Positions 1 to 64,000 of a stretch of 64,000 bases of DNA are shown here, one piece after another. Source of the DNA: Podarcis liolepis (lineage: Eukaryota); the NCBI GenBank assembly GCA_965112155.1, contig OZ218103.1; one strand, written 5' to 3'. A program made the translations under genes and the position numbers. The notes beneath the pieces were generated by a model. It saw only the letters and a program-made list of their open reading frames with translations. It searched no databases and had not been told where the DNA came from. The first letter of the stretch is position 1. Each line of letters opens with the position of its first letter.

Positions 1-85
1 TCGCAACATGAGGGCTGCCTCCCCTCCAGCATCTGCTTCTGATTTGATTGAGCAGCAGCAAAAACGGGGTCGTCGAGAGCACAAG
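1..85 (+). CDS. STRIP1: STRIP1 coding exon (partial, runs off window start)
   Basis: RNMRAASPPASASDLIEQQQKRGRREHK; donor AAG|GTAAG at 86. Confidence 0.93.
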
Positions 86-3000
86 GTAAGTCAGGGTACA
101 ATCCGGGTTGGATGTAATCTTCCTTTGTTTAGGAAGACACTGAACCTAAGGAGAAGGCAGACTATAACATCATTTGCTGTGTGTGTATTCTTCCAGGCTC
201 TTATTAAACAGGATAACTTAGATGCCTTCAATGAGCGAGATCCTTACAAAGCTGATGATTCCCGGGAAGAAGAGGAGGAGAATGATGATGACAATAGTCT
301 TGAGGGAGAGACATTCCCTCTTGAAAGAGATGAAGTGATGCCCCCTCCTATCCAGCACCCACCGACTGACCGACTGACTTGCCCAAAAGGTTTGCCTTGG
401 GCACCCAAGGTCAGGTGAGCACCTATACAGGATTGTTGTATTTAAAGAAAATCCCAGAACTGGAAGGCTCTCATCTTCAGCCTCAAACCAGTGCTCAACT
501 ACTTGGTTAGTGCACCTAATAGATTTCTGAATGTGATAACTATAACGAAATGCGTGCTCTGGCTTCTCTCATTGACGTTGTGATGATGTTTGGGAGCCTT
601 GATGTCTTTGAGGATGCTTGAGATCAGAAGAGCCATTCTCATTTTTTTGTGTCTAGCATATTAAGGAACTTCATCTCTCCAGGGCTTTGTGGTAAATGAA
701 ATAATCTTGAGGAGCCCTAAAGTTCTGTCTGAATATGATTCTCTTCTCTTTTCTTCAGAGAAAAAGACATTGAGATGTTTCTGGAATCAAGTCGGAGCAA
801 ATTCATTGGCTACACCTTGGGAAAGTGAGTTAATGGAGCCCCAAATTTGTTTCCTCTTGTGCTTAGCTTGTTTGTAGGCGATCTCTTCTTACTATGCAGT
901 TACGGTAATGTGTTGGGTAACTGGCAGCATAGACTTTTTCCTGAAAACAGTAAAGACATCAATCTGTTCAGGCTTTGTTATTTTTTTAAAGCATTCACAT
1001 AATCGTTTCTCATCCTGTGTTATGCCACTACTGTAATACTGTTCGGACACTGAGTTTCTGCTGCCCATCTTGTCAGCTCCTGAAATCTCAGGAGGTCTGT
1101 GCATGCAATCATACATGCATCTGAAAACTATAAATGCAGCTATAATGTTTTATGGTATTGTGCTGTAATTTGAGTAACCAAAAGGACTAAAATACTTAAG
1201 CAACAAAAAGAAGGTGTGCCGGTATACACAAACACACACGCAATATTGCTATGGACAGATGAAGAATAGGACCAGGAAAAGACTTAGGACACCCACCATG
1301 TGTAGAGTTGCTAAATAAATTAGCATATCAAGTGGTAACAGACATTTTCCAGGCTTTTGGCTGGTACAACTAAAAGCTTTATAGGAATGGTGAAAACCTG
1401 CTACACTAAGTCACAAAACCATATTACAGAGGGTACATATGAACTACAGATTGAATCCAGATAACCAAACTTTTTTCCAAATCTAAGAAATCATAATTCT
1501 TTCTTTATTATGTATTAGTGCTTCATTTTAATAGGAAAAAAATCTTACATTTTAGATGCATCCAATTAGATCCTCCTATTTATTTCAGGTTCTGTTCCTG
1601 ATGCATAACTAATTACACAAACTGAACATTCTTAAAAATCTAGCATGCTTTTATATTTTAAAGTTGAGAGGAAGGTCCCTATAATTTCCAAGCATTGCAT
1701 TCCTGTTTTTTAGGTTGCTAGGTAGCCTGAGAGAATCATATCTGAACTTACTAATTAACAATTTTTATTGGCTCAATAGGAGCAGGAAGCTCTTGCACAA
1801 ATGTAAGAGAATTTTATTTCTTGCACAATTTATCAGGACATGCCTAGCAGGTATTGTAAAGTGCCCTGTGATCCTCGGATGAAGGGTGGTATAGAAATTT
1901 AATTAATAAATAAAAATAAAAGGTGCTGTTTGAAAGCATTACAGAGAGAAGAGTGAAATCCCTTAATCAGATTGACTAGCTTTCTGTTCACAATTTTACC
2001 AAAATAGCTCATTTGTATCACTTATGATATTTACTGGCTGACTGGTTTTGCTTTCACCCCCTCTAGTGACACTAACACAGTTGTGGGCTTGCCTAGACCC
2101 ATTCATGAGAGCATCAAAACTCTTAAGCTGGTGAGTACTCACTGTGTGGTCTTCTGAATTTGCATGCGTAGAAGACATCTCATCTAATTGGTTACTGCTT
2201 GTCCAGGCTAAGAAATATATCCTAAGCAGGAAAAGTGCTTGAATTTACGGGGCTTCCAAGATAATGAGGTTAACTTTCTTTGCCCGGTCTCTTTATAGCA
2301 CAAATATACATCTATTGCTGAGATTCAAGTACAGATGGAAGAAGAGTATCTACGTTCTCCCTTGTCAGGGGTAAGTATCATAGGGCAAATGTTCAAAAGG
2401 GGTTTAAAAAGCATCTGCATGAAGAAGTGGAAGGAGAAAAGTGTGAATCTCTGATTTGGAACTGGACATTTGGCTGATCTTTGCTATCTGCATATGCTGT
2501 GAGTTGATCAAAGAGTTGATCCCTCCTGATTCCTAACCTGCAAATCAGATTATTGGCTTTGGATCATGAGAACTTTGCCCATGAGACACTCTTATTGGAA
2601 AGAGACTTAGGATCCAACCCTTATGTGGTATGATGCTGTGCAGCTGCCTCTGGAAGGAGTTCTTTATTAAGGAAAGTTTTGCTGAGTTTCTGGATGAATG
2701 CTCATAATATTCAGACTAACTTAGCATGCACTTGAGGTTGGAATGAATGATGCTATTATCTCCTTGTGTTAATAAAGGGGGAAGAGGAGGTTGAACAAGT
2801 TCCTGCAGAAATCTTGTACCAGGGTCTACTTCCTAGCCTGCCACAGTACATGGTGAGTTATAGTTTGCTCCTAATGTTCATTCCCAAGGCTTCAGCACAC
2901 CCTTTTCCCATTTCTTAAACTCTAGCCTCTACCATTTTCAAGATGGGAGAAATAGCTAGACTCGGTTTGCATTTCACTGCTGGCTTATGCAAACTCCCAT

Positions 3001-6000
3001 TCTGATATATATCTTCTTTGCTTGCCAGTATGTGACAAGCTATTTCCTTCGATGTTTCATGTTCATCTCTTCCCGTTATCTGTGTTTTTGAGTTTCCTTC
3101 TCCTCTTTCCTGTTCTTTGGCACTTCTGAAAGCCTTCTTTGCTTCACTCAACTTTCACCCACAGATTGCCTTGCTGAAGATCCTGCTGGCTGCAGCACCC
3201 ACCTCCAAGGCCAAGACCGATTCCATTAACATCCTAGCAGATGTTTTGCCAGAGGAGATGCCGTGAGTCTCATTCTTAGGGGGAAAGCATATGGTGAATG
3301 AAGGGCAAAGGCAATGAATGGATGTTTACTTGACATTCAGTGGTTGGGCGTTGAGTGGGCAGGCTGACATTTATTTGTATATTTAGACATTCCTTTCCTG
3401 CTGTTCTTTATTTAAAAAATTCAAATGCTTTTCATATGATGGAACATTTGATTGTCCTGAACCTTGCAAAATGATGTGTGCAGCCTAGAATTAAGAGATC
3501 TGCTAGCAGAGAAAAGAAGTGTTTGGACTGGACCTGGAAAGCTGTTTTAAAATGGGTCTCCTTAGAAATAGCAGGCCTCTTAAGTATGGAGAGGGATGTT
3601 AAGTCAGCAATCTCTTGAGAAGCTTCAAGGCAGCTTAAGTGGTGATGCTCGTGCTTCAATAGAAGACCTTTTTTTCCTGAATTTGAATGTGTCATTAATA
3701 CATGCACAGTACTTATCCATGTCTGGAGCAACAAAGATTTCATAAGATTGGTAAATAGGTTCTGCCACATAGCATACATGGGTTCAAGGCAGTACTTTTT
3801 TCTTTTAAACTTTTGTTCTGCACAGTACACCCTGAAGTGCTTATGTTGGCAAATGGAGCCACACACAGCTTGTTGAATTCTTCATTTTATTGACATATTA
3901 AACAGAGTCAGGAAGGGCTTGGAGAAAAGTATTGAGGAGTTGCCATCTCTTCCTTGATCACCCATATATTAACTAAAATTAAAGCAACCTTCTTCACTGG
4001 CCTATAGAAAAGAGAGACCATAAAGTGCTACTTACAGGAGAATTGCCCTAAAATATAAATAATAGCATTAAGCGCAGACAGATCTGCCCTACCACAGTGA
4101 GCATCACAGGCCGTCGAAGCTAATACTGCTGCTTTGCCTTCCAGAACAACTGTGTTGCAGAGTATGAAACTAGGCGTTGATGTGAATAGGCACAAAGAAA
4201 TCATTGTAAAGGCCATTTCTGCTGTTCTGCTTCTACTGCTTAAGCATTTTAAGCTAAACCATGTCTATCAGGTAAGCATGAAATGGCATGAGCAATCAGC
4301 ATTGGAATTGAAAGAGAGATTGAAGTGAATCTGGAATTTGCTTGGCTAACCATTCTTATCACATCTGTTTCCTGCTCCAGTTCGAATACATGGCCCAGCA
4401 CCTAGTGTTTGCCAACTGCATCCCCCTTATACTGAAATTCTTCAATCAAAACATCATGTCATATATCACTGCCAAGAACAGGTAGGTGGGAATATCTCTA
4501 GCACACCTGCATCCCAAAATTCTATGACAGGAAATGTGACACACTATCTTTGCAGTGGGACACCTAGATGGTATCCGGAAGGGATATCTAAGAATAACTA
4601 GTTATCCTTCACAATTTTAACTTGGAGAAAGGAAGATGTTTCATCCCACTGATAAAAAACACCTGCTGAGAAATCATTCCTCTCCACCAACCCTACTACT
4701 TGTCTGTAAAATGGATAGGTTTAAAATGTGCTTGTTTGAAAAGACATTGAGTGACGTTCATGTAGATCCCATGGCCATGAGTATTACTGGACTCAACAGA
4801 CACCATTGCCCTTGTGGGCTAAAACATTACTAAGCAGTTGGCTGATCTGCTTATTTTTCTTGGCAGTAGGTAAGTATCTGGGATAGGCAGATATAGAAAG
4901 ATGTTCATGTGTGAAGCCTCTTGGTTGTTGCCAGCTGAATAGCAGTGGGTGGAGATGATGTCACAATCATTTTTCTCATATGTTTGAACCTGGCAGGGGC
5001 AACCATTTTGGACACGGTATATTTGACTAGATAGGTCATCCATTCTAATCCGTTTGGGGTTTTTTGTGTTTTTTAGCATCTCTGTTTTGGATTACCCATA
5101 CTGTGTGGTGCATGAGCTGCCTGAGCTGACTGCAGAGAGTCTGGTGAGCTAAACTACCTGGACAGAAACATATATAGCTGAGGGGTGGAGATGGCATTGT
5201 TAATAAGGGGCAATTTCTCACTTTCCTTACTTGGTAATATTTCCTTTGTTTTGCTTTTTTTCCTATAGGAAGCTGGAGACAACAATCAGTTTTGCTGGCG
5301 AAACCTGTTTTCCTGCATTAATCTACTTAGGATACTGAACAAATTAACAAAGTGGAAGCACTCAAGGACTATGGTGAGTAGAAGGGCCTCCTCTCATAGT
5401 GCTGTTAAGGCTTTATTGATGATGTACCATCCTTTTGGCCTTAAGCAAATGGATGGTGACCAAGGCACAGACGAAGTCTTGGAAAACTGAGAGTGTTCCT
5501 TTGCTTTCTCAGATGTTGGTGGTGTTCAAGTCTGCACCCATTCTGAAACGAGCCCTCAAAGTGAAGCAAGCCATGATGCAGCTTTACGTTTTGAAGCTGC
5601 TCAAAGTGCAGACCAAGTATTTGGGGCGACAGTGGAGGAAGAGCAACATGAAGACCATGTCAGCAATCTACCAAAAAGTGCGGCACCGGCTCAATGATGA
5701 CTGGGCTTATGGCAATGGTATGTCCTGGATCTGTCTCTCCTCTTTCCACCCACTCCCAAGTCTTTCATAAGCCTTTAACTGCTATGCCAAGCCAGTTCCC
5801 TTAAATCACCCATCTGCCTTCCTGTTAACAGATCCCATCAGTAGTTGCTAGGAGCGTATGGTGATGGCTCCACTTATCCTAAACAGAGCAAGCTGAGGAA
5901 TGTGCTTCCCCACCTCTAAATTGATGTTGCTTGATAGACAGGGTGGTACAGTAACTATAGTGTTGAACTTGGACCTCAGAAATACGTGTTCAGATCCTTG

Positions 6001-6821
6001 CAATGAACCATATAGTGTAGTCTTGGACAAGTCACTGGGTCTCAGCCTTAAACTATTTTCTACTGTGGAACCTCAGTTTTTGAGCATCTCGGAAGCTGAA
6101 CAATTCGGAACACAAATACAGAAAACCTGGAAGTGATTGACTCTGTTTTCAAACGCGCCTTGGAAATTGAACTGCTTCTGCTGCATGTTTTTCCATTTTT
6201 TTCAATGGATTTTGCTGACCGCCCATTGATATTCAGTTTTTGAACATTTTGGAAGTCAAACAGTCTTCTGAAACAGAATACATTCAAAAACCGAGGTTCC
6301 ATTGTACTAGAGTGACCATAAATGACAAGATGGAGTCACTCCATACTTCTTCATAGAAGGTTGGAATACAAGTGTGAGATATTATTGATGTCTATGTCTG
6401 CTGGGAAGTCCCTATGCATCTCATCCCTAGAAGTTGTATTTCTTAAAGATCTGCCAAATGGGATGACATAATGCTGGACTGCCTGTATGACATTGTATGG
6501 CATTTTCATTGTGGGGGTATGACTGGAGCTCTTTTGCTCCTTCCGCTGATTGTTTGCTTCATGACTTTTGCAGATCTGGATGCACGTCCTTGGGACTTCC
6601 AGGCTGAGGAGTGTGCTCTGCGTGCCAGCATAGAGCGTTTCAACTCTCGCCGTTACGACCGGGCACATAACAATCCTGATTTTCTACCTGTGGATAACTG
6701 TTTGCAGAGTGTTCTGGGCCAGCGCGTAGAACTGCCTGAAGATTTCCAAATGAATTATGACTTGTGGCTGGAAAGGGAAGTTTTTTCTAGACCCATCTGT
6801 TGGGAAGAATTGCTCCAATGA
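1..6821 (+). CDS. STRIP1: STRIP1 (FAM40A) striatin-interacting protein 1, 3' part (5' end outside window); join(<1..85,197..414,759..824,2067..2130,2299..2370,2778..2852,3165..3262,4145..4271,4381..4481,5077..5143,5269..5373,5513..5717,6574..6821)
   Basis: 13 GT-AG bounded exons splice into one open frame (1530 nt from position 2, 509 aa + TGA). The peptide runs RNMRAASPPASASDLIEQQQKRGRREHK-ALIKQDNLDAFNERDPY...LWLEREVFSRPICWEELLQ* and is nearly identical to recalled human STRIP1. Synteny with UBL4B/SLC6A17 favours STRIP1 over STRIP2. Confidence 0.96.
197..414 (+). CDS. STRIP1: STRIP1 coding exon
   Basis: ttccag|GCT; ALIKQDNLDAFNERDPYKADD...CPKGLPWAPKV; donor AG|GTGAGC. Confidence 0.95.
759..824 (+). 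CDS. STRIP1: STRIP1 coding exon
   Basis: pyrimidine tract + cag; EKDIEMFLESSRSKFIGYTLG; donor GTGAGT. Confidence 0.93.
1851..1920 (+). mobile_element. L2-type LINE 3' tail remnant
   Basis: tgtaaagtgccctgtgatcctcggatgaagggtggtatagaaat followed by an (AATAA)n-like tail, typical of squamate L2 3' ends. Confidence 0.55.
2067..2130 (+). CDS. STRIP1: STRIP1 coding exon
   Basis: DTNTVVGLPRPIHESIKTLKL; ctctag| ... |GTGAGT. Confidence 0.93.
2299..2370 (+). CDS. STRIP1: STRIP1 coding exon
   Basis: HKYTSIAEIQVQMEEEYLRSPLSG; tttatag| ... |GTAAGT. Confidence 0.93.
2778..2852 (+). CDS. STRIP1: STRIP1 coding exon
   Basis: GEEEVEQVPAEILYQGLLPSLPQYM; aataaag| ... |GTGAGT. Confidence 0.92.
3165..3262 (+). 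CDS. STRIP1: STRIP1 coding exon
   Basis: IALLKILLAAAPTSKAKTDSINILADVLPEEM; acag| ... |GTGAGT. Confidence 0.94.
4145..4271 (+). CDS. STRIP1: STRIP1 coding exon
   Basis: TTVLQSMKLGVDVNRHKEIIVKAISAVLLLLLKHFKLNHVYQ; ccag| ... |GTAAGC. Confidence 0.95.
4381..4481 (+). CDS. STRIP1: STRIP1 coding exon
   Basis: FEYMAQHLVFANCIPLILKFFNQNIMSYITAKN; ctccag| ... |GTAGGT. Confidence 0.94.
5077..5143 (+). CDS. STRIP1: STRIP1 coding exon
   Basis: ISVLDYPYCVVHELPELTAESL; ttttag| ... |GTGAGC. Confidence 0.93.
5269..5373 (+). CDS. STRIP1: STRIP1 coding exon
   Basis: EAGDNNQFCWRNLFSCINLLRILNKLTKWKHSRTM; ctatag| ... |GTGAGT. Confidence 0.94.
5513..5717 (+). CDS. STRIP1: STRIP1 coding exon
   Basis: MLVVFKSAPILKRALKVKQAMMQLYVLKLLKVQTKYLGRQWRKSNMKTMSAIYQKVRHRLNDDWAYGN; ctcag| ... 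|GTATGT. Confidence 0.95.
5940..6075 (+). mobile_element. Degenerate MIR/CORE-like SINE
   Basis: tRNA-like head (ggtggtacagt...gttcagatcc) and CORE-like gtcttggacaagtcac...ctcagcctt. Confidence 0.4.
6574..6821 (+). CDS. STRIP1: STRIP1 terminal coding exon
   Basis: LDARPWDFQAEECALRASIERFNSRRY...WEELLQ*; ttgcag| acceptor, TGA 6819-6821. Confidence 0.95.
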
Positions 6822-8114
6822 CGTTTGAGAAGAGGGAATCGGAGCTAGTACGTGTGCCCAAGGACAAGGCAGCTTCCCTTTGGTCAACCGGGCATAGAGA
6901 GAAGAGATAAAACTGGTTTTTCATATGGCTTGTAATCTGCAGTTCTTTCCTTCTCCTCCAGGTGGCGGCATGGATTTATACTGCTCTCAAGGTCCTAGCA
7001 AATATGGCTTTCCTACATCTTTTGGGCTACTTCAATTACTGATTGGTTTAGAAGGTGCTAAATGGATTCAGAGCAGTTCACTTTGAGACTCAGATCAATT
7101 GAAAAACGCTGAGCAAAATACCAGTGTCAGCTTTGATTGCTATTCACATGCTCCTTGTTGGGCTTCTGTCCATTGACATTGGCCAGCTATTCTGTTCCAA
7201 AAGTAGTACGGCAGCTTTTTTCTGCTATGCCCCCACTCTTATCCCCAAAGGACAGAACCCTTTCTCTGTTAGGATGGAAAACAGTATCATGGTGGTGTGA
7301 ATGAAAGGAGAAAAGATAGGTGGTGCATACAGTTGTTCATACTAATAGGGAAAGGAGCTATCTGGAGTCCCATCTAGTGCTTGTATAATTGAGAGGATTG
7401 GGAGCAGGGAATAGGATGTGTTCATAGCAGCTGCTTCCAGTCTCATCTTGTGGATTACAAATGGCTTGGTCCTTCACAGGGAAGGCAATTTAACTGGATC
7501 AGGGATGTTACCTTCTTTTGTTCCTGTAGTGGCACCAAACAGCTAAACAACTGCTGATCATGTCCCAGTATAATTGAATATTAATATCTATTTCTTTCCA
7601 TTGAGCAATCTTCTGTTTTGAAGGCTTCACCATGGAAAGAGAAACTCTTGACATTTTCCCATTTCCATCAATGTGCCATTCTTTCCTCCTTCGTTTGCTT
7701 GAAAGCCTCAATTTTTGAATAGCTTTGCTGCACAGATGTGCATGCCAATGTAGTTTGCTTAATTTGACCCCTTGCCAGGGCACCTTGTTTGTGCCTGTGC
7801 TTCTTGGTTAAATGTCGCATAATCCTGGTCTCCTCAGTCTGGATGTTGGTGACCCAAGCAAGTAACCCATCCTACCTTGATGCTCCATCCCAGTCTAGTT
7901 CTCATAAACAGAAGATGAAGTGGCAAGCCTGTGTCTGGACTTTCCCACTGCAAGTCACACCCACAGCCATCTGGAATAGTACTGTCAGTCCAGACAAAAG
8001 TTTGCCACTTCCAATGATGTTTTGTTAGAACCTAGTCTCTGGGTTCCTGCAAACCAGGACTGTGGATGTGGTAGAAGTAAAGGCATTTACTTTAAGTAGA
8101 TAAGTGGACCTGAC

Positions 8115-8120
8115 AATAAA
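8115..8120 (+). terminator. Candidate STRIP1 polyadenylation signal AATAAA
   Basis: First AATAAA I found after the STRIP1 stop (~1.3 kb 3' UTR); an alternative ATTAAA lies at 8388-8393. Confidence 0.4.
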
Positions 8121-9415
8121 GTAGGTGCTTTCGCTTCCCTAGGAGATGGTATCTGCTCTGAGAAGACTCACAACCAAATCTAAGTGTAGCCTGTTGTATT
8201 TATAAACATTCAGGAATAGGCAAGTACAGTAGGTCATCGCCAGGTGCAATATGGTAGAATGCATTTTCCTATTTGTTTGTTTGTGCTTTGTAGTCTGATT
8301 ATATGCTCAGGCTACAATTCTAACATATTTGGAAGAGAGCCCCACTGAACAGGCCTCCTGAGTAAATATGTTTAGGTCTGGGGTGCCATTAAAATGCTAC
8401 TATGGGAGTGGGTGGGACTGCTCCAGCACTCCACATTGAGCCTCGATTACTTGTCCCCAAACACTCCCGGCTGTTTAACTTTCATCGCTGAGGTTACAGA
8501 GTGTCTCTCAGGCAGACAGCAGCAGGGACCAAGACACACAGTGTCAGCGTAGAATAAGAATCAAGTTTTAGCAAAGCCAATTCATTTGTTTTGAGCAAAT
8601 GTCACCAGGCAGACATTTGCTCACAAATTGTAACGAACTACAGATGGGGCTCCAAGCTTCTTCAAGGTGTAACATACTGAGACCGTAGGGCTCCCCCCTC
8701 CCCATCTCTGCATTGTTAACAGTGTGTTGGTGACATGATCATGCAACAGAAGCACATGGTCGCATAAAAGAATGAACAAGCATTAAAAACAACAAAATGC
8801 CTATCAAGTTACAGTGGCTACTTTTGTGTATGAATCCTGAGATCTGTACGTAACTCCTGGAAAGAAATCCAGACAATTTCTGCCCAGTGGAAATTAGGGA
8901 CTTCAGTGGGTGAGTACAGCATCTTTCTTGCTTTGCCCTGCTACCCACAGACTTCATAGGAGGCCTGGTTGCATGGTGGTTCCTTAATATGTACTTGCTC
9001 AGTTTATCTGTAAAATTTCTGATACCGGCAAACATCTGGCCATTTTTTTCCTTCTGGAGCACTACGCTATTGGATTTTGTTTTTAAATTACAGTGAAAAT
9101 GAAATCCAGCTATTATGGGTAAATTATTCTGTGAGCACTTGCTGGTCTGTGACACAGCTGATGGGGACAGTTGCATGATGGGGACAGACAGCAAACTTGA
9201 AAGCTGCCTTCCTCCCCTCCAGGAGTCCATTGATGTCTGTGGATGGAGAGGAAGGATACTTGCATTTTCCTTGGTCATTTCAAGCAGTCTGAGTTATGTT
9301 CCACAGAATTGATCCAGGAATGCAGGCAGTTAAGATCCCTTCCAGCACGATCCCCTTGCAGTAGTAGATTTGTTTATTACTTAAAGTTTTAATAGGAGAC
9401 TCTAACCAGGTAGAA

Positions 9416-9651
9416 GAGAGCTTTCCAAATTTTTTATGTCGGTGACACCCTTTTTAGACAGGTATCACTTCACGATGCAGTAAATTTATTTTGCATCATT
9501 TCACAACACAGTAATTGTTTTACTAGCAAACCAGAGGTTAAACTTAACCTCTTTTTAGCCTCAGGAGCAGTTTGGGGAGCATTCACGTGACACACCTACA
9601 CACTGCAGCCGACACACTAATGTGTCGCAACACACAGTTTGGAAAGCTCTG
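9416..9651. mobile_element. Non-autonomous hAT-like DNA transposon (MITE)
   Basis: Terminal inverted repeats (g)agagctttccaaa / tttggaaagctctg, internal inverted gtgtcg/cgacac motifs, degenerate 8-bp flanks (aggtagaa/tggtaaag). Confidence 0.7.
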
Positions 9652-9767
9652 TGGTAAAGTAAGGAATTGCAAACTGTGGACAGTATCCAGCTAACATGTC
9701 CCGTCATCACAAGGATTTCTACTTATCCCCTGCACATGCCCTGAAGGGGTTGCAGGAACCCCTAGAA

Positions 9768-9903
9768 CAGGCTTCCTCAACCTCGGCCCGCCAGATGTTT
9801 CGAGACTACAATTCCCATCATCCCCGACTACTGGTCCTGCTAGCTAGGGATCATGGGAGTTGTAGGCAAAAAACATCTGGAGGGCTGAGGTTGAGGAAGC
9901 CTG
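9768..9903. mobile_element. 136-bp palindromic hAT MITE with perfect 8-bp TSD
   Basis: TIRs caggcttcctcaacctc / gaggttgaggaagcctg; TSD ccctagaa at 9760-9767 and 9904-9911. Confidence 0.9.
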
Positions 9904-10519
9904 CCCTAGAACATATTTAAGGGGCACACAAGGGGAAGAGAGGGGAGATCTGATTGTGCCAAGTGGAAATCCTTGTGCTGGAGGGTTATGTTACTCAGCG
10001 TTACTTTAGATACCCCCATTTTTTATTATTTACTCCTACTTATTCCTCAAAAAAAAAAAAAACCAACAACACCTCAGGGCATCTCTCAACAGAAATAATT
10101 TAAAATGGCAATGAACAGTTTTATGCCTTTTCTGTTCTCTAATCTCTAATCTTTCTGAAATGTGTCTAGAAGAATTGTTCTAATAGCATACGAAGTGAAA
10201 TTTTTCTAAGCTGCTCAGACTATGGTTTTCCTTGCTGAAAAATGAGAAGAGTCTCATAGCAGTGTAATTAGATAAGAAACAGTTCCCCTTTCTGGAAATG
10301 AGACAGCGAGTTTATTCTATTTATTATGAAGATTTATAGTCTACCTTTTTACAAAATACCTAAGGTAACTTACTATAAAGATAAAAATACACTATTAATA
10401 CAAGAGAATGTGCAGTAAAATGGTAAGTGCAATTCAATGCAAGCAAGTGTAAAGTGATACCTATTGGAGCAAAAAATATTATGTCACATAGTACAGTATA
10501 AAACTGCAAATATAATGTT

Positions 10520-11170
10520 GTTATACAAATCTATTGTGCAACCACACTTGAAATACTGTGAACAGTTCTGGTTGCCTCACCTCAAAAAGGATATTGTAAA
10601 GCTGGACAAGGCTTAGAAAAGGGTAACCAAAATGATCTAGGGGCTGGAGCAACTCCATAGTAGGAGTATATAACATTTGAGGCTTTTTAGTTTCAGAAAA
10701 AGACAAGGAGGAACATTCTAGAGGTGTAAAAGTTTGTTCATGGGATGAAGAAAGTGGATAGCTAAGTTTTTCTCCTATATAATACTGAAACCTAGAGTCA
10801 TTCAGTGAAGTTCAATGTTGGAAAATTCAGGACAGACAAAGGAAAGAGCTTCACAGAGTCCATAATGAAAACACCCAGAAGATGTAGTAATGGTCCCCAA
10901 CTTGGATGGCTTTTATAAGAAGATTAGACAGACTCTTGGAGCATAAGGCTATCAGTGTCTACTAACCACAATGGCTTTGTTCTTCCTCCACTGTTGGAGG
11001 CAGTATGTCTCTAAATACCAGATGCTGGGAATCACAAGTGGGGAGAGTACTCTTTGACTCATGTCCTGCTTATGGACTTCTCATAGGTATTTAGTTGGTC
11101 ACTATGAGAACAAGACGATGGAATGAAGAGCTTTTGGCCTGATTGAACAGGGCTCTCCTTGCGTTCCTAA
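10520..11170 (+). mobile_element. CR1 LINE 3' fragment (degenerate ORF2 end + 3' UTR)
   Basis: Decayed YKSIVQPHLKYC.QFWLPHLKKDI.KLDK...KRVTKMI.GLEQL motif typical of the CR1 RT C-terminus, followed by a squamate CR1 3' UTR. Confidence 0.8.
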
Positions 11171-11344
11171 TATCAAATGGATCCTGCTCCTCAGTTGCTT
11201 TGTTTTCTACAAAGGCAAAGGCCCAGAGATTGTGTATTGATGATTGGAATGCATAAGCAGTTTTTGAGAGACGAATTGATTCATCTAATAATACTTGGAG
11301 TGCAGACAAGGCACACTCAGGCTGCTCCTTTGGCTCAGAGGCAA

Positions 11345-11625
11345 CTTAGCATTTTAGTACACATTTCTCCAGATGTAGTGTTTTGTGTGCAACATTCCCC
11401 AATATACACATTTTTGTATGCTCACTTCACTAACATTGTGCATTTCTATGCACACTTTCCCCTAATGTTTATATATTTTGGCACATATCATTTCACCGCA
11501 TTGCAAAATGCAGAGAAGTGTGAATTTCAAAGAATGTCGATTTCAGTTCGTGCTGTATCAGGAAGTGCAAATTAGGGAGTGATCATATCAAAGTGCAATC
11601 TGAATTGAAATTATCCCCCATCCAA
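11345..11625 (+). mobile_element. AT-rich interspersed repeat (likely non-autonomous DNA element), copy 1
   Basis: Internal tacacatttttgtatgc-type sub-repeats and an end (…attatcccccatcc) shared with copies at 20208-20638, 53518-53650 and 56090-56410. Confidence 0.6.
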
Positions 11626-11681
11626 ACTTCCCCCCTTTGTTCAACACCTAAAGTTCACAGTGACTGGCCCTGGTAGAATTG

Positions 11682-11708
11682 TGACATCAGAGGAAAATCA
11701 GCCAATCG
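11682..11708 (+). promoter_or_regulatory. Putative UBL4B proximal promoter: CRE-like TGACATCA + NF-Y CCAAT box
   Basis: TGACATCA 11682-11689 and CAGCCAATCG with CCAAT at 11702-11706, 75-100 bp upstream of the ATG. Confidence 0.5.
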
Positions 11709-11781
11709 CTGGCTTCCTCTTTGTCCCTTCCCATTCCCTCATTCAGGCAGGGCTTGATTTACTAGCCCATTGAGCAAGGCA

Positions 11782-12363
11782 ATGCTGCTCACAGTGAAGA
11801 GGCTGCTTGGGCAGCAGTGCCGCCTTCAGGTGTCTGGCGAGGAGAGGATCTCTCTGGTGAAAAGCCTGGTGTGTGAAGAGCTCAATGTCCCTGAGAACCA
11901 GCAGACCCTGTTGTTCCAGGGGAAAGTGCTGGAGGGGGAGCACAAATTATCAGACTATCTCATTGGCCCAGAGTCCATCCTCTATCTGGTGATTAAAAAA
12001 CCTGAGCAAACTCATCCTGAGGAGCCCTCAAAGCCGACCGCTGCCCAGCCCCACTCAGTGTGGTATCGACTCTCGCAAGTCCTGGAGAAACATTTCAGAA
12101 CTTCCGACGCAGTGAGGGTTCTCGAGCGGGTGCTGAACGACTACTACAAAGGTCTTGGCTTGCTGAGCCTGGAAAGCATCGAAGAGTTAGCCGGGGACCT
12201 CCTAAGTCCTGAGGAAGGTGAAGGTGAACTGGTGGCTACAGGTGAGCTCCCCCAGCAAGAGGGGCACCCCACAGCCCCAGTGTCTGAATCCAGGAAGGAT
12301 AAAGCGACCCAGACTGAGCCACAAGAAATGCTAGGAGGAAGGTGGTGCTGGAAGAACTCTTGA
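11782..12363 (+). CDS. UBL4B: Ubiquitin-like protein 4B-like (intronless, 193 aa)
   Basis: Single ORF from GCAATG (11782): N-terminal ubiquitin-like domain MLLTVKRLLGQQCRLQVSGEE...QQTLLFQGKVLEGEHKLSDYLIGPES, without di-Gly. It is followed by a UBL4A/TUGS-type region VWYRLSQVLEKHFRTSDAVRVLERV...LSLESIEELA. The LLGQ, VSG-E and long acidic tail features match UBL4B rather than UBL4A. Position between STRIP1 and SLC6A17 matches mammalian UBL4B. Confidence 0.85.
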   Translation: MLLTVKRLLGQQCRLQVSGEERISLVKSLVCEELNVPENQQTLLFQGKVLEGEHKLSDYLIGPESILYLVIKKPEQTHPEEPSKPTAAQPHSVWYRLSQVLEKHFRTSDAVRVLERVLNDYYKGLGLLSLESIEELAGDLLSPEEGEGELVATGELPQQEGHPTAPVSESRKDKATQTEPQEMLGGRWCWKNS

Positions 12364-12393
12364 GTAGACTTATTTAGAGAGGTCTAAGCGAAA

Positions 12394-12399
12394 ATTAAA
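12394..12399 (+). terminator. Candidate UBL4B polyadenylation signal ATTAAA
   Basis: ATTAAA 30 nt after the stop, followed by GT-rich sequence (tagtggtggtgt...gtgtctttatgt). Confidence 0.5.
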
Positions 12400-13784
12400 A
12401 TAGTGGTGGTGTATGGAACATGGAGCTGTGTCTTTATGTACCAAGGAGGAAGGAGGTTTAGTAAATGAAGATGGCCATTTTTAAAAGGACCAGAGCTTCA
12501 GTTGCTATTGAAACTAGTGCTGTGCCAGATTTTTCACAGGCAAACAGTTTTGGCATGAAAGGGAATCCTTGGGGAAGGAGAAAAGTTCACTGAACAGCCC
12601 CTGAATGCATTTACCCCTACTGACTGCTGCTTTGGTGCCATTCCCCCACCCCCCCGGGCATCTCATTTCTGGCTGTGTGATCCCAGCTAACTGACTGCCT
12701 TGTTCCTAGTGTGGTGATGTCATGGCACCACACAGCAAATCAGAGCTGGCAATGTCCAATATTCCTAAGGCCAAATGAAGCCCTAATTACACTCACTCTT
12801 GAATGAAGGAAGCCTGCATTGCCTCAATGATCCCTGTATTATCATATTGCACTGGCCATTTAATTGTCTGACAGCACAGCAAGGCAGGACGCATCAGCAC
12901 CATTGTCTTGGCAGCAGGTTGATATATTCTGTCTTCTCCCATGAATAGGTTTTTTTGGGGGGGAGCCACACCCTGAAAAATCACCATATATGGGGCATTC
13001 TGAGGGAGGTGCAAAAACACCTATGAAAGCAGTCTCCCTGTTTCAGACCTGGCTCTATCATAGGTTTATCTCCTCCACCACCACCATCACACTAGGCTTG
13101 TATCCAGTTACAGTACATGGTCCTTGGTTCCATCTTTGGCATGGCTATTTAAAATACTGGTGTCCAAAAAGCAGAAGATCTCTAGCAAGACTACATGAAC
13201 TGGTTGAGCCTGACAGCCTTGGTTGAGATGGACAATTGTCATGGTTTGTCCTTGTACGCCATCTCTCTGTACATTGAATCAAACATTATTTTCTTAAAGT
13301 CAGTGTGTCATATGGGAGCATATGGCTGGCTGGCTTCCCAGGACCACAGGCAGGAACTCAAGCATTTCTGTGGCAGCTTCCCAATTTTGTGCTGGAGCTG
13401 AAGCAAACAGTTGAAGAACCATTCCCAGGATCTATTTTACATGCTTCCCCCAGTAAATGTATTGGATTCTCATGAAAAGTGACTGTTCCCCTACCTCCGA
13501 GTAGAGCTATTCCACTCCACTTCCCAAGAAAGCAGTCTCCCAATTAGTAGTGGGTTGTTGTTTCTTCACATATACTAAGCTGGTATCAGCAAGCTGCTTC
13601 TGAAATGCTCGTTTTGACATGGTTCCCAACTTGTCATTGTGTTCCTCCGCTGAGATAACTACCCAAGAACTCAGCAGAAGTGAAGGAATGTTTTCAGAAC
13701 TGGAGATTAAAACTGACATTTCACTACAGAGGGAGTGGGGCAATTAAAGCACCAGACTTATGAAGAGTGCTACACCCTGCTGTG

Positions 13785-14140
13785 GAGATGAGATCTCTGT
13801 CTTCAAACATCTAAAAGGTTGCCATGCAGAGAGTGGAACAGACTTATTCTCTGTTGCTCCAGAGGGCAGGACCAGAGCCAATGGGTGGAAATTGCAGTGA
13901 AGCAGATCTTGCATAAAAATGAGGAGAAACACCCTAACAGTAAGAACTGTTCTACAACGGAACAGACTGCCTCAAGAAGTGGGCGGCTGGGGAGGGGGGC
14001 GGCTGGCTATCTTTTGCTAGAGGAATTTGAGCAGGGCCTGGATCTCTCACGGATGCTGTAATTGCATCCTGCATTATAGATGTTACATTGAGGCAACAGG
14101 TTGGACTCGGTGACCTCAGGTCTCGTCTGACTTTGTGATT
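13785..14140 (+). mobile_element. CR1 LINE 3' fragment
   Basis: gtcttcaaacatctaaaaggttgccat...ttattctctgttgctccagagggcaggacc...aatgggtggaaattgcag...ggttggactcggtgacctc; classic CR1 3' end. Confidence 0.8.
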
Positions 14141-14700
14141 CACATGTGCATAGCATCAAATTGTCTCATGGGGAGGGACATACTTTAAACATAAAACCCT
14201 ACAAATGTTAAAATGGTACCTTCATGCCACCACATCTCTTGTCAGCCAAAGCCAACCTTTTTTAAAAAAATAGTTTTACATTGCCTTTGGGCTATGTTCA
14301 TGTAAGGGGAAGGATATTCCACAGCTGAGAGATAGACATGGAGAATACCTCCTTGTCTCCTTGCAGTTCTTACCTGGCATATATATGGTAAATTTAGTCT
14401 ATCTTAGAAAGTGTGATGGACCATAATTAGAGCCAGGCTCAGGTATAGATGTTGAATCAAAGGTGTAATATGTGCCAGCAGCTCCAACAGAGCTATTCAG
14501 ATCAAAGAACAAGCCATAGTTTGTCTGAAGTGATTCAGTGCTTGATGAAGTCTGCAGCCACCACACTTTGGACAACATTTGAGCTTGACCAAACATTGAT
14601 TGCTGAAGAGAATCAAGAAAACATTATTCTTTTTGATTCTCATCACTCAGTGACTGCAGAAGTCATCAAACCACCCTGAGATCTACAGATGGAGGATGAT

Positions 14701-14739
14701 CTACTACTATTACTATTATTATTACTACTACTACTACTA
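14701..14739. repeat. (TAC/TAT)n microsatellite
   Basis: ctactactattactattattattactactactactact. Confidence 0.85.
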
Positions 14740-14994
14740 AGTACTGGAAAAAAGAGAAGCTATGTTTGCAGAACCATAGTTTGTCTCCCACCCTAGGGTA
14801 TTATTATTTTATGTTTTTTCATAAGAGAAAATTAATGCCCATGTAGAAAAAGTGTCCCTTTGGTAATATATAAAGGGTTGCCTGAGTGTCATTTTTGCAA
14901 CAGGTACATGCATGTCTGTCATGACTGACCAGCCCATGAATCCACCTTCTCTATACATTACAAAATGCACACCTTTTCCTGTATTGTGCGATTG

Positions 14995-15117
14995 CCACCC
15001 AGATGTTCTCTGACTCCAGCTGCCCTCATTCCTGACCCTTGGCCAAGCTGGCTAGGGCTGATGGGAGCTGGGACTGACAAGAGGTGAATCTGGAGGATCA
15101 CAGGCTTCCCACCCCTG
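14995..15117. mobile_element. Degenerate copy of the palindromic hAT MITE family
   Basis: ccagatgttctc...cattcctgacc...ggctgatgggag...atctggagg...ttcccacccctg. Confidence 0.55.
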
Positions 15118-15850
15118 CTACATGGAAATTAATTTTTCATATATGGAAAAGTAATATGGGAAGAAGCCGTAGAACGCATATTTATGTAATATTGGCTGTT
15201 ACAGCAAGAGTGCTGTGCATTGAGCTTTTCCTAGGCATTGAAACAATCAAGCTCAGCACCATGCACCACTGGTCTAATAACAGCGTTGTAGGCACTCTGC
15301 CCTCCACAGTTCCCATCAAACCACCAAACATTCCTTTGGGGTAAAATTAAATTGGCAGTAACCAAGTGCTTAATTAGCATGCAGTAGTAATTCTGTTTGT
15401 AAACACCAAAGCCAAAGGAATGAAGTTTGAGGCAGCCGTGGAAGGTGGAATTGTTTAATGAGATGAAACGCATAAAAAGGACTGAGGGAGAGGAAAATCT
15501 GTCAGTAATATAACCAACACTGGGGCTAATATGTCTGCATCTGTGCCTATATAAGGAGCACGAAAAGTGGGAGCTTTGGCCAGGCAGTGTCCCCTCAACA
15601 AACAGGGCTGTTGTATGCTGGTGGCAGGATGCCCCACTAACTGGATGCTGCCTTCAACCCCAGCTTCAGCTTCCTGACCAGACCTCAGGGCAGTTTCCCA
15701 TAGAGTGCATTGCAGTAAGCTAATGTTGAGGTTACTGCTGCATAGACCCCTGTGTGTCCAAGCTTTTCCTGTCCAGGAATGGTTGTTGCTGGCGTCCCAG
15801 CCAAAGGTGAGAAAAGGCACACAAGCAGTGATGATGGATCAATGATGATT

Positions 15851-16083
15851 GTTGTTGTTGTTTAGTCGTTTAGTCGTGTCCGACTCTTCATGACCCCATG
15901 GACCAGAGCACGCCAGGCACTCCTGTCTTCCACTGCCTCCCACAGTTTGGTCAAACTCATGCTGGTAGCTTCGAGAACACTGTCTAACCATCTCGTCCTC
16001 TGTCGTCCCCTTCTCTTAGTGCCCTCAATCTTTCCCAACATCAGGGTCTTTTCCAGGGAGTCTTCTCTTCTCATGAGGTGGCC
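15851..16083 (-). mobile_element. BovB (RTE-clade LINE) 5'-truncated 3' end
   Basis: Minus-strand peptide GHLMRREDSLEKTLMLGKIEGTKRRGRQRTRWLDSV...WRALVHGVMKSRTRLND, a (CAA)n tail, and a ~10-bp TSD aatgatgatt/agtgatgatt. Confidence 0.9.
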
Positions 16084-17729
16084 AGTGATGATTACCTCCA
16101 AGCTATATACCTGATCCTAAGGGAAAACAGTCCTTTCCAGAGCAGCCAACTGATCTATCACCCAGACCCACAAACGGCTCACCCGCCGCTGGGCCCCATT
16201 CTTGCCAGGATTCAGTCTCAGTTTATTGGTCCTCGTTCTACCCAGCGCTATATACACCAAGGTGCTTGTATGAAATTGCACAGCCTCACCTGATTCAGAT
16301 GTTATGGAGAAATAGAGGGAAATGGGGGAGAGTCATTTTGTTTGACTAAATATAGATCTTAAGCACCCTTCTGAGCACTTGCTTTTTCACGTGCTGAGAG
16401 ACGCTGCTGTGGTGTGGTCCTGATTTAGGGTGATTCGGGAGGAAATGATGCTTTCATGACCACCGAAGGACAATGGTGAAGAAGAACATCACCTCCCTCC
16501 CTCCATCTGCCCATATTGCAGTTTAGCAAGCATTAATTGCCTTCTGATGGGAAGAACGAGAGCACGCCGGACAGTAATAGTCTAATCCCTGAAAACCGAC
16601 AAAACAAGGTCCTGTTGAGATGGAGAAGCGTGTGACGTCAAGGAGAGGCTTAAAATATACTCCCGGGTTGAGGGAAGAAATCACATGACAGTTGTGAAAC
16701 ATGAGCTGCCCTTTTGAAGCACAAACCTAGGCAGAAGATTAAAGGGTGTGAGGGCAGGAGAGTAAAATTGCAGCTACTAAAACATTGTTTCTTTTCCATC
16801 CTTTTCTGAAGGCTCTGGCAGCATCCTGGGAACCAGAACAGAATTATTTCATTCAGTGTACAGCCTTTTTGTACAAATGGCTGGCTAACCAGTTCCCCAT
16901 CTGCTTTGCTTAACTGCCCCAGCTAGGCAGCCAATGAAATAAAAGCCGGGAGCAGTTCCTGGAAAGGGATAGCATTGAAGGGACCAGCTGCTGGTTCATG
17001 TTTGACTGCCCCCTATTAGTTGTTGCAGCTGGTTGATGAATGGAGCTCAGAACTGCATCCTTCAGCTTGCTTGCTTATTTGCAATTAACTATGGACTGTT
17101 TGCCTCGGCTTGCTTATTGGCTTGACATTAAATCTATCCCTTCGTTTAGTTGAAGGCTTATATATTTTGTGAATTTTAGCCAGAATCATTAGAATTAGCG
17201 CTGTGTAAAAACAAACAAAAAAAAGCCTCCCAGTGTTTTTCAGTTATTCTCCATCAATAAATAAATAAGGAACTTCTCCTAGGTGGGGTGTTGGGCTTTT
17301 GCTGCACTGAACTTACTTTTGAGGTGGCTGGAGGGTATTTCTTTGGGTGTCGTTTTTTCATTCTCCAAATCATCTACCTGGTGGTCTGCACTCTGCAACC
17401 TTCCCAAGTGCCCCTGCATATGGTTTTGAGGAACTGCAGGATGGGAAGACAACAGACCATCCAGGGGTTGTTCTATAATGGAAGAGGACATTAATTCATG
17501 TCCTCCCCATCCCACTTGTAAGTAAATGCAATCTCTTCTAAACCTAGAAGTTCCTAGAATTTCACCCCGAGATAAAAGGCAGATGATAAACCACCCTCTT
17601 TCACAAGAGATAATGATTATCTGGAAATTTAAAGGCAGGATTTGGCACAGGGCTAGTGAAAATGGGATCATCATATTCAAAAGCTGTGAGCCTGTAGTTG
17701 ATGTGATGGTGTCTACCTCTCTCATTTGA

Positions 17730-17910
17730 ACATAAGAACTCAAAAAGATATTTCATAGATCAGGCTAAGGACCCATGTAGTCTGGCATCCTGTACCCCCA
17801 GTGAAGAACCAGAAGTATGTAGAAAGCCTGTGAGCAGGAACTGAATGCAACAGCACTCTCCCTATTTGTGATTCCCAGCAGAGACATACTTCCTCTGACA
17901 GTGGAAGCGG
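17730..17910 (-). mobile_element. CR1 3' UTR remnant
   Basis: Reverse complement resembles the CR1 3' UTR at ~10980-11170 (cataagaac...gatcagg...tgtgattcccagca...catacttcctctgacagtgga). Confidence 0.6.
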
Positions 17911-17994
17911 GGTGTGTGTGTGTGTGTGTGTGTTTGTGTTTGGACTTGTGTTTGTTGGGGTTCTGGGTAAGATGAGCTTTTGCTCTAATCCAGC

Positions 17995-18132
17995 CAGGGG
18001 TGGAGAACCCAGTGGATTCCAGATGTTGCTGGACTAGGGCTCCCATCACCCCTCGTTATTGACCAGGCTGTGTGGGAAAGGTGGGTGCTGAAATCTAAGA
18101 ACATCTGGAGGGCCACTAGATTCCAGTCCCTG
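17995..18132. mobile_element. Palindromic hAT MITE family copy
   Basis: caggggtggagaacc...ccagatgttgctggact...tcccatcacc...aacatctggagggccac...ccctg. Confidence 0.7.
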
Positions 18133-20207
18133 AGCAAGGCAGTGCCACATTTGCATGCAAGTTGCCATACTAAAATCTGCCCTGATAATGTAGGGCTTGT
18201 TCCCGCAGTCACGTTCTGTATGATATAGTTTCTTCAGCAGCAGTAATGTGTCTCTGCAATGAACTTTGGGAAGCTGAACTAGTCCTGTGAATGCTTGTTG
18301 CAGAATCTGCTCCCTATGTCATGAAAAGGATTGTGGAAAGTAAGTCAGACCATGCATGATGTGAGGAATTGTGACCAGGATACACACTGGAACATTCACT
18401 GGATACACTTTAATCTGCCAGGAAAGTTAACGTAGTTTTGGCTTTCCTGTGTAAGAAATGAGTGAGCCCCCAGACAAGACTCTACAGAAATCCAGGACAT
18501 TCAAAGGTGGGGGCAATTTACTTCCGGGAAAAAAGACAGAGGCTCTTTTCTCTAGCCTAGGGAATAGTTCTTCCTAGTTTGTCCATAGGGTAAACCCAAC
18601 CTTATTGCATTTTTCATTCAGCTAAAATTAGAACAGAGCACAGTATTAATTAGAAGTGTAGTCAATGCAGAGTAACATTACACGATTGTTTTCTACATCT
18701 TTCTGAGCTTAGTGCTTCTCAAATAAATCGGCACTTGCTATTCCCGTAATGGCATCATGATGACTCATGTTCAGAGTGTAACTCTCTGTACCACCCCAGT
18801 TGCAAGTGTAAAGTGATTCCTCATTTTGCCTTTATGTAGCAGCAAATTATTTCTCATTTTGTATGTCGGCATACCAGTATTGCACTGCATGCATGTACAC
18901 TAGCCTCAGGGGGCATTCCCCTTGCCTCTAGAAACCTCAGAGAGAAACACCTGAAACCTGAAGAAAATAATCTCTATCAACTCTCGCTGACATTTTATAA
19001 GGCATCCTCAGTATCTCTAAAAGACAAAATAACATGATGGTGAAGATTCCAAAGGGGACGCTATTTCCTTGCTTCCAGTCTTCTCTCTGTACCATTGAAA
19101 AGGGGCTTTGGTCCAGAGCAGGGAGGCATAACATTTCATTCCTAGCGTGTTAATGTCTAGCGCACTGGGGCATCCACTTACCATTTTGCTTCTTCAGAAA
19201 GCACTAGCAGTGTCTGCTGCTGGGACAGCCATCTAAATGGGTTACTGACCTGACAAGGTGGGCAACTTCCTGGTCTTAAAGATGGCAGCTGAAGCCTGAA
19301 AAGGCGCAATTTAGAGAAAACTCAGACAGTCACGATGTCTGCATCGTAACCAAAGAAACTGTGCTTGCTGAGCATTTCCCTGCTGCATACAACTCTCAAA
19401 GGGCTCATGGGATGAGGAGACGGCAGCTTCAGCTCTGACCCAGTCTTGTTACTATTAAAACACTACCTCTTTCCTAATGCTTCCTAAAACATCAGCCTGC
19501 AAAATCCTCTCTCGTCAGCATCCATACTTGCCAAGATCAGTCTTTATCTCCTTGTGTTTTGACTTTCCTTCCCACAAAGACCCAAATGTTGATTTTTCCA
19601 AATTATCCCCCCCCCCGCCCTCATCCTACCTTCCCTCTCCGTCAGCTATGAATGAATGGCTGGTGGTCATGTGATTCTATCACCATGGAGACACATGGCA
19701 GCTGTAAGATGTAAGAATCAGGATCATAGGAGGGCGGCTGCATAACCAGCAAGTTATTTATAGGTTGCTGTTTGTGAATTTATGGAATCACATCTGTCTT
19801 TGAGCATCATGTTTCATATTCACGCTGATTCCGGTGGGGCAGGGCATTATTCTTTACAAGCGTGCATTATACAAATCCCCCAAGTCTATGAATTAATGCA
19901 GAGAAGGAAGGGTTCTAGGTAGCTTATACAATCTCTGAGCAAGCTTAGATTAGGCTGGTTTAAAATTCACATTAATTTTTTCATCATGAGATCCTCTCAC
20001 AAACTTACTCAGATTTCTCAATACATAGGTCAAACCACATCTTTGAACATAAGCTGCTGATGCCTGCTCCATGAACACATGACGGAAAAGCCATACAGCA
20101 ACCTATGATCATTAAACAAAGAGGTTTCTTTTTGTTTTTTCCATGCAAATAGGAAGCAGGAGCCAGCGCCTGTTGGCAGCACAAGGCGAGATGTGGCATC
20201 ACCCATT

Positions 20208-20638
20208 ACAGGGTTGAATCTGCCAATTTTGGGTTGCTCGGTTTCTCATTTTTCCAATTCAGTTCACCACATTTCTGCAGCAATCTTTGGGGGGGGGGGA
20301 AGCGTCATGAAAATTATTCAGTATTTTAATGCAAATTTATCCTAATAAACACATTTTTGAATGCAATTTTAGCTGATGTACACATTTTTGCAAACATTCT
20401 TTCTGAATATGATGCATATTTGTTTGCTATTTTCACCAATATATTCTTTTTATGCACACTTTAACCTCATATTTGATTTTTTGCAAACACTGGTTGGTTG
20501 GTAATTGCATCACAAAATTTGGATGAGTGCAAATTTCAAAGTTTAGGTCTGTTTTGTTTCTTGCCTTGTTTTGGAAAGTGAGAATCTGATGGATTCACCT
20601 CTAAATGTGAACTGAATCAATATTCTCCCCCATCCCTA
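20208..20638 (+). mobile_element. AT-rich interspersed repeat, copy 2 (longer)
   Basis: Same sub-repeats and terminus (…ttctcccccatcccta) as 11345-11625. Confidence 0.6.
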
Positions 20639-21981
20639 ACTATAGGTACCCATTTCTGCCCCCTTTCTTAGAAGGTGAACATAATCTATTCAGCCCAACC
20701 TTAAACATTTTGTTATCCCCTAGGTAAAATATGAATAATGTGATCCAGCAGGCAGAAAGTTGTATCTGGATCTGGAGGACTTAGAAGTATCCATAAGCTT
20801 TCTTTGGCAGAGCAAATAACAGTTTGAGGTGGGGACTGCTTATAGCAGAAAAATGATGGGAGGGGGTGAGGGGGAAAGAGTTAACCCATTGCTGGTTATT
20901 GCTGCTTTAACTTACCACCCACGGGGAAAGATGAGTGGAGGTGTCCGGATATTATTTTCTTAATTTTTGCTTTGCCAGTTCCATGCTTGCACAGCAGAGA
21001 GATGCAGACTGAACTCTTCTCTGGAGGCTGGACCAGCTTAGGATCCAGTGGATCCTTGCCAGCCCTGTCCTGCCCCCATTCTACCCTATTCAGGGTTTAG
21101 ATCATCAGTAGCTTGTGCCATCAGTGGGCACAGTAGCAGCTTTTGTGGAAGCAGATCCTCACCAGCAGCAGCAGCAGCAGTGCCACAGCCGAGAGTAACA
21201 CCTGGCTCCCTCCTACAGTGCATATCTAGGACTAGGATTGCTCTGCTCAGTAGGACATGAGAAACAATAGGAAAGATGGCTTCTCTTTTTAATGCTGTGG
21301 TAGCCTTTCTTCATTAAATTGTCAGTGCAGAATCACAAATTTGTTAAACATCTAAATGAGCTAGGTTCTGCACAATGGATAAATAAGGGGATAGGCCTGC
21401 TGGAACATGTTTTAGTGGGGTCCTTTTTCTTACTTATAAAATAATCCCGTTTCCACCAAAAAGAGAGAGAGAGAAAAGACTTCCACCAAACAGAACGAAC
21501 CTCTTGTCACACCTAAGACTGTCCAGCTCTTGAGGAGTTTCTTTGCCCTAACTCAGACTCCTGCCTTCCACACTGCTTTAGAAAAAATATAAACAAGAAG
21601 AGAACATTTGATTTATGTCTCCAAAGACACAGAACTTGACAGTATTTTGTGACATGTCTCAAGGGACATAACCCACTGTCTGAAGCACACAGGGAAAATT
21701 CTGATAAATTGCCATTTAAAAAACCAAGGAAGCCAAATGTCAAAATATAAATAACTTTATTGCACAGGCAGGGTGGAGGTAAAAGAAGGGAAAAGGAAAG
21801 GTAACAACCATCTATAGATCCCCAGCCCAGCAGATAAAATGGATAATGAAAATCTAACTGAGTCACCAATGTGCTATGTGCTTGGATGAATTCTTTACCC
21901 AGAGGCAGTTTTTCTTTTTAAATACCTGCACCATCAAGAAAGACACCCATATTGAGGTTATTGCAATATGGGTGCAAATGC

Positions 21982-22391
21982 ATTTATATTTATTTGTTTA
22001 TTAAACTTATATCCTGCCCTTCCACCCAAAGGAAGGAGCCCAGGGCAGCAACCAACAACTGATATAACAATAAAAACGTCCTTACATTATTCCAGTAGAG
22101 ATGTAGACAGGGAAAGATCTTGACTTAAAGGCTTGTTGGAAGTAGGTGCTGAAAAGACAACAGAGATGGCACCTGTCTAATACTTACAGGAAGGGAATTC
22201 TAAAGGATAGCACTAAGACGCAATTGTGAGAAGCAGACCCTCCTGATAATGTGGCATCTGCAGGAGGACTTCAGCGGCACAGCAGTGATTGGTTGGGTAT
22301 ATAAGGGGTGAGGTGATCTTTCACATATCCTGGTCCCAAGCTGCAAAGGCTTTATACACCAAAACCAGCAGCTGGAACTTGGCCCAGTAGC
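21982..22391 (-). mobile_element. L2 LINE 3' fragment
   Basis: (TTTA)n-like tail, tatatcctgcccttc...ggagcccagggc, and gctttatacaccaaaaccagcagctggaacttggcccagtag (reverse of the L2 'F(K)LLVLVYKAL' region). Confidence 0.7.
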
Positions 22392-24119
22392 TTCACATGT
22401 TGGCAATATCCTGCCCCAGTGAGCAGTTGAGCTGAGCTTTTATGCTCCTTGACCAGTCAGGAGCTCGTGCAGGAGGTTGCAAGATTGAATGCACCCTCTC
22501 ACCAAGCTCTGCATCAGGCAGGGAGGCGGCACTTGCCCCAGTCCTTGCAGCGCTTACCAACTGCCTCATCAAAAGACAGCAACCCAGGGGAGTAAGCAAA
22601 GTGCTCAGGAACTCGCTTCCTTCTCCAGGTTCCTGGTGCTGCAGTTTTTAATAGATTACAAAACAGATGAAATAAAGTTATTTCATTGACTGCCCTCATA
22701 TTGTTATGTACAGAACAACACTGAGGGTGTTTAAATTATAATAACAACAGCAACTTTGTACATTTGTGAAGTTAGCGTGTTATTAGATGCACAAAAATGG
22801 CACCTACGCAGCAGAATCATCTGCCATGGCTGGCCTTGGGCTAATCACTTGTCTCTTAGCTTCAGTGTTCCTTGACTGAAAAAATCAGGTGTTCTTTGTT
22901 TGCCTTCGACCCGTTTTCGGGATTGGTGTTAGAATTAGTAGTAGATTTGTACTTATACATGCAGGCTATCTCGTGGCTCATGGGGCTCAGCAGGCAGTTG
23001 ACTCCACTCTCCATGTACACTATTACTGTGCATCTGGCTGAAGTTAAGTGGACCTTAGGGTTTTGGTGAACAAGGAAGTTTAACCCACAAGCTTATAGTC
23101 TGCCTTTGTTGATTGGTGCATGAAACTGGCAGCATATTAGCAGAATATTTGCCTTATGGACAAGCTCTGCTGTCATTTGCAGAGCAGTTTGGAATCAGAG
23201 CTGCCACCTTTTTATGTCAAAAGTGCCATTCCCCTGGAACCTGGGGATGGTGGTGGATCAGATAGAACCAATACAGAATCTGGCAGACTGGGGGGTGATG
23301 CCAGAGTGAGACTTGGTGTTTTATTGCTGGGTGGGTCATGGTAGAATTTGGTCAACCATGAGTGGTTAATTACGTTGATTGCTGCTGAACTTGGCCTCTC
23401 CCTCTCTGCCCTTCGGCAGTGAGCAGACCTCCATTCTGGGGGGGTGGGGGAGTAAAGATTGCACCACCATGCAGCAGAACCAATTGCCACAGCTGGCTCT
23501 CCCTCCCTGCTCTTGGTCACTGAAGTCCTCCAGTCCTGGGGGGAAATGATTAAGAAGCTCACAGCTGGACAACAGACCATCAGTTGCCACTAATGGGAGG
23601 GGGAGGAATGAGATGGGATGGAGGTCAATGGTGGGGACACTCATGACCAGATGAAAATAGACTTTGAGTGGAGGATATGCCACCCGAGCAGTGGAATGTG
23701 TAAGAGTGGCTAGGAATGTGATTACCGGTACATTGCATCATTTTATGCAATGTGCTTAGTGGATCCTTCAGAATAATACTGCCATTCTGCCAAAGGCGCT
23801 TTACCATTTAAAACACCAAAACAAGGACAAGCGGCCTCAGGGCATTGGTGCCACTTCAGGAGCTGATGATGGCACTAGTTCCTTGGTTTGGGCTTCTTCC
23901 CTTCTGCTTTCCTCTCGGAGCACACAACTTTTTAGACAGATCCCTGTCTGTGTGGTGAGGATATGCCCTGGCTGGATCTTTTCAAGTGTGTGGCCTTTAG
24001 ACTGCTCCCGAGCTTGAGCTCTCTGAGCTGGGAAGTTCTTGATTCTTCAGACCCAAACTCTGGGCCCTTGATAATACTGCCTTGCCTATAAGCGTTGGAA
24101 CTCTTCTGATCTTCCAGGT

Positions 24120-25330
24120 GGCAGCACGTCCATCCACACCACAGGCTGCTCGCGATTGCGGACACTTTCCCGCAGTGCCCAAGCGGCTCGCCCGAGGCAT
24201 GCCGGGAAAAGCGCGCCTTTCACCGAAGCATCAGGTGTTGGTTGGCCCTGCCGGGGAGGGTCCGCGGAGCAGCAGCAGCGTCTAACCCCGCTCGGGCCCC
24301 CATGCCACCGCTCTGGGGCGCCGGGTGTGTGTGCGGGAGAGGCGGCTGGCTGCTCCCCCGCGACCCCCTCCCGCCGCCGGATCCCCGAAGGGCGGCGAAC
24401 CCAGCCCGTTGCCAGCCGAAGCCCCGCGCTTTCCCACTGACGCGCGTCGGCGAGTGACTCAAGCCTACGTCACGCGCGCCCGGCCAAAAGACGCTCTCCT
24501 TGCCTGGGGAAAGGCGAGCCGCGCCAAGGTGCTCTCGCCTCTACGACGACGACGCAGCCTGCTCCGTGGGCTCTCGACGGCGACGAGAGAGCCGCAGGAA
24601 GAGCGAGCCTTCGGGGAGGAGGAGGAGAAGCGGCAGCAGCAGCAGCAGCAGCGGAGCAACTGGGCGAAGAGCGGCCCGAGCGCAGCGCGGCCACCTGGGG
24701 AAGCCGAGGCGCGCGTCAGGTCAGGGCGCGCGGCTTTGCCTTCTTCCCATTGCCCAGCCGCCAGAGCACTTTCCCCGGCGAGTTGTCACAGGTCCGCCCG
24801 GCCCAGCGCAGCCGCCTTCCGTCCGGCGTCCCGCAGGAGTTCCTCGACGGCGCGCCGACGGGGCGGGCAGCCCACTGGTAAGGAAGGTAAGGAAGAGTGA
24901 GCCCTTTGGGGGCAGGTGCGGCGCCTCCTCGCGCCTTCTCCTTCGTCTTCCCTCTGTTTCTTCCCGGTACGCAGGTAGGATCTGCTTGTTTCCATTGCTT
25001 TACCAAAAGGACACGGGGGGAGAGAGAGGAAACTCCGGGTTGCTAGGCGAGGATCTCGCCTAGCAACTGGGGAGGAGGAAGGCAGGTGGACCAAGGGTGG
25101 AGAAAAGGGGAAAGGGAGCAAGGCGAGGAGGCGCGTCACCTGAAGCCTAAAAATAGCCAGCGATGCGGAACGGAAGGAGGCACGTTTGGGCGAGATAGAT
25201 GGGGGGGGGCGGGAGACGAGCAAATCGCCCTTTGCTGAAGCCCGGAGGGGTTGCCACGATCCCTTCCGAAGAGATGCTTGGAGAGCTGACATTTTAAGTA
25301 AGTATGGGGTGGGGAGCGGGTATATAGAGC
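24120..25330. promoter_or_regulatory. CpG island / SLC6A17 promoter
   Basis: Very high GC and CpG density compared with the CpG-depleted background; contains TGACG 24438, AP-1 TGACTCA 24455-24461, CRE half-site ACGTCA 24467-24472 and GC boxes. Confidence 0.85.
24480..24877 (+). other. SLC6A17: SLC6A17 putative non-coding exon 1 (5' UTR; start approximate)
   Basis: Lies within the CpG island and ends at donor CTG|GTAAGG (24878), with a second donor AAG|GTAAGG at 24887. The first coding exon has an acceptor upstream of its ATG, so an upstream UTR exon is needed. Confidence 0.6.
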
Positions 25331-26607
25331 GTCAGTGGCCATCCTGAAATCCACGCAGCCTGAAGTGTGACCTTGATTGTAACATTGGGAAAGGAAGCAG
25401 AAACCACTCCGTCCTCATGAATAATGAAACGCCAGCGCTTGAATCCTGGCTCACTTGGACCCACCTCTCTCTCGGGTAATTCATCACAGAAGTTAGGGGT
25501 ATAGAAGACGGGCCACAAGAAGCTGCATTCATGAGACTCCTAAGCTGTGGTTTAGGGTGGGGGAGAGGATGCTAGACGTTTGTCTTGTTTCTTTTTTAAA
25601 AAAAGCCTGGGCATTTGTGAAAATGTTGGCTGCATTGGGAAGCCAGTTCTGGATCTGCTTTTAGCCTTGGTGGGGGGAAAAAGATGCCATTGTATTTGAT
25701 ATAAATCCTATACATGGAATCTTCCTTTTAGTATGCTCTTTTTGAAATGATCAATAAACCCTTTTAAAATGCAATCCAAGTCATCAGCTATTGACGTACG
25801 TACTTGAATGGGGTTTGGAAGTGGAAAGTGACAGATCCAAATAGCCTTCCTATTAAGAAGCAGCTCTGACTGTAACATAACTGCCTAAAAAATAGATTGT
25901 GTTTATGGTGTTTGCTCCTGATTTGCATTTGCAATTGGAAGCATGTGTGCAAAGCTCCATTAACACTTTTGCTTAAACCAGAGTGAATCTGGAATCAAAT
26001 TCTTATCTCAGGAGCTATGTGCAAGTTGTGTGGGTATTTTAGTGCCCCAGAAGAAATGTTTAAATGGTGCCTACTGCACCATTTAATGGCACCATCCTCA
26101 GGCTGCTGGAGGATCATCCCCTATCCCACCTCACCTGGTCCTTTTGCTTGTCAGTCTCTGATAAGGCCTCCTTCACTACCATTCCAGGTCCTGCAGCTGG
26201 ATGAACAGACCCCTTATTGGACTATCTGGTTTCCATTTCCTCCAATATGCCCTGCACCCCATGCCTTGATGTGCCATGACTTCCTAACCATTTATGCTTC
26301 ATACCCAGCCTCAGTCCACTTTCCCACCTCTTCCCTCTGCTCATAGCATCAGGTCCTCCAACCTCTGTTCATTCCTTGTTGTGCATAAGCAGCAGAAGCT
26401 CATGTGCCAAGAATTCAGGATGTACCTTTCCTTTTCTGCTGCAGCAACAAAAGTGCTGTTCCATATTAGTATGTTCCTAGATCTCCACCACGACCACCTA
26501 ATTGTAAGGCTAGCATAGTCTTTACAAATGACATTGAATTACTATGCAGCATGCCACTATAACTTAATAATGAACTTAGAAAGCTTGATATTGTCTACAC
26601 TAACTAA

Positions 26608-26730
26608 TAGCAGCTCTCATGGGCTTCATACAAGGGTCTTTCCCAGGCCTATCTGGAGATGCAAGGGATTGGACCTGAGACTTTCTGTATGCAAAGCAGA
26701 TGCTCTGCCACTGAGCTATGGCCCTTCCCC
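26608..26730 (-). mobile_element. Squamate tRNA-derived SINE (partial)
   Basis: Reverse strand gggaagggccatagctcagtggcagagcatctgctttgcat...caggtccaatccc = tRNA A/B-box head. Confidence 0.75.
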
Positions 26731-27098
26731 TGGTTTTGGCCCTTCCTGTTTGTGGACATATGTTTCACAGATCCTAAGGTTAGATAAAACTGTCGGATAA
26801 TCCAGCAGGGTCTCTTCTGTTGCACAGCCCATATGGATCTTCCCAGCCTGTGACTTATTTTTAGCTGCAGAGAAGCATCCTTTTAGAAGGGCATCTCTAT
26901 CCATCTTGATGTTCTCAAGGGAATAATAAAGTTTCCATTTGCTTGTCTGTCTTCTAGAAAGATCATTCTCTGATGCTGAGAGTCAATAGGGACTCTCAGA
27001 CAGAATGTTGGGTCTAGGAGTTCAGGTTTCCATTCCTAGCTTAGCCTCTGCGTGGCCCTGGGTCTGCTCCCCATTTCTAATGTGACAAGAATAATAGT

Positions 27099-27213
27099 GT
27101 CATAGAATTGTAGAGTTGGGACGGACCACAAGGGTGCAAGAATATTTTTGCCCGGCATGGGGCTCAAACCCACATGAGATTAAGAGTCGTGCTGTACTGA
27201 CTAAACTACCCCA
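27099..27213 (-). mobile_element. tRNA-derived SINE with CR1-type tail (degenerate)
   Basis: tcatagaattgtagagttgggacggacc tail plus reverse tRNA head. Confidence 0.6.
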
Positions 27214-27234
27214 GCAGTGATGGAACTCGCAAGG

Positions 27235-27235
<1 letters not shown>

Positions 27236-27277
<42 letters not shown>

Positions 27278-27280
27278 CGC
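27236..27280. repeat. (TG)n(CG)n alternating purine-pyrimidine microsatellite
   Basis: ~17 TG units followed by (CG)5-6. Confidence 0.9.
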
Positions 27281-27694
27281 AGAAGGAGGATGAGAGATTT
27301 AAAATGAGTTTTAAAATGGCAAGGCACTTGGCGCAGCTAGAAGTGCCACATCCATTATTAATCATGGAGAATGCATTGCTGGTGGCCTCTGGGGGGGTCC
27401 TCCTGACATCATTCAGCAGTGCCATCTCTCCATCTGTCCCTCTCCTCTTGCCCTTCCTCAAGGGTGACCTTTTCTCTTTCAGCAGCTTTGGGCCTCACAC
27501 CTGCATCGCTCTGCTCCTCCTCTGTCTTCATGTCTCCCAGGGGAGTTAGCGAAGCCATTTTTTTTGGCCTCCTTTCTTTGTTATCACTACAGCAACCCTC
27601 CAAGATCAGAGACAGAGGGGAGTGGAATGTATATCAGAGCAAGGGGAGAAAGCGGGTATGTATTGGAAGTGAACCGTATTCCTGCGGGTACATA

Positions 27695-27795
27695 TTGGAA
27701 GTGAACCATAGTCCACGAAAGCTTGTGCCATTGTAAGTTTTGTTGACCTAATTTAAGGTGCCACAAGACTCTGTTGCTTTTGCTGCAAGACAGTA
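27695..27795 (+). mobile_element. Penelope-like element remnant
   Basis: gtccacgaaagcttgtgc...ttgttgacc..tttaaggtgccacaagactctgttgcttttgctgcaa resembles reptile Penelope terminal repeats. Confidence 0.55.
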
Positions 27796-28137
27796 AGATG
27801 ATGAATATAGTTTATGTTGGCAATGCTGTCTTTCATGAAGGTGCAGCCCCCAGTTTTAATCCTGAGTCCCCTGCTTCTGATTTCCATGGGAAGATTAGCC
27901 TTCTGTTTTTGTAGTAAAGAACCAATTTGCCCTCAGGCTCTAAATAGAAAAACTCCACCTTGTGAATGCATTCACATCATTAAGGGAGTCATATGATTAC
28001 TGGCTTTCACTGCCTTCAAATACAGGGTCATATTGTTATAACTTATATATGCTGCTATGATACCAAACAAGAAATGAACATGGCCTGTATTGGATGAATA
28101 GCCCCTTTTTACTCATTTTCTGGCCAATGATGGTGCA

Positions 28138-28140
<3 letters not shown>

Positions 28141-28168
<28 letters not shown>
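28141..28168. repeat. (TC)n microsatellite
   Basis: (TC)14. Confidence 0.9.
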
Positions 28169-28169
<1 letters not shown>

Positions 28170-30084
28170 TTTGAGATATGAAAACAAATGGAGACATCTA
28201 TGAAAGTATTGATGTGGGGACATGAAGAGTTGAAATGTGTTTTGTAATTGACTCCCTAGCTCTCCCTGATAGACTCCCAAATGCAATGCTGTGAAATAAG
28301 TCTTGCCTTGAGCCCCTCATAAGAGTGCTGTTGAGTAAGCTGTGACGTCTTTTATTACTAGTAATAAAATTATTAATAATAAAGGCCTACAAGTGGAATT
28401 CAACATGGCATTAATTGGGGTATCTGTGAGTGGGATGAGGTCTGCTTGGCAAGGGAACTCCCACATGCTCCTGTTTTGGGTACCCCGCCCCCATCCTCCA
28501 GAGCAAAGATTTAGGGAGCACAAAGGGAGGAGAGGCAGCTTAATTCTTGTTCAGTGAGTGGACTTCATTCTGCTTGTGCAGCAACACAGCTGAATCCTAC
28601 CTGATAGCACTTTTAAGATGCTAAAGGTGACCACAGACCAGCCAAGCAGCTCTTAGATGCAGCATAAGTGCTTCTCTGCTGCCAAGTGGAAAGAGGCTTG
28701 CTGTTGGGATGTCCCACACAGTGGGGGGAGGGCAGGGGGGGGAAGGGATCCTTGGGTGTCTCTGTGTTGAGGATGCACAGGATCCTAAGCACCCTCATTC
28801 ACGTAACATGGCCTTAAGAGGAGCCCTTTGCCAGCCTGTACACTGCCATGGTTAATTTCCTCCCACTGACGGCAATGGTGGTGGGAAATGGCAAAGAAAA
28901 GGGTAAGAAAAAGCAGTCTCCTGACCCCCACCCTTGCCTGACAGCAAGCTGTCGGGGTTTAAGAAGTGTTTTTAGCTCCACTGCAGAATCCTTCCCTCTC
29001 CCCAATAGGATTGTTCTGCCACCATGCAAAAACACTATTTCCCCACCCCCACCCCTGTATTCCAGCTCACAACAAACCTGTGCCATATGTTGTTATTATC
29101 CATGTTTTGCAGCGGAATAATTGGGCTGAGAGAGTGTGATGTGCCCAATACCCAGTGAATTCATGGCTCGGCAGGGATTTGATCTCAAGTCTCTAAGGTC
29201 CAAGATTCTGGGCATTGGCCCATTTTTAGCATCCGATAGCAGGTCTTTGGAAAGAAGATCCATTATATTGTTAACAATGTTTAGGGCAGTATAACCAACA
29301 GCAGCAACAAAATTCTTCGCGAATTTTGCTCAAATTCTTATTGAAAAATCACACCCCTGAATTGTCTGACTGATGTAAATTTTTAAAGCAGGCCAATTTG
29401 ATTATTGTTGCATGTTCTGTAGAATTGCTTCTGTTTTAGATTATTACTGGGGAAAACAGAACTAATCCAGGCATTAGAAATCCTGCTCAGCCCTCCTCCT
29501 GATATTTGATAGGGGAGTGCCACTCATCTACTTCCAAGCTTGTCTTCATAGCCTCTTGAGAGCTAGAAACTCTGTTTTCCCCATATGAAAGCTGTGGGGT
29601 TTTTTAGGGTGCTGAATTTTGTGCCCAGTGTTATTGTTGCACTTGAGAGATACAATCACACCATTGAAGGATATACTTAGCTCTGGCAATATCCATTCAG
29701 ACACAAGGCCATGTGGGATGAGTTTTGTGGGTGGTTTGTGTGCTAAAGGTCACCAGCATAAGGAACAATCCCCCTCCCCAAAGAAGCTGGAAAGTGTGAC
29801 TAGAGAACCTGTGCTAACATTGCACATATTAGCATACAAAGTGTGTCTCTTGTGATACCTCTCTGCTATCCATTGTAAGGCACCAGTGCGAGCTGAACAG
29901 TGGGCTTTGCTCTTAAGCAATTCTTACTCACTTCAGTGAGTGCTGCTTGCAGAGGAAATTTTCCCCTGTGAATTGTGCCTGAAATAAATGAAACAGGATA
30001 ACACAATTTATTTCTTCTCATTCCCTGGGTTAATTTCTATTATTCACATCCGTGCAGCATCAGTGTAAGAAATTAGGATCAGGG

Positions 30085-30255
30085 GGACTTTAGAAAGCTG
30101 ACTTATACCAAGTCAGACCATTGGTCCATTCTGTATTACAATAACAGTGGCTCTCCAGGGTTTCAGCCAGGGGACCCCCCCCCCCCGCCCCGTCCTGCCT
30201 GGAGATGCAGGGGATTGAACCTGGCACCTTTTGCATGCAAAGCAGATGCTCTCGT
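30085..30255 (-). mobile_element. Squamate tRNA-derived SINE
   Basis: aaagctgacttataccaagtcagaccattggtccat...ctggagatgcaggggattgaacctgg..ttttgcatgcaaagcagatgctct. Confidence 0.75.
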
Positions 30256-31002
30256 GGCTTGACCTCGCAAGAAACTGCACTAGGAAAACTCATTTTAAGG
30301 CTGGGAATGCCAACCACCACAATAGCACAATGCCTCTCATACAGAAGTGCCACTGCAAACTGACCCAGTTTGGAGCAGCACCTTTTTGCCAACATCATCA
30401 GATGCCATGCATGAGCATGGCAAACTATAGTATCCCCAGGTGTGTCTACTTTACTGAGCATGCAGAGGGTTGCTGTGCAAGGATAACATGCCATGGGAAA
30501 CTACTCTCTTCCAATCTCTGCTCTCACATGAATTTATTGAGTGGCCTTGGGCACCCCCACCCTCAATCTGCCTTAGTCATATGTTTTATGGTGATAACAC
30601 ACACTTACTGTACATAGCTGAATGTAGCCTTGGGGTTCCAACTGTGTCTGCTAAATTCTCAGCCCTCAGCTGCATGGTTTAAGGCTGCTGTCTTTGCAAC
30701 ATCAGAGCAGCTGAGTCGGAGACAGCCAGAGGACTGATGGCACATTACTTGCAAAGGCCCATGTGGACTTTTGAGCAGATCAGCCATTGTCATCATTAAG
30801 AGGGATGGCATGGCAGACAGCAGGATGAAGGAGGAGTTTGCAGGAACAGATGACATCAGAAGACAAAGAATATGTTTTATGGGATAATAACCATGTAGCT
30901 CATTATGCTACAGGCATATAGCTATATTGTAATAATATTCTTTTCATGACGTCTAACCTTGATGCAAGACTTGCTTCAAAATAGTTCAACTGATATTGGC
31001 AC

Positions 31003-31149
31003 AGAATGAGAGAATTGTAGAGTTGGAAGGGACCCTGTGAATAATCTAGTGAAACCCCATTGCAGGAATATGCAACTGTCCCATACGGGGATCAAACCTG
31101 CAACCTTGGTGTTATCAGCACCATGCTGTAACCAACCGAGCTTTCCAGG
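31003..31149 (-). mobile_element. tRNA-derived SINE with CR1-type tail (Squam2-like)
   Basis: Reverse complement closely matches the copy at 33229-33373. Confidence 0.8.
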
Positions 31150-31410
31150 CACAACCTTTTGGATCTGATGGTAGTAAAAGGTGTATTGGTGGTTGACTTC
31201 CCAAACCAAGCTGATGGTAAGAATGCAGGTCATTCTAATAAGCTTACTATGCTTATATTTTGATAATTGGGATCAGTGAAGCTTTCTGCTGGGCTACTGG
31301 CAAATATGAGGAGATGTATGGCAAAAAGAAAACAAAAGAAAGTCCATATTCTGATATGGCCTGCATGTGATATTGTCCCCAAAGAAGGAAATTATGACAC
31401 ATGGAGAAAG

Positions 31411-31431
31411 AATTCTGTCCTTGGTGCTGAA
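31411..31431 (-). promoter_or_regulatory. RE1/NRSE (REST binding site) in SLC6A17 intron 1
   Basis: Minus strand TTCAGCACCAAGGACAGAATT vs consensus TTCAGCACCACGGACAGCGCC (16 of the first 17 positions match). Confidence 0.75.
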
Positions 31432-31773
31432 CGTCTCATCTATTGCAGCATTAGTGTTGAAAAGATAAGCTGGTATCAAATGCAGCACTATGTAACTGTC
31501 CTGTCAGCACAAGGATTCTGTTTGTACAATGGGACTTTGCACAGTCTGTTCTAGGGGTTCCTCCAACCTCCTGAGCAAATTTGGGGTGTGTGTGGGGTGC
31601 ACACAGGTCTTCCCTTTGTGTCCAAGAAAAGTAAATAAGCTATCCACTGCACAAGTGGAAATTCTTGCGCTAATGGGATGGTTACTTAGCCCTGTGCTAG
31701 TTACAAATCTCATATTTTTAACACAGTCTCTCTATCTTATAATTTATAACTGTATGCTGAACTGGATGGAAGG

Positions 31774-31794
31774 ATCAACACCAAGGACAGCAGC
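31774..31794 (+). promoter_or_regulatory. Second RE1/NRSE-like site in SLC6A17 intron 1
   Basis: ATCAACACCAAGGACAGCAGC; shares the core CACCAAGGACAG with the first site. Confidence 0.6.
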
Positions 31795-33228
31795 TTCCTC
31801 CATGTGATCACAGGCCTTTCTTATTTACCAGCCTCCCCACCCCCCTTTACTCCAAGGCAGCCTTACCTTATAAAATCAAATATATTTACTTTGCCATTGC
31901 ATGAGGTGTGGAATAAGAAGAATCAGGTCTTCTTTCCGGGAGCAACCTCTCCCAGAGAGCTTGAAAAGCTGTTTCCCGTCAGACAGTGCCAGGCTAGATT
32001 CATCAGTGGTTTGCGTCAGTATAGCACAGCTTTGTCTGTTAAACAGCACACTTTCTGCAGGTTTATACATTGCTGAGAAAGTTATTCTTTGCTTGTGTGG
32101 GTACTATTGGAGAGTCCCAGTTCTCCCTAGTAATGTTTATGGAAACCAGCTCAGACAATAACTGTGAACTTGCAGAAGATCCAGTGTATTGCTTGTGGGT
32201 TTTAGAGAGCCTCACGAGGGGATAGGAATGCTTAACAGTGAGATATTTTAGACTGGTTTGCTTCTTCACCTCATTATTTCCTTCCTTTTGAGAACTCGCA
32301 GTTCAACCATCCGGTTCCTACTTCTATTAGAAATGCTATTTTAAGCTGCCTGTTGCTAAGATACACTGTCAGTTCTATGCACTTGCTGTTTCGGTAGTGT
32401 CTAAGAACAATGTATCCAATCAGTTTAATTAGTTTCCCCAAATTAAATATAATTTACAATAGGATTTAGTTTGGTAAAAACATGCCATTGTGTTCTCTCA
32501 CTGCATACAACAGTCACTTTAGGGATAAGTCACCTTCAGAAAGTGCGTCCTTTTTTGAGCGCCCTCAGATCTCATGTTTCATGGCAGGATCACCACAGCA
32601 TCAGGAGGAACCTTTTTCCTGGTACCTAGTAAACAGCTGAAACCTTCTTCAACCTAAGGCCCATGGGATGTGTTCAAAGATTCTCATTGATCCAACCTTT
32701 TCTGTTGTCTTTTTTCCATATTGGCTTAAATATGACATTCTTAGAACTTGGTGTACTACACTTCCTCATTGTATCCCTAGTGATAAGGAATACTTTCCAC
32801 CATAGAGCCTTGTGACTTTCCCCAAGTCACAGAACTACTGACCTGGTTAGGAACATTCATTTCTTTGAAGCACATGAAAGGAGAAGGCCAAGCCAAATGA
32901 ATCATTGTTCTTGCTATGAGTACAGGTCAATAGCTAGCCAGTTAGGTGAGGTGTCTGCAGTTTGATCCATATGAAGTTGTGTACCATTCTCAGATGAAGA
33001 GTAATTTCAGATTCTCTTGCTTATTGGGTTAGGAAGGATCTTGGTTGCTGGTAAAGAAAAAGAAACCTGTCTTAAATGATGCAATTAAATGTACTAAACC
33101 CTGCACATTGAAACACAGTGTTGTATAATAGGAAGAGTGTTGGGTGTAGAGCAGGGAGAGCTGGGTTCAAATCCCAACTCAGTCAGTGGTTTTACTGATG
33201 ACCTTGCACAAATCTGACCTTGCAACAT

Positions 33229-33373
33229 CCTGGATAGCTCAGTTGGTTGGAGTGTGGTGCGGATAATGCCAAGGTTGCAGGTTTGATCCCCGTGTGGGAC
33301 AGCTGCATATTCCTGCACTGCAGGGGGTTGGACTAGATGACCCTCAGGGTCCCTTCCAACTCTGATTCTATGA
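33229..33373 (+). mobile_element. tRNA-derived SINE with CR1-type tail (Squam2-like)
   Basis: cctggatagctcagttggtt (A box) ...ggtttgatcccc (B box)... gggggttggactagatgaccctcagggtcccttccaactctgattctatga. Confidence 0.85.
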
Positions 33374-33563
33374 AATACATGCACCATTTAAAATAAATAT
33401 AGCATGCCCTTTTTCTATGAAAATCTTGGTCTTACATACTCCACAGTGGTGTGATGAAGAACAGGAATAATCTCATGCACTGCACCTTGACCTTCTTGGA
33501 CAGAGTGCTGGAAACAAATGTGATAAATAAACAAACATTGTCCTAAACCTGGACTCTATAATG

Positions 33564-33680
33564 TGGGTTTCCTCACCTTGGTGCTTCCAGATGTTTTGGA
33601 TCACAACTCCTATCTTCCCTGACTATTAGCTCTGCTGGCTGTGGCTGAGAGGAGTTGAAGGCATAAGGTTGGGAAGGCTG
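33564..33680. mobile_element. Palindromic hAT MITE family copy with perfect 8-bp TSD
   Basis: TSD ctataatg at 33556-33563 and 33681-33688; internal ccagatgttttggatcacaactcc. Confidence 0.75.
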
Positions 33681-33846
33681 CTATAATGGATTGCTGGGAT
33701 GCAGCTACCAACATTCTGCTGTCTCATATTGTGTGTTCCAGTTTTTCTCCAGGGTGTTAGATCAAACTAGCAAATGGCCAAGGAAACTTCTGTTCCACTT
33801 GTTGCACAGAAATATTGCAGTTACAGGTAGCTATGGAAGATGACAC

Positions 33847-33872
33847 CACACACACACACACACACACACACA
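33847..33872. repeat. (CA)n microsatellite
   Basis: (CA)13. Confidence 0.9.
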
Positions 33873-34037
33873 GGGTTAGTAAGGGAATTATAGTGTCACA
33901 TATTCAATGAATTAGTGGGTTCTTTTTCATTCATGGATCTCAGACATTCACGACATATGTGGCATCTGGTGTGGAGTAAGTGCAGATGTGGGTGCAAAGG
34001 AACAATCAGAAGCTTGAACTGAACTCTGCTGATGTGT

Positions 34038-34080
34038 GCACGCCCAGCTCTAAGAGGGCACGCCCAGCTCTAAGAGGGCA
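34038..34080. repeat. Perfect 20-bp tandem duplication
   Basis: gcacgcccagctctaagagg x2 + gca. Confidence 0.9.
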
Positions 34081-36824
34081 AGGAGTTTCTATTGATGGGC
34101 AGTGAGGGCACTCCTTGTTCTGGGAGCATTGTGGAGGCATTGGCTGTGTGAAAAAGAATTCCCTCATTCAGCCAGTGCCTGAAAATGCAGCATTCCCAGC
34201 TGGTGGGCAGGAGAAAGAACTTATTTACTAGGCCTATGCTCAGTGCTTCCCAAAGTTCCAGGCACAGAACTGGCTACACCTCTTGTGCTGTGGTTCCCAA
34301 ATACCAACAACCAACTGGCTATTGGGCATTTGGGAATCATGCACAATGGATTTTGACAGATGGGCCAAACAACACAGATTTCAGTCATGGGATTTCCGCA
34401 GTGATGTCACAGGTAAATTGTTCTGCCCATCTGTCAAAACTGGTCCCTGGAGCAGTAACGATTTTCAACCCCTGGTTTAATTATTCATACGCTGCATCAA
34501 GATCAGCAAGTGTGCCAAAGTGCAATCAAACTTATATTGTTACCACACACAGACCCATTCTATTTTATCAAGTAAATTTATTTTTTTTTGATCAATGGAC
34601 AATAATGATAATGGTTGATGGGATTTCTGTCTTCATGGTTGATGAGTCATTCAGTTACAGCTGTAATAGTTAAGAGTTACTAAGGCCTTTCACTGATTCA
34701 TACTGCATTAATTTGAGACTCAGAACTCTAGTAGTATGGTACTGTTTGTTCTGGGGAGAAATTATTCTTACTTATATCAGCTTTTCACTCTGTATATATT
34801 TTGATGATACTTTGATGGTTATTTTCTTCTTAAGAATGCCCTGAGACATGAGACTTTTTTATAAGGGCATATGTGTGTGCTTGCCCATGAACCTTTCTCA
34901 AAATCAACCTCCCATTGACATTCTGTCCCTTCTGCATTTCTGACAGCATAGTGGTCTTTGCATAGGCTGTCTGCCAGGATTCTGAAAGAAATTTTTTTCC
35001 AAGCTGGGATCATGAGCTGCTTTGTTGCTGTTGTTGTTGTTGTTACTGCCTTTCATGAGGAGCAACCACTGCATTCTGAGTGGTGCAAAAAATAAATAAA
35101 TATGGCCAGTGTGGGGACAATTATCATAATGAGACTTTGTTGCCTGGTTTAGAAAGTATTCTTTGGCAAGTATATCCCATATAAGCAGAGTGAGCTATAT
35201 CTACAACTGATAGCTCATTCTACATGAGAAAGCCAATAATGTATAGTCAGATGTTGTTAAGGTAACTCCCACTCTATGGGACCTGAGGTGAAATTTCGCA
35301 GAAAACAAATTTCTGAGCAAATGAAGGGGGAATCGTAAAGTGTAGCTTTAATAACCAAACCTGATCTCATCTCCTTTGGGGTTAAATGATCTTGTGATGT
35401 GGACACAATGTCACACCATTAAAGCAGATTAGAGCCACCATTTTACTTATTGAAAAAATGAGGAAGAAAGCCACCCCCTTTTACTGCCCTGTTTTGTAAG
35501 TACGACAGGGGTAAATCAAGAGTGTAACACGATCCTAAGTATTTACCCAAATATATCATGACCATAAGAATAAGTTCAATCTTTGTATAAGTCATCAGTC
35601 ACCTTTATGAAACAGGTATTGCCTTCAAGGCCCTTAGTTGCTCCTAATATTGTCAGGAATATGCTAATAAAAACAGTTTTTAAATGACCTTTTCATTGCC
35701 TTATTCACACATGCTTTCAAGGAAACCAAATCCCATAAATCTGGAAATAGTTCAGTATAAAATTTTTGCAGAGTGTAAAACTGGCAGGGTTTCACCGGAG
35801 TCCAGGGGACTGGGCTGGTTTAGCTCTGTTGAAAGACAGCAGCCCTTGAATAGAGAGGCAGGAGTAATCAATGGCTTTGCATGCAGTGCCAAACATTTTG
35901 CAGATACTATCTGTTGTAAAACTGTCATGGGCAATTTAACCTACAATTCCTGGCCATCCCAGTTGCTCTGATAATGTCATCAGCTGAGAGATAACCTTGG
36001 TGCTTGCTGTTGTCATGGAAGAACTGCCGAAGCCTGCCCACTTCTTTAGTGCAACAATATTTTAAGCTAAATAGCACCTGACACATTGTTGGCACCAAGC
36101 ACAGGTAAAACAGAAGTTATAGCACTTAGCTATTGCCAAACCTCAGACTTTCACAGATTCCAGACAACAAGGAGGAGGGACTAAGAAAGACAATCAGGTG
36201 GTGAATTACAGTACCTTATAGGGTACAGCATTGTGAGAATGTAACCATTTCACGGTCTGTCCATCCCCAGACATACCCCTATACATATATTGCTTCAGAA
36301 AAATTCTGCTTAAGTCCCAATTTCTGCAGCAAGTAAAGCTTCAGTCTCTATAGACTATGCATATAGAGAAAATTTGCATATTTTTTGAATTTATTTGCTT
36401 CTGCACAACCTATGCAGAGCACTGCAATTCTACCTCCTGTATCTCCTATTCAGTCTTATCTCCTCCCCAGAACCCAAGATTTCACCAGGCATTGCTTGCA
36501 CACTTTCAAGCCTTGAGAACTAGAAGTGTGCTCTTTTAAAAGGAAAACTGAATTCTCAGGCAGATGCCTTCTGGAGCCTATACCCTTTCTGAATTTGCAT
36601 ATTGATGAATCACATGGATCTGGATACTCAACAACACCGAAGAAAGTAGAGAAGTGTAATGTTTTAATTCATATTTTTTTTCTTTCAGATCTCGTAGATG
36701 ACCAGGATCTGAGAGCTGACCTTCAAAACCTGCACCTGCCCTAGCAGATACCCACTCCATCTTGGGCTCCCCTCTGCCCCCAAAATCCCTTCCTACATAG
36801 GAGTGGCTGAGCCAGACAGTTTCG

Positions 36825-37104
36825 ATGCCTAAGCACAGCAAGGTGACCCAGAAGGAACAAAGTACTGAGCATGTCACTGAATCAGTGGCTGATCTGCTGG
36901 CCCTTGAGGAGCCTGTGGACTATAGACAGAGTGTCTTAAATGTGGCTGGAGAAAATTGGAACAAGCAGCAGGATGTGGATGACACTGGTGAGGATCGGCC
37001 AGCGTGGAACAATAAACTGCAGTACATTTTGGCTCAGATTGGCTACTCCGTGGGGCTGGGGAATGTCTGGCGCTTTCCATATTTGTGTCAAAAGAATGGT
37101 GGAG
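36825..37104 (+). CDS. SLC6A17: SLC6A17 first coding exon (exon starts at acceptor 36689)
   Basis: MPKHSKV...[36 protein letters not shown]; donor G|GTAAGT. Confidence 0.95.
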
Positions 37105-39599
37105 GTAAGTGAGCAAGGTAGTATAAAAGTCATCTGTTATGGACACATGTTCTGCTTTCCTAATATAATAATACAAGAGGAAGGGAGCATAGGCTTGAAG
37201 GCCATAGGATGCTATCTCAAACTGAGGCAGACAATACATAGTACTGACCATGCTGACTGGTAGTAACCCTCTAGGTTTCAGACAGGATCCTTTCCTGGCT
37301 CTTCCTGGAAATTCTGGGTAAATCATGTGCTCAACCATTAAGCTATAGCTTTCCCTTCAATGGATTGTTGTAGTCACTAATCTGCATGATCAGGCTGCTC
37401 ATTAAAGAGTTAAATGAAGAACTGTTATCCTGAATCTTATGACACGTTCTAAGTATCTATTCTATACAAACCAAGACTACTACTCCACCACACTCAGCGA
37501 GTAAGTCTCCTTTCCTGCTTGATAGTGTGCAAGTATTATTTACCTGGTCATCTTGAGTTCAGGTAACAATTTGTGATGGTGAAAGGCTGCCATTATTCTT
37601 GGACTGTGTCTTTTTTTATAACAGCCATGTATTTTCCTTGGTTGTGCACTGCAAATCCATGCCTGAACCACATTGAACCATTATTATCTCAAAATATGTG
37701 AAATATATAAACAAGCCCTTGCTACAAAAGGCATTCCTCTATAGCTTGGTAATTATTTTCACAAAGTTGAACTCAGCCAACTCTTCTATCTGTTTCAATT
37801 TGCCCTAGTTGAGCTGATTATGCACTGTTAATTTATTTCAGATTTACAGGTTGTGCTCTATTTCCTAACAAATTTGCTTTCCATGGTGTGATTCTTGCTC
37901 TCTGTGACATAGGATGATAATATTCCATTAATCTTTTTCTTTTTTTTAGCCACCGAGTTGCAGGAAAAGCAGATTAAAGGCATAATTGCAAAGGATGACT
38001 GTGTAAGGCACATTGCCCTTTGGTTGGCTGCACAGATAGAGGTGACCACTGGTGTTTTCCCTCCTATCAAGTGCTGAGTCTTCAATGTGGTCAATAGAAC
38101 ATTAAATGAATGGTTGTTGCACCTTGAAGGCTTACCTGCTTGCTATTAAGCTTATGCTTCCTGGATTATCCATGGATGAAGCAAAGTGCTGGCTGAGTAT
38201 CAGTTGGGTGTAATGCGACAGGAATGGATTATTGATAGATAGATGCTTTTGTGATAAAAGCAATTCCTTGGTTGATAAAAGTCTGTATCGCTTCTTGGTT
38301 CAGCAAGCTTTTTCTGCTAAAAAATACTGCTGTATGTGAAAGTAGTAATTTGTGTGTTGTTTTCTTCTCAGTAATGAAGTGTGCATATGTCTAGCAGAAA
38401 GAACAGATTTTTATTAGGAAAAGGGTGGTATTGGGCCAATTCTTTGGAACATTGTGTGCTCAAGAACTTACAGGATGGTGCTGCATGGGTTGAATGCTTT
38501 CTTGAAAGCTGAACACCCAGGTTAGGGTTGCAGACGGGAACCTTCTAATTGTACCTATTATCTAGTTACAAAACCTGGTTTCCCCATTGTGTGTACTGAT
38601 GGCTACTGTGTGCCCTAAATGTGTAGGAAGCGCCTGAGTTTCTCTCTCAGCTGACTTGTCTGTCTTTGGAACTGGAGTGCATTGGTTTGCTAGTGTATAT
38701 GGAATTTTGAAAGCCATTGCCTATTGGGGTCACCAGAGTCAGAGGCAATGACGTAATCAAAGACAAGGCAGTTCCAGGTTCCAGGGAAGGAGGTAGACAA
38801 GGACTAGAAGCAGATGACTGGGTCAAGAGGCCCCAGACTAGGCAGAATAGAAGTTTGAGGCAAGGGAACTGGTGTGGCTGCTCAGGGAGGCAACTTGTTC
38901 AGGGTAAAGAACCAAACCTGTCAACAGTTACATAGAACCAGCCAGGCCCTTACTGGTTCCTCTGACCTAACTTGGTTGGAGAGCAGCCATGCTGTCTCTG
39001 ACCAGGACTGGCCCAATATATTTTGCTGCCTTAGGCAAAGGACAAGATGGCACCATGCCATTTCCCAGAGAGAAGCTGACTGGACTGGCGGTACTAGCAA
39101 TGGAGTAGTGTTCGTCATAATGCCTGAAGGCAGCAGGGTAGAGAAAGGGCTCTGCCCTCTAACAGAAAGCACCATGGAGATGAAGCCAATCACTCGCTTC
39201 TGCTGCTGTCTAAATTACATGAGATGTGAAGTTACATATTTAAATAAGAGTCTTCAGTCTGGCTGCTTTTTCTTTAAAATAAAAGGGGCCCTGATCCAGA
39301 ATGTACTCCTCATCCAGATCAAGGCCCTGCAGTGGTTTTCTGCTAAGAAAACCACCTTTACCTGTTTGCTCTTGGTCTCCACAGTTTCTGTTTCTTGGTA
39401 TGCTGTGAAATGGTTGGTTTTCTTTATTCTGTTTTGAGGTCTTTTTCACATTTATTAATATTATTATGAGCCCTGCTGGAAATCATTTTAAATAGTGTCG
39501 TGGAGGAGTTTTATGCAGAGTACTGAGTTTGAGTTTATGGTAGCTTGTGCTAATAGTGGTTTCTTTCAGAGCCCTGAGCTGCTTCGGGAGGAAAGGTAG

Positions 39600-39646
<47 letters not shown>

Positions 39647-42600
39647 GTAACAGTAATAATAATAATAAAATTAATTGTAGCTAAGACCTTTTTCTAAAGG
39701 GGAAAAAAGAAACCTTGTTGTCATTTGCTTTGATCAGAGTCTTCCAGTGATTCTTGTCAGGAGCTGACCCAGTTGTGTGAAGGATTTTTATATCTTTTTG
39801 AGAAGCTGTGAGTTGTGTCAAGAATTAACTCGGTGATGTTGTGCTGGGTGCACTTAATCGTTTCCAGCCTGCTTATCTGACTACCCTGAATATGAAGCAG
39901 GATCAAAATCCTGCCTACACAGCTTTTCTGTCTTATTAGAATTATGAACGTGCCAGGAATATTGATTTTCTCTCTCTTTTTTTTTGCTTTGAGTTTTTGG
40001 TCAACAGCTCAGATTTCCAGCATGAGAGTTTTTGGCCTCTCTGGCCAACTGTTTATATTTCTCAGACTGCCCATTTGTTTCGTACTCTCTTCAACTAGCC
40101 AGATATATATGGCCCTGCTATTTAAGTAGAGTCCTTTATGAAGAATTTTCATCCAGCCCTTCCAAGAATTGTTCTCTTTAATTGCATAGCTGGCACTGGA
40201 ACAGCCATTGTGAAGGCAGAAAATAACCATACTGTATATACATTTATATATGGAGTGTTAAAGTGATCCTGTGCGTTGTAGTTGTATTAACCTCTCCCTC
40301 TATTGTCATGGCACCATTTTAAATTAGGAGACTTGCTTCAAATAATGTTTAGAGACAAATGCTAACTGGAGCTGATGAGAGTTGGATGGGCCATACAAGT
40401 AAGAAGTGGTTGTCTCCTAGGAGCAGTCATGGTCACCTTCTCATGCTGGGACCTGTGTGATCAAAGACAGGCATCTCTAATGACCTTTTTCTTTCTTGCC
40501 AGGTGCCTATCTGGTTCCATATCTCGTATTGCTCATCCTCATCGGCATCCCTCTCTTCTTTCTGGAGTTGGCTGTTGGCCAGAGGATCCGCCGGGGCAGT
40601 ATAGGAGTGTGGAATTACGTCTGCCCTCGGTTGGGGGGCATTGGATTTGCCAGCTGCCTTGTAAGTGCTTGCAGAAGGCTTGTGGTGGCTTTGGGACAGC
40701 TGTGTGGATGATAGACAGGTGGTCTTCCACATGTGCTGTCTAGCAGACATGTGCATAACAGACCCATTTCCCAATGTAAAGAGGGCTTAGTTATTGCAGA
40801 ATATAATTAGAAGATACCAGCCTGTGAAGGTGGTTGGTTAGAAGCTCAAGACTGATGCCTTGAACAGTTCTTTCCCCCAGCTATGGAACAGGATCAGACA
40901 TTTACCATCAAGTTCTGATTTCCTTTGATTTCCCTGCATGGTCCTATATATATCTGAACTGAAAGGAAGTGCCCTTCAAGACCGTGCCCTAACTGATCCA
41001 CTGTTCACACCTGTCAAAACAAACCTCTTTGTAGTTTAGTCCTGATGATTCACTCTGCAGAGGGTCAAGTGATGGGCAGGTGGGTGCTAGCAAAAAGACC
41101 ATTTCCCCTCTGGGATTGATACTGGAACTCAAGCTTAGCGCCACAACTCACTCATGCCCCCTAAGCACCATTGTGCCATTCAGCATCTTATATAAACTGC
41201 TGGGATGACAACCAAAGCCCCTTGATTGATGTGGCTCTGGATCACCTGTGCAAGAGCAACACTGCTTCCTTGATATCTGGCAATTTTGAGGGAAACAATC
41301 ACTGGACATGCCCACATCACAGGACAGAGCAGAGTTTGAGAATGCATGGGGAGACAAGAGGAAAGAGAAGTCCCATTGCATAGCATAACCCAGTGCATTT
41401 CAATGTTCCATTCTCCACCATTCATTTTAGTATCACTTTGTTTGGAAATACGTTTTGCTTTCCAGGATCCAAACATTTTCATTCTCCTGTTGCCAGGTCT
41501 GCTTGTTTGTTGGGCTCTACTACAATGTGATCATAGGATGGAGCATCTTTTACTTTTTTAAATCCTTCCAGTACCCGCTGCCTTGGAGCGAGTGCCCCGT
41601 CATAAGGAATGGCACAGTGGCAAGTGAGTCCTTTCTCTTTCCTGCTTTGCATGTGGTAGAAGGGAAATGAGGCACACTTCTTCAGGTGATAAACTGCATT
41701 CAGCTCTGTGACTTCTAATCTTCCAGAATCTTATAATTCAAATGTGATAGTTGCTGCAGTAGTAATCAGTGCTGGCTGATACCACACAGCACAGATGGGT
41801 GGATGCATTCATTTATCCTTTTCCATCATTGTGGGTCCCAAGGAGAAATAAGTCTTCATTTGCCCTGTACTCTGTAGTTACTATAGTTAGGTAATTCAAC
41901 ATTACTTTCTCTAGGGGTATTGAGAGTAGTGGCAGAGAACGACCTTCCAGTCAACAACTTAACAATAGTTCAGGTTTGTTTCCAGCTGATAGGGTGTGGG
42001 AATTGCGTTTGGGCATTGGTTGGCAGGAAATGGATATTTTCCAAAGAGTGCTATAGAGACACTCTGGAGGTTAATGGAGCATTTAATAGAATGTGAACAT
42101 CTCCCAGAATATATATAAATCTTTTATAGTGGGTGTAAATTGCCCCATTTATTTAACTTTTAGTTTCAGTGGCAAGATCTTGGATTCTTATTCCTTTCTC
42201 CTAATGTGAATTTCGGCATCCTTCCTGAAGTGCCCTATGACTGCTTGTCTCTCCTACGTAGACTTTAAATGCTGCCTTGCTTTGCTGTGGCACAGGTGTG
42301 TCTAAATGAGAAGTCAAAGCATGTAAAAAAACACAACTCCATAGCTTTTGTCTCTTTTCAGCCGTGGAACCAGAATGCGACAAAAGCTCTGCTACTACTT
42401 ACTTCTGGTACCGGGATGCCCTGGACATCTCCAACTCCATTAATGAGAGTGGTGGGCTTAATTGGAGAATGACTTTATGCCTCCTGGCAGCTTGGACCAT
42501 TGTAGGCTTGGCCATGATCAAAGGAATTCAGTCTTCAGGAAAGGTAAGTGTTGATGGTGGCAGCCCAAAGCAGAACAGAGATTGCCAGAACCTACAACAG

Positions 42601-45600
42601 GTGGACCCACTTATAAAGTGGTGGATCCAGGGATGGGAAACCTGTGGCTCTCCAGATGGTGCAGGACTACAACTCTCATCATCCCTTCCCATTGGCCATG
42701 TTGGCTGGGGCTGACAACGTCTGGAGGGCCACAGCTTCCCCATCCCAGACCTACAGGTTACAGAAGACAATAACTAATGTTTGGGACGCAATCTTGTAGC
42801 CAGGACAAAGCGTTCAGCAGCTTCCACACATCCTCAATGGTTCATGGGGCCCAGGTAACCACAATGGAATAAGAAGCTAGGAAAAAGGAAAGGGTGAACA
42901 CTTTCCCAACCACCTGGTCCAGGAGTGCTTGCTCCATTTTGCTTGGCTTGTGCCTCAGAGCAGCCACCTGAAAGTAAGAATAACATGTGAAAGAGCCCAT
43001 AGTTGAATGAATGAAGTCAGCAGTACCCGATAGCAATCACAGGCACAGCTTCCTCTCTTTTGGGATACAGCTGCTCAGTTTACCTATCTTAGGGCATATC
43101 CACATCAAACAGCAGTCACTTATTTCCCCATGAAGAACCACAGGAATTGTAGTTCTGTTTGGGGAGAGGGCTCAGGATCTTGAACAGTGAATTCATCAAA
43201 GTACCGCATTGGCCTGAATATAAGCCGCACCCAAATATAAGCCACTCTTTTAAAATGGGGGGGGGGTACCCAAATATAAGCCGCTCCCTTCCTCGCTGCT
43301 CCTTGCTGCATACTGGGGGGGGGGGGGAGCCGTGCTGTGTTGCCAGCCGCCTTTCCCCTTCCTTGCTCTCTCCCTTCCAGGCCTTGGGGGAGAGGATGGG
43401 GAACTACGCATGGGGCAGGTGCCACTTCACCGCGCTCCTGGCGCTGTTTGCCCCGCACTCCTAGCTGCATACCGTATGGTCGCGAATATAAGTCACACTT
43501 TAACTTTTCACGGTTGGAATTTGGGCAAAAAGTGCAGTTTATATTCAGGCCAATATGGTATCTCACCAAACTACAGTTCCCAAAATGCTTTGTAGAAAGA
43601 AAAATACTGACAGAAGTTTCCAGTAGGGTAGATCTGGGCTTATTGTTCATCCTTAAGACTTTCTTTATATACAGTCTACTGCTGAATTATATATAAAGTA
43701 GGATCTCCCGCTTTCTCTCCCTCTCCCACTCAGGTGATGTATTTCAGCTCCCTTTTTCCTTACGTGGTACTGATCTGTTTCCTGGTCCGGGGATTGCTCT
43801 TGAGGGGGGCGATAGATGGGATTCTGCACATGCTCACTCCCAAGGTAAGCCCACCACACTCACCATGTGCCTTTAGACCAGTCAGAGAAATGTCTCTTAC
43901 TGGGAACTATAGCTAGCAAGAATCCTATGTCTCTGGTGATCATCACAATCCATGTCCTATGTTAAACTGATGCCTCTGTGGCGCTGCCTGGATGGCACCA
44001 GAGCAGAGCAAATTTTACTTAGGTATAGGTGTTGCTGTTTTAGTCAATGGTGCTACTCTCTCTGAAACTGAAATGCTGATGATTAATTGCTTTGGGCATG
44101 CCTGTCCAGGTCTGTTTCATTATTCTTCCTGCTTGTGGTCAGAATTGTACCAAATTAACTAGGTTTGCCAAAGGACAGCTGCAAAATGGATTGACTCATT
44201 AGCTGTTTAATTAATTCATTAAACAAAGATGTAGGTGATTGAAATTATGAAGCTGGCATTAATCCTGATTAATTTTGAATAAGAGATTCTAAAATACAAG
44301 CCCCAGTGTCCAAGTTCTCATTGTAGGTAGAATGATTAGCAACCACACATCTTCCATTTGCAATACTGCACAGGCCCAATCTGTAAATGGCATCTCCATC
44401 AGGTTTGTCCAGATTCATGGCAGCAGAAGGTCCCACCGGTATCACACTACACACGAGCAGCATGCAATGGATGCTTTAGCTGAGATTCCTGCATTGCAGG
44501 GGTTTGGACTAGATGACTCTATGATTCTAATTTGGTAGGGCTCACTTGCCATGCCACAAACCATGCTGGACTGAAAGGGAGTAAAGTGCTTAATAGTTTG
44601 CTAGTACATTAGTTTGCAGAGAGCACTTGCATAGCTTGCTAGCATAAGTGTGACTATCCTGTGCAGTCTATTAAGTGCATTCTGTAAGCAGCAATCCTTA
44701 ATCAATAAGGTTAATCAAGCTTTTCTTGATAAAGGGATGGGGGCTAATTGTAACTGGCAGGGGTCATTTTGAAACACTGAGTTTGTTTTCTCTCAACTGT
44801 CATTTGGACACTACCTGTGTTTTCAAGCTTTCTTCCATAGGAATCATAAGGGCTAGTGTTTTTGGTTTTTGTTTTGTTTTTCTCTTTTAAAGGATTGTGA
44901 CATTTTTTCAGGGCATGATATTCCATGCCTAACTGGGTAAGCCCACAAAGTGCACAGGCAGTAAAATTCTAAAATGCAATGATGAATAAGGCATTCACAG
45001 TTCTGCATCTGAGATCCATTTATTTCCATGGGACCTGATTCCCTTTCTATTGTGCCCTTAGGCATCAATAATTGAGTCAACAGAGGAGAAAGATAGAGCG
45101 CTCTCTCTAGCATATGCACAAAGAACAGATACCCAGGCAATGATGTGCTGTTCTCAGCTGCCCATGTTATACATTTAAATATAAATGTGCCATATGTGGA
45201 CCAAGCTGAGCATCTCTGATGCAGGATGGATGACTTGGCTTCCTTCTCATCTCTCCTTACAGCTAGATAAAATGTTGGATATCCAGGTGTGGCGGGAAGC
45301 AGCCACTCAGGTCTTCTTTGCCCTCGGACTGGGCTTTGGCGGAGTTATTGCTTTTTCCAGTTACAACAAGCAGGACAATAACTGCCACTTCGATGCAGCC
45401 TTGGTCTCCTTCATCAACTTCTTCACCTCCATTTTGGCCACACTGGTAGTCTTTGCTGTGCTGGGCTTCAAAGCCAATGTCATGAATGAAAAGTGTGTGG
45501 TTGAGTAAGTACTCATTCCAGTCTCTCTCTCCCTGCCTCTCCCTTTCTCTCTCCCCTAAAGGCTTCTCTGGAGGGCACAACCACAGCAGCTATCTATTTT

Positions 45601-48600
45601 TCAGGGTACCTTATAGTTACTTTAAAAAAGCATCCAGTGCAGCGGGTGCAATTCTGTTCTGGCCTGAAGCTTTGATAGCCAGGTGGCAACCTAGAGTGCT
45701 CTCTGGAACCAGGATAACATCTTTTCACCTTATTATTTTTGCAGAATGTGCTGTGAAGTAATTGGACTAAATCCTGCCACTTCATTCATTATTATTCAGT
45801 ATTCATTCAGCTCATTCCTTCACAATTTTCTCCCCTCCATTTTATCCTCACGACAACCTTGTTAGGTAGGTTAGGTTCAGAGACTGTGACTGACTCACCC
45901 AGTGAACTTCATGGCTGAGTGGGAACCAGAACCTTGGTCCCCCTTGTCTGACATTCTTAATTAACCACTGCACCACACTGGCTCCCATCAACTGCTGGGG
46001 TTCATTTTGCCTGTTTTGCTGGAAGAAGATGCCCTTCACCCAGAACAAGGTGAACAAGGCCAGGCAATGGCTCTATAATGACCTTTAGCTTCTCCTCCAT
46101 AGGAACGCTGAGAAGATTCTGGGTTATCTGAATACCAATGTCCTCAGCCATGCACTCATCCCACCCCAAGTGAACTTCTCCCATCTCACGGCCAAAGACT
46201 ACACCGAGATGTATGGTGTGATAAAGACAGTGAAGAAGGATCATTTCGATAAGCTGGGCCTGGATCCTTGTCTACTGGAAGATGAGCTTAACAAGGTATG
46301 TTTATAGCCAGACTTGCTTTTCACGGTATATTTATAGCTGGGCTTGCTTTTCATGGTCATTTTCGACCCTAGATGCTGGTTCTGCTCTTGTACATCATTG
46401 AAGTCTCAGAGTGAGCCAACTTGCTTGGGAAGAGCACATGGTAGAGCTCTCTTGGGATTGTACCACTTCTGCATGGTGCAAGTGGGGGATCTCATGCTCA
46501 TATGCACCCCATTTTCTTGTTAAAAACAACCACCTCTCATTGCATATAGAAAATTAACACCTTGCGTATAGAAAATTAGCATATTAGAGAGAAGGCTAAG
46601 GCAGAAAGCTTGTGATTTCTGTTTAAGATCACTCTTGGTTGCAGTTCTTACCATGTGCTGATGAAGACTTCACTGACATAAGGAATAAGGAACTGAAGTA
46701 TGTCAAAATCATTGCAAGAATTGAGCTTGTGAGAGGTGGCCGAATATAACAGTGTTATGGAACAGATGTGTCTGGGTGCTGTGAATAGTAGAGCCTATGT
46801 TTCGTATGCTGAAGTTCCCAGGTTTATTCCCCAGCATCTCCAGGTGGGGGTGGGAGTGGGAGTGTCCCTTGTCTGAAAACCCCAAGAGCATCTGATGCTG
46901 AGCTAGATGGACCATTGGTCTGACTTGGTTTAAGAAAGACTCCTGTCTTCCTGAGATTACTGAGGGAGGTGAAACTGAGAAATGAATACATCATGTAATT
47001 TCTATGGGATACATGCATTGAAAAGTCACAACTTTCCATGACTACTCAGAACATGTATATATGTAGTGAAACAGATGCTTGTTCAATCATTTGTATGCAT
47101 TATGCATCATTTTCCTTATACCCACAATGGTTTGGCTGTTTGGTTCTGCGAGCCTATGATTTTACAGATAGAAATCTATTTACATGAATACATGCACACC
47201 TGCTTTTATGATGTAATCTTCTGCCCAGAGTAACGCAAGCATCTTCTTTTGGCTGTGTACAGTCAGTGCAGGGAACTGGCCTTGCATTCATAGCTTTCAC
47301 AGAAGCAATGACCCACTTTCCAGCTTCTCCTTTCTGGTCAGTGATGTTCTTCTTGATGCTGATAAACCTGGGTTTGGGGAGCATGATTGGGACCATGGCT
47401 GGCATCACCACACCCATCATTGACATGTTCAAAGTGCGCAAGGAAGCATTAACAGGTAAGTTCTCTCTTGGGGAAACTCAAGAAACCATTCACAGAGTAG
47501 CACTGTTGTGCATGCAATGACATCATTTAGTTCTGGCCAAGACTTGTGCTACAAAATACGTTGCTGGACGGGATCAAATTGTAATTCTTAAAAGTCATGG
47601 CATAACATCAGAGCTGAACCAATGTTTCTATTACTGAAATATATTTGCTGTCCCCAAAAAGAGCAGAGGGATTTGGGGGTTAAGAGGTGCCTGTCAACAT
47701 TGGGAAGCTCACACACTGTGATAATGTGGCAGTATCTGGGGAACTGATGATTTTGGGTCATTTCATAAGACCAAACTGTGGAGGGTTTATGGGTGAGTAG
47801 ATCTGGGCTGAGTTTGGAAAGTTTCAAAATGATTTTGTGATTATTTCATCAAACCTCCACATTTATCATACCACTACAAAGCTGATCCAAATGGCTGCTA
47901 GTAGCATATTCACCGTGCAATCCAAGAATGTTTTGGTTACTTCAAAGTAAATCACAGTGGTTTCAATGGATAGTAGCCCAGATGTGCCTCGGGTTATGAA
48001 TTGACCACTTCATTGCATGCCAAACTCTGGTAGAATCAATTCAATGCACATGTCCAAATTAGCAAGCTATGTAAAACCCCATTAAGCAACCCAGGGTATG
48101 AAGCACTGGTAACAAATTCCATTGCAGTGACAAAAGCAAAAACCATCATTTAAACTCATCATTCAAAAAAGCATCCACATCTGAAGCCTGATGTGAGCCT
48201 TCCAGTCAGTAAAGTTAAGGGGGTGTTTCTGAGGTATATAATACCTTCTGTGAGCTCCACATGCCTACCTGCCTAGATACTTGCAGATTTGTATGTAGCA
48301 GATTTTGTTTTACATTTCTCTAAAGATTACATTGCATATTAAAAGTTTAAGAGCAATTTATAGGGCACTCCTATGAATGTTTGCTTAGAAATAAGCCACA
48401 CAGTGTTCAATGGAGCTTAATCTCAAATAAGTGTGTCTAAGATTGCAACCTTAAACTTTTAAATAGTGAAATCAAGTACTTAAAATTCACCGAAACCAAA
48501 TGTTGTGCTTGCCTTAACTCTGTTTCCCCATAGTAGCCAGTTGGGGCTTCTACGTATAGGATAAAATTTCTTGCATAGAAGCCACATGTGGAAAGTTGGG

Positions 48601-51576
48601 TGAATCCCACACATAGCTTGCCACACACATGTCTGTTTTACCATGATCACCAAGTAGAGGAGGCGCCAGTGGTGGCCTACTTCTGTCAGGCATATGCACA
48701 TTAACAAAGTCGATGTGCATTCATTTATCAGCAAGCTACATGCAGGATATGTGGCCTTGTAGGTAAGACATTTTGTCATGTATGAAACTGGCTTTGGAGT
48801 TACTTTTTCTGCAGGAGTGATATTATAGCCATAGAGCAACAGACATACCAACTTGAAGCTCACTGACCCAACTCCATGATATAGGACAAACAGGGGCAAC
48901 AAATGCATAATTTTTTGAAGTTGGCTCAGTCTGAAAAATCAGGAATCTCATCATCACAGCTCTATTGTATCTTCAGCACGGGGTCATTTTTTCCGTATAT
49001 ATTCAGACTCCTATGGTGAATTGAATTGAATGAGTCATGTTGGAGAACTGACATGTGAGTACTATTATGACCAGAGGTGATGTGAAAGATGTTTTGTAAG
49101 ATTCAAAGTGGGCATTAGACTGCAAAAGTCAGAGTGACCTAGGTTACTAACATCCAAATCCAGTTCATCCTGGCCTGGAAATTGGGAAAAGGGTGCTTTC
49201 GTCAAGTGAATCAAGAAATGGGTGACTCTTCAAGAGGAAGTTAAGTTATAATAATTTTTGCAACAATTCTGCAAATATAAGGAACTTGCGATCTAGTTAG
49301 TATTGCACAGGCAGACATGAATTTGGGACATTTTAAGTGCTGGACTTCACAGCCTCAATAACACTTAATGAAGAGAAGATGTTTCCCTACATCACAGTGA
49401 GCAACAATGTGATAACTTTAACACTTTCCCAGATTATCTAGTATAGCCTCAAACTCTCCCCTGTCGAAGTAGAGCGCTTGTCACCGATATACCCTGAAGC
49501 ACTTTTTGTACGTTTGAATAGCTCTAACATATTGATGCACTGTTTGTGTATCTGAAGAGCTCTAATCTCTCTCTAATTCCTGCCCTTAAAGTCTTTCCCA
49601 TGCACACGCATCTCATGATACTGCCAGGGGCCCTTGTAGTACGTTGCTGCTCTTTGGTAGAAACAATATTATCAGTTTGCCTTTTGGATCCTGCAGCAGT
49701 TTTGCCTGCCCTCGTGTGGCTGACGTTACTGTGATCTGCTCTTTACAGTTGGCTGCTGCATTTTCGCTTTCTTCGTGGGGCTGATCTTTGTGCAACGCTC
49801 AGGCAACTACTTTGTCAACATGTTTGATGATTACTCTGCAACGCTGCCACTCACCCTCGTAGTCATCCTGGAAAACATTGCGGTGGCTTGGATTTACGGC
49901 ACCAAGAAGTAAGCATTTATTTCCAGGAGGGTTAGCCTGTTCATATTCCTACAGGCTTGTCTGAATTCCTAAGCATTTGGCTTTGAATGCTTTGCCCCTC
50001 TTACCACTACAATGGGTTTCATTGTTCTTGAAGCACTCAGGCTTCTTGATGCTTCTTTGGACTTCTGGCCCCACCAGAGTTCCCATCCAAATCTCTCCAT
50101 CCAAATCAAGGGGAAGTAAAGAGCAAGGAACCTTGTGCTTCAACATCTGTTTGCTTTCTTCCTTTCTTCTTCCTAGATTCATGCAGGAATTAACAGAGAT
50201 GCTGGGTTTCCGCCCTTACCGGTTTTACTTCTACACATGGAAGTACATCTCGCCCATTTGCATGGCTGGCCTGATGACAGCCAGTGTGATCCAGCTAGCT
50301 GTCAGTCCTCCAGGTTATAATGCCTGGATCCGAGAAGAGGTGAGTTGGCAAATAAAAGTGCACCCCCCAAAGGCTACAAATCCGCAGGCTGTGTACCAAT
50401 TGGCAACCAACCCACATACTATACAGTAAAGCCACAGGGTCCTCGCTGCAAATGGCTGTGATCATTTGTGCAATTGTTAGGCCAGCGTCCGCCTGGAGGC
50501 CAGAGAGGCCTCATCCTTATACCAGAGTACCTTGCATTTCCTCCTGCTTCCAGAGCTGTGGCCACGGAGGTTGCAGATACACCATAAAACCCAACTAGCC
50601 AATATCCTGCTGGAGATGATTCCAGACAGAGCTGGCATGGATTTCTGGTCACCCTTCCAAGGAATTGGGAGTGAGAGGCTATCTTAGCCATGTAGAGTGA
50701 CAGTGGTTGAAATCCCAGTGTTGCAAATGCTCCCTTGCTTTTTAGGGTAGTCCAAGGTTAAGGAGCAGTATTTCAAGGTATGGAATCTGAACATTCATGT
50801 AAACGTTTATTTGTTCTGCAGGAAAATTGTTGGTCCAGCTTTGTGTAACTATGGGAAGCTACTGCCTCTTTATTAGCATTTTATTTAAGTGGGGGTTGCC
50901 ACCTGCAAGAGCAAAATGTTCTAATGCAGTGTGCTCTTGAGAGATTAACCCTTTGGCAGGTGTTTCAGGGTGCGTATGCAGAAAAGGGAACAGAGGAGTG
51001 AGAAAGACCTTTTGGCAAAAATCCTTTGCATGTATAAGATTTTCCCCTTGCAGTACATGCTGGCCCTTCTCTTGGAGATGGGAATACAAGCAGCATACTT
51101 TACTTGCCTTGCTGCCACAGAAATAGCAACTTGATCACTTCAAGGACCTCACTTGTGTCGAGGCTGATGAATGCCAACTGCCAACTGCGTTTTCCCTTCT
51201 CTTCCAGGCAGCAGAGAAATATCTCTATTACCCCAAATGGGCAATGGGCATCCTTGTCTCACTGATCATCCTGGCCACCCTTCCTCTGCCGGTCGTCTTC
51301 ATCCTCCGCCAGTTTCACCTAGTGTCAGATGGTTCCAATGCTCTTTCTGTCACTTACAAGAAGGGGCGTATAATGAAGGACATCTCCAACTTAGAAGACA
51401 ATGATGAGACACGTTTCATCTTGAGTAAAGTACCCAGTGAAACCCCTTCCCCAATGCCTACACATCGTTCTTATCTAGGCCCCGGGAGCACATCCCCAAT
51501 GGAGATGAGCAGCGTTGCCAATGGACGCTACAGTAGCGGGTACCTTACGGCTACCACTCCCGAATCTGAACTGTGA
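36825..51576 (+). CDS. SLC6A17: SLC6A17 (NTT4/XT1) sodium-dependent neutral amino acid transporter; join(36825..37104,40503..40660,41497..41623,42362..42543,43734..43844,45263..45504,46103..46295,47263..47455,49749..49908,50177..50339,51208..51576), 725 aa
   Basis: 11 GT-AG exons total 2178 nt in one frame. The N-terminus [33 protein letters not shown], the SLC6 signature [22 protein letters not shown] and the C-terminus ...[17 protein letters not shown]...TPESEL* match recalled SLC6A17; synteny supports it. Confidence 0.96.
37188..37357 (-). mobile_element. Degenerate squamate tRNA-derived SINE
   Basis: ctgactggtagtaaccctctaggtttcagacagg...catgtgctcaaccattaagctatagctttccc; same family as 26608 and 30085. 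Confidence 0.5.
39285..39667 (+). mobile_element. L2-type 3' remnant ending in an expanded (AAT)n microsatellite
   Basis: agagccctgagctgcttcgggaggaaaggtagatat followed by (AAT)~20 at 39603-39667. Confidence 0.55.
40503..40660 (+). CDS. SLC6A17: SLC6A17 coding exon
   Basis: [52 protein letters not shown]. Confidence 0.95.
41497..41623 (+). CDS. SLC6A17: SLC6A17 coding exon
   Basis: [42 protein letters not shown]. Confidence 0.95.
42362..42543 (+). CDS. SLC6A17: SLC6A17 coding exon
   Basis: [60 protein letters not shown]. Confidence 0.95.
42628..42748. mobile_element. Palindromic hAT MITE family copy
   Basis: cagggatgggaaacctgtggctctccagatg ... ctggagggccacagcttccccatcccag TIR pair. Confidence 0.75.
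43204..43558. mobile_element. Tc1/mariner (pogo/Tc2-like) non-autonomous element
   Basis: TA|ccgcattggcctgaatataagccgcac ... gtgcagtttatattcaggccaatatgg|TA; TA target duplication. Confidence 0.85.
43734..43844 (+). CDS. SLC6A17: SLC6A17 coding exon
   Basis: [37 protein letters not shown]. Confidence 0.95.
45263..45504 (+). CDS. SLC6A17: SLC6A17 coding exon
   Basis: [45 protein letters not shown]...[11 protein letters not shown]. Confidence 0.95.
45820..45985 (-). mobile_element. MIR/CORE-like SINE
   Basis: ttttatcctcacgacaaccttgttaggtagg...actcacccagtgaacttcatggctgagtggg...taaccactgcaccacactggctc. Confidence 0.7.
46103..46295 (+). CDS. SLC6A17: SLC6A17 coding exon
   Basis: [64 protein letters not shown] (missing from the ORF track). 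Confidence 0.93.
46770..46952 (+). mobile_element. Squamate tRNA-derived SINE
   Basis: gtagagc...gaagttcccaggtttattccccagcatctccagg...ctgagctagatggaccattggtctgacttggt..aagaaagactcctgtcttcct. Confidence 0.7.
47263..47455 (+). CDS. SLC6A17: SLC6A17 coding exon
   Basis: [64 protein letters not shown]. Confidence 0.95.
49749..49908 (+). CDS. SLC6A17: SLC6A17 coding exon
   Basis: [52 protein letters not shown] (missing from the ORF track). Confidence 0.94.
50177..50339 (+). CDS. SLC6A17: SLC6A17 coding exon
   Basis: [54 protein letters not shown]. Confidence 0.95.
51208..51576 (+). CDS. SLC6A17: SLC6A17 terminal coding exon
   Basis: [19 protein letters not shown]...[15 protein letters not shown]; class I PDZ-binding-type C-terminus (S-x-L). 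Confidence 0.95.
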   Translation, partial: AAEKYLYYPKWAMGILVSLIILATLPLPVVFILRQFHLVSDGSNALSVTYKKGRIMKDISNLEDNDETRFILSKVPSETPSPMPTHRSYLGPGSTSPMEMSSVANGRYSSGYLTATTPESEL

Positions 51577-53712
51577 CCGTCAACCAGCAACCTCCCTCTG
51601 TTTGCTGGGTAAAGGAGAGGAGGTCCAGGAGAAGGAACCTCTGCTTTAGAACCCCTTCCCAGAATTTACAGCAGACAGGGACTAGATGATGTCAAGAGAG
51701 GGTAGACGTGGGAAGGGGCCTTCTCCAGCTGAAATGCCAGATCCCTCCTCAGTGAATAATAGTAATAAGACATTGCAATAAATTTTTATGGGCATAAGGA
51801 AATTTTTAGCCAATTGGCATTGAAAAACACAAATTGCTCCTATATAAGAGGCTGGAAAAGGGGGATAAGTTAAGGCAACAGCCAAAGAAAAGAGCATCAT
51901 GTTTTCTGGATCTCTGTCCTTGTCCATCCCGTTCCTCTAGTTGGGAAAAGAGATATGCCTCATTCCACTGAGTATGTTTAACCACCACCGTTCATAGCAC
52001 AAGGAAGATCAATCCTCTTGGTATGGATTCTACCAGACCACCTGTGGTCTTACACTCTGATAATCTCCAAATAGCACATTCTTGGTCAACACTTCTTGCA
52101 AGTCTGGGCCAAGATATATTTTATGTAGGCAGCACATTACAATGCCTGGCGATGCCATCATGTGATACCTGCCACGTCATTGCTGATGTTGGATCAAAAA
52201 CAGTAAGGAACAATGGGATCTCGTTTCAGTGAAGTTTGCATTGGTATGCGTGCTAATGTTACTTGCAGTATTCTTTTATCAAACGTCTGCTCACGCAGTG
52301 GTGCAAATTCAGGTATGTGCCATGTGCATAGGCTAGAATCAGAAAACTGTTCCATCAATGTAAATTTTCTGGAATTTGTGGTGTCACTCCCGATATCTAC
52401 ATAACTCTGAGCTGGCTGTGACCTCAGCCATTTTATCAAATACACCATCTGACATAAACTTTTTCAGTAGCAGCCATACTCTGCAAGCACTGTGAGTGCA
52501 TGCCGGAGTCTTTTTGCTGTCAGTTTTGCGACATTAAAAGCACCTTTAAAAATAGTAATAATAATAATAAAGGTTCTTACTGAAGAGAGTGCGCAACATC
52601 TTTCAAGGTAGTCTAAGTGTGTTGGGTCTGTTGCATTTTCCATCAGATGGTGCAGTCATTGCCTTTTACTCTTGTGAATGTGGCTGTGCATGTGTCACAG
52701 TCATTTAGGATGCAGCTGATAACATTTTTAATGAATAGTGATTCAGCTCCATCCAACCTCTGGTTAGTCACATTCAGCTGGTGACTGAACCCTATCTTAA
52801 AAGTTTTCTGTTATTTTCATTTTAGTAACTAGGAGGTCATGCAGTTCCTGTGTGGGAGTACACACTTAATGGGGTTCTTTAAAAGAATGTTGCTCATATA
52901 TGCCACTGAATTTAAAAAAATCTCTTAAAGATCTTTCTTTCTTTCTTCATTTGCAGTTTGAGCACTCCCCTTTGCACAGTGAGTCTGTGGGAGCACACAT
53001 TTTGCCTGCTGGAGAACAGCAGAAGGGCACCGCTGCCACAAACCTGCCCCCAAAAAGTCAAAGTGCAACAGACTCTTGTGCTGTTGCATATGATATTTAT
53101 GCTGCCAATGGCTAAATGTGCAAAAGCTGCTTTAAGTGCTTTATGGTTAAGGTGATTTGAGAGCATATAGTCATGGTCACTGATCTGTAGAAAGATCCAT
53201 GGCCAAAAGTTATATTGCTTTCTCCTGCTGGAAGAGTATAAGATGAGGAAAATGGAACTCTGAGAATCTTTTCATGCTTGCTAACATGGGGGCAGCTTGT
53301 CTCATGAGCAGCTCTTTCGTGGCCTTAAGTTAGGGGACATGTCTGGCTCCAGAAGCGCATGCTTGCAGCAGATAGCAGTGTTGGTTCCAGTGACAGTTGA
53401 CTGATCCAACCAGCCGTGCTGTGAAAACCACTTTAAATGGATACCCACAGATACTATCTCCATGCATTCATTGCAACACAGCCTGACCTTACAATCCTGT
53501 GCTCAGGCATTTGGGAGTAGGGTTGAACAGATTGGTCTACTTCTCATCCATGTCAGCTTTTCATGTGTTTATTCATAAGTCAGTTCTACCCTGTTTCCAC
53601 ATTAATTTTCAGATTTCTTTTTTAAAAATCCATATGAAAATTAAATGTAAATGTAGATTGAAATACATACTTAAGAGTGGCTGGGGAGGCCCAGCCGGAT
53701 GGGTGGGGTAAT

Positions 53713-53776
<64 letters not shown>
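53713..53776. repeat. Compound (AAC)n(ATT)n microsatellite
   Basis: (AAC)10 directly followed by (ATT)11. Confidence 0.9.
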
Positions 53777-53779
<3 letters not shown>

Positions 53780-53952
53780 TCATAGTTCATCATAACATGA
53801 AAATTATATATTTATTTGGATTAAATACATATATATATCTACACATAAATATATTTCAAGTGTTTCAAAACATATTCAGTATGAAAATAACAATAATAGC
53901 TAAATGCTACAGCCCAGCTACTGTAATTTACAGTACAGTACTGTAATTTACA

Positions 53953-54318
53953 GGGACGCGGGTGGCGCTGTGGGTAAAAGCCTCAGCACCTAGGGCTTGC
54001 CGATCGAAAGGTCGGCGGTTCGAATCCCCGCGGCGGGGTGCGCTCCCGTTGCTCGGTCCCAGCGCCTGCCAACCTAGCAGTTCGAAAGCACCCCTGGGTG
54101 CAAGTAGATAAATAGGGACCGCTTTCTAGCGGGAAGGTAAAACGGCGTTTCCGTGTGCGGCTCTGGCTCGCCAGAGCAGCGATGTCACGCTGGCCACGTG
54201 ACCCGGAAGTGTCTCTGGACAGCGCTGGCCCCCGGCCTCTTGAGTGAGATGGGCGCACAACCCCAGAGTCTGGCAAGACTGGCCCGTACGGGCAGGGGTA
54301 CCTTTACCTTTACCTTTA
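53953..54318 (+). mobile_element. Full-length young Sauria SINE (Squam1, lacertid type)
   Basis: gggacgcgggtggcgctgtgggtaaa head, B box ggttcgaatccc, (ACCTTT)n tail, retained CpGs, TSD ctgtaatttaca on both sides. Confidence 0.93.
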
Positions 54319-55230
54319 CTGTAATTTACAGCTGGTGTAAATACTAAATTTATTGGGTATTATGTTACTCCTTTCCCTTTCTCTAGTTGCAGGACCCTTT
54401 CCCAGAACAGGCATCAGTAAGATCCCCATCCAGATGCAAAAGGCATGTTAAACAGAAAGAAAGAAAGTGAGGACTAACACTAAGTCAAGTTCTGCTGCAG
54501 AAAAAAACAATTGTGAATTATGAGTTCCATAGTCTTTTTTTAAAAAAACACCAACAGCAACCACATTTTGGTACATTTTTAGGCCAAGAAGTGAATTGTA
54601 AAATTAGGAGAAGTGTGAAATCCAAAGCATAATTACATTTCAATCCATGTATTAGTCTGGGAGGTGTGAATGAGATCAGTTCACTTAAAATGCAGACTAA
54701 ACCAAATTCTTCTCCATCCCTACCTTGGTGTAAGCACCACTGAACATAGTGGGAATTCTGAGAAAAAATGCACAGGCTTGCACTTGTAGTGGGAATTTCT
54801 CCCCACATCACTTTCAGCTCTCCCCACCCCCTCCAATCAAAGAGGCTTGTTGTAGCTCAGGAAACCCCCCAGACCTGGCTGTTCTGTGTTGTGGGCCTTG
54901 CTGCACTGGGGCAGTTGCCATGGCAAACAATTCTGTGTTACCTGACCAGAGCACCTGCTGTCTTTTGCCATTAGCAGTAGCTACTCTCCGCAGAGTCTCA
55001 GCTTGCGAAAACTTTTCAGCACTTCTTAGACTCCCAGGACCTAGAGTACAAAAAAAAATATAGGAAGACATTTAGTGAGGTGGCAATCCATCCTAGGTCC
55101 TGTTGGAACCGAAGGGAATTCATCATATCAGATGGAAAGCTCCTTGTGTCCTGCTTTGTTTTTGCCTCTTCTTCGGCATGCAAAATCTCCCTGCTACTCT
55201 TTCCCCACTCTCTGCTTTACCCTCTTAAGG

Positions 55231-55377
55231 CAGGAGTAACCAACGTGCTGTCGTCCAGGTGTAGCTGCACTCCAACCCCCTCCAGCTCCACTCAGCATGG
55301 CATGGCCAATGGTCCAGGAAAATGGGAGTTGTAGTCCAGCAACACCTTAAGGGCATGCCTCCAGATGCCGATCCCTG
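55231..55377. mobile_element. Degenerate palindromic hAT MITE family copy
   Basis: caggagtaaccaac...tccaggtgtagctgcactccaac...atgggagttgtagtccagcaacac...atccctg. Confidence 0.6.
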
Positions 55378-56089
55378 CTATCGTTCTTCTGATTCAATTC
55401 ACCGGAAGCCTCTTGCAGCCTCCTTGAATAAATTCCACTCTGTATTATTTGTTTAGTCCCTGTAGAATTTCTCTTGAGTTGCTTCATGCAGACTCTGGGC
55501 CTCTGGGGAGCTTAGCTGCTTTGGAAACCAATCCCTTTGCCTGACAATATTTTTTAATAGATGCATCTCTGAACCCCCTAAGCAAAAATTAGCTGAACTC
55601 TACACGGCCCTTTGAAAGTGAGGAAATGGAGAGATTGTTAAGTCTGTTTCAGTGTGAGTCAGCAACAGAAGCAAGCGATGAAGCCTGGCTTCCCAACCCA
55701 ACCCTTTCCTCTCTTGCCTTTATCCCTTTAGCTTAATATAGCTGGAAAGGGTTAGGGTATCGTCTTTTTTTTTAAAAAAAGAAAACCCTACATTGAAGCA
55801 CACCAATAAATGTTAGTGTCTGTTTTGTATGGGAATGAAAAATGTCAAGGCTTATTCATTATGGAACAGCAGGTTGTGTTGTCAGGAAAATGCCAGGCAT
55901 GTGAAAAGGGAGCAGAACACCAGACTGTCTAAAATCCACATTCTCTCTGGTTCCTGAAACAAAGAGCTGCTTTACAGGGTTTACTGATTATTTGGTTTGC
56001 CTGTGCCATTGCATATGCATGCCAGTAGTTCATCACATTTTACACCTTGGCAAGACAATGGCCCTCTTTCTGGTCTCTGTTCTGATTTG

Positions 56090-56410
56090 GCTTCAATCTG
56101 GTTTGTTTTAGTTTGGTCTGCTTTTTAAAGCAGGAATATCTTGATTTGCACTTCCTAGATGAATACATAGATTTGGGTGCAGCCATCCTTTTGCACTTCT
56201 CTGAATTTTGTGATTTTTACACTCAAAATGTAAAAATACGTAAAATGCATATTTTAGGTTAGAATGTGTATGAAAATTTGTGCACTGTGAAAAAATACAT
56301 TTAAAAATGTTGATTTTTCTGTTTTTTTAAAAAAACCACTGATCGCTGCAAAAGCATAATGGAACAGACTTATGAATGAACACATGCAAAGCTGATCTAT
56401 CTATCCCTAG
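56090..56410 (-). mobile_element. AT-rich interspersed repeat (same family as 11345/20208/53518), reverse orientation
   Basis: atttgcacttcct..., cacttctctgaattttg, gaacagacttatgaatgaacacatg, and terminus ctatccctag mirror the other copies. Confidence 0.55.
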
Positions 56411-57371
56411 TGCCAGTGGGTGGCAGTGTTTTGCTATGTCCAACCTCAAGGTTGCTCCACACATTTGAGGCTCCCTTGTTTTCTCTGTACAGTTTTGCAT
56501 GCAGGTACACGGCCAAAGGATGTGAATTAAGCAGTACGCAGTAGCACGTTTGCAGGATAAGTGCAGCACTTCCCCAGGCCCCACCCTGCAATTATGGGAA
56601 TTGTTCAAAGCCTCTTCATGTACTGCTGGTTTACACTAATATTTCCCCACCAGTGGTGTGATCCTGTGAAGAAAACACGTGGAGACCTTGAATATGTGAC
56701 ATGACCCAAAAGCATCTAAAATAGCAGGGAAGAAGGAATGGTGGTAACCTGTAAGGCACAGTGTGCTTTTTTTACCTAATGACAGCCTGGCACACTCTTT
56801 TGGAGATCATGACAGACTGCCAGCTCTGTGTTGCTTTTTCTTTAATCCTAAACACATTGCTAAGGAAATAAGCCCCATCAATTCCAATGATACTCCTTTC
56901 CACCATCAGAATACTGGTTGCAAAGGTGTAAGGAATGCCTATTGCAGGACTTGGATTACACAAATTGCAAAGGGTTCAGAGGAGACCCAACCCATTACCT
57001 TTTGTGATGGTTGCTGTTTATAGAAGGTGTGGGTGTGGTTTGACTAAAATTGAGGAGCATGTCAATATAATTGATTTGATCAAGGCTCGGCAGAGACTTG
57101 TCCCGACACCATCTTCGTCAGTCAGAAGCAGAGAATAGATGAGCTTTGAATCTGAGCAATGAAATGGAACATTGTCCCCAACACAATGCCTATCTTGTGA
57201 TGGGATTTTGAGGCCTTATGTTTTGGGTTGAAGACGAGGTTTTGGCCTTCCACTTACTGTGTGGTGGTGGCAACTTTGGAGTTGTGACAAAGGAGAGATG
57301 TAGCTGAAAGAATTGCAATCTAGAAGTTTCCTTCTTTTGTGTTTCTTCCTTTTGTGTGTCTTTCTCTGGCC

Positions 57372-57556
57372 CCTCGTTGGCATCCATCTGACTTGAGAGG
57401 CAATGAAAGAGCGCACCATTATGGGTAAAGCCAAACCGTTGGAGGGTTACAGCACCTGCTGTGGCTGTACAGATATGAGAGAGACTTGTTTTATTGCAGC
57501 TAGGGCAGATGAAGGCATCCAATTTCGCTGTTGCAGATGCACCATGGCGTTTCCTT
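57372..57556 (-). mobile_element. RTE-clade LINE 3' end remnant
   Basis: Minus-strand RHGASATAKLDAFICPSCNKTSLS..(L)YSHSRCC, a zinc-finger-like C-terminus, plus a tctcaagtcagatggatgccaacg 3' end. Confidence 0.6.
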
Positions 57557-60500
57557 GTTTCCTACCTTACAAATATGGTTAATTGAGCTCAGGAGGTGGC
57601 TACTGTAGCCTAGTGGGGAACTATGGAAATCAGCTTCAGAAGGTCTGCTGATGAGCTGTTACATAATTAGCCCCCATAGGAAGTCCATTACTAGTTCCAT
57701 TGTTCTCTTTCCCAGCCTATGCTCTTTCTTCCTCTTCTTCCAATGTTATCTCCTTTAGAGTGGAAGTTGCTAGGGACTTGCAAACCTCTTCATCTATATG
57801 TATTTCTGTTGCTGTGCATTCTCAGCTTATGCACATTGGCACATTATTTTCCAAGTTCCATAGGACTAGAACCAATGTAAAGCAGTGCACCTGGAGTGAG
57901 TAGTTCGGATGCTCAGGTGAAGCAGATCTGTGCCATGTTGCTATGGATCTTGGCCACCATTTGAGTGGGCCATGCCTCTGGTTCTGAGGTGGGTCCATTG
58001 CATTTCCTTCTCTTATCCTGTGGCATAATGCCAGCAGCAATGGGAAGAAAAAGAAACACTATAGTATATGTGTGTATATATAGAGAGTAACCTATAGTTT
58101 CTATTTCTATTGTATATTTATTCTGTAAATGTTGGTGTAAATTCTGTTAAATGACAAAGCATATTCCAAAGTGATCCGTGAACTATTTTCATTCTCAGTG
58201 CTGTACAGATCTATTTTACTGTATATTTGATATATTTATAATTTTTTAGTGTACGACTGGTGACCACACCCTGCTGAGCTGCCCACTTGGGGGGTGGGGT
58301 GGGTGGGGAGAGCACAGAAGGGCACTGCCTTCATTCTTTCTGTGGAAATATAACAGTATTACATTGTGGCATTTTGCTAGGCATTAGAATTGGGGAAGTG
58401 GTGGGATTAAATGTTTAGATGCCTTGAGCAGTTGCTCCATTGAGTCTCCTTGTGTTAGGGCTTGTAACTGCTGTTGTGTGTGTGTGTGTGTTTTATTAGG
58501 GTTAGCTCTATCTATAACGCAGTCACTTTCAAAGCCATTCCATAGCTTTACGTTATGATGGATGTTCTCAGTAGATGACCATGCCTTGAGGGTGTCCGAA
58601 ATTTATGGCTCATTCCTGTCAGGGATAAAACAGGCACACTACATGCTTTTGTGACCATGCCCAGGCTATATTTCATAATTACAAGAATGAGCCAGAAATT
58701 ATGATCACTGTTGAACTGAAGTACAGAAATGGGTGGTGTTAGATGGGGCGCTTCTGAAGTCAAATTTGACCTTCCTCTTTAGTGTGGGGAGGGCCAAGTG
58801 GCCTTTATATAGATATACATACCTGTTGTTTGCATGACCCAACTTTGCAAAAATCGTAGCCATCATATGATGACGGATCAGTTGAGAATATTCTCAGAAA
58901 AAATAATAATCCTGATCTGCCATTGAGCTGCCCCCTTTAGTTGATACCTGATCCGACCACTTAGGATATCTAGTTTCTTATAGCACACACTACAACTTCC
59001 AGAAAGCACAAAAGCCCAGATGGGAAAAAGCAATATTCCAGTGGCCCCTCCATTCAATGCCCCTATCTGGAATGTATCCCATAGTTCTAGTATTTTCACT
59101 CTAAGTACTCAGGAGCTATTGAGTGAATCCACTTGGTAGGGGTCCTTTTCTTTTACACATTCATTCTATGTATCCTGATCCTTCAGGCACAATCAGGTCA
59201 TACCAGGTTTCTGCCTTTTGGTGTAGCCACATAAATACTGAAGTTGCTGAAATGTTTACCCTATGGAGGAATGCCAGTCATACCCAGCACAATAGTTTTA
59301 TATGTTTAACTTGGCTAGCAGCCTCCAGACAATAGCACAGGCAACAGAGGAAATTTACATTCCAATCCAGAAAATGAAGTCTCTGTGTAGTACCAAGTTC
59401 CACATGCAGGTCTAATTCTTTGGATCAAGATCTGTGGGCATGAACTGGCTGCATCCAAATGTGAGTGCCATCAGTTTGTGCTGCGTTGCTTTTGGTTTGA
59501 TACAGATCCAGGTGTGCATCCCCACCTGCAATGCAAATCAGTCAGATCAGAGCTGGATGGACTTCAGACACCCTCATTGTTTGATAGTATATGCCTTTTT
59601 ATCTTGTCACGAGAAGGGCTTGAAGCCAAAGCCTTCCGATTTTAACCACAGCACCTCTGTTGCTTTAGAGTGGAACAGGTGAGCTTTTAAGAGTACAGGG
59701 AATGTAGTTGCCGATGAAATCTGAAAGCATAGATCCATAATTATGGCTGGTTTCATTATGTGGATGGAGTAAATAGTCTTATATTAACAGTCCAGTCCTA
59801 TGCAGAGTTAAATGTGCTTGGTTTTGCATAGGTTCAACCTGCACATTGACCACATGGGGGGTTCATCCTGTAGCAATGACAAATTGAGTAGACTTGGCCA
59901 CATCAGAAAAGATCCCAATGTTCTTAGTCCTTGGGTTTCATCCACTGGAGCTTGGCTGAGCTCATCAGTGTTTTCTACCTTAAATTACCTACACCTGGCA
60001 TTCCAGGAGTTGAGGGAAATGCTAATCATTTACCCAATAAGGCTGCTCTGGATTAACTTTACTCTTACCAGCTGATAGTTTTCACATTGCCTCAAAACTG
60101 CTTAATAAACCTTGGCAACCCCATCCTCCATCACCTTTAGATCAAACTGCCTGTAACATAATGAGCTGCAGTTTTAATCAGATATTTAGCTAAAATAAAA
60201 TAAGGTAGCTGCTAATGCAACAGGGAATCAGGTTCCTGACCCTGCACTCTTAACCAATTGTCCCCCCTTTCCCCTGATCTCTTACAGGGGCAAGCTTTTT
60301 CTAAATGCTCAAATATTACTCAATCTTCTTGCTAGAGCCATGTCTTTTAGATTTTTAAAGTAGCAGTGGGTCCAACAGGTAGCCATGAGGGATGTCAGCA
60401 CAAGACAGGAACTCTGAATCCTTCACTCTGCTGTGAAAGGATTCTTACCTCCAGCTGTGGAGCATCTCCTTCACCGCAGCACAGTGGCATCACATTGGTG

Positions 60501-61489
60501 TACTTGACATAGCAGGTCCAGGCAGAACCACTCAGAGATCTGTTCCAAAAGAAGGCCCCCCAATGAGATGTTGTCTTGTTCTGGGAAAACACTGTGCTAT
60601 TAATACCATGGCGGAGGTTTCCCAGAATCCACTGTGGAGGTTGTTTGGCAACCAAAGCCCAATTCAGCAGTGGAATACAAATATCCATTGACTTCATAGC
60701 AAGCCCCAAGAGGTAGATGCAAGTAGTATTGTTAGCCTGAAGACAACTCGGGTGTCCTGGGGGAAAGAGGCAGGGAGAGGGTGCACTTGAGCCTAGCATC
60801 CAGTGCCTGACAGGCTGGCCTCCATAGCTGGGCCCTAAATCCCTAACTGGGATGCCTCTAACTGCAGTGAGGAAAGCAGAAGTCGGAGCAGGTGTGGTGG
60901 CGCTGGCGAGTTTTCTAAACTTTCATGCAATGAAAAAGTACATGTCTCTGATGAAACTTTGCTGTAGAAATAAAAACAGCAGCACAGATTGTAGTGATTT
61001 GTCTCATATACAGTGTAGCCAGTGTAAGCACCATATGCACCCTGTGTCAGCGGGAAAATTCTGTTGTATGGGAGAAATACTGTAACAACTCCACAGCAGC
61101 CTGCAATTAAAAGAGTTTCTTCTTTATTACCATGCAATGTCTCCTGGGTCTCCTTTTTTACTTGTACATAATGCCGGATCATTGGGGAACACTTGTCGTT
61201 AAGCTCTTGAGGAAAGAAGAGTATGGCCCGGTGCACAACTCTTAACTCACAAAGAAATCCTTTATTCCAATCACACCAGGACTGGAGAGATGGTGCTGCT
61301 ACATCAACAGAACAGCTGTTGTATCCAGTGCATGCTAGGCCGGGGGGATAGGGGTGGGGGGACACAAAACCAGAGAATGTAAAAAAAAAAAATGGCATCA
61401 AAGTGGCAGGCATTCAACACACATGCACACCGCGGTGTCCCTGGAAACTCCACCAGTGTCCAGAAATTGTGGATTATGTTTGTAATTTT

Positions 61490-61990
61490 TGTTTGTTTGT
61501 TTATTTTATTTACTTATTGAATTTATATACCGTCCTATCCCGGGGGTCTCAGGGCGGTTCACAGAATAAAATCAAGATATAAAACCACAAAATACATAAT
61601 AAAAATAAAAACAACAACCCAATAGCCTCCCCCCCCCAACACATTTTAAAAGGGCATAGGATGTAAATCAGATCAACCAAAGGCCTGGTTAAAAAGGAAT
61701 GTTTTTTGCCTGGTGCCTCAAGGTGTTTAATGAAGACTGCAGGCGAAATTCCCTGGAGAGGGCATTCCACAGATGGGGAGCCACTGCAGAGAAGGCCCGT
61801 TCTTATGTTGCCGAGGACAAGGCACATGAAGGAGGGCCTCAGAGGATGATCTCAGGGTCCAGGTAGGTTCATATGGAAAGAGGCGGTCCTTGAGGTACTG
61901 CAGTCCTGAGCCATTTAAGGCTTTGTAGGTCAAAACCAGCACTTTGAATTGGGCCCGGAAACTAATTGGTAGCCAGTGCAGTCGGACCAG
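61490..61990 (-). mobile_element. L2 LINE 3' fragment
   Basis: Minus-strand LHWLPISFRAQFKVLVLTYKALNGSGLQYLKDRLFPYEP (L2 ORF2 C-terminus) and a (TTTA)n tail. Confidence 0.88.
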
Positions 61991-62019
61991 TATTAATGTA
62001 ATACGCTCAAATTTGTATT

Positions 62020-62390
62020 ATTAATTTTGTATCCCTGCCTTCACCCCACAGGAGCCCAGGGTGGCAAGCATCAAGAGGTAAAAACAGTACAATTTAAAAG
62101 TAAACACATTTAAAACACTTTAAAACATTTTTTTAAAAAACATAAAGCACTTTAAAAACAACTTTAAAAAACAAAAAGCAGTTTAAAAACATTTATAACT
62201 TTTAAAAACATTTAAAACAAATACACTCGGTTATTAATGTTATAGTTGCCATGGCTACTATCTATTACCCATCCTGGGTAAACAGGTATGTTTTTAGATT
62301 TCTCCTGCAAGTCAATAATGAGGGAGACAGGCAGATCTCTCCAGGGTGGGCATTCCACAAATGGGTCAGCACCAACAAGAAGGACCTGCA
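62020..62390 (-). mobile_element. Second L2 3' remnant with internal TTTAAAAACA tandem array
   Basis: atccctgccttcacccc.caggagcccagggtggc tail; tttaaaaaca repeats 62090-62220; ccagggtgggcattccacaaatggg. Confidence 0.65.
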
Positions 62391-63582
62391 CACACCAACT
62401 GGAAAGGAGCCGCTGGACTCACATGCTGCCCAAACTTAGAGGGAGCCAATGAACTCATGACAATGGGGACACAGCCTACATTGCAACACACAGCAGCATA
62501 TCACTGACAGTTCTTCTGTCCCAGCAGCATATCCAGGTAAGAGCCCATTTCTGCCTATCCTAGATGTTCCTACAGGTAAAGGGCATCCTCTTGCTCTGGC
62601 AAAGACAACTGCTTCAAGAGGATGTATCAAGTGGTGTCAAATGCTAATTGATAAAAAAGCCACTGTTCAATGCCCAATGTTGGGAAGTAGGGTTGCCACT
62701 GATTCCAGAATATAAAATTTCCTAACTGCCCCACTGCTCCAGGGAAACATGCCTAGGCTCGTGGTGCGCAGGCTGATTTCTGCATGCACGTCCATCACTT
62801 ACACTTTTGAAACCACAGGAAAATATTTTCCTGCCAAGTTGTTTCTAATGTGGAACATATTGTGGTCATGTTATTAGGTTTAAAATGCCAAGAACAGGGA
62901 TTTATTTAATTTCTGATTGATTCTACAGAAATTGTCGGAAGAGTTCTGCACTAACAGCAGCCTCGTCCCTGGGATTGGTGAAAGAAGTGACGCCACTGTG
63001 GTGTTGGTATAAGCACAAGATGTCTCCCTGCTCCATGGGAACTGGCCAAAGCTCCTCTAATCTTGTTGATTTCCTCCCTTTCCAATACGTTGGCATTTTT
63101 GTTACTTTGGCACAAAAAGCATAGACTCCTTACATTGTGTACTAGAAGAGAGCCAAATGTTTTTTACTGTGACAATCTGATGTGGTTTCTGAAGGATTTC
63201 AGGATAATATTACCCCATTACTTTAGGAACAGATAGCCTTAGCCTCAACAGCTGTTAACCAGCATAGCTCAATTGACTTTCACAATTCCAGAATTCAACA
63301 TCTTTGAGGGTGGGTCATGGTGAGAACTGTTTACTAGTATTCACTGTCTCCTTACTGGCAAGCAGAACATGCCAAGTGGGGAACGGGAAGGTACTTGCTT
63401 CTAGGCCCAGGGCTGTCTCTTTAAAGACTTCACTTCTCAGCCAGCGGAGTGGGTATGGAACTGGACCTAAAAGGATATAGAAGGCATAAATCAGAGCTAG
63501 AACTCCATCACACACAGTGATCTGTCCATGGTCCTGCAAAGCTTTGTGCTTCTATTCCTGGGCAAAAGGGTGAGCCCAAAAC

Positions 63583-63718
63583 CAGACACAGGCAAACTCT
63601 GGCCCTCCAGATGTTTGGGATTACAATTCCCATCATCCCTAGCTAACAGGACCAGTGGTCAGGGATGATGGGAATTGTAGTCCCAAACATCTGGAGGGCC
63701 GGAGTTTGCCTTTGCCTG
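63583..63718. mobile_element. 136-bp palindromic hAT MITE (young copy)
   Basis: ggcaaactctggccctccagatgtttgggattacaattcccatcatccct / agggatgatgggaattgtagtcccaaacatctggagggccggagtttgcc form near-perfect arms; flanks cccaaaac/cctaaacc. Confidence 0.88.
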
Positions 63719-64000
63719 CCTAAACCATTGCTCTCTCAATTCATCACTCCATCTGCAGGTGATGAATTGGGAGGGGGGAGGGTTGGCCTTTTTTTCCATT
63801 TGAATTTGGGTCCTAAAATACCTCCCAAACAGTTTTTTTGGGGGGGGCTTGCAATTGTAGTGGGGGCAGTTCTTATCCTTCCTGCTCTTTTCTTTCCTGC
63901 TCTTCTTTAACTTTGCCTAAAATTGCCTCCTTTGTTGGCTGCTGCCATAGCACATGGGTGGTCGTCAGAACATTGTTGCTACACTATCAAAGCTGCTAAC

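Follow-up and report, generated by a model that had tools for sequence, protein, structure and literature searches.

Mammalian UBL4B, reportedly described by Yang and colleagues in 2007 as a testis-expressed intronless copy of the X-linked gene UBL4A, is repeatedly cited as an X-derived retrogene, and meiotic silencing of the X is invoked to account both for its origin and for its expression in the testis. It resembles in this the out-of-X retrogenes PGK2, RPL10L, CSTF2T and CETN1, which are likewise autosomal intronless copies of therian X-linked genes. However, these retrogenes are explained by therian meiotic sex-chromosome inactivation, whereas UBL4B would predate the therian X if the lizard gene analysed here is its orthologue. 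UBL4A (GdX) acts in the BAG6-GET4(TRC35)-UBL4A complex; it has four exons and encodes a protein of about 156 aa that ends in EMGFLD in sauropsids. A more remote relative is yeast Get5/Mdy2, which is similarly a UBL-domain adaptor in the tail-anchored protein pathway, recruiting Sgt2/SGTA, but which carries an N-terminal Get4-binding domain and, in place of the Tugs domain, a C-terminal homodimerization domain; it is only a distant neighbour of the lizard protein (Atlas score 0.77). Testis or post-meiotic expression of UBL4B has been shown for mouse and human only. According to published gene lists, the human order is AHCYL1-STRIP1-ALX3-UBL4B-SLC6A17-KCNC4 (PMC9394163), and cattle (PMC7655849) and mouse (PMC4244117) have the same series.

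The original prediction started from the premise that UBL4B is described as a mammalian gene, and this premise is out of date. The NCBI name 'ubiquitin-like protein 4B' is already carried by proteins of Zootoca, Rhineura, Elgaria, Hemicordylus, Tiliqua, Eublepharis, Sceloporus, Paroedura, Anolis sagrei and Gekko, and Yu et al. (2021, PMC8267814) state that UBL4B is present "in reptiles and mammals". The same paper places Anolis UBL4B on chromosome 4 with one exon and UBL4A on chromosome 1 with four exons, and lists UBL4A only, with no UBL4B, for painted turtle, chicken, frog and fish. It nevertheless treats UBL4B throughout as X-derived, discusses compensation for meiotic sex-chromosome inactivation, and gives 170 million years as its minimum age, with reference to Yang et al. 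2007. Lizard UBL4B is thus not new, being present in RefSeq and in one paper; in the literature that we searched, no paper concludes that the copy predates the therian X.

The window, by which we mean the whole analysed stretch of 64,000 nucleotides from Podarcis liolepis (contig OZ218103.1), contains on its plus strand a frame of 193 codons, uninterrupted by stop codon or intron from the ATG at 11782 to the TGA at 12361-12363. Its coding features are as follows.

11782-12363, plus strand: UBL4B coding sequence, 193 codons and a stop, intronless, with 97% identity to Zootoca 'ubiquitin-like protein 4B'.
11788-12000, plus strand: ubiquitin-like (UBL) domain, residues 3-73 (Pfam PF00240, E=2e-14).
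12061-12198, plus strand: Tugs domain, by which UBL4A is held to the BAGS domain of BAG6, residues 94-139 (E=1.6e-12 for Pfam PF17840, covering positions 1-46 of the 47 in the profile).
12298-12318, plus strand: DKATQTE, residues 173-179, a TQT-anchored candidate motif of the LC8/DYNLL type, forming a conserved island in the variable tail.

Both Pfam matches of the window protein exceed their gathering scores (53.5 bits against a cut-off of 25.4 for PF00240, and 47.8 bits against 27.7 for PF17840), which bears out the predicted combination of an intact intronless 193-aa frame with a ubiquitin-like domain and a BAG6-binding TUGS-like region. When polyubiquitin chains, which score by repetition, are set aside, the best match among solved structures is human UBL4A, residues 1-149 of which (7ru9_E) are colinear with the frame without a break (E=4.5e-33); the Tugs segment alone gives a gap-free alignment with the UBL4A chains of 4x86 and 4wwr, two structures of UBL4A with BAG6. 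The frame is a real UBL4-family gene and not a chance ORF. The protein has the same two-domain order as UBL4A, but differs from it in the absence of introns from its gene, in its length, in a longer tail that is judged to be disordered from its low conservation, and in divergence at UBL residues 7-14 and 46-53 (KRLLGQQCR and QGKVLEGE). As to the UBL4B-like residues that had been noticed, TVKRLLGQ and VSGEE were found, whereas the supposed acidic tail has some acidic runs, such as SPEEGEGE, and is overall not clearly acidic.

The gene stands between two recognizable neighbours, the exons of which were translated from open frames and searched singly.

2-6821, plus strand: 3' half of STRIP1, at least 10 coding exons in open frames, for example 2-415, 4101-4325 and 5423-5767.
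About 6573-6818, with the stop codon at 6819-6821, plus strand: last coding exon of STRIP1, matching human STRIP1 756-837 (7k36_I, E=2e-49).
9802-9910, strand not assigned: high-copy interspersed repeat (SINE-like) in the STRIP1-UBL4B spacer, contig-set depth 7,000-25,000.
24001-26000, plus strand: G+C-rich block, 0.57 against about 0.43 in the remainder of the window.
36825-47517, plus strand: SLC6A17-type transporter gene, first coding exon at 36825 (MPKHSKVTQ...), nine frames matching the SNF family (PF00209).
Within 40484-40708, 43686-43913 and 47212-47517, plus strand: further SLC6A17-type exons, with more downstream.

Upstream of UBL4B, five plus-strand frames match DUF3402 and STRIP peptides can be read directly, the last coding exon agreeing with human STRIP1 at nearly every residue; 4,960 nt separate the STRIP1 stop from the UBL4B start codon. 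Some 24 kb downstream of UBL4B lies the first coding exon of the SLC6-type gene. Its best solved relatives are B0AT1/SLC6A19 and SIT1, the PDB holding no SLC6A15 or SLC6A17 entry, and its nearest named Atlas cluster is 'SLC6 member 15 family', so that the sequence places this transporter only in the B0AT/SLC6A15-like branch. We call it SLC6A17 because of its linkage to STRIP1 and because Slc6a17 adjoins Fam40a/STRIP1 in Anolis (McGonnell et al. 2011, PMC3166657). With that name resting on linkage and literature, the predicted STRIP1-SLC6A17 interval stands, and all three genes share the plus strand. The G+C-rich block is probably the promoter or 5' exon region of SLC6A17. The repeat in the upstream spacer collects a pile of hundreds of raw RNA reads; its ends are loose on either side, the flanks are many and varied, and some joints are inverted.

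Lizard UBL4B and mammalian UBL4B are alike in being single-exon genes with a UBL and a Tugs domain, in lying beside SLC6A17 on its STRIP1 side and in being under purifying selection, but mammals have ALX3 between STRIP1 and UBL4B, and the lizard lacks it. From 6800 to 24500, the UBL4B frame aside, no homeobox or other Pfam-detectable coding remnant was found on either strand. This agrees with the documented loss of Alx3 from the lizard, at exactly the STRIP1-UBL4B position, as well as from chick and frog (McGonnell et al. 2011, PMC3166657).

Transcription of UBL4B was assessed in public runs compared over 9800-15300, the most informative of which, X6, comes from a close relative of the window species that is about 2.4% diverged; the tissue labels of the RNA runs, X6 included, are coded. 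The features concerned are the following.

11682-11689 (TGACATCA) and 11702-11706 (CCAAT), plus strand: promoter-proximal motifs, about 30-55 nt upstream of the 5' end of the transcript contig.
11738-12401, plus strand: extent of the unspliced UBL4B mRNA, taken from the close relative, with a 5' UTR of about 44 nt and a 3' UTR of about 38 nt.
12394-12399, plus strand: ATTAAA, a variant polyadenylation signal, right after which the relative's transcript contig ends.

In run X6, UBL4B is covered by one contig of 667 nt at a depth of 338, with 16 differences from the window and neither gaps nor joints, and its flanks are at depth 0-3. Because genomic DNA cannot yield such a depth with such flanks, the contig represents an abundant, unspliced and compact mRNA, and a lack of expression, which had been named among the refuting outcomes, is contradicted in this relative. 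Three more runs of the same study gave similar shares of the stretch. Two other contig sets cover the entire region, but at a depth that is low and even, and are uninformative on expression. In a bulk RNA run bearing the species label of the window, about one read fell on the UBL4B frame (its mates fitting plus-strand RNA in most stranded libraries), and the expression of UBL4B is therefore not ubiquitous. The element TGACATCA is a CRE palindrome with one mismatch, and it may contribute, together with the CCAAT box, to the transcription of UBL4B. In mammals, spermatid genes driven by CREM typically have CRE-like sites close to the start.

Comparison of the window with the X6 transcript also shows how the frame evolves. 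Within the frame the two differ at 15 sites, 10 synonymous and 5 nonsynonymous, which gives by the Nei-Gojobori method a dS of 0.077, a dN of 0.011 and a dN/dS of 0.15 (one-sided binomial test against the neutral site fraction, p=4.8e-4). For this one pair, neutral evolution, which had also been named as a refuting outcome, is thus contradicted. All five nonsynonymous differences fall within or beside the linker or tail, and S132N alone lies inside the Tugs range. At two sites that are conserved elsewhere, the window allele departs from the relatives' contigs, from Zootoca and from most other squamates, with S132 (12176) in place of N and L150 (12230) in place of P; both nonsynonymous changes are specific to the lineage or to the individual. 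Intact UBL4B frames occur on both sides of the squamate-tuatara split, in 16 named lepidosaur species, with carriers among lacertids, an amphisbaenian, an anguid, a cordylid, skinks, geckos, iguanians, a teiid, a varanid and the tuatara, and the gene is at least as old as that split. Mean pairwise identity among these proteins is 0.86 in the UBL domain, 0.61 in the linker, 0.86 in the Tugs domain and 0.53 in the tail, and between the same pairs of species UBL4B evolves about twice as fast as UBL4A. UBL4B is under purifying selection.

These data bear directly on the view that the locus is a transcribed retrocopy with no function at the protein level, its frame having stayed open by chance or because of a recent origin. 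The fertility of mouse Ubl4b and Ubl4a;Ubl4b knockouts (PMC8267814) speaks for such a view, as does the one RNA run that is nearly without reads. On the other side stand the dN/dS of 0.15 (p=5e-4) and the survival of intact frames with modular conservation across lineages that separated some 250 million years ago, and we regard a functionless retrocopy as scarcely credible and already effectively refuted.

The distribution of UBL4B outside lepidosaurs is more restricted than had been proposed. Word-index protein searches with the window protein, a 17-sequence lepidosaur profile and the UBL half of the Sceloporus protein gave lepidosaur UBL4B and sauropsid or fish UBL4A only, with no UBL4B from a turtle, crocodilian or bird and neither protein from a mammal. 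A separate, exhaustive profile search was dominated by polyubiquitins, which sum many repeats, and only two UBL4-type proteins were among the 150 matches listed, neither of them mammalian. The description of an amniote-wide gene is accordingly too strong, no UBL4B having been found in these searches from turtles, crocodilians, birds or snakes. In the same non-exhaustive word-index search, five snake species gave UBL4A and none gave UBL4B (P0026, P0028, P0034-P0036 and P0044), and every other major squamate lineage gave UBL4B; this suggests, as a lead only, that UBL4B has been lost or has strongly diverged in snakes. One further protein, from a Logan assembly (P0019), is UBL4B-like, 155 aa long and placed on a long branch inside squamates, with a 4-residue deletion in the UBL domain; NGT replaces the conserved IGP, and the TQT tail is missing. 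Constraint on this copy may be relaxed, and its source is possibly a snake.

The relationship of UBL4B to UBL4A was examined in trees of 20 lepidosaur UBL4B proteins with UBL4A from 11 squamates, two turtles and one alligator, rooted with three teleost UBL4A proteins. Lepidosaur UBL4B forms one clade (100/100) on a long stem, whose length is close to 1 substitution per site, and it branches with amniote-type UBL4A after the teleost split (100/100). Its identity to squamate UBL4A is 54-58%. The parent gene UBL4A lies elsewhere in the genome, the two genes being on different chromosome-scale contigs in four species, in addition to the chromosome 1 and chromosome 4 locations in Anolis.

The rooted trees count against the idea that UBL4B is an old DNA-level paralogue, arising for example by genome duplication, that lost its introns later and is not a retrocopy. 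Such a history has no direct support beyond the fact that neither a poly(A) tract nor a target-site duplication survives at UBL4B, whereas in the trees UBL4B groups with amniote-type UBL4A, and teleost UBL4A falls outside that group (100/100). To our knowledge, the paralogous counterparts of the neighbours (STRIP2, AHCYL2, SLC6A15/16 and KCNC1-3) are not linked to UBL4A. In addition, all coding introns are missing at once, and fish, frog, turtle and chicken have UBL4A only (PMC8267814). We consider a DNA-level origin very improbable.

The trees are less decisive as to when the retrocopy was made. With all columns, maximum likelihood places lepidosaur UBL4B as sister to squamate UBL4A (78/60), but the alternative survives the AU test (p-AU 0.38). 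With the UBL and Tugs columns only, sauropsid UBL4A forms one clade (85/31) and UBL4B falls outside it, and the AU test rejects neither topology. The position relative to sauropsid UBL4A depends on the columns used, weakly indicating a lepidosaur-specific origin in one case and weakly an older one in the other. Individual sites, polarized by eye against human UBL4A, give conflicting signals as well.

This instability has to be weighed against the possibility that lizard UBL4B is an independent retrocopy of UBL4A, made in the lepidosaur stem after the turtle/archosaur split and before the tuatara-squamate split, and an analogue of mammalian UBL4B. The full-column tree favours it, and does so against the direction expected from long-branch attraction. 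So do the derived residue I23, which only squamate UBL4A and lepidosaur UBL4B have in common, the residue being V in fish, human, turtle and alligator, and the agreement of UBL4B with sauropsid UBL4A at five three-state sites. The absence of UBL4B from turtles, crocodilians and birds would then need no losses. However, this signal is weak and unstable, given the AU result for the alternative and the reversal of the tree when the columns are restricted; V/I/L sites are obviously homoplastic, and UBL4B lacks the sauropsid-derived I93. Landing in the interval and orientation of mammalian UBL4B would moreover have to be a coincidence or the result of a local insertion bias, and we estimate the chance of a copy reaching the same 20-30 kb interval in the same orientation at about 1e-5 for a genome of 1.5 Gb. 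An independent lepidosaur retrocopy is therefore unlikely in our judgement. Its full form, namely that UBL4A was retroposed twice, in stem mammals and separately in stem lepidosaurs, into one shared interval and orientation, with both copies maintained by selection, is the history towards which the full-column tree and residue I23 lean, and we hold it to be distinctly improbable. If it were true, it would represent recurrent, site-convergent birth of a retrogene and would imply a strong local bias for insertion or for copy survival.

Because mammalian UBL4B has a matching gene order, a single origin before the mammal-sauropsid split is the most likely reading. On the basis of the conserved order STRIP1-(ALX3)-UBL4B-SLC6A17, the lizard gene is probably the orthologue of mammalian UBL4B, both descending from one retroposition in the amniote stem. 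The original prediction of an origin before that split is thus supported by the shared STRIP1-SLC6A17 position, and receives no steady backing from the trees against UBL4A, which flip with the columns. According to the single-origin history, UBL4B would be a processed copy of the housekeeping gene UBL4A that was retroposed once into the STRIP1-SLC6A17 interval, before the mammal-sauropsid split and therefore before the therian X. It would then have been kept in mammals and in lepidosaurs (tuatara and lizards), and lost or left undetected in turtles, crocodilians, birds and apparently snakes. Since no UBL4B was found in turtles, crocodilians and birds, this model needs at least one loss.

The expected function follows from the domains. 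The UBL4B transcript is compact, unspliced and about 0.66 kb long, and the gene is kept under purifying selection. By domain homology UBL4B, with its putative binding to BAG6 and SGTA, may work like UBL4A: the Tugs helices are predicted to dock on the BAGS domain at the C-terminus of BAG6, and the UBL domain to recruit the co-chaperone SGTA. The result would be an alternative BAG6-GET4-UBL4 module that hands off tail-anchored and mislocalized proteins.

The tail offers a further candidate contact, which is known here from lepidosaurs. The island K-[DE]-x-A-T-Q-T-E-P has an identity of 0.84, compared with 0.53 and 0.43 in the tail on either side. It is kept from the tuatara (RDQATQTEP) to lacertids, reading K-D-K-A-T-Q-T-E-P in the window and K/R-E/D-Q-A-T-Q-T-E-P in other lepidosaurs. 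In Gekko japonicus it has changed to EHATHTEP, and the truncated models of Salvator and Varanus lack it. Ligands of LC8 are described as having a residue able to form hydrogen bonds at -4, a positive or polar residue at -3, a small one at -2 and P, D or E at +2, and many TQT peptides fail to bind LC8 (PMC6607443). DKATQTE fits every listed LC8/DYNLL preference: position -4 can form hydrogen bonds, -3 is K/Q, -2 is small, and E follows the TQT anchor at +2. The conserved TQT in a disordered tail is predicted, as a candidate ligand, to let lepidosaur UBL4B bind the dimeric hub LC8/DYNLL.

The question of an escape from the X can also be approached through the sex chromosomes of lizards. Sex linkage of the region that corresponds to the therian X (chicken 4p) arose independently in four groups, namely therians, lacertids, Furcifer chameleons and Paroedura geckos (PMC10901801), and lepidosaurs with other sex-determination systems also retain UBL4B. 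Sex linkage of the parent gene cannot explain the origin of lepidosaur UBL4B under either history, and under the single-origin history it cannot explain that of mammalian UBL4B either. As a separate observation, the lacertid ZW system shares the chicken-4p region with the therian X (PMC10901801), and the parent UBL4A (P0032, on a 42.8-Mb contig of Zootoca) might be Z-linked in lacertids.

In summary, the retroposition that gave rise to UBL4B is likely to be older than the therian X, and hence the mammalian gene called 'X-derived' is likely to be older than the X itself. This corollary is a short step from data already known, and represents a modest rather than a striking advance. The retention of UBL4B under purifying selection in lizards and tuatara sharpens a puzzle, as the gene is dispensable for the fertility of laboratory mice (PMC8267814). 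The TQT motif of lepidosaurs points to a testable connection of LC8/dynein with the BAG6 triage module. The usual dating puts the amniote split at over 300 million years ago. Provided that the lizard gene is orthologous, the copy was made before that, while UBL4A was still autosomal; escape from the X could then not explain the birth of UBL4B, although it could still explain its later use in mammals.
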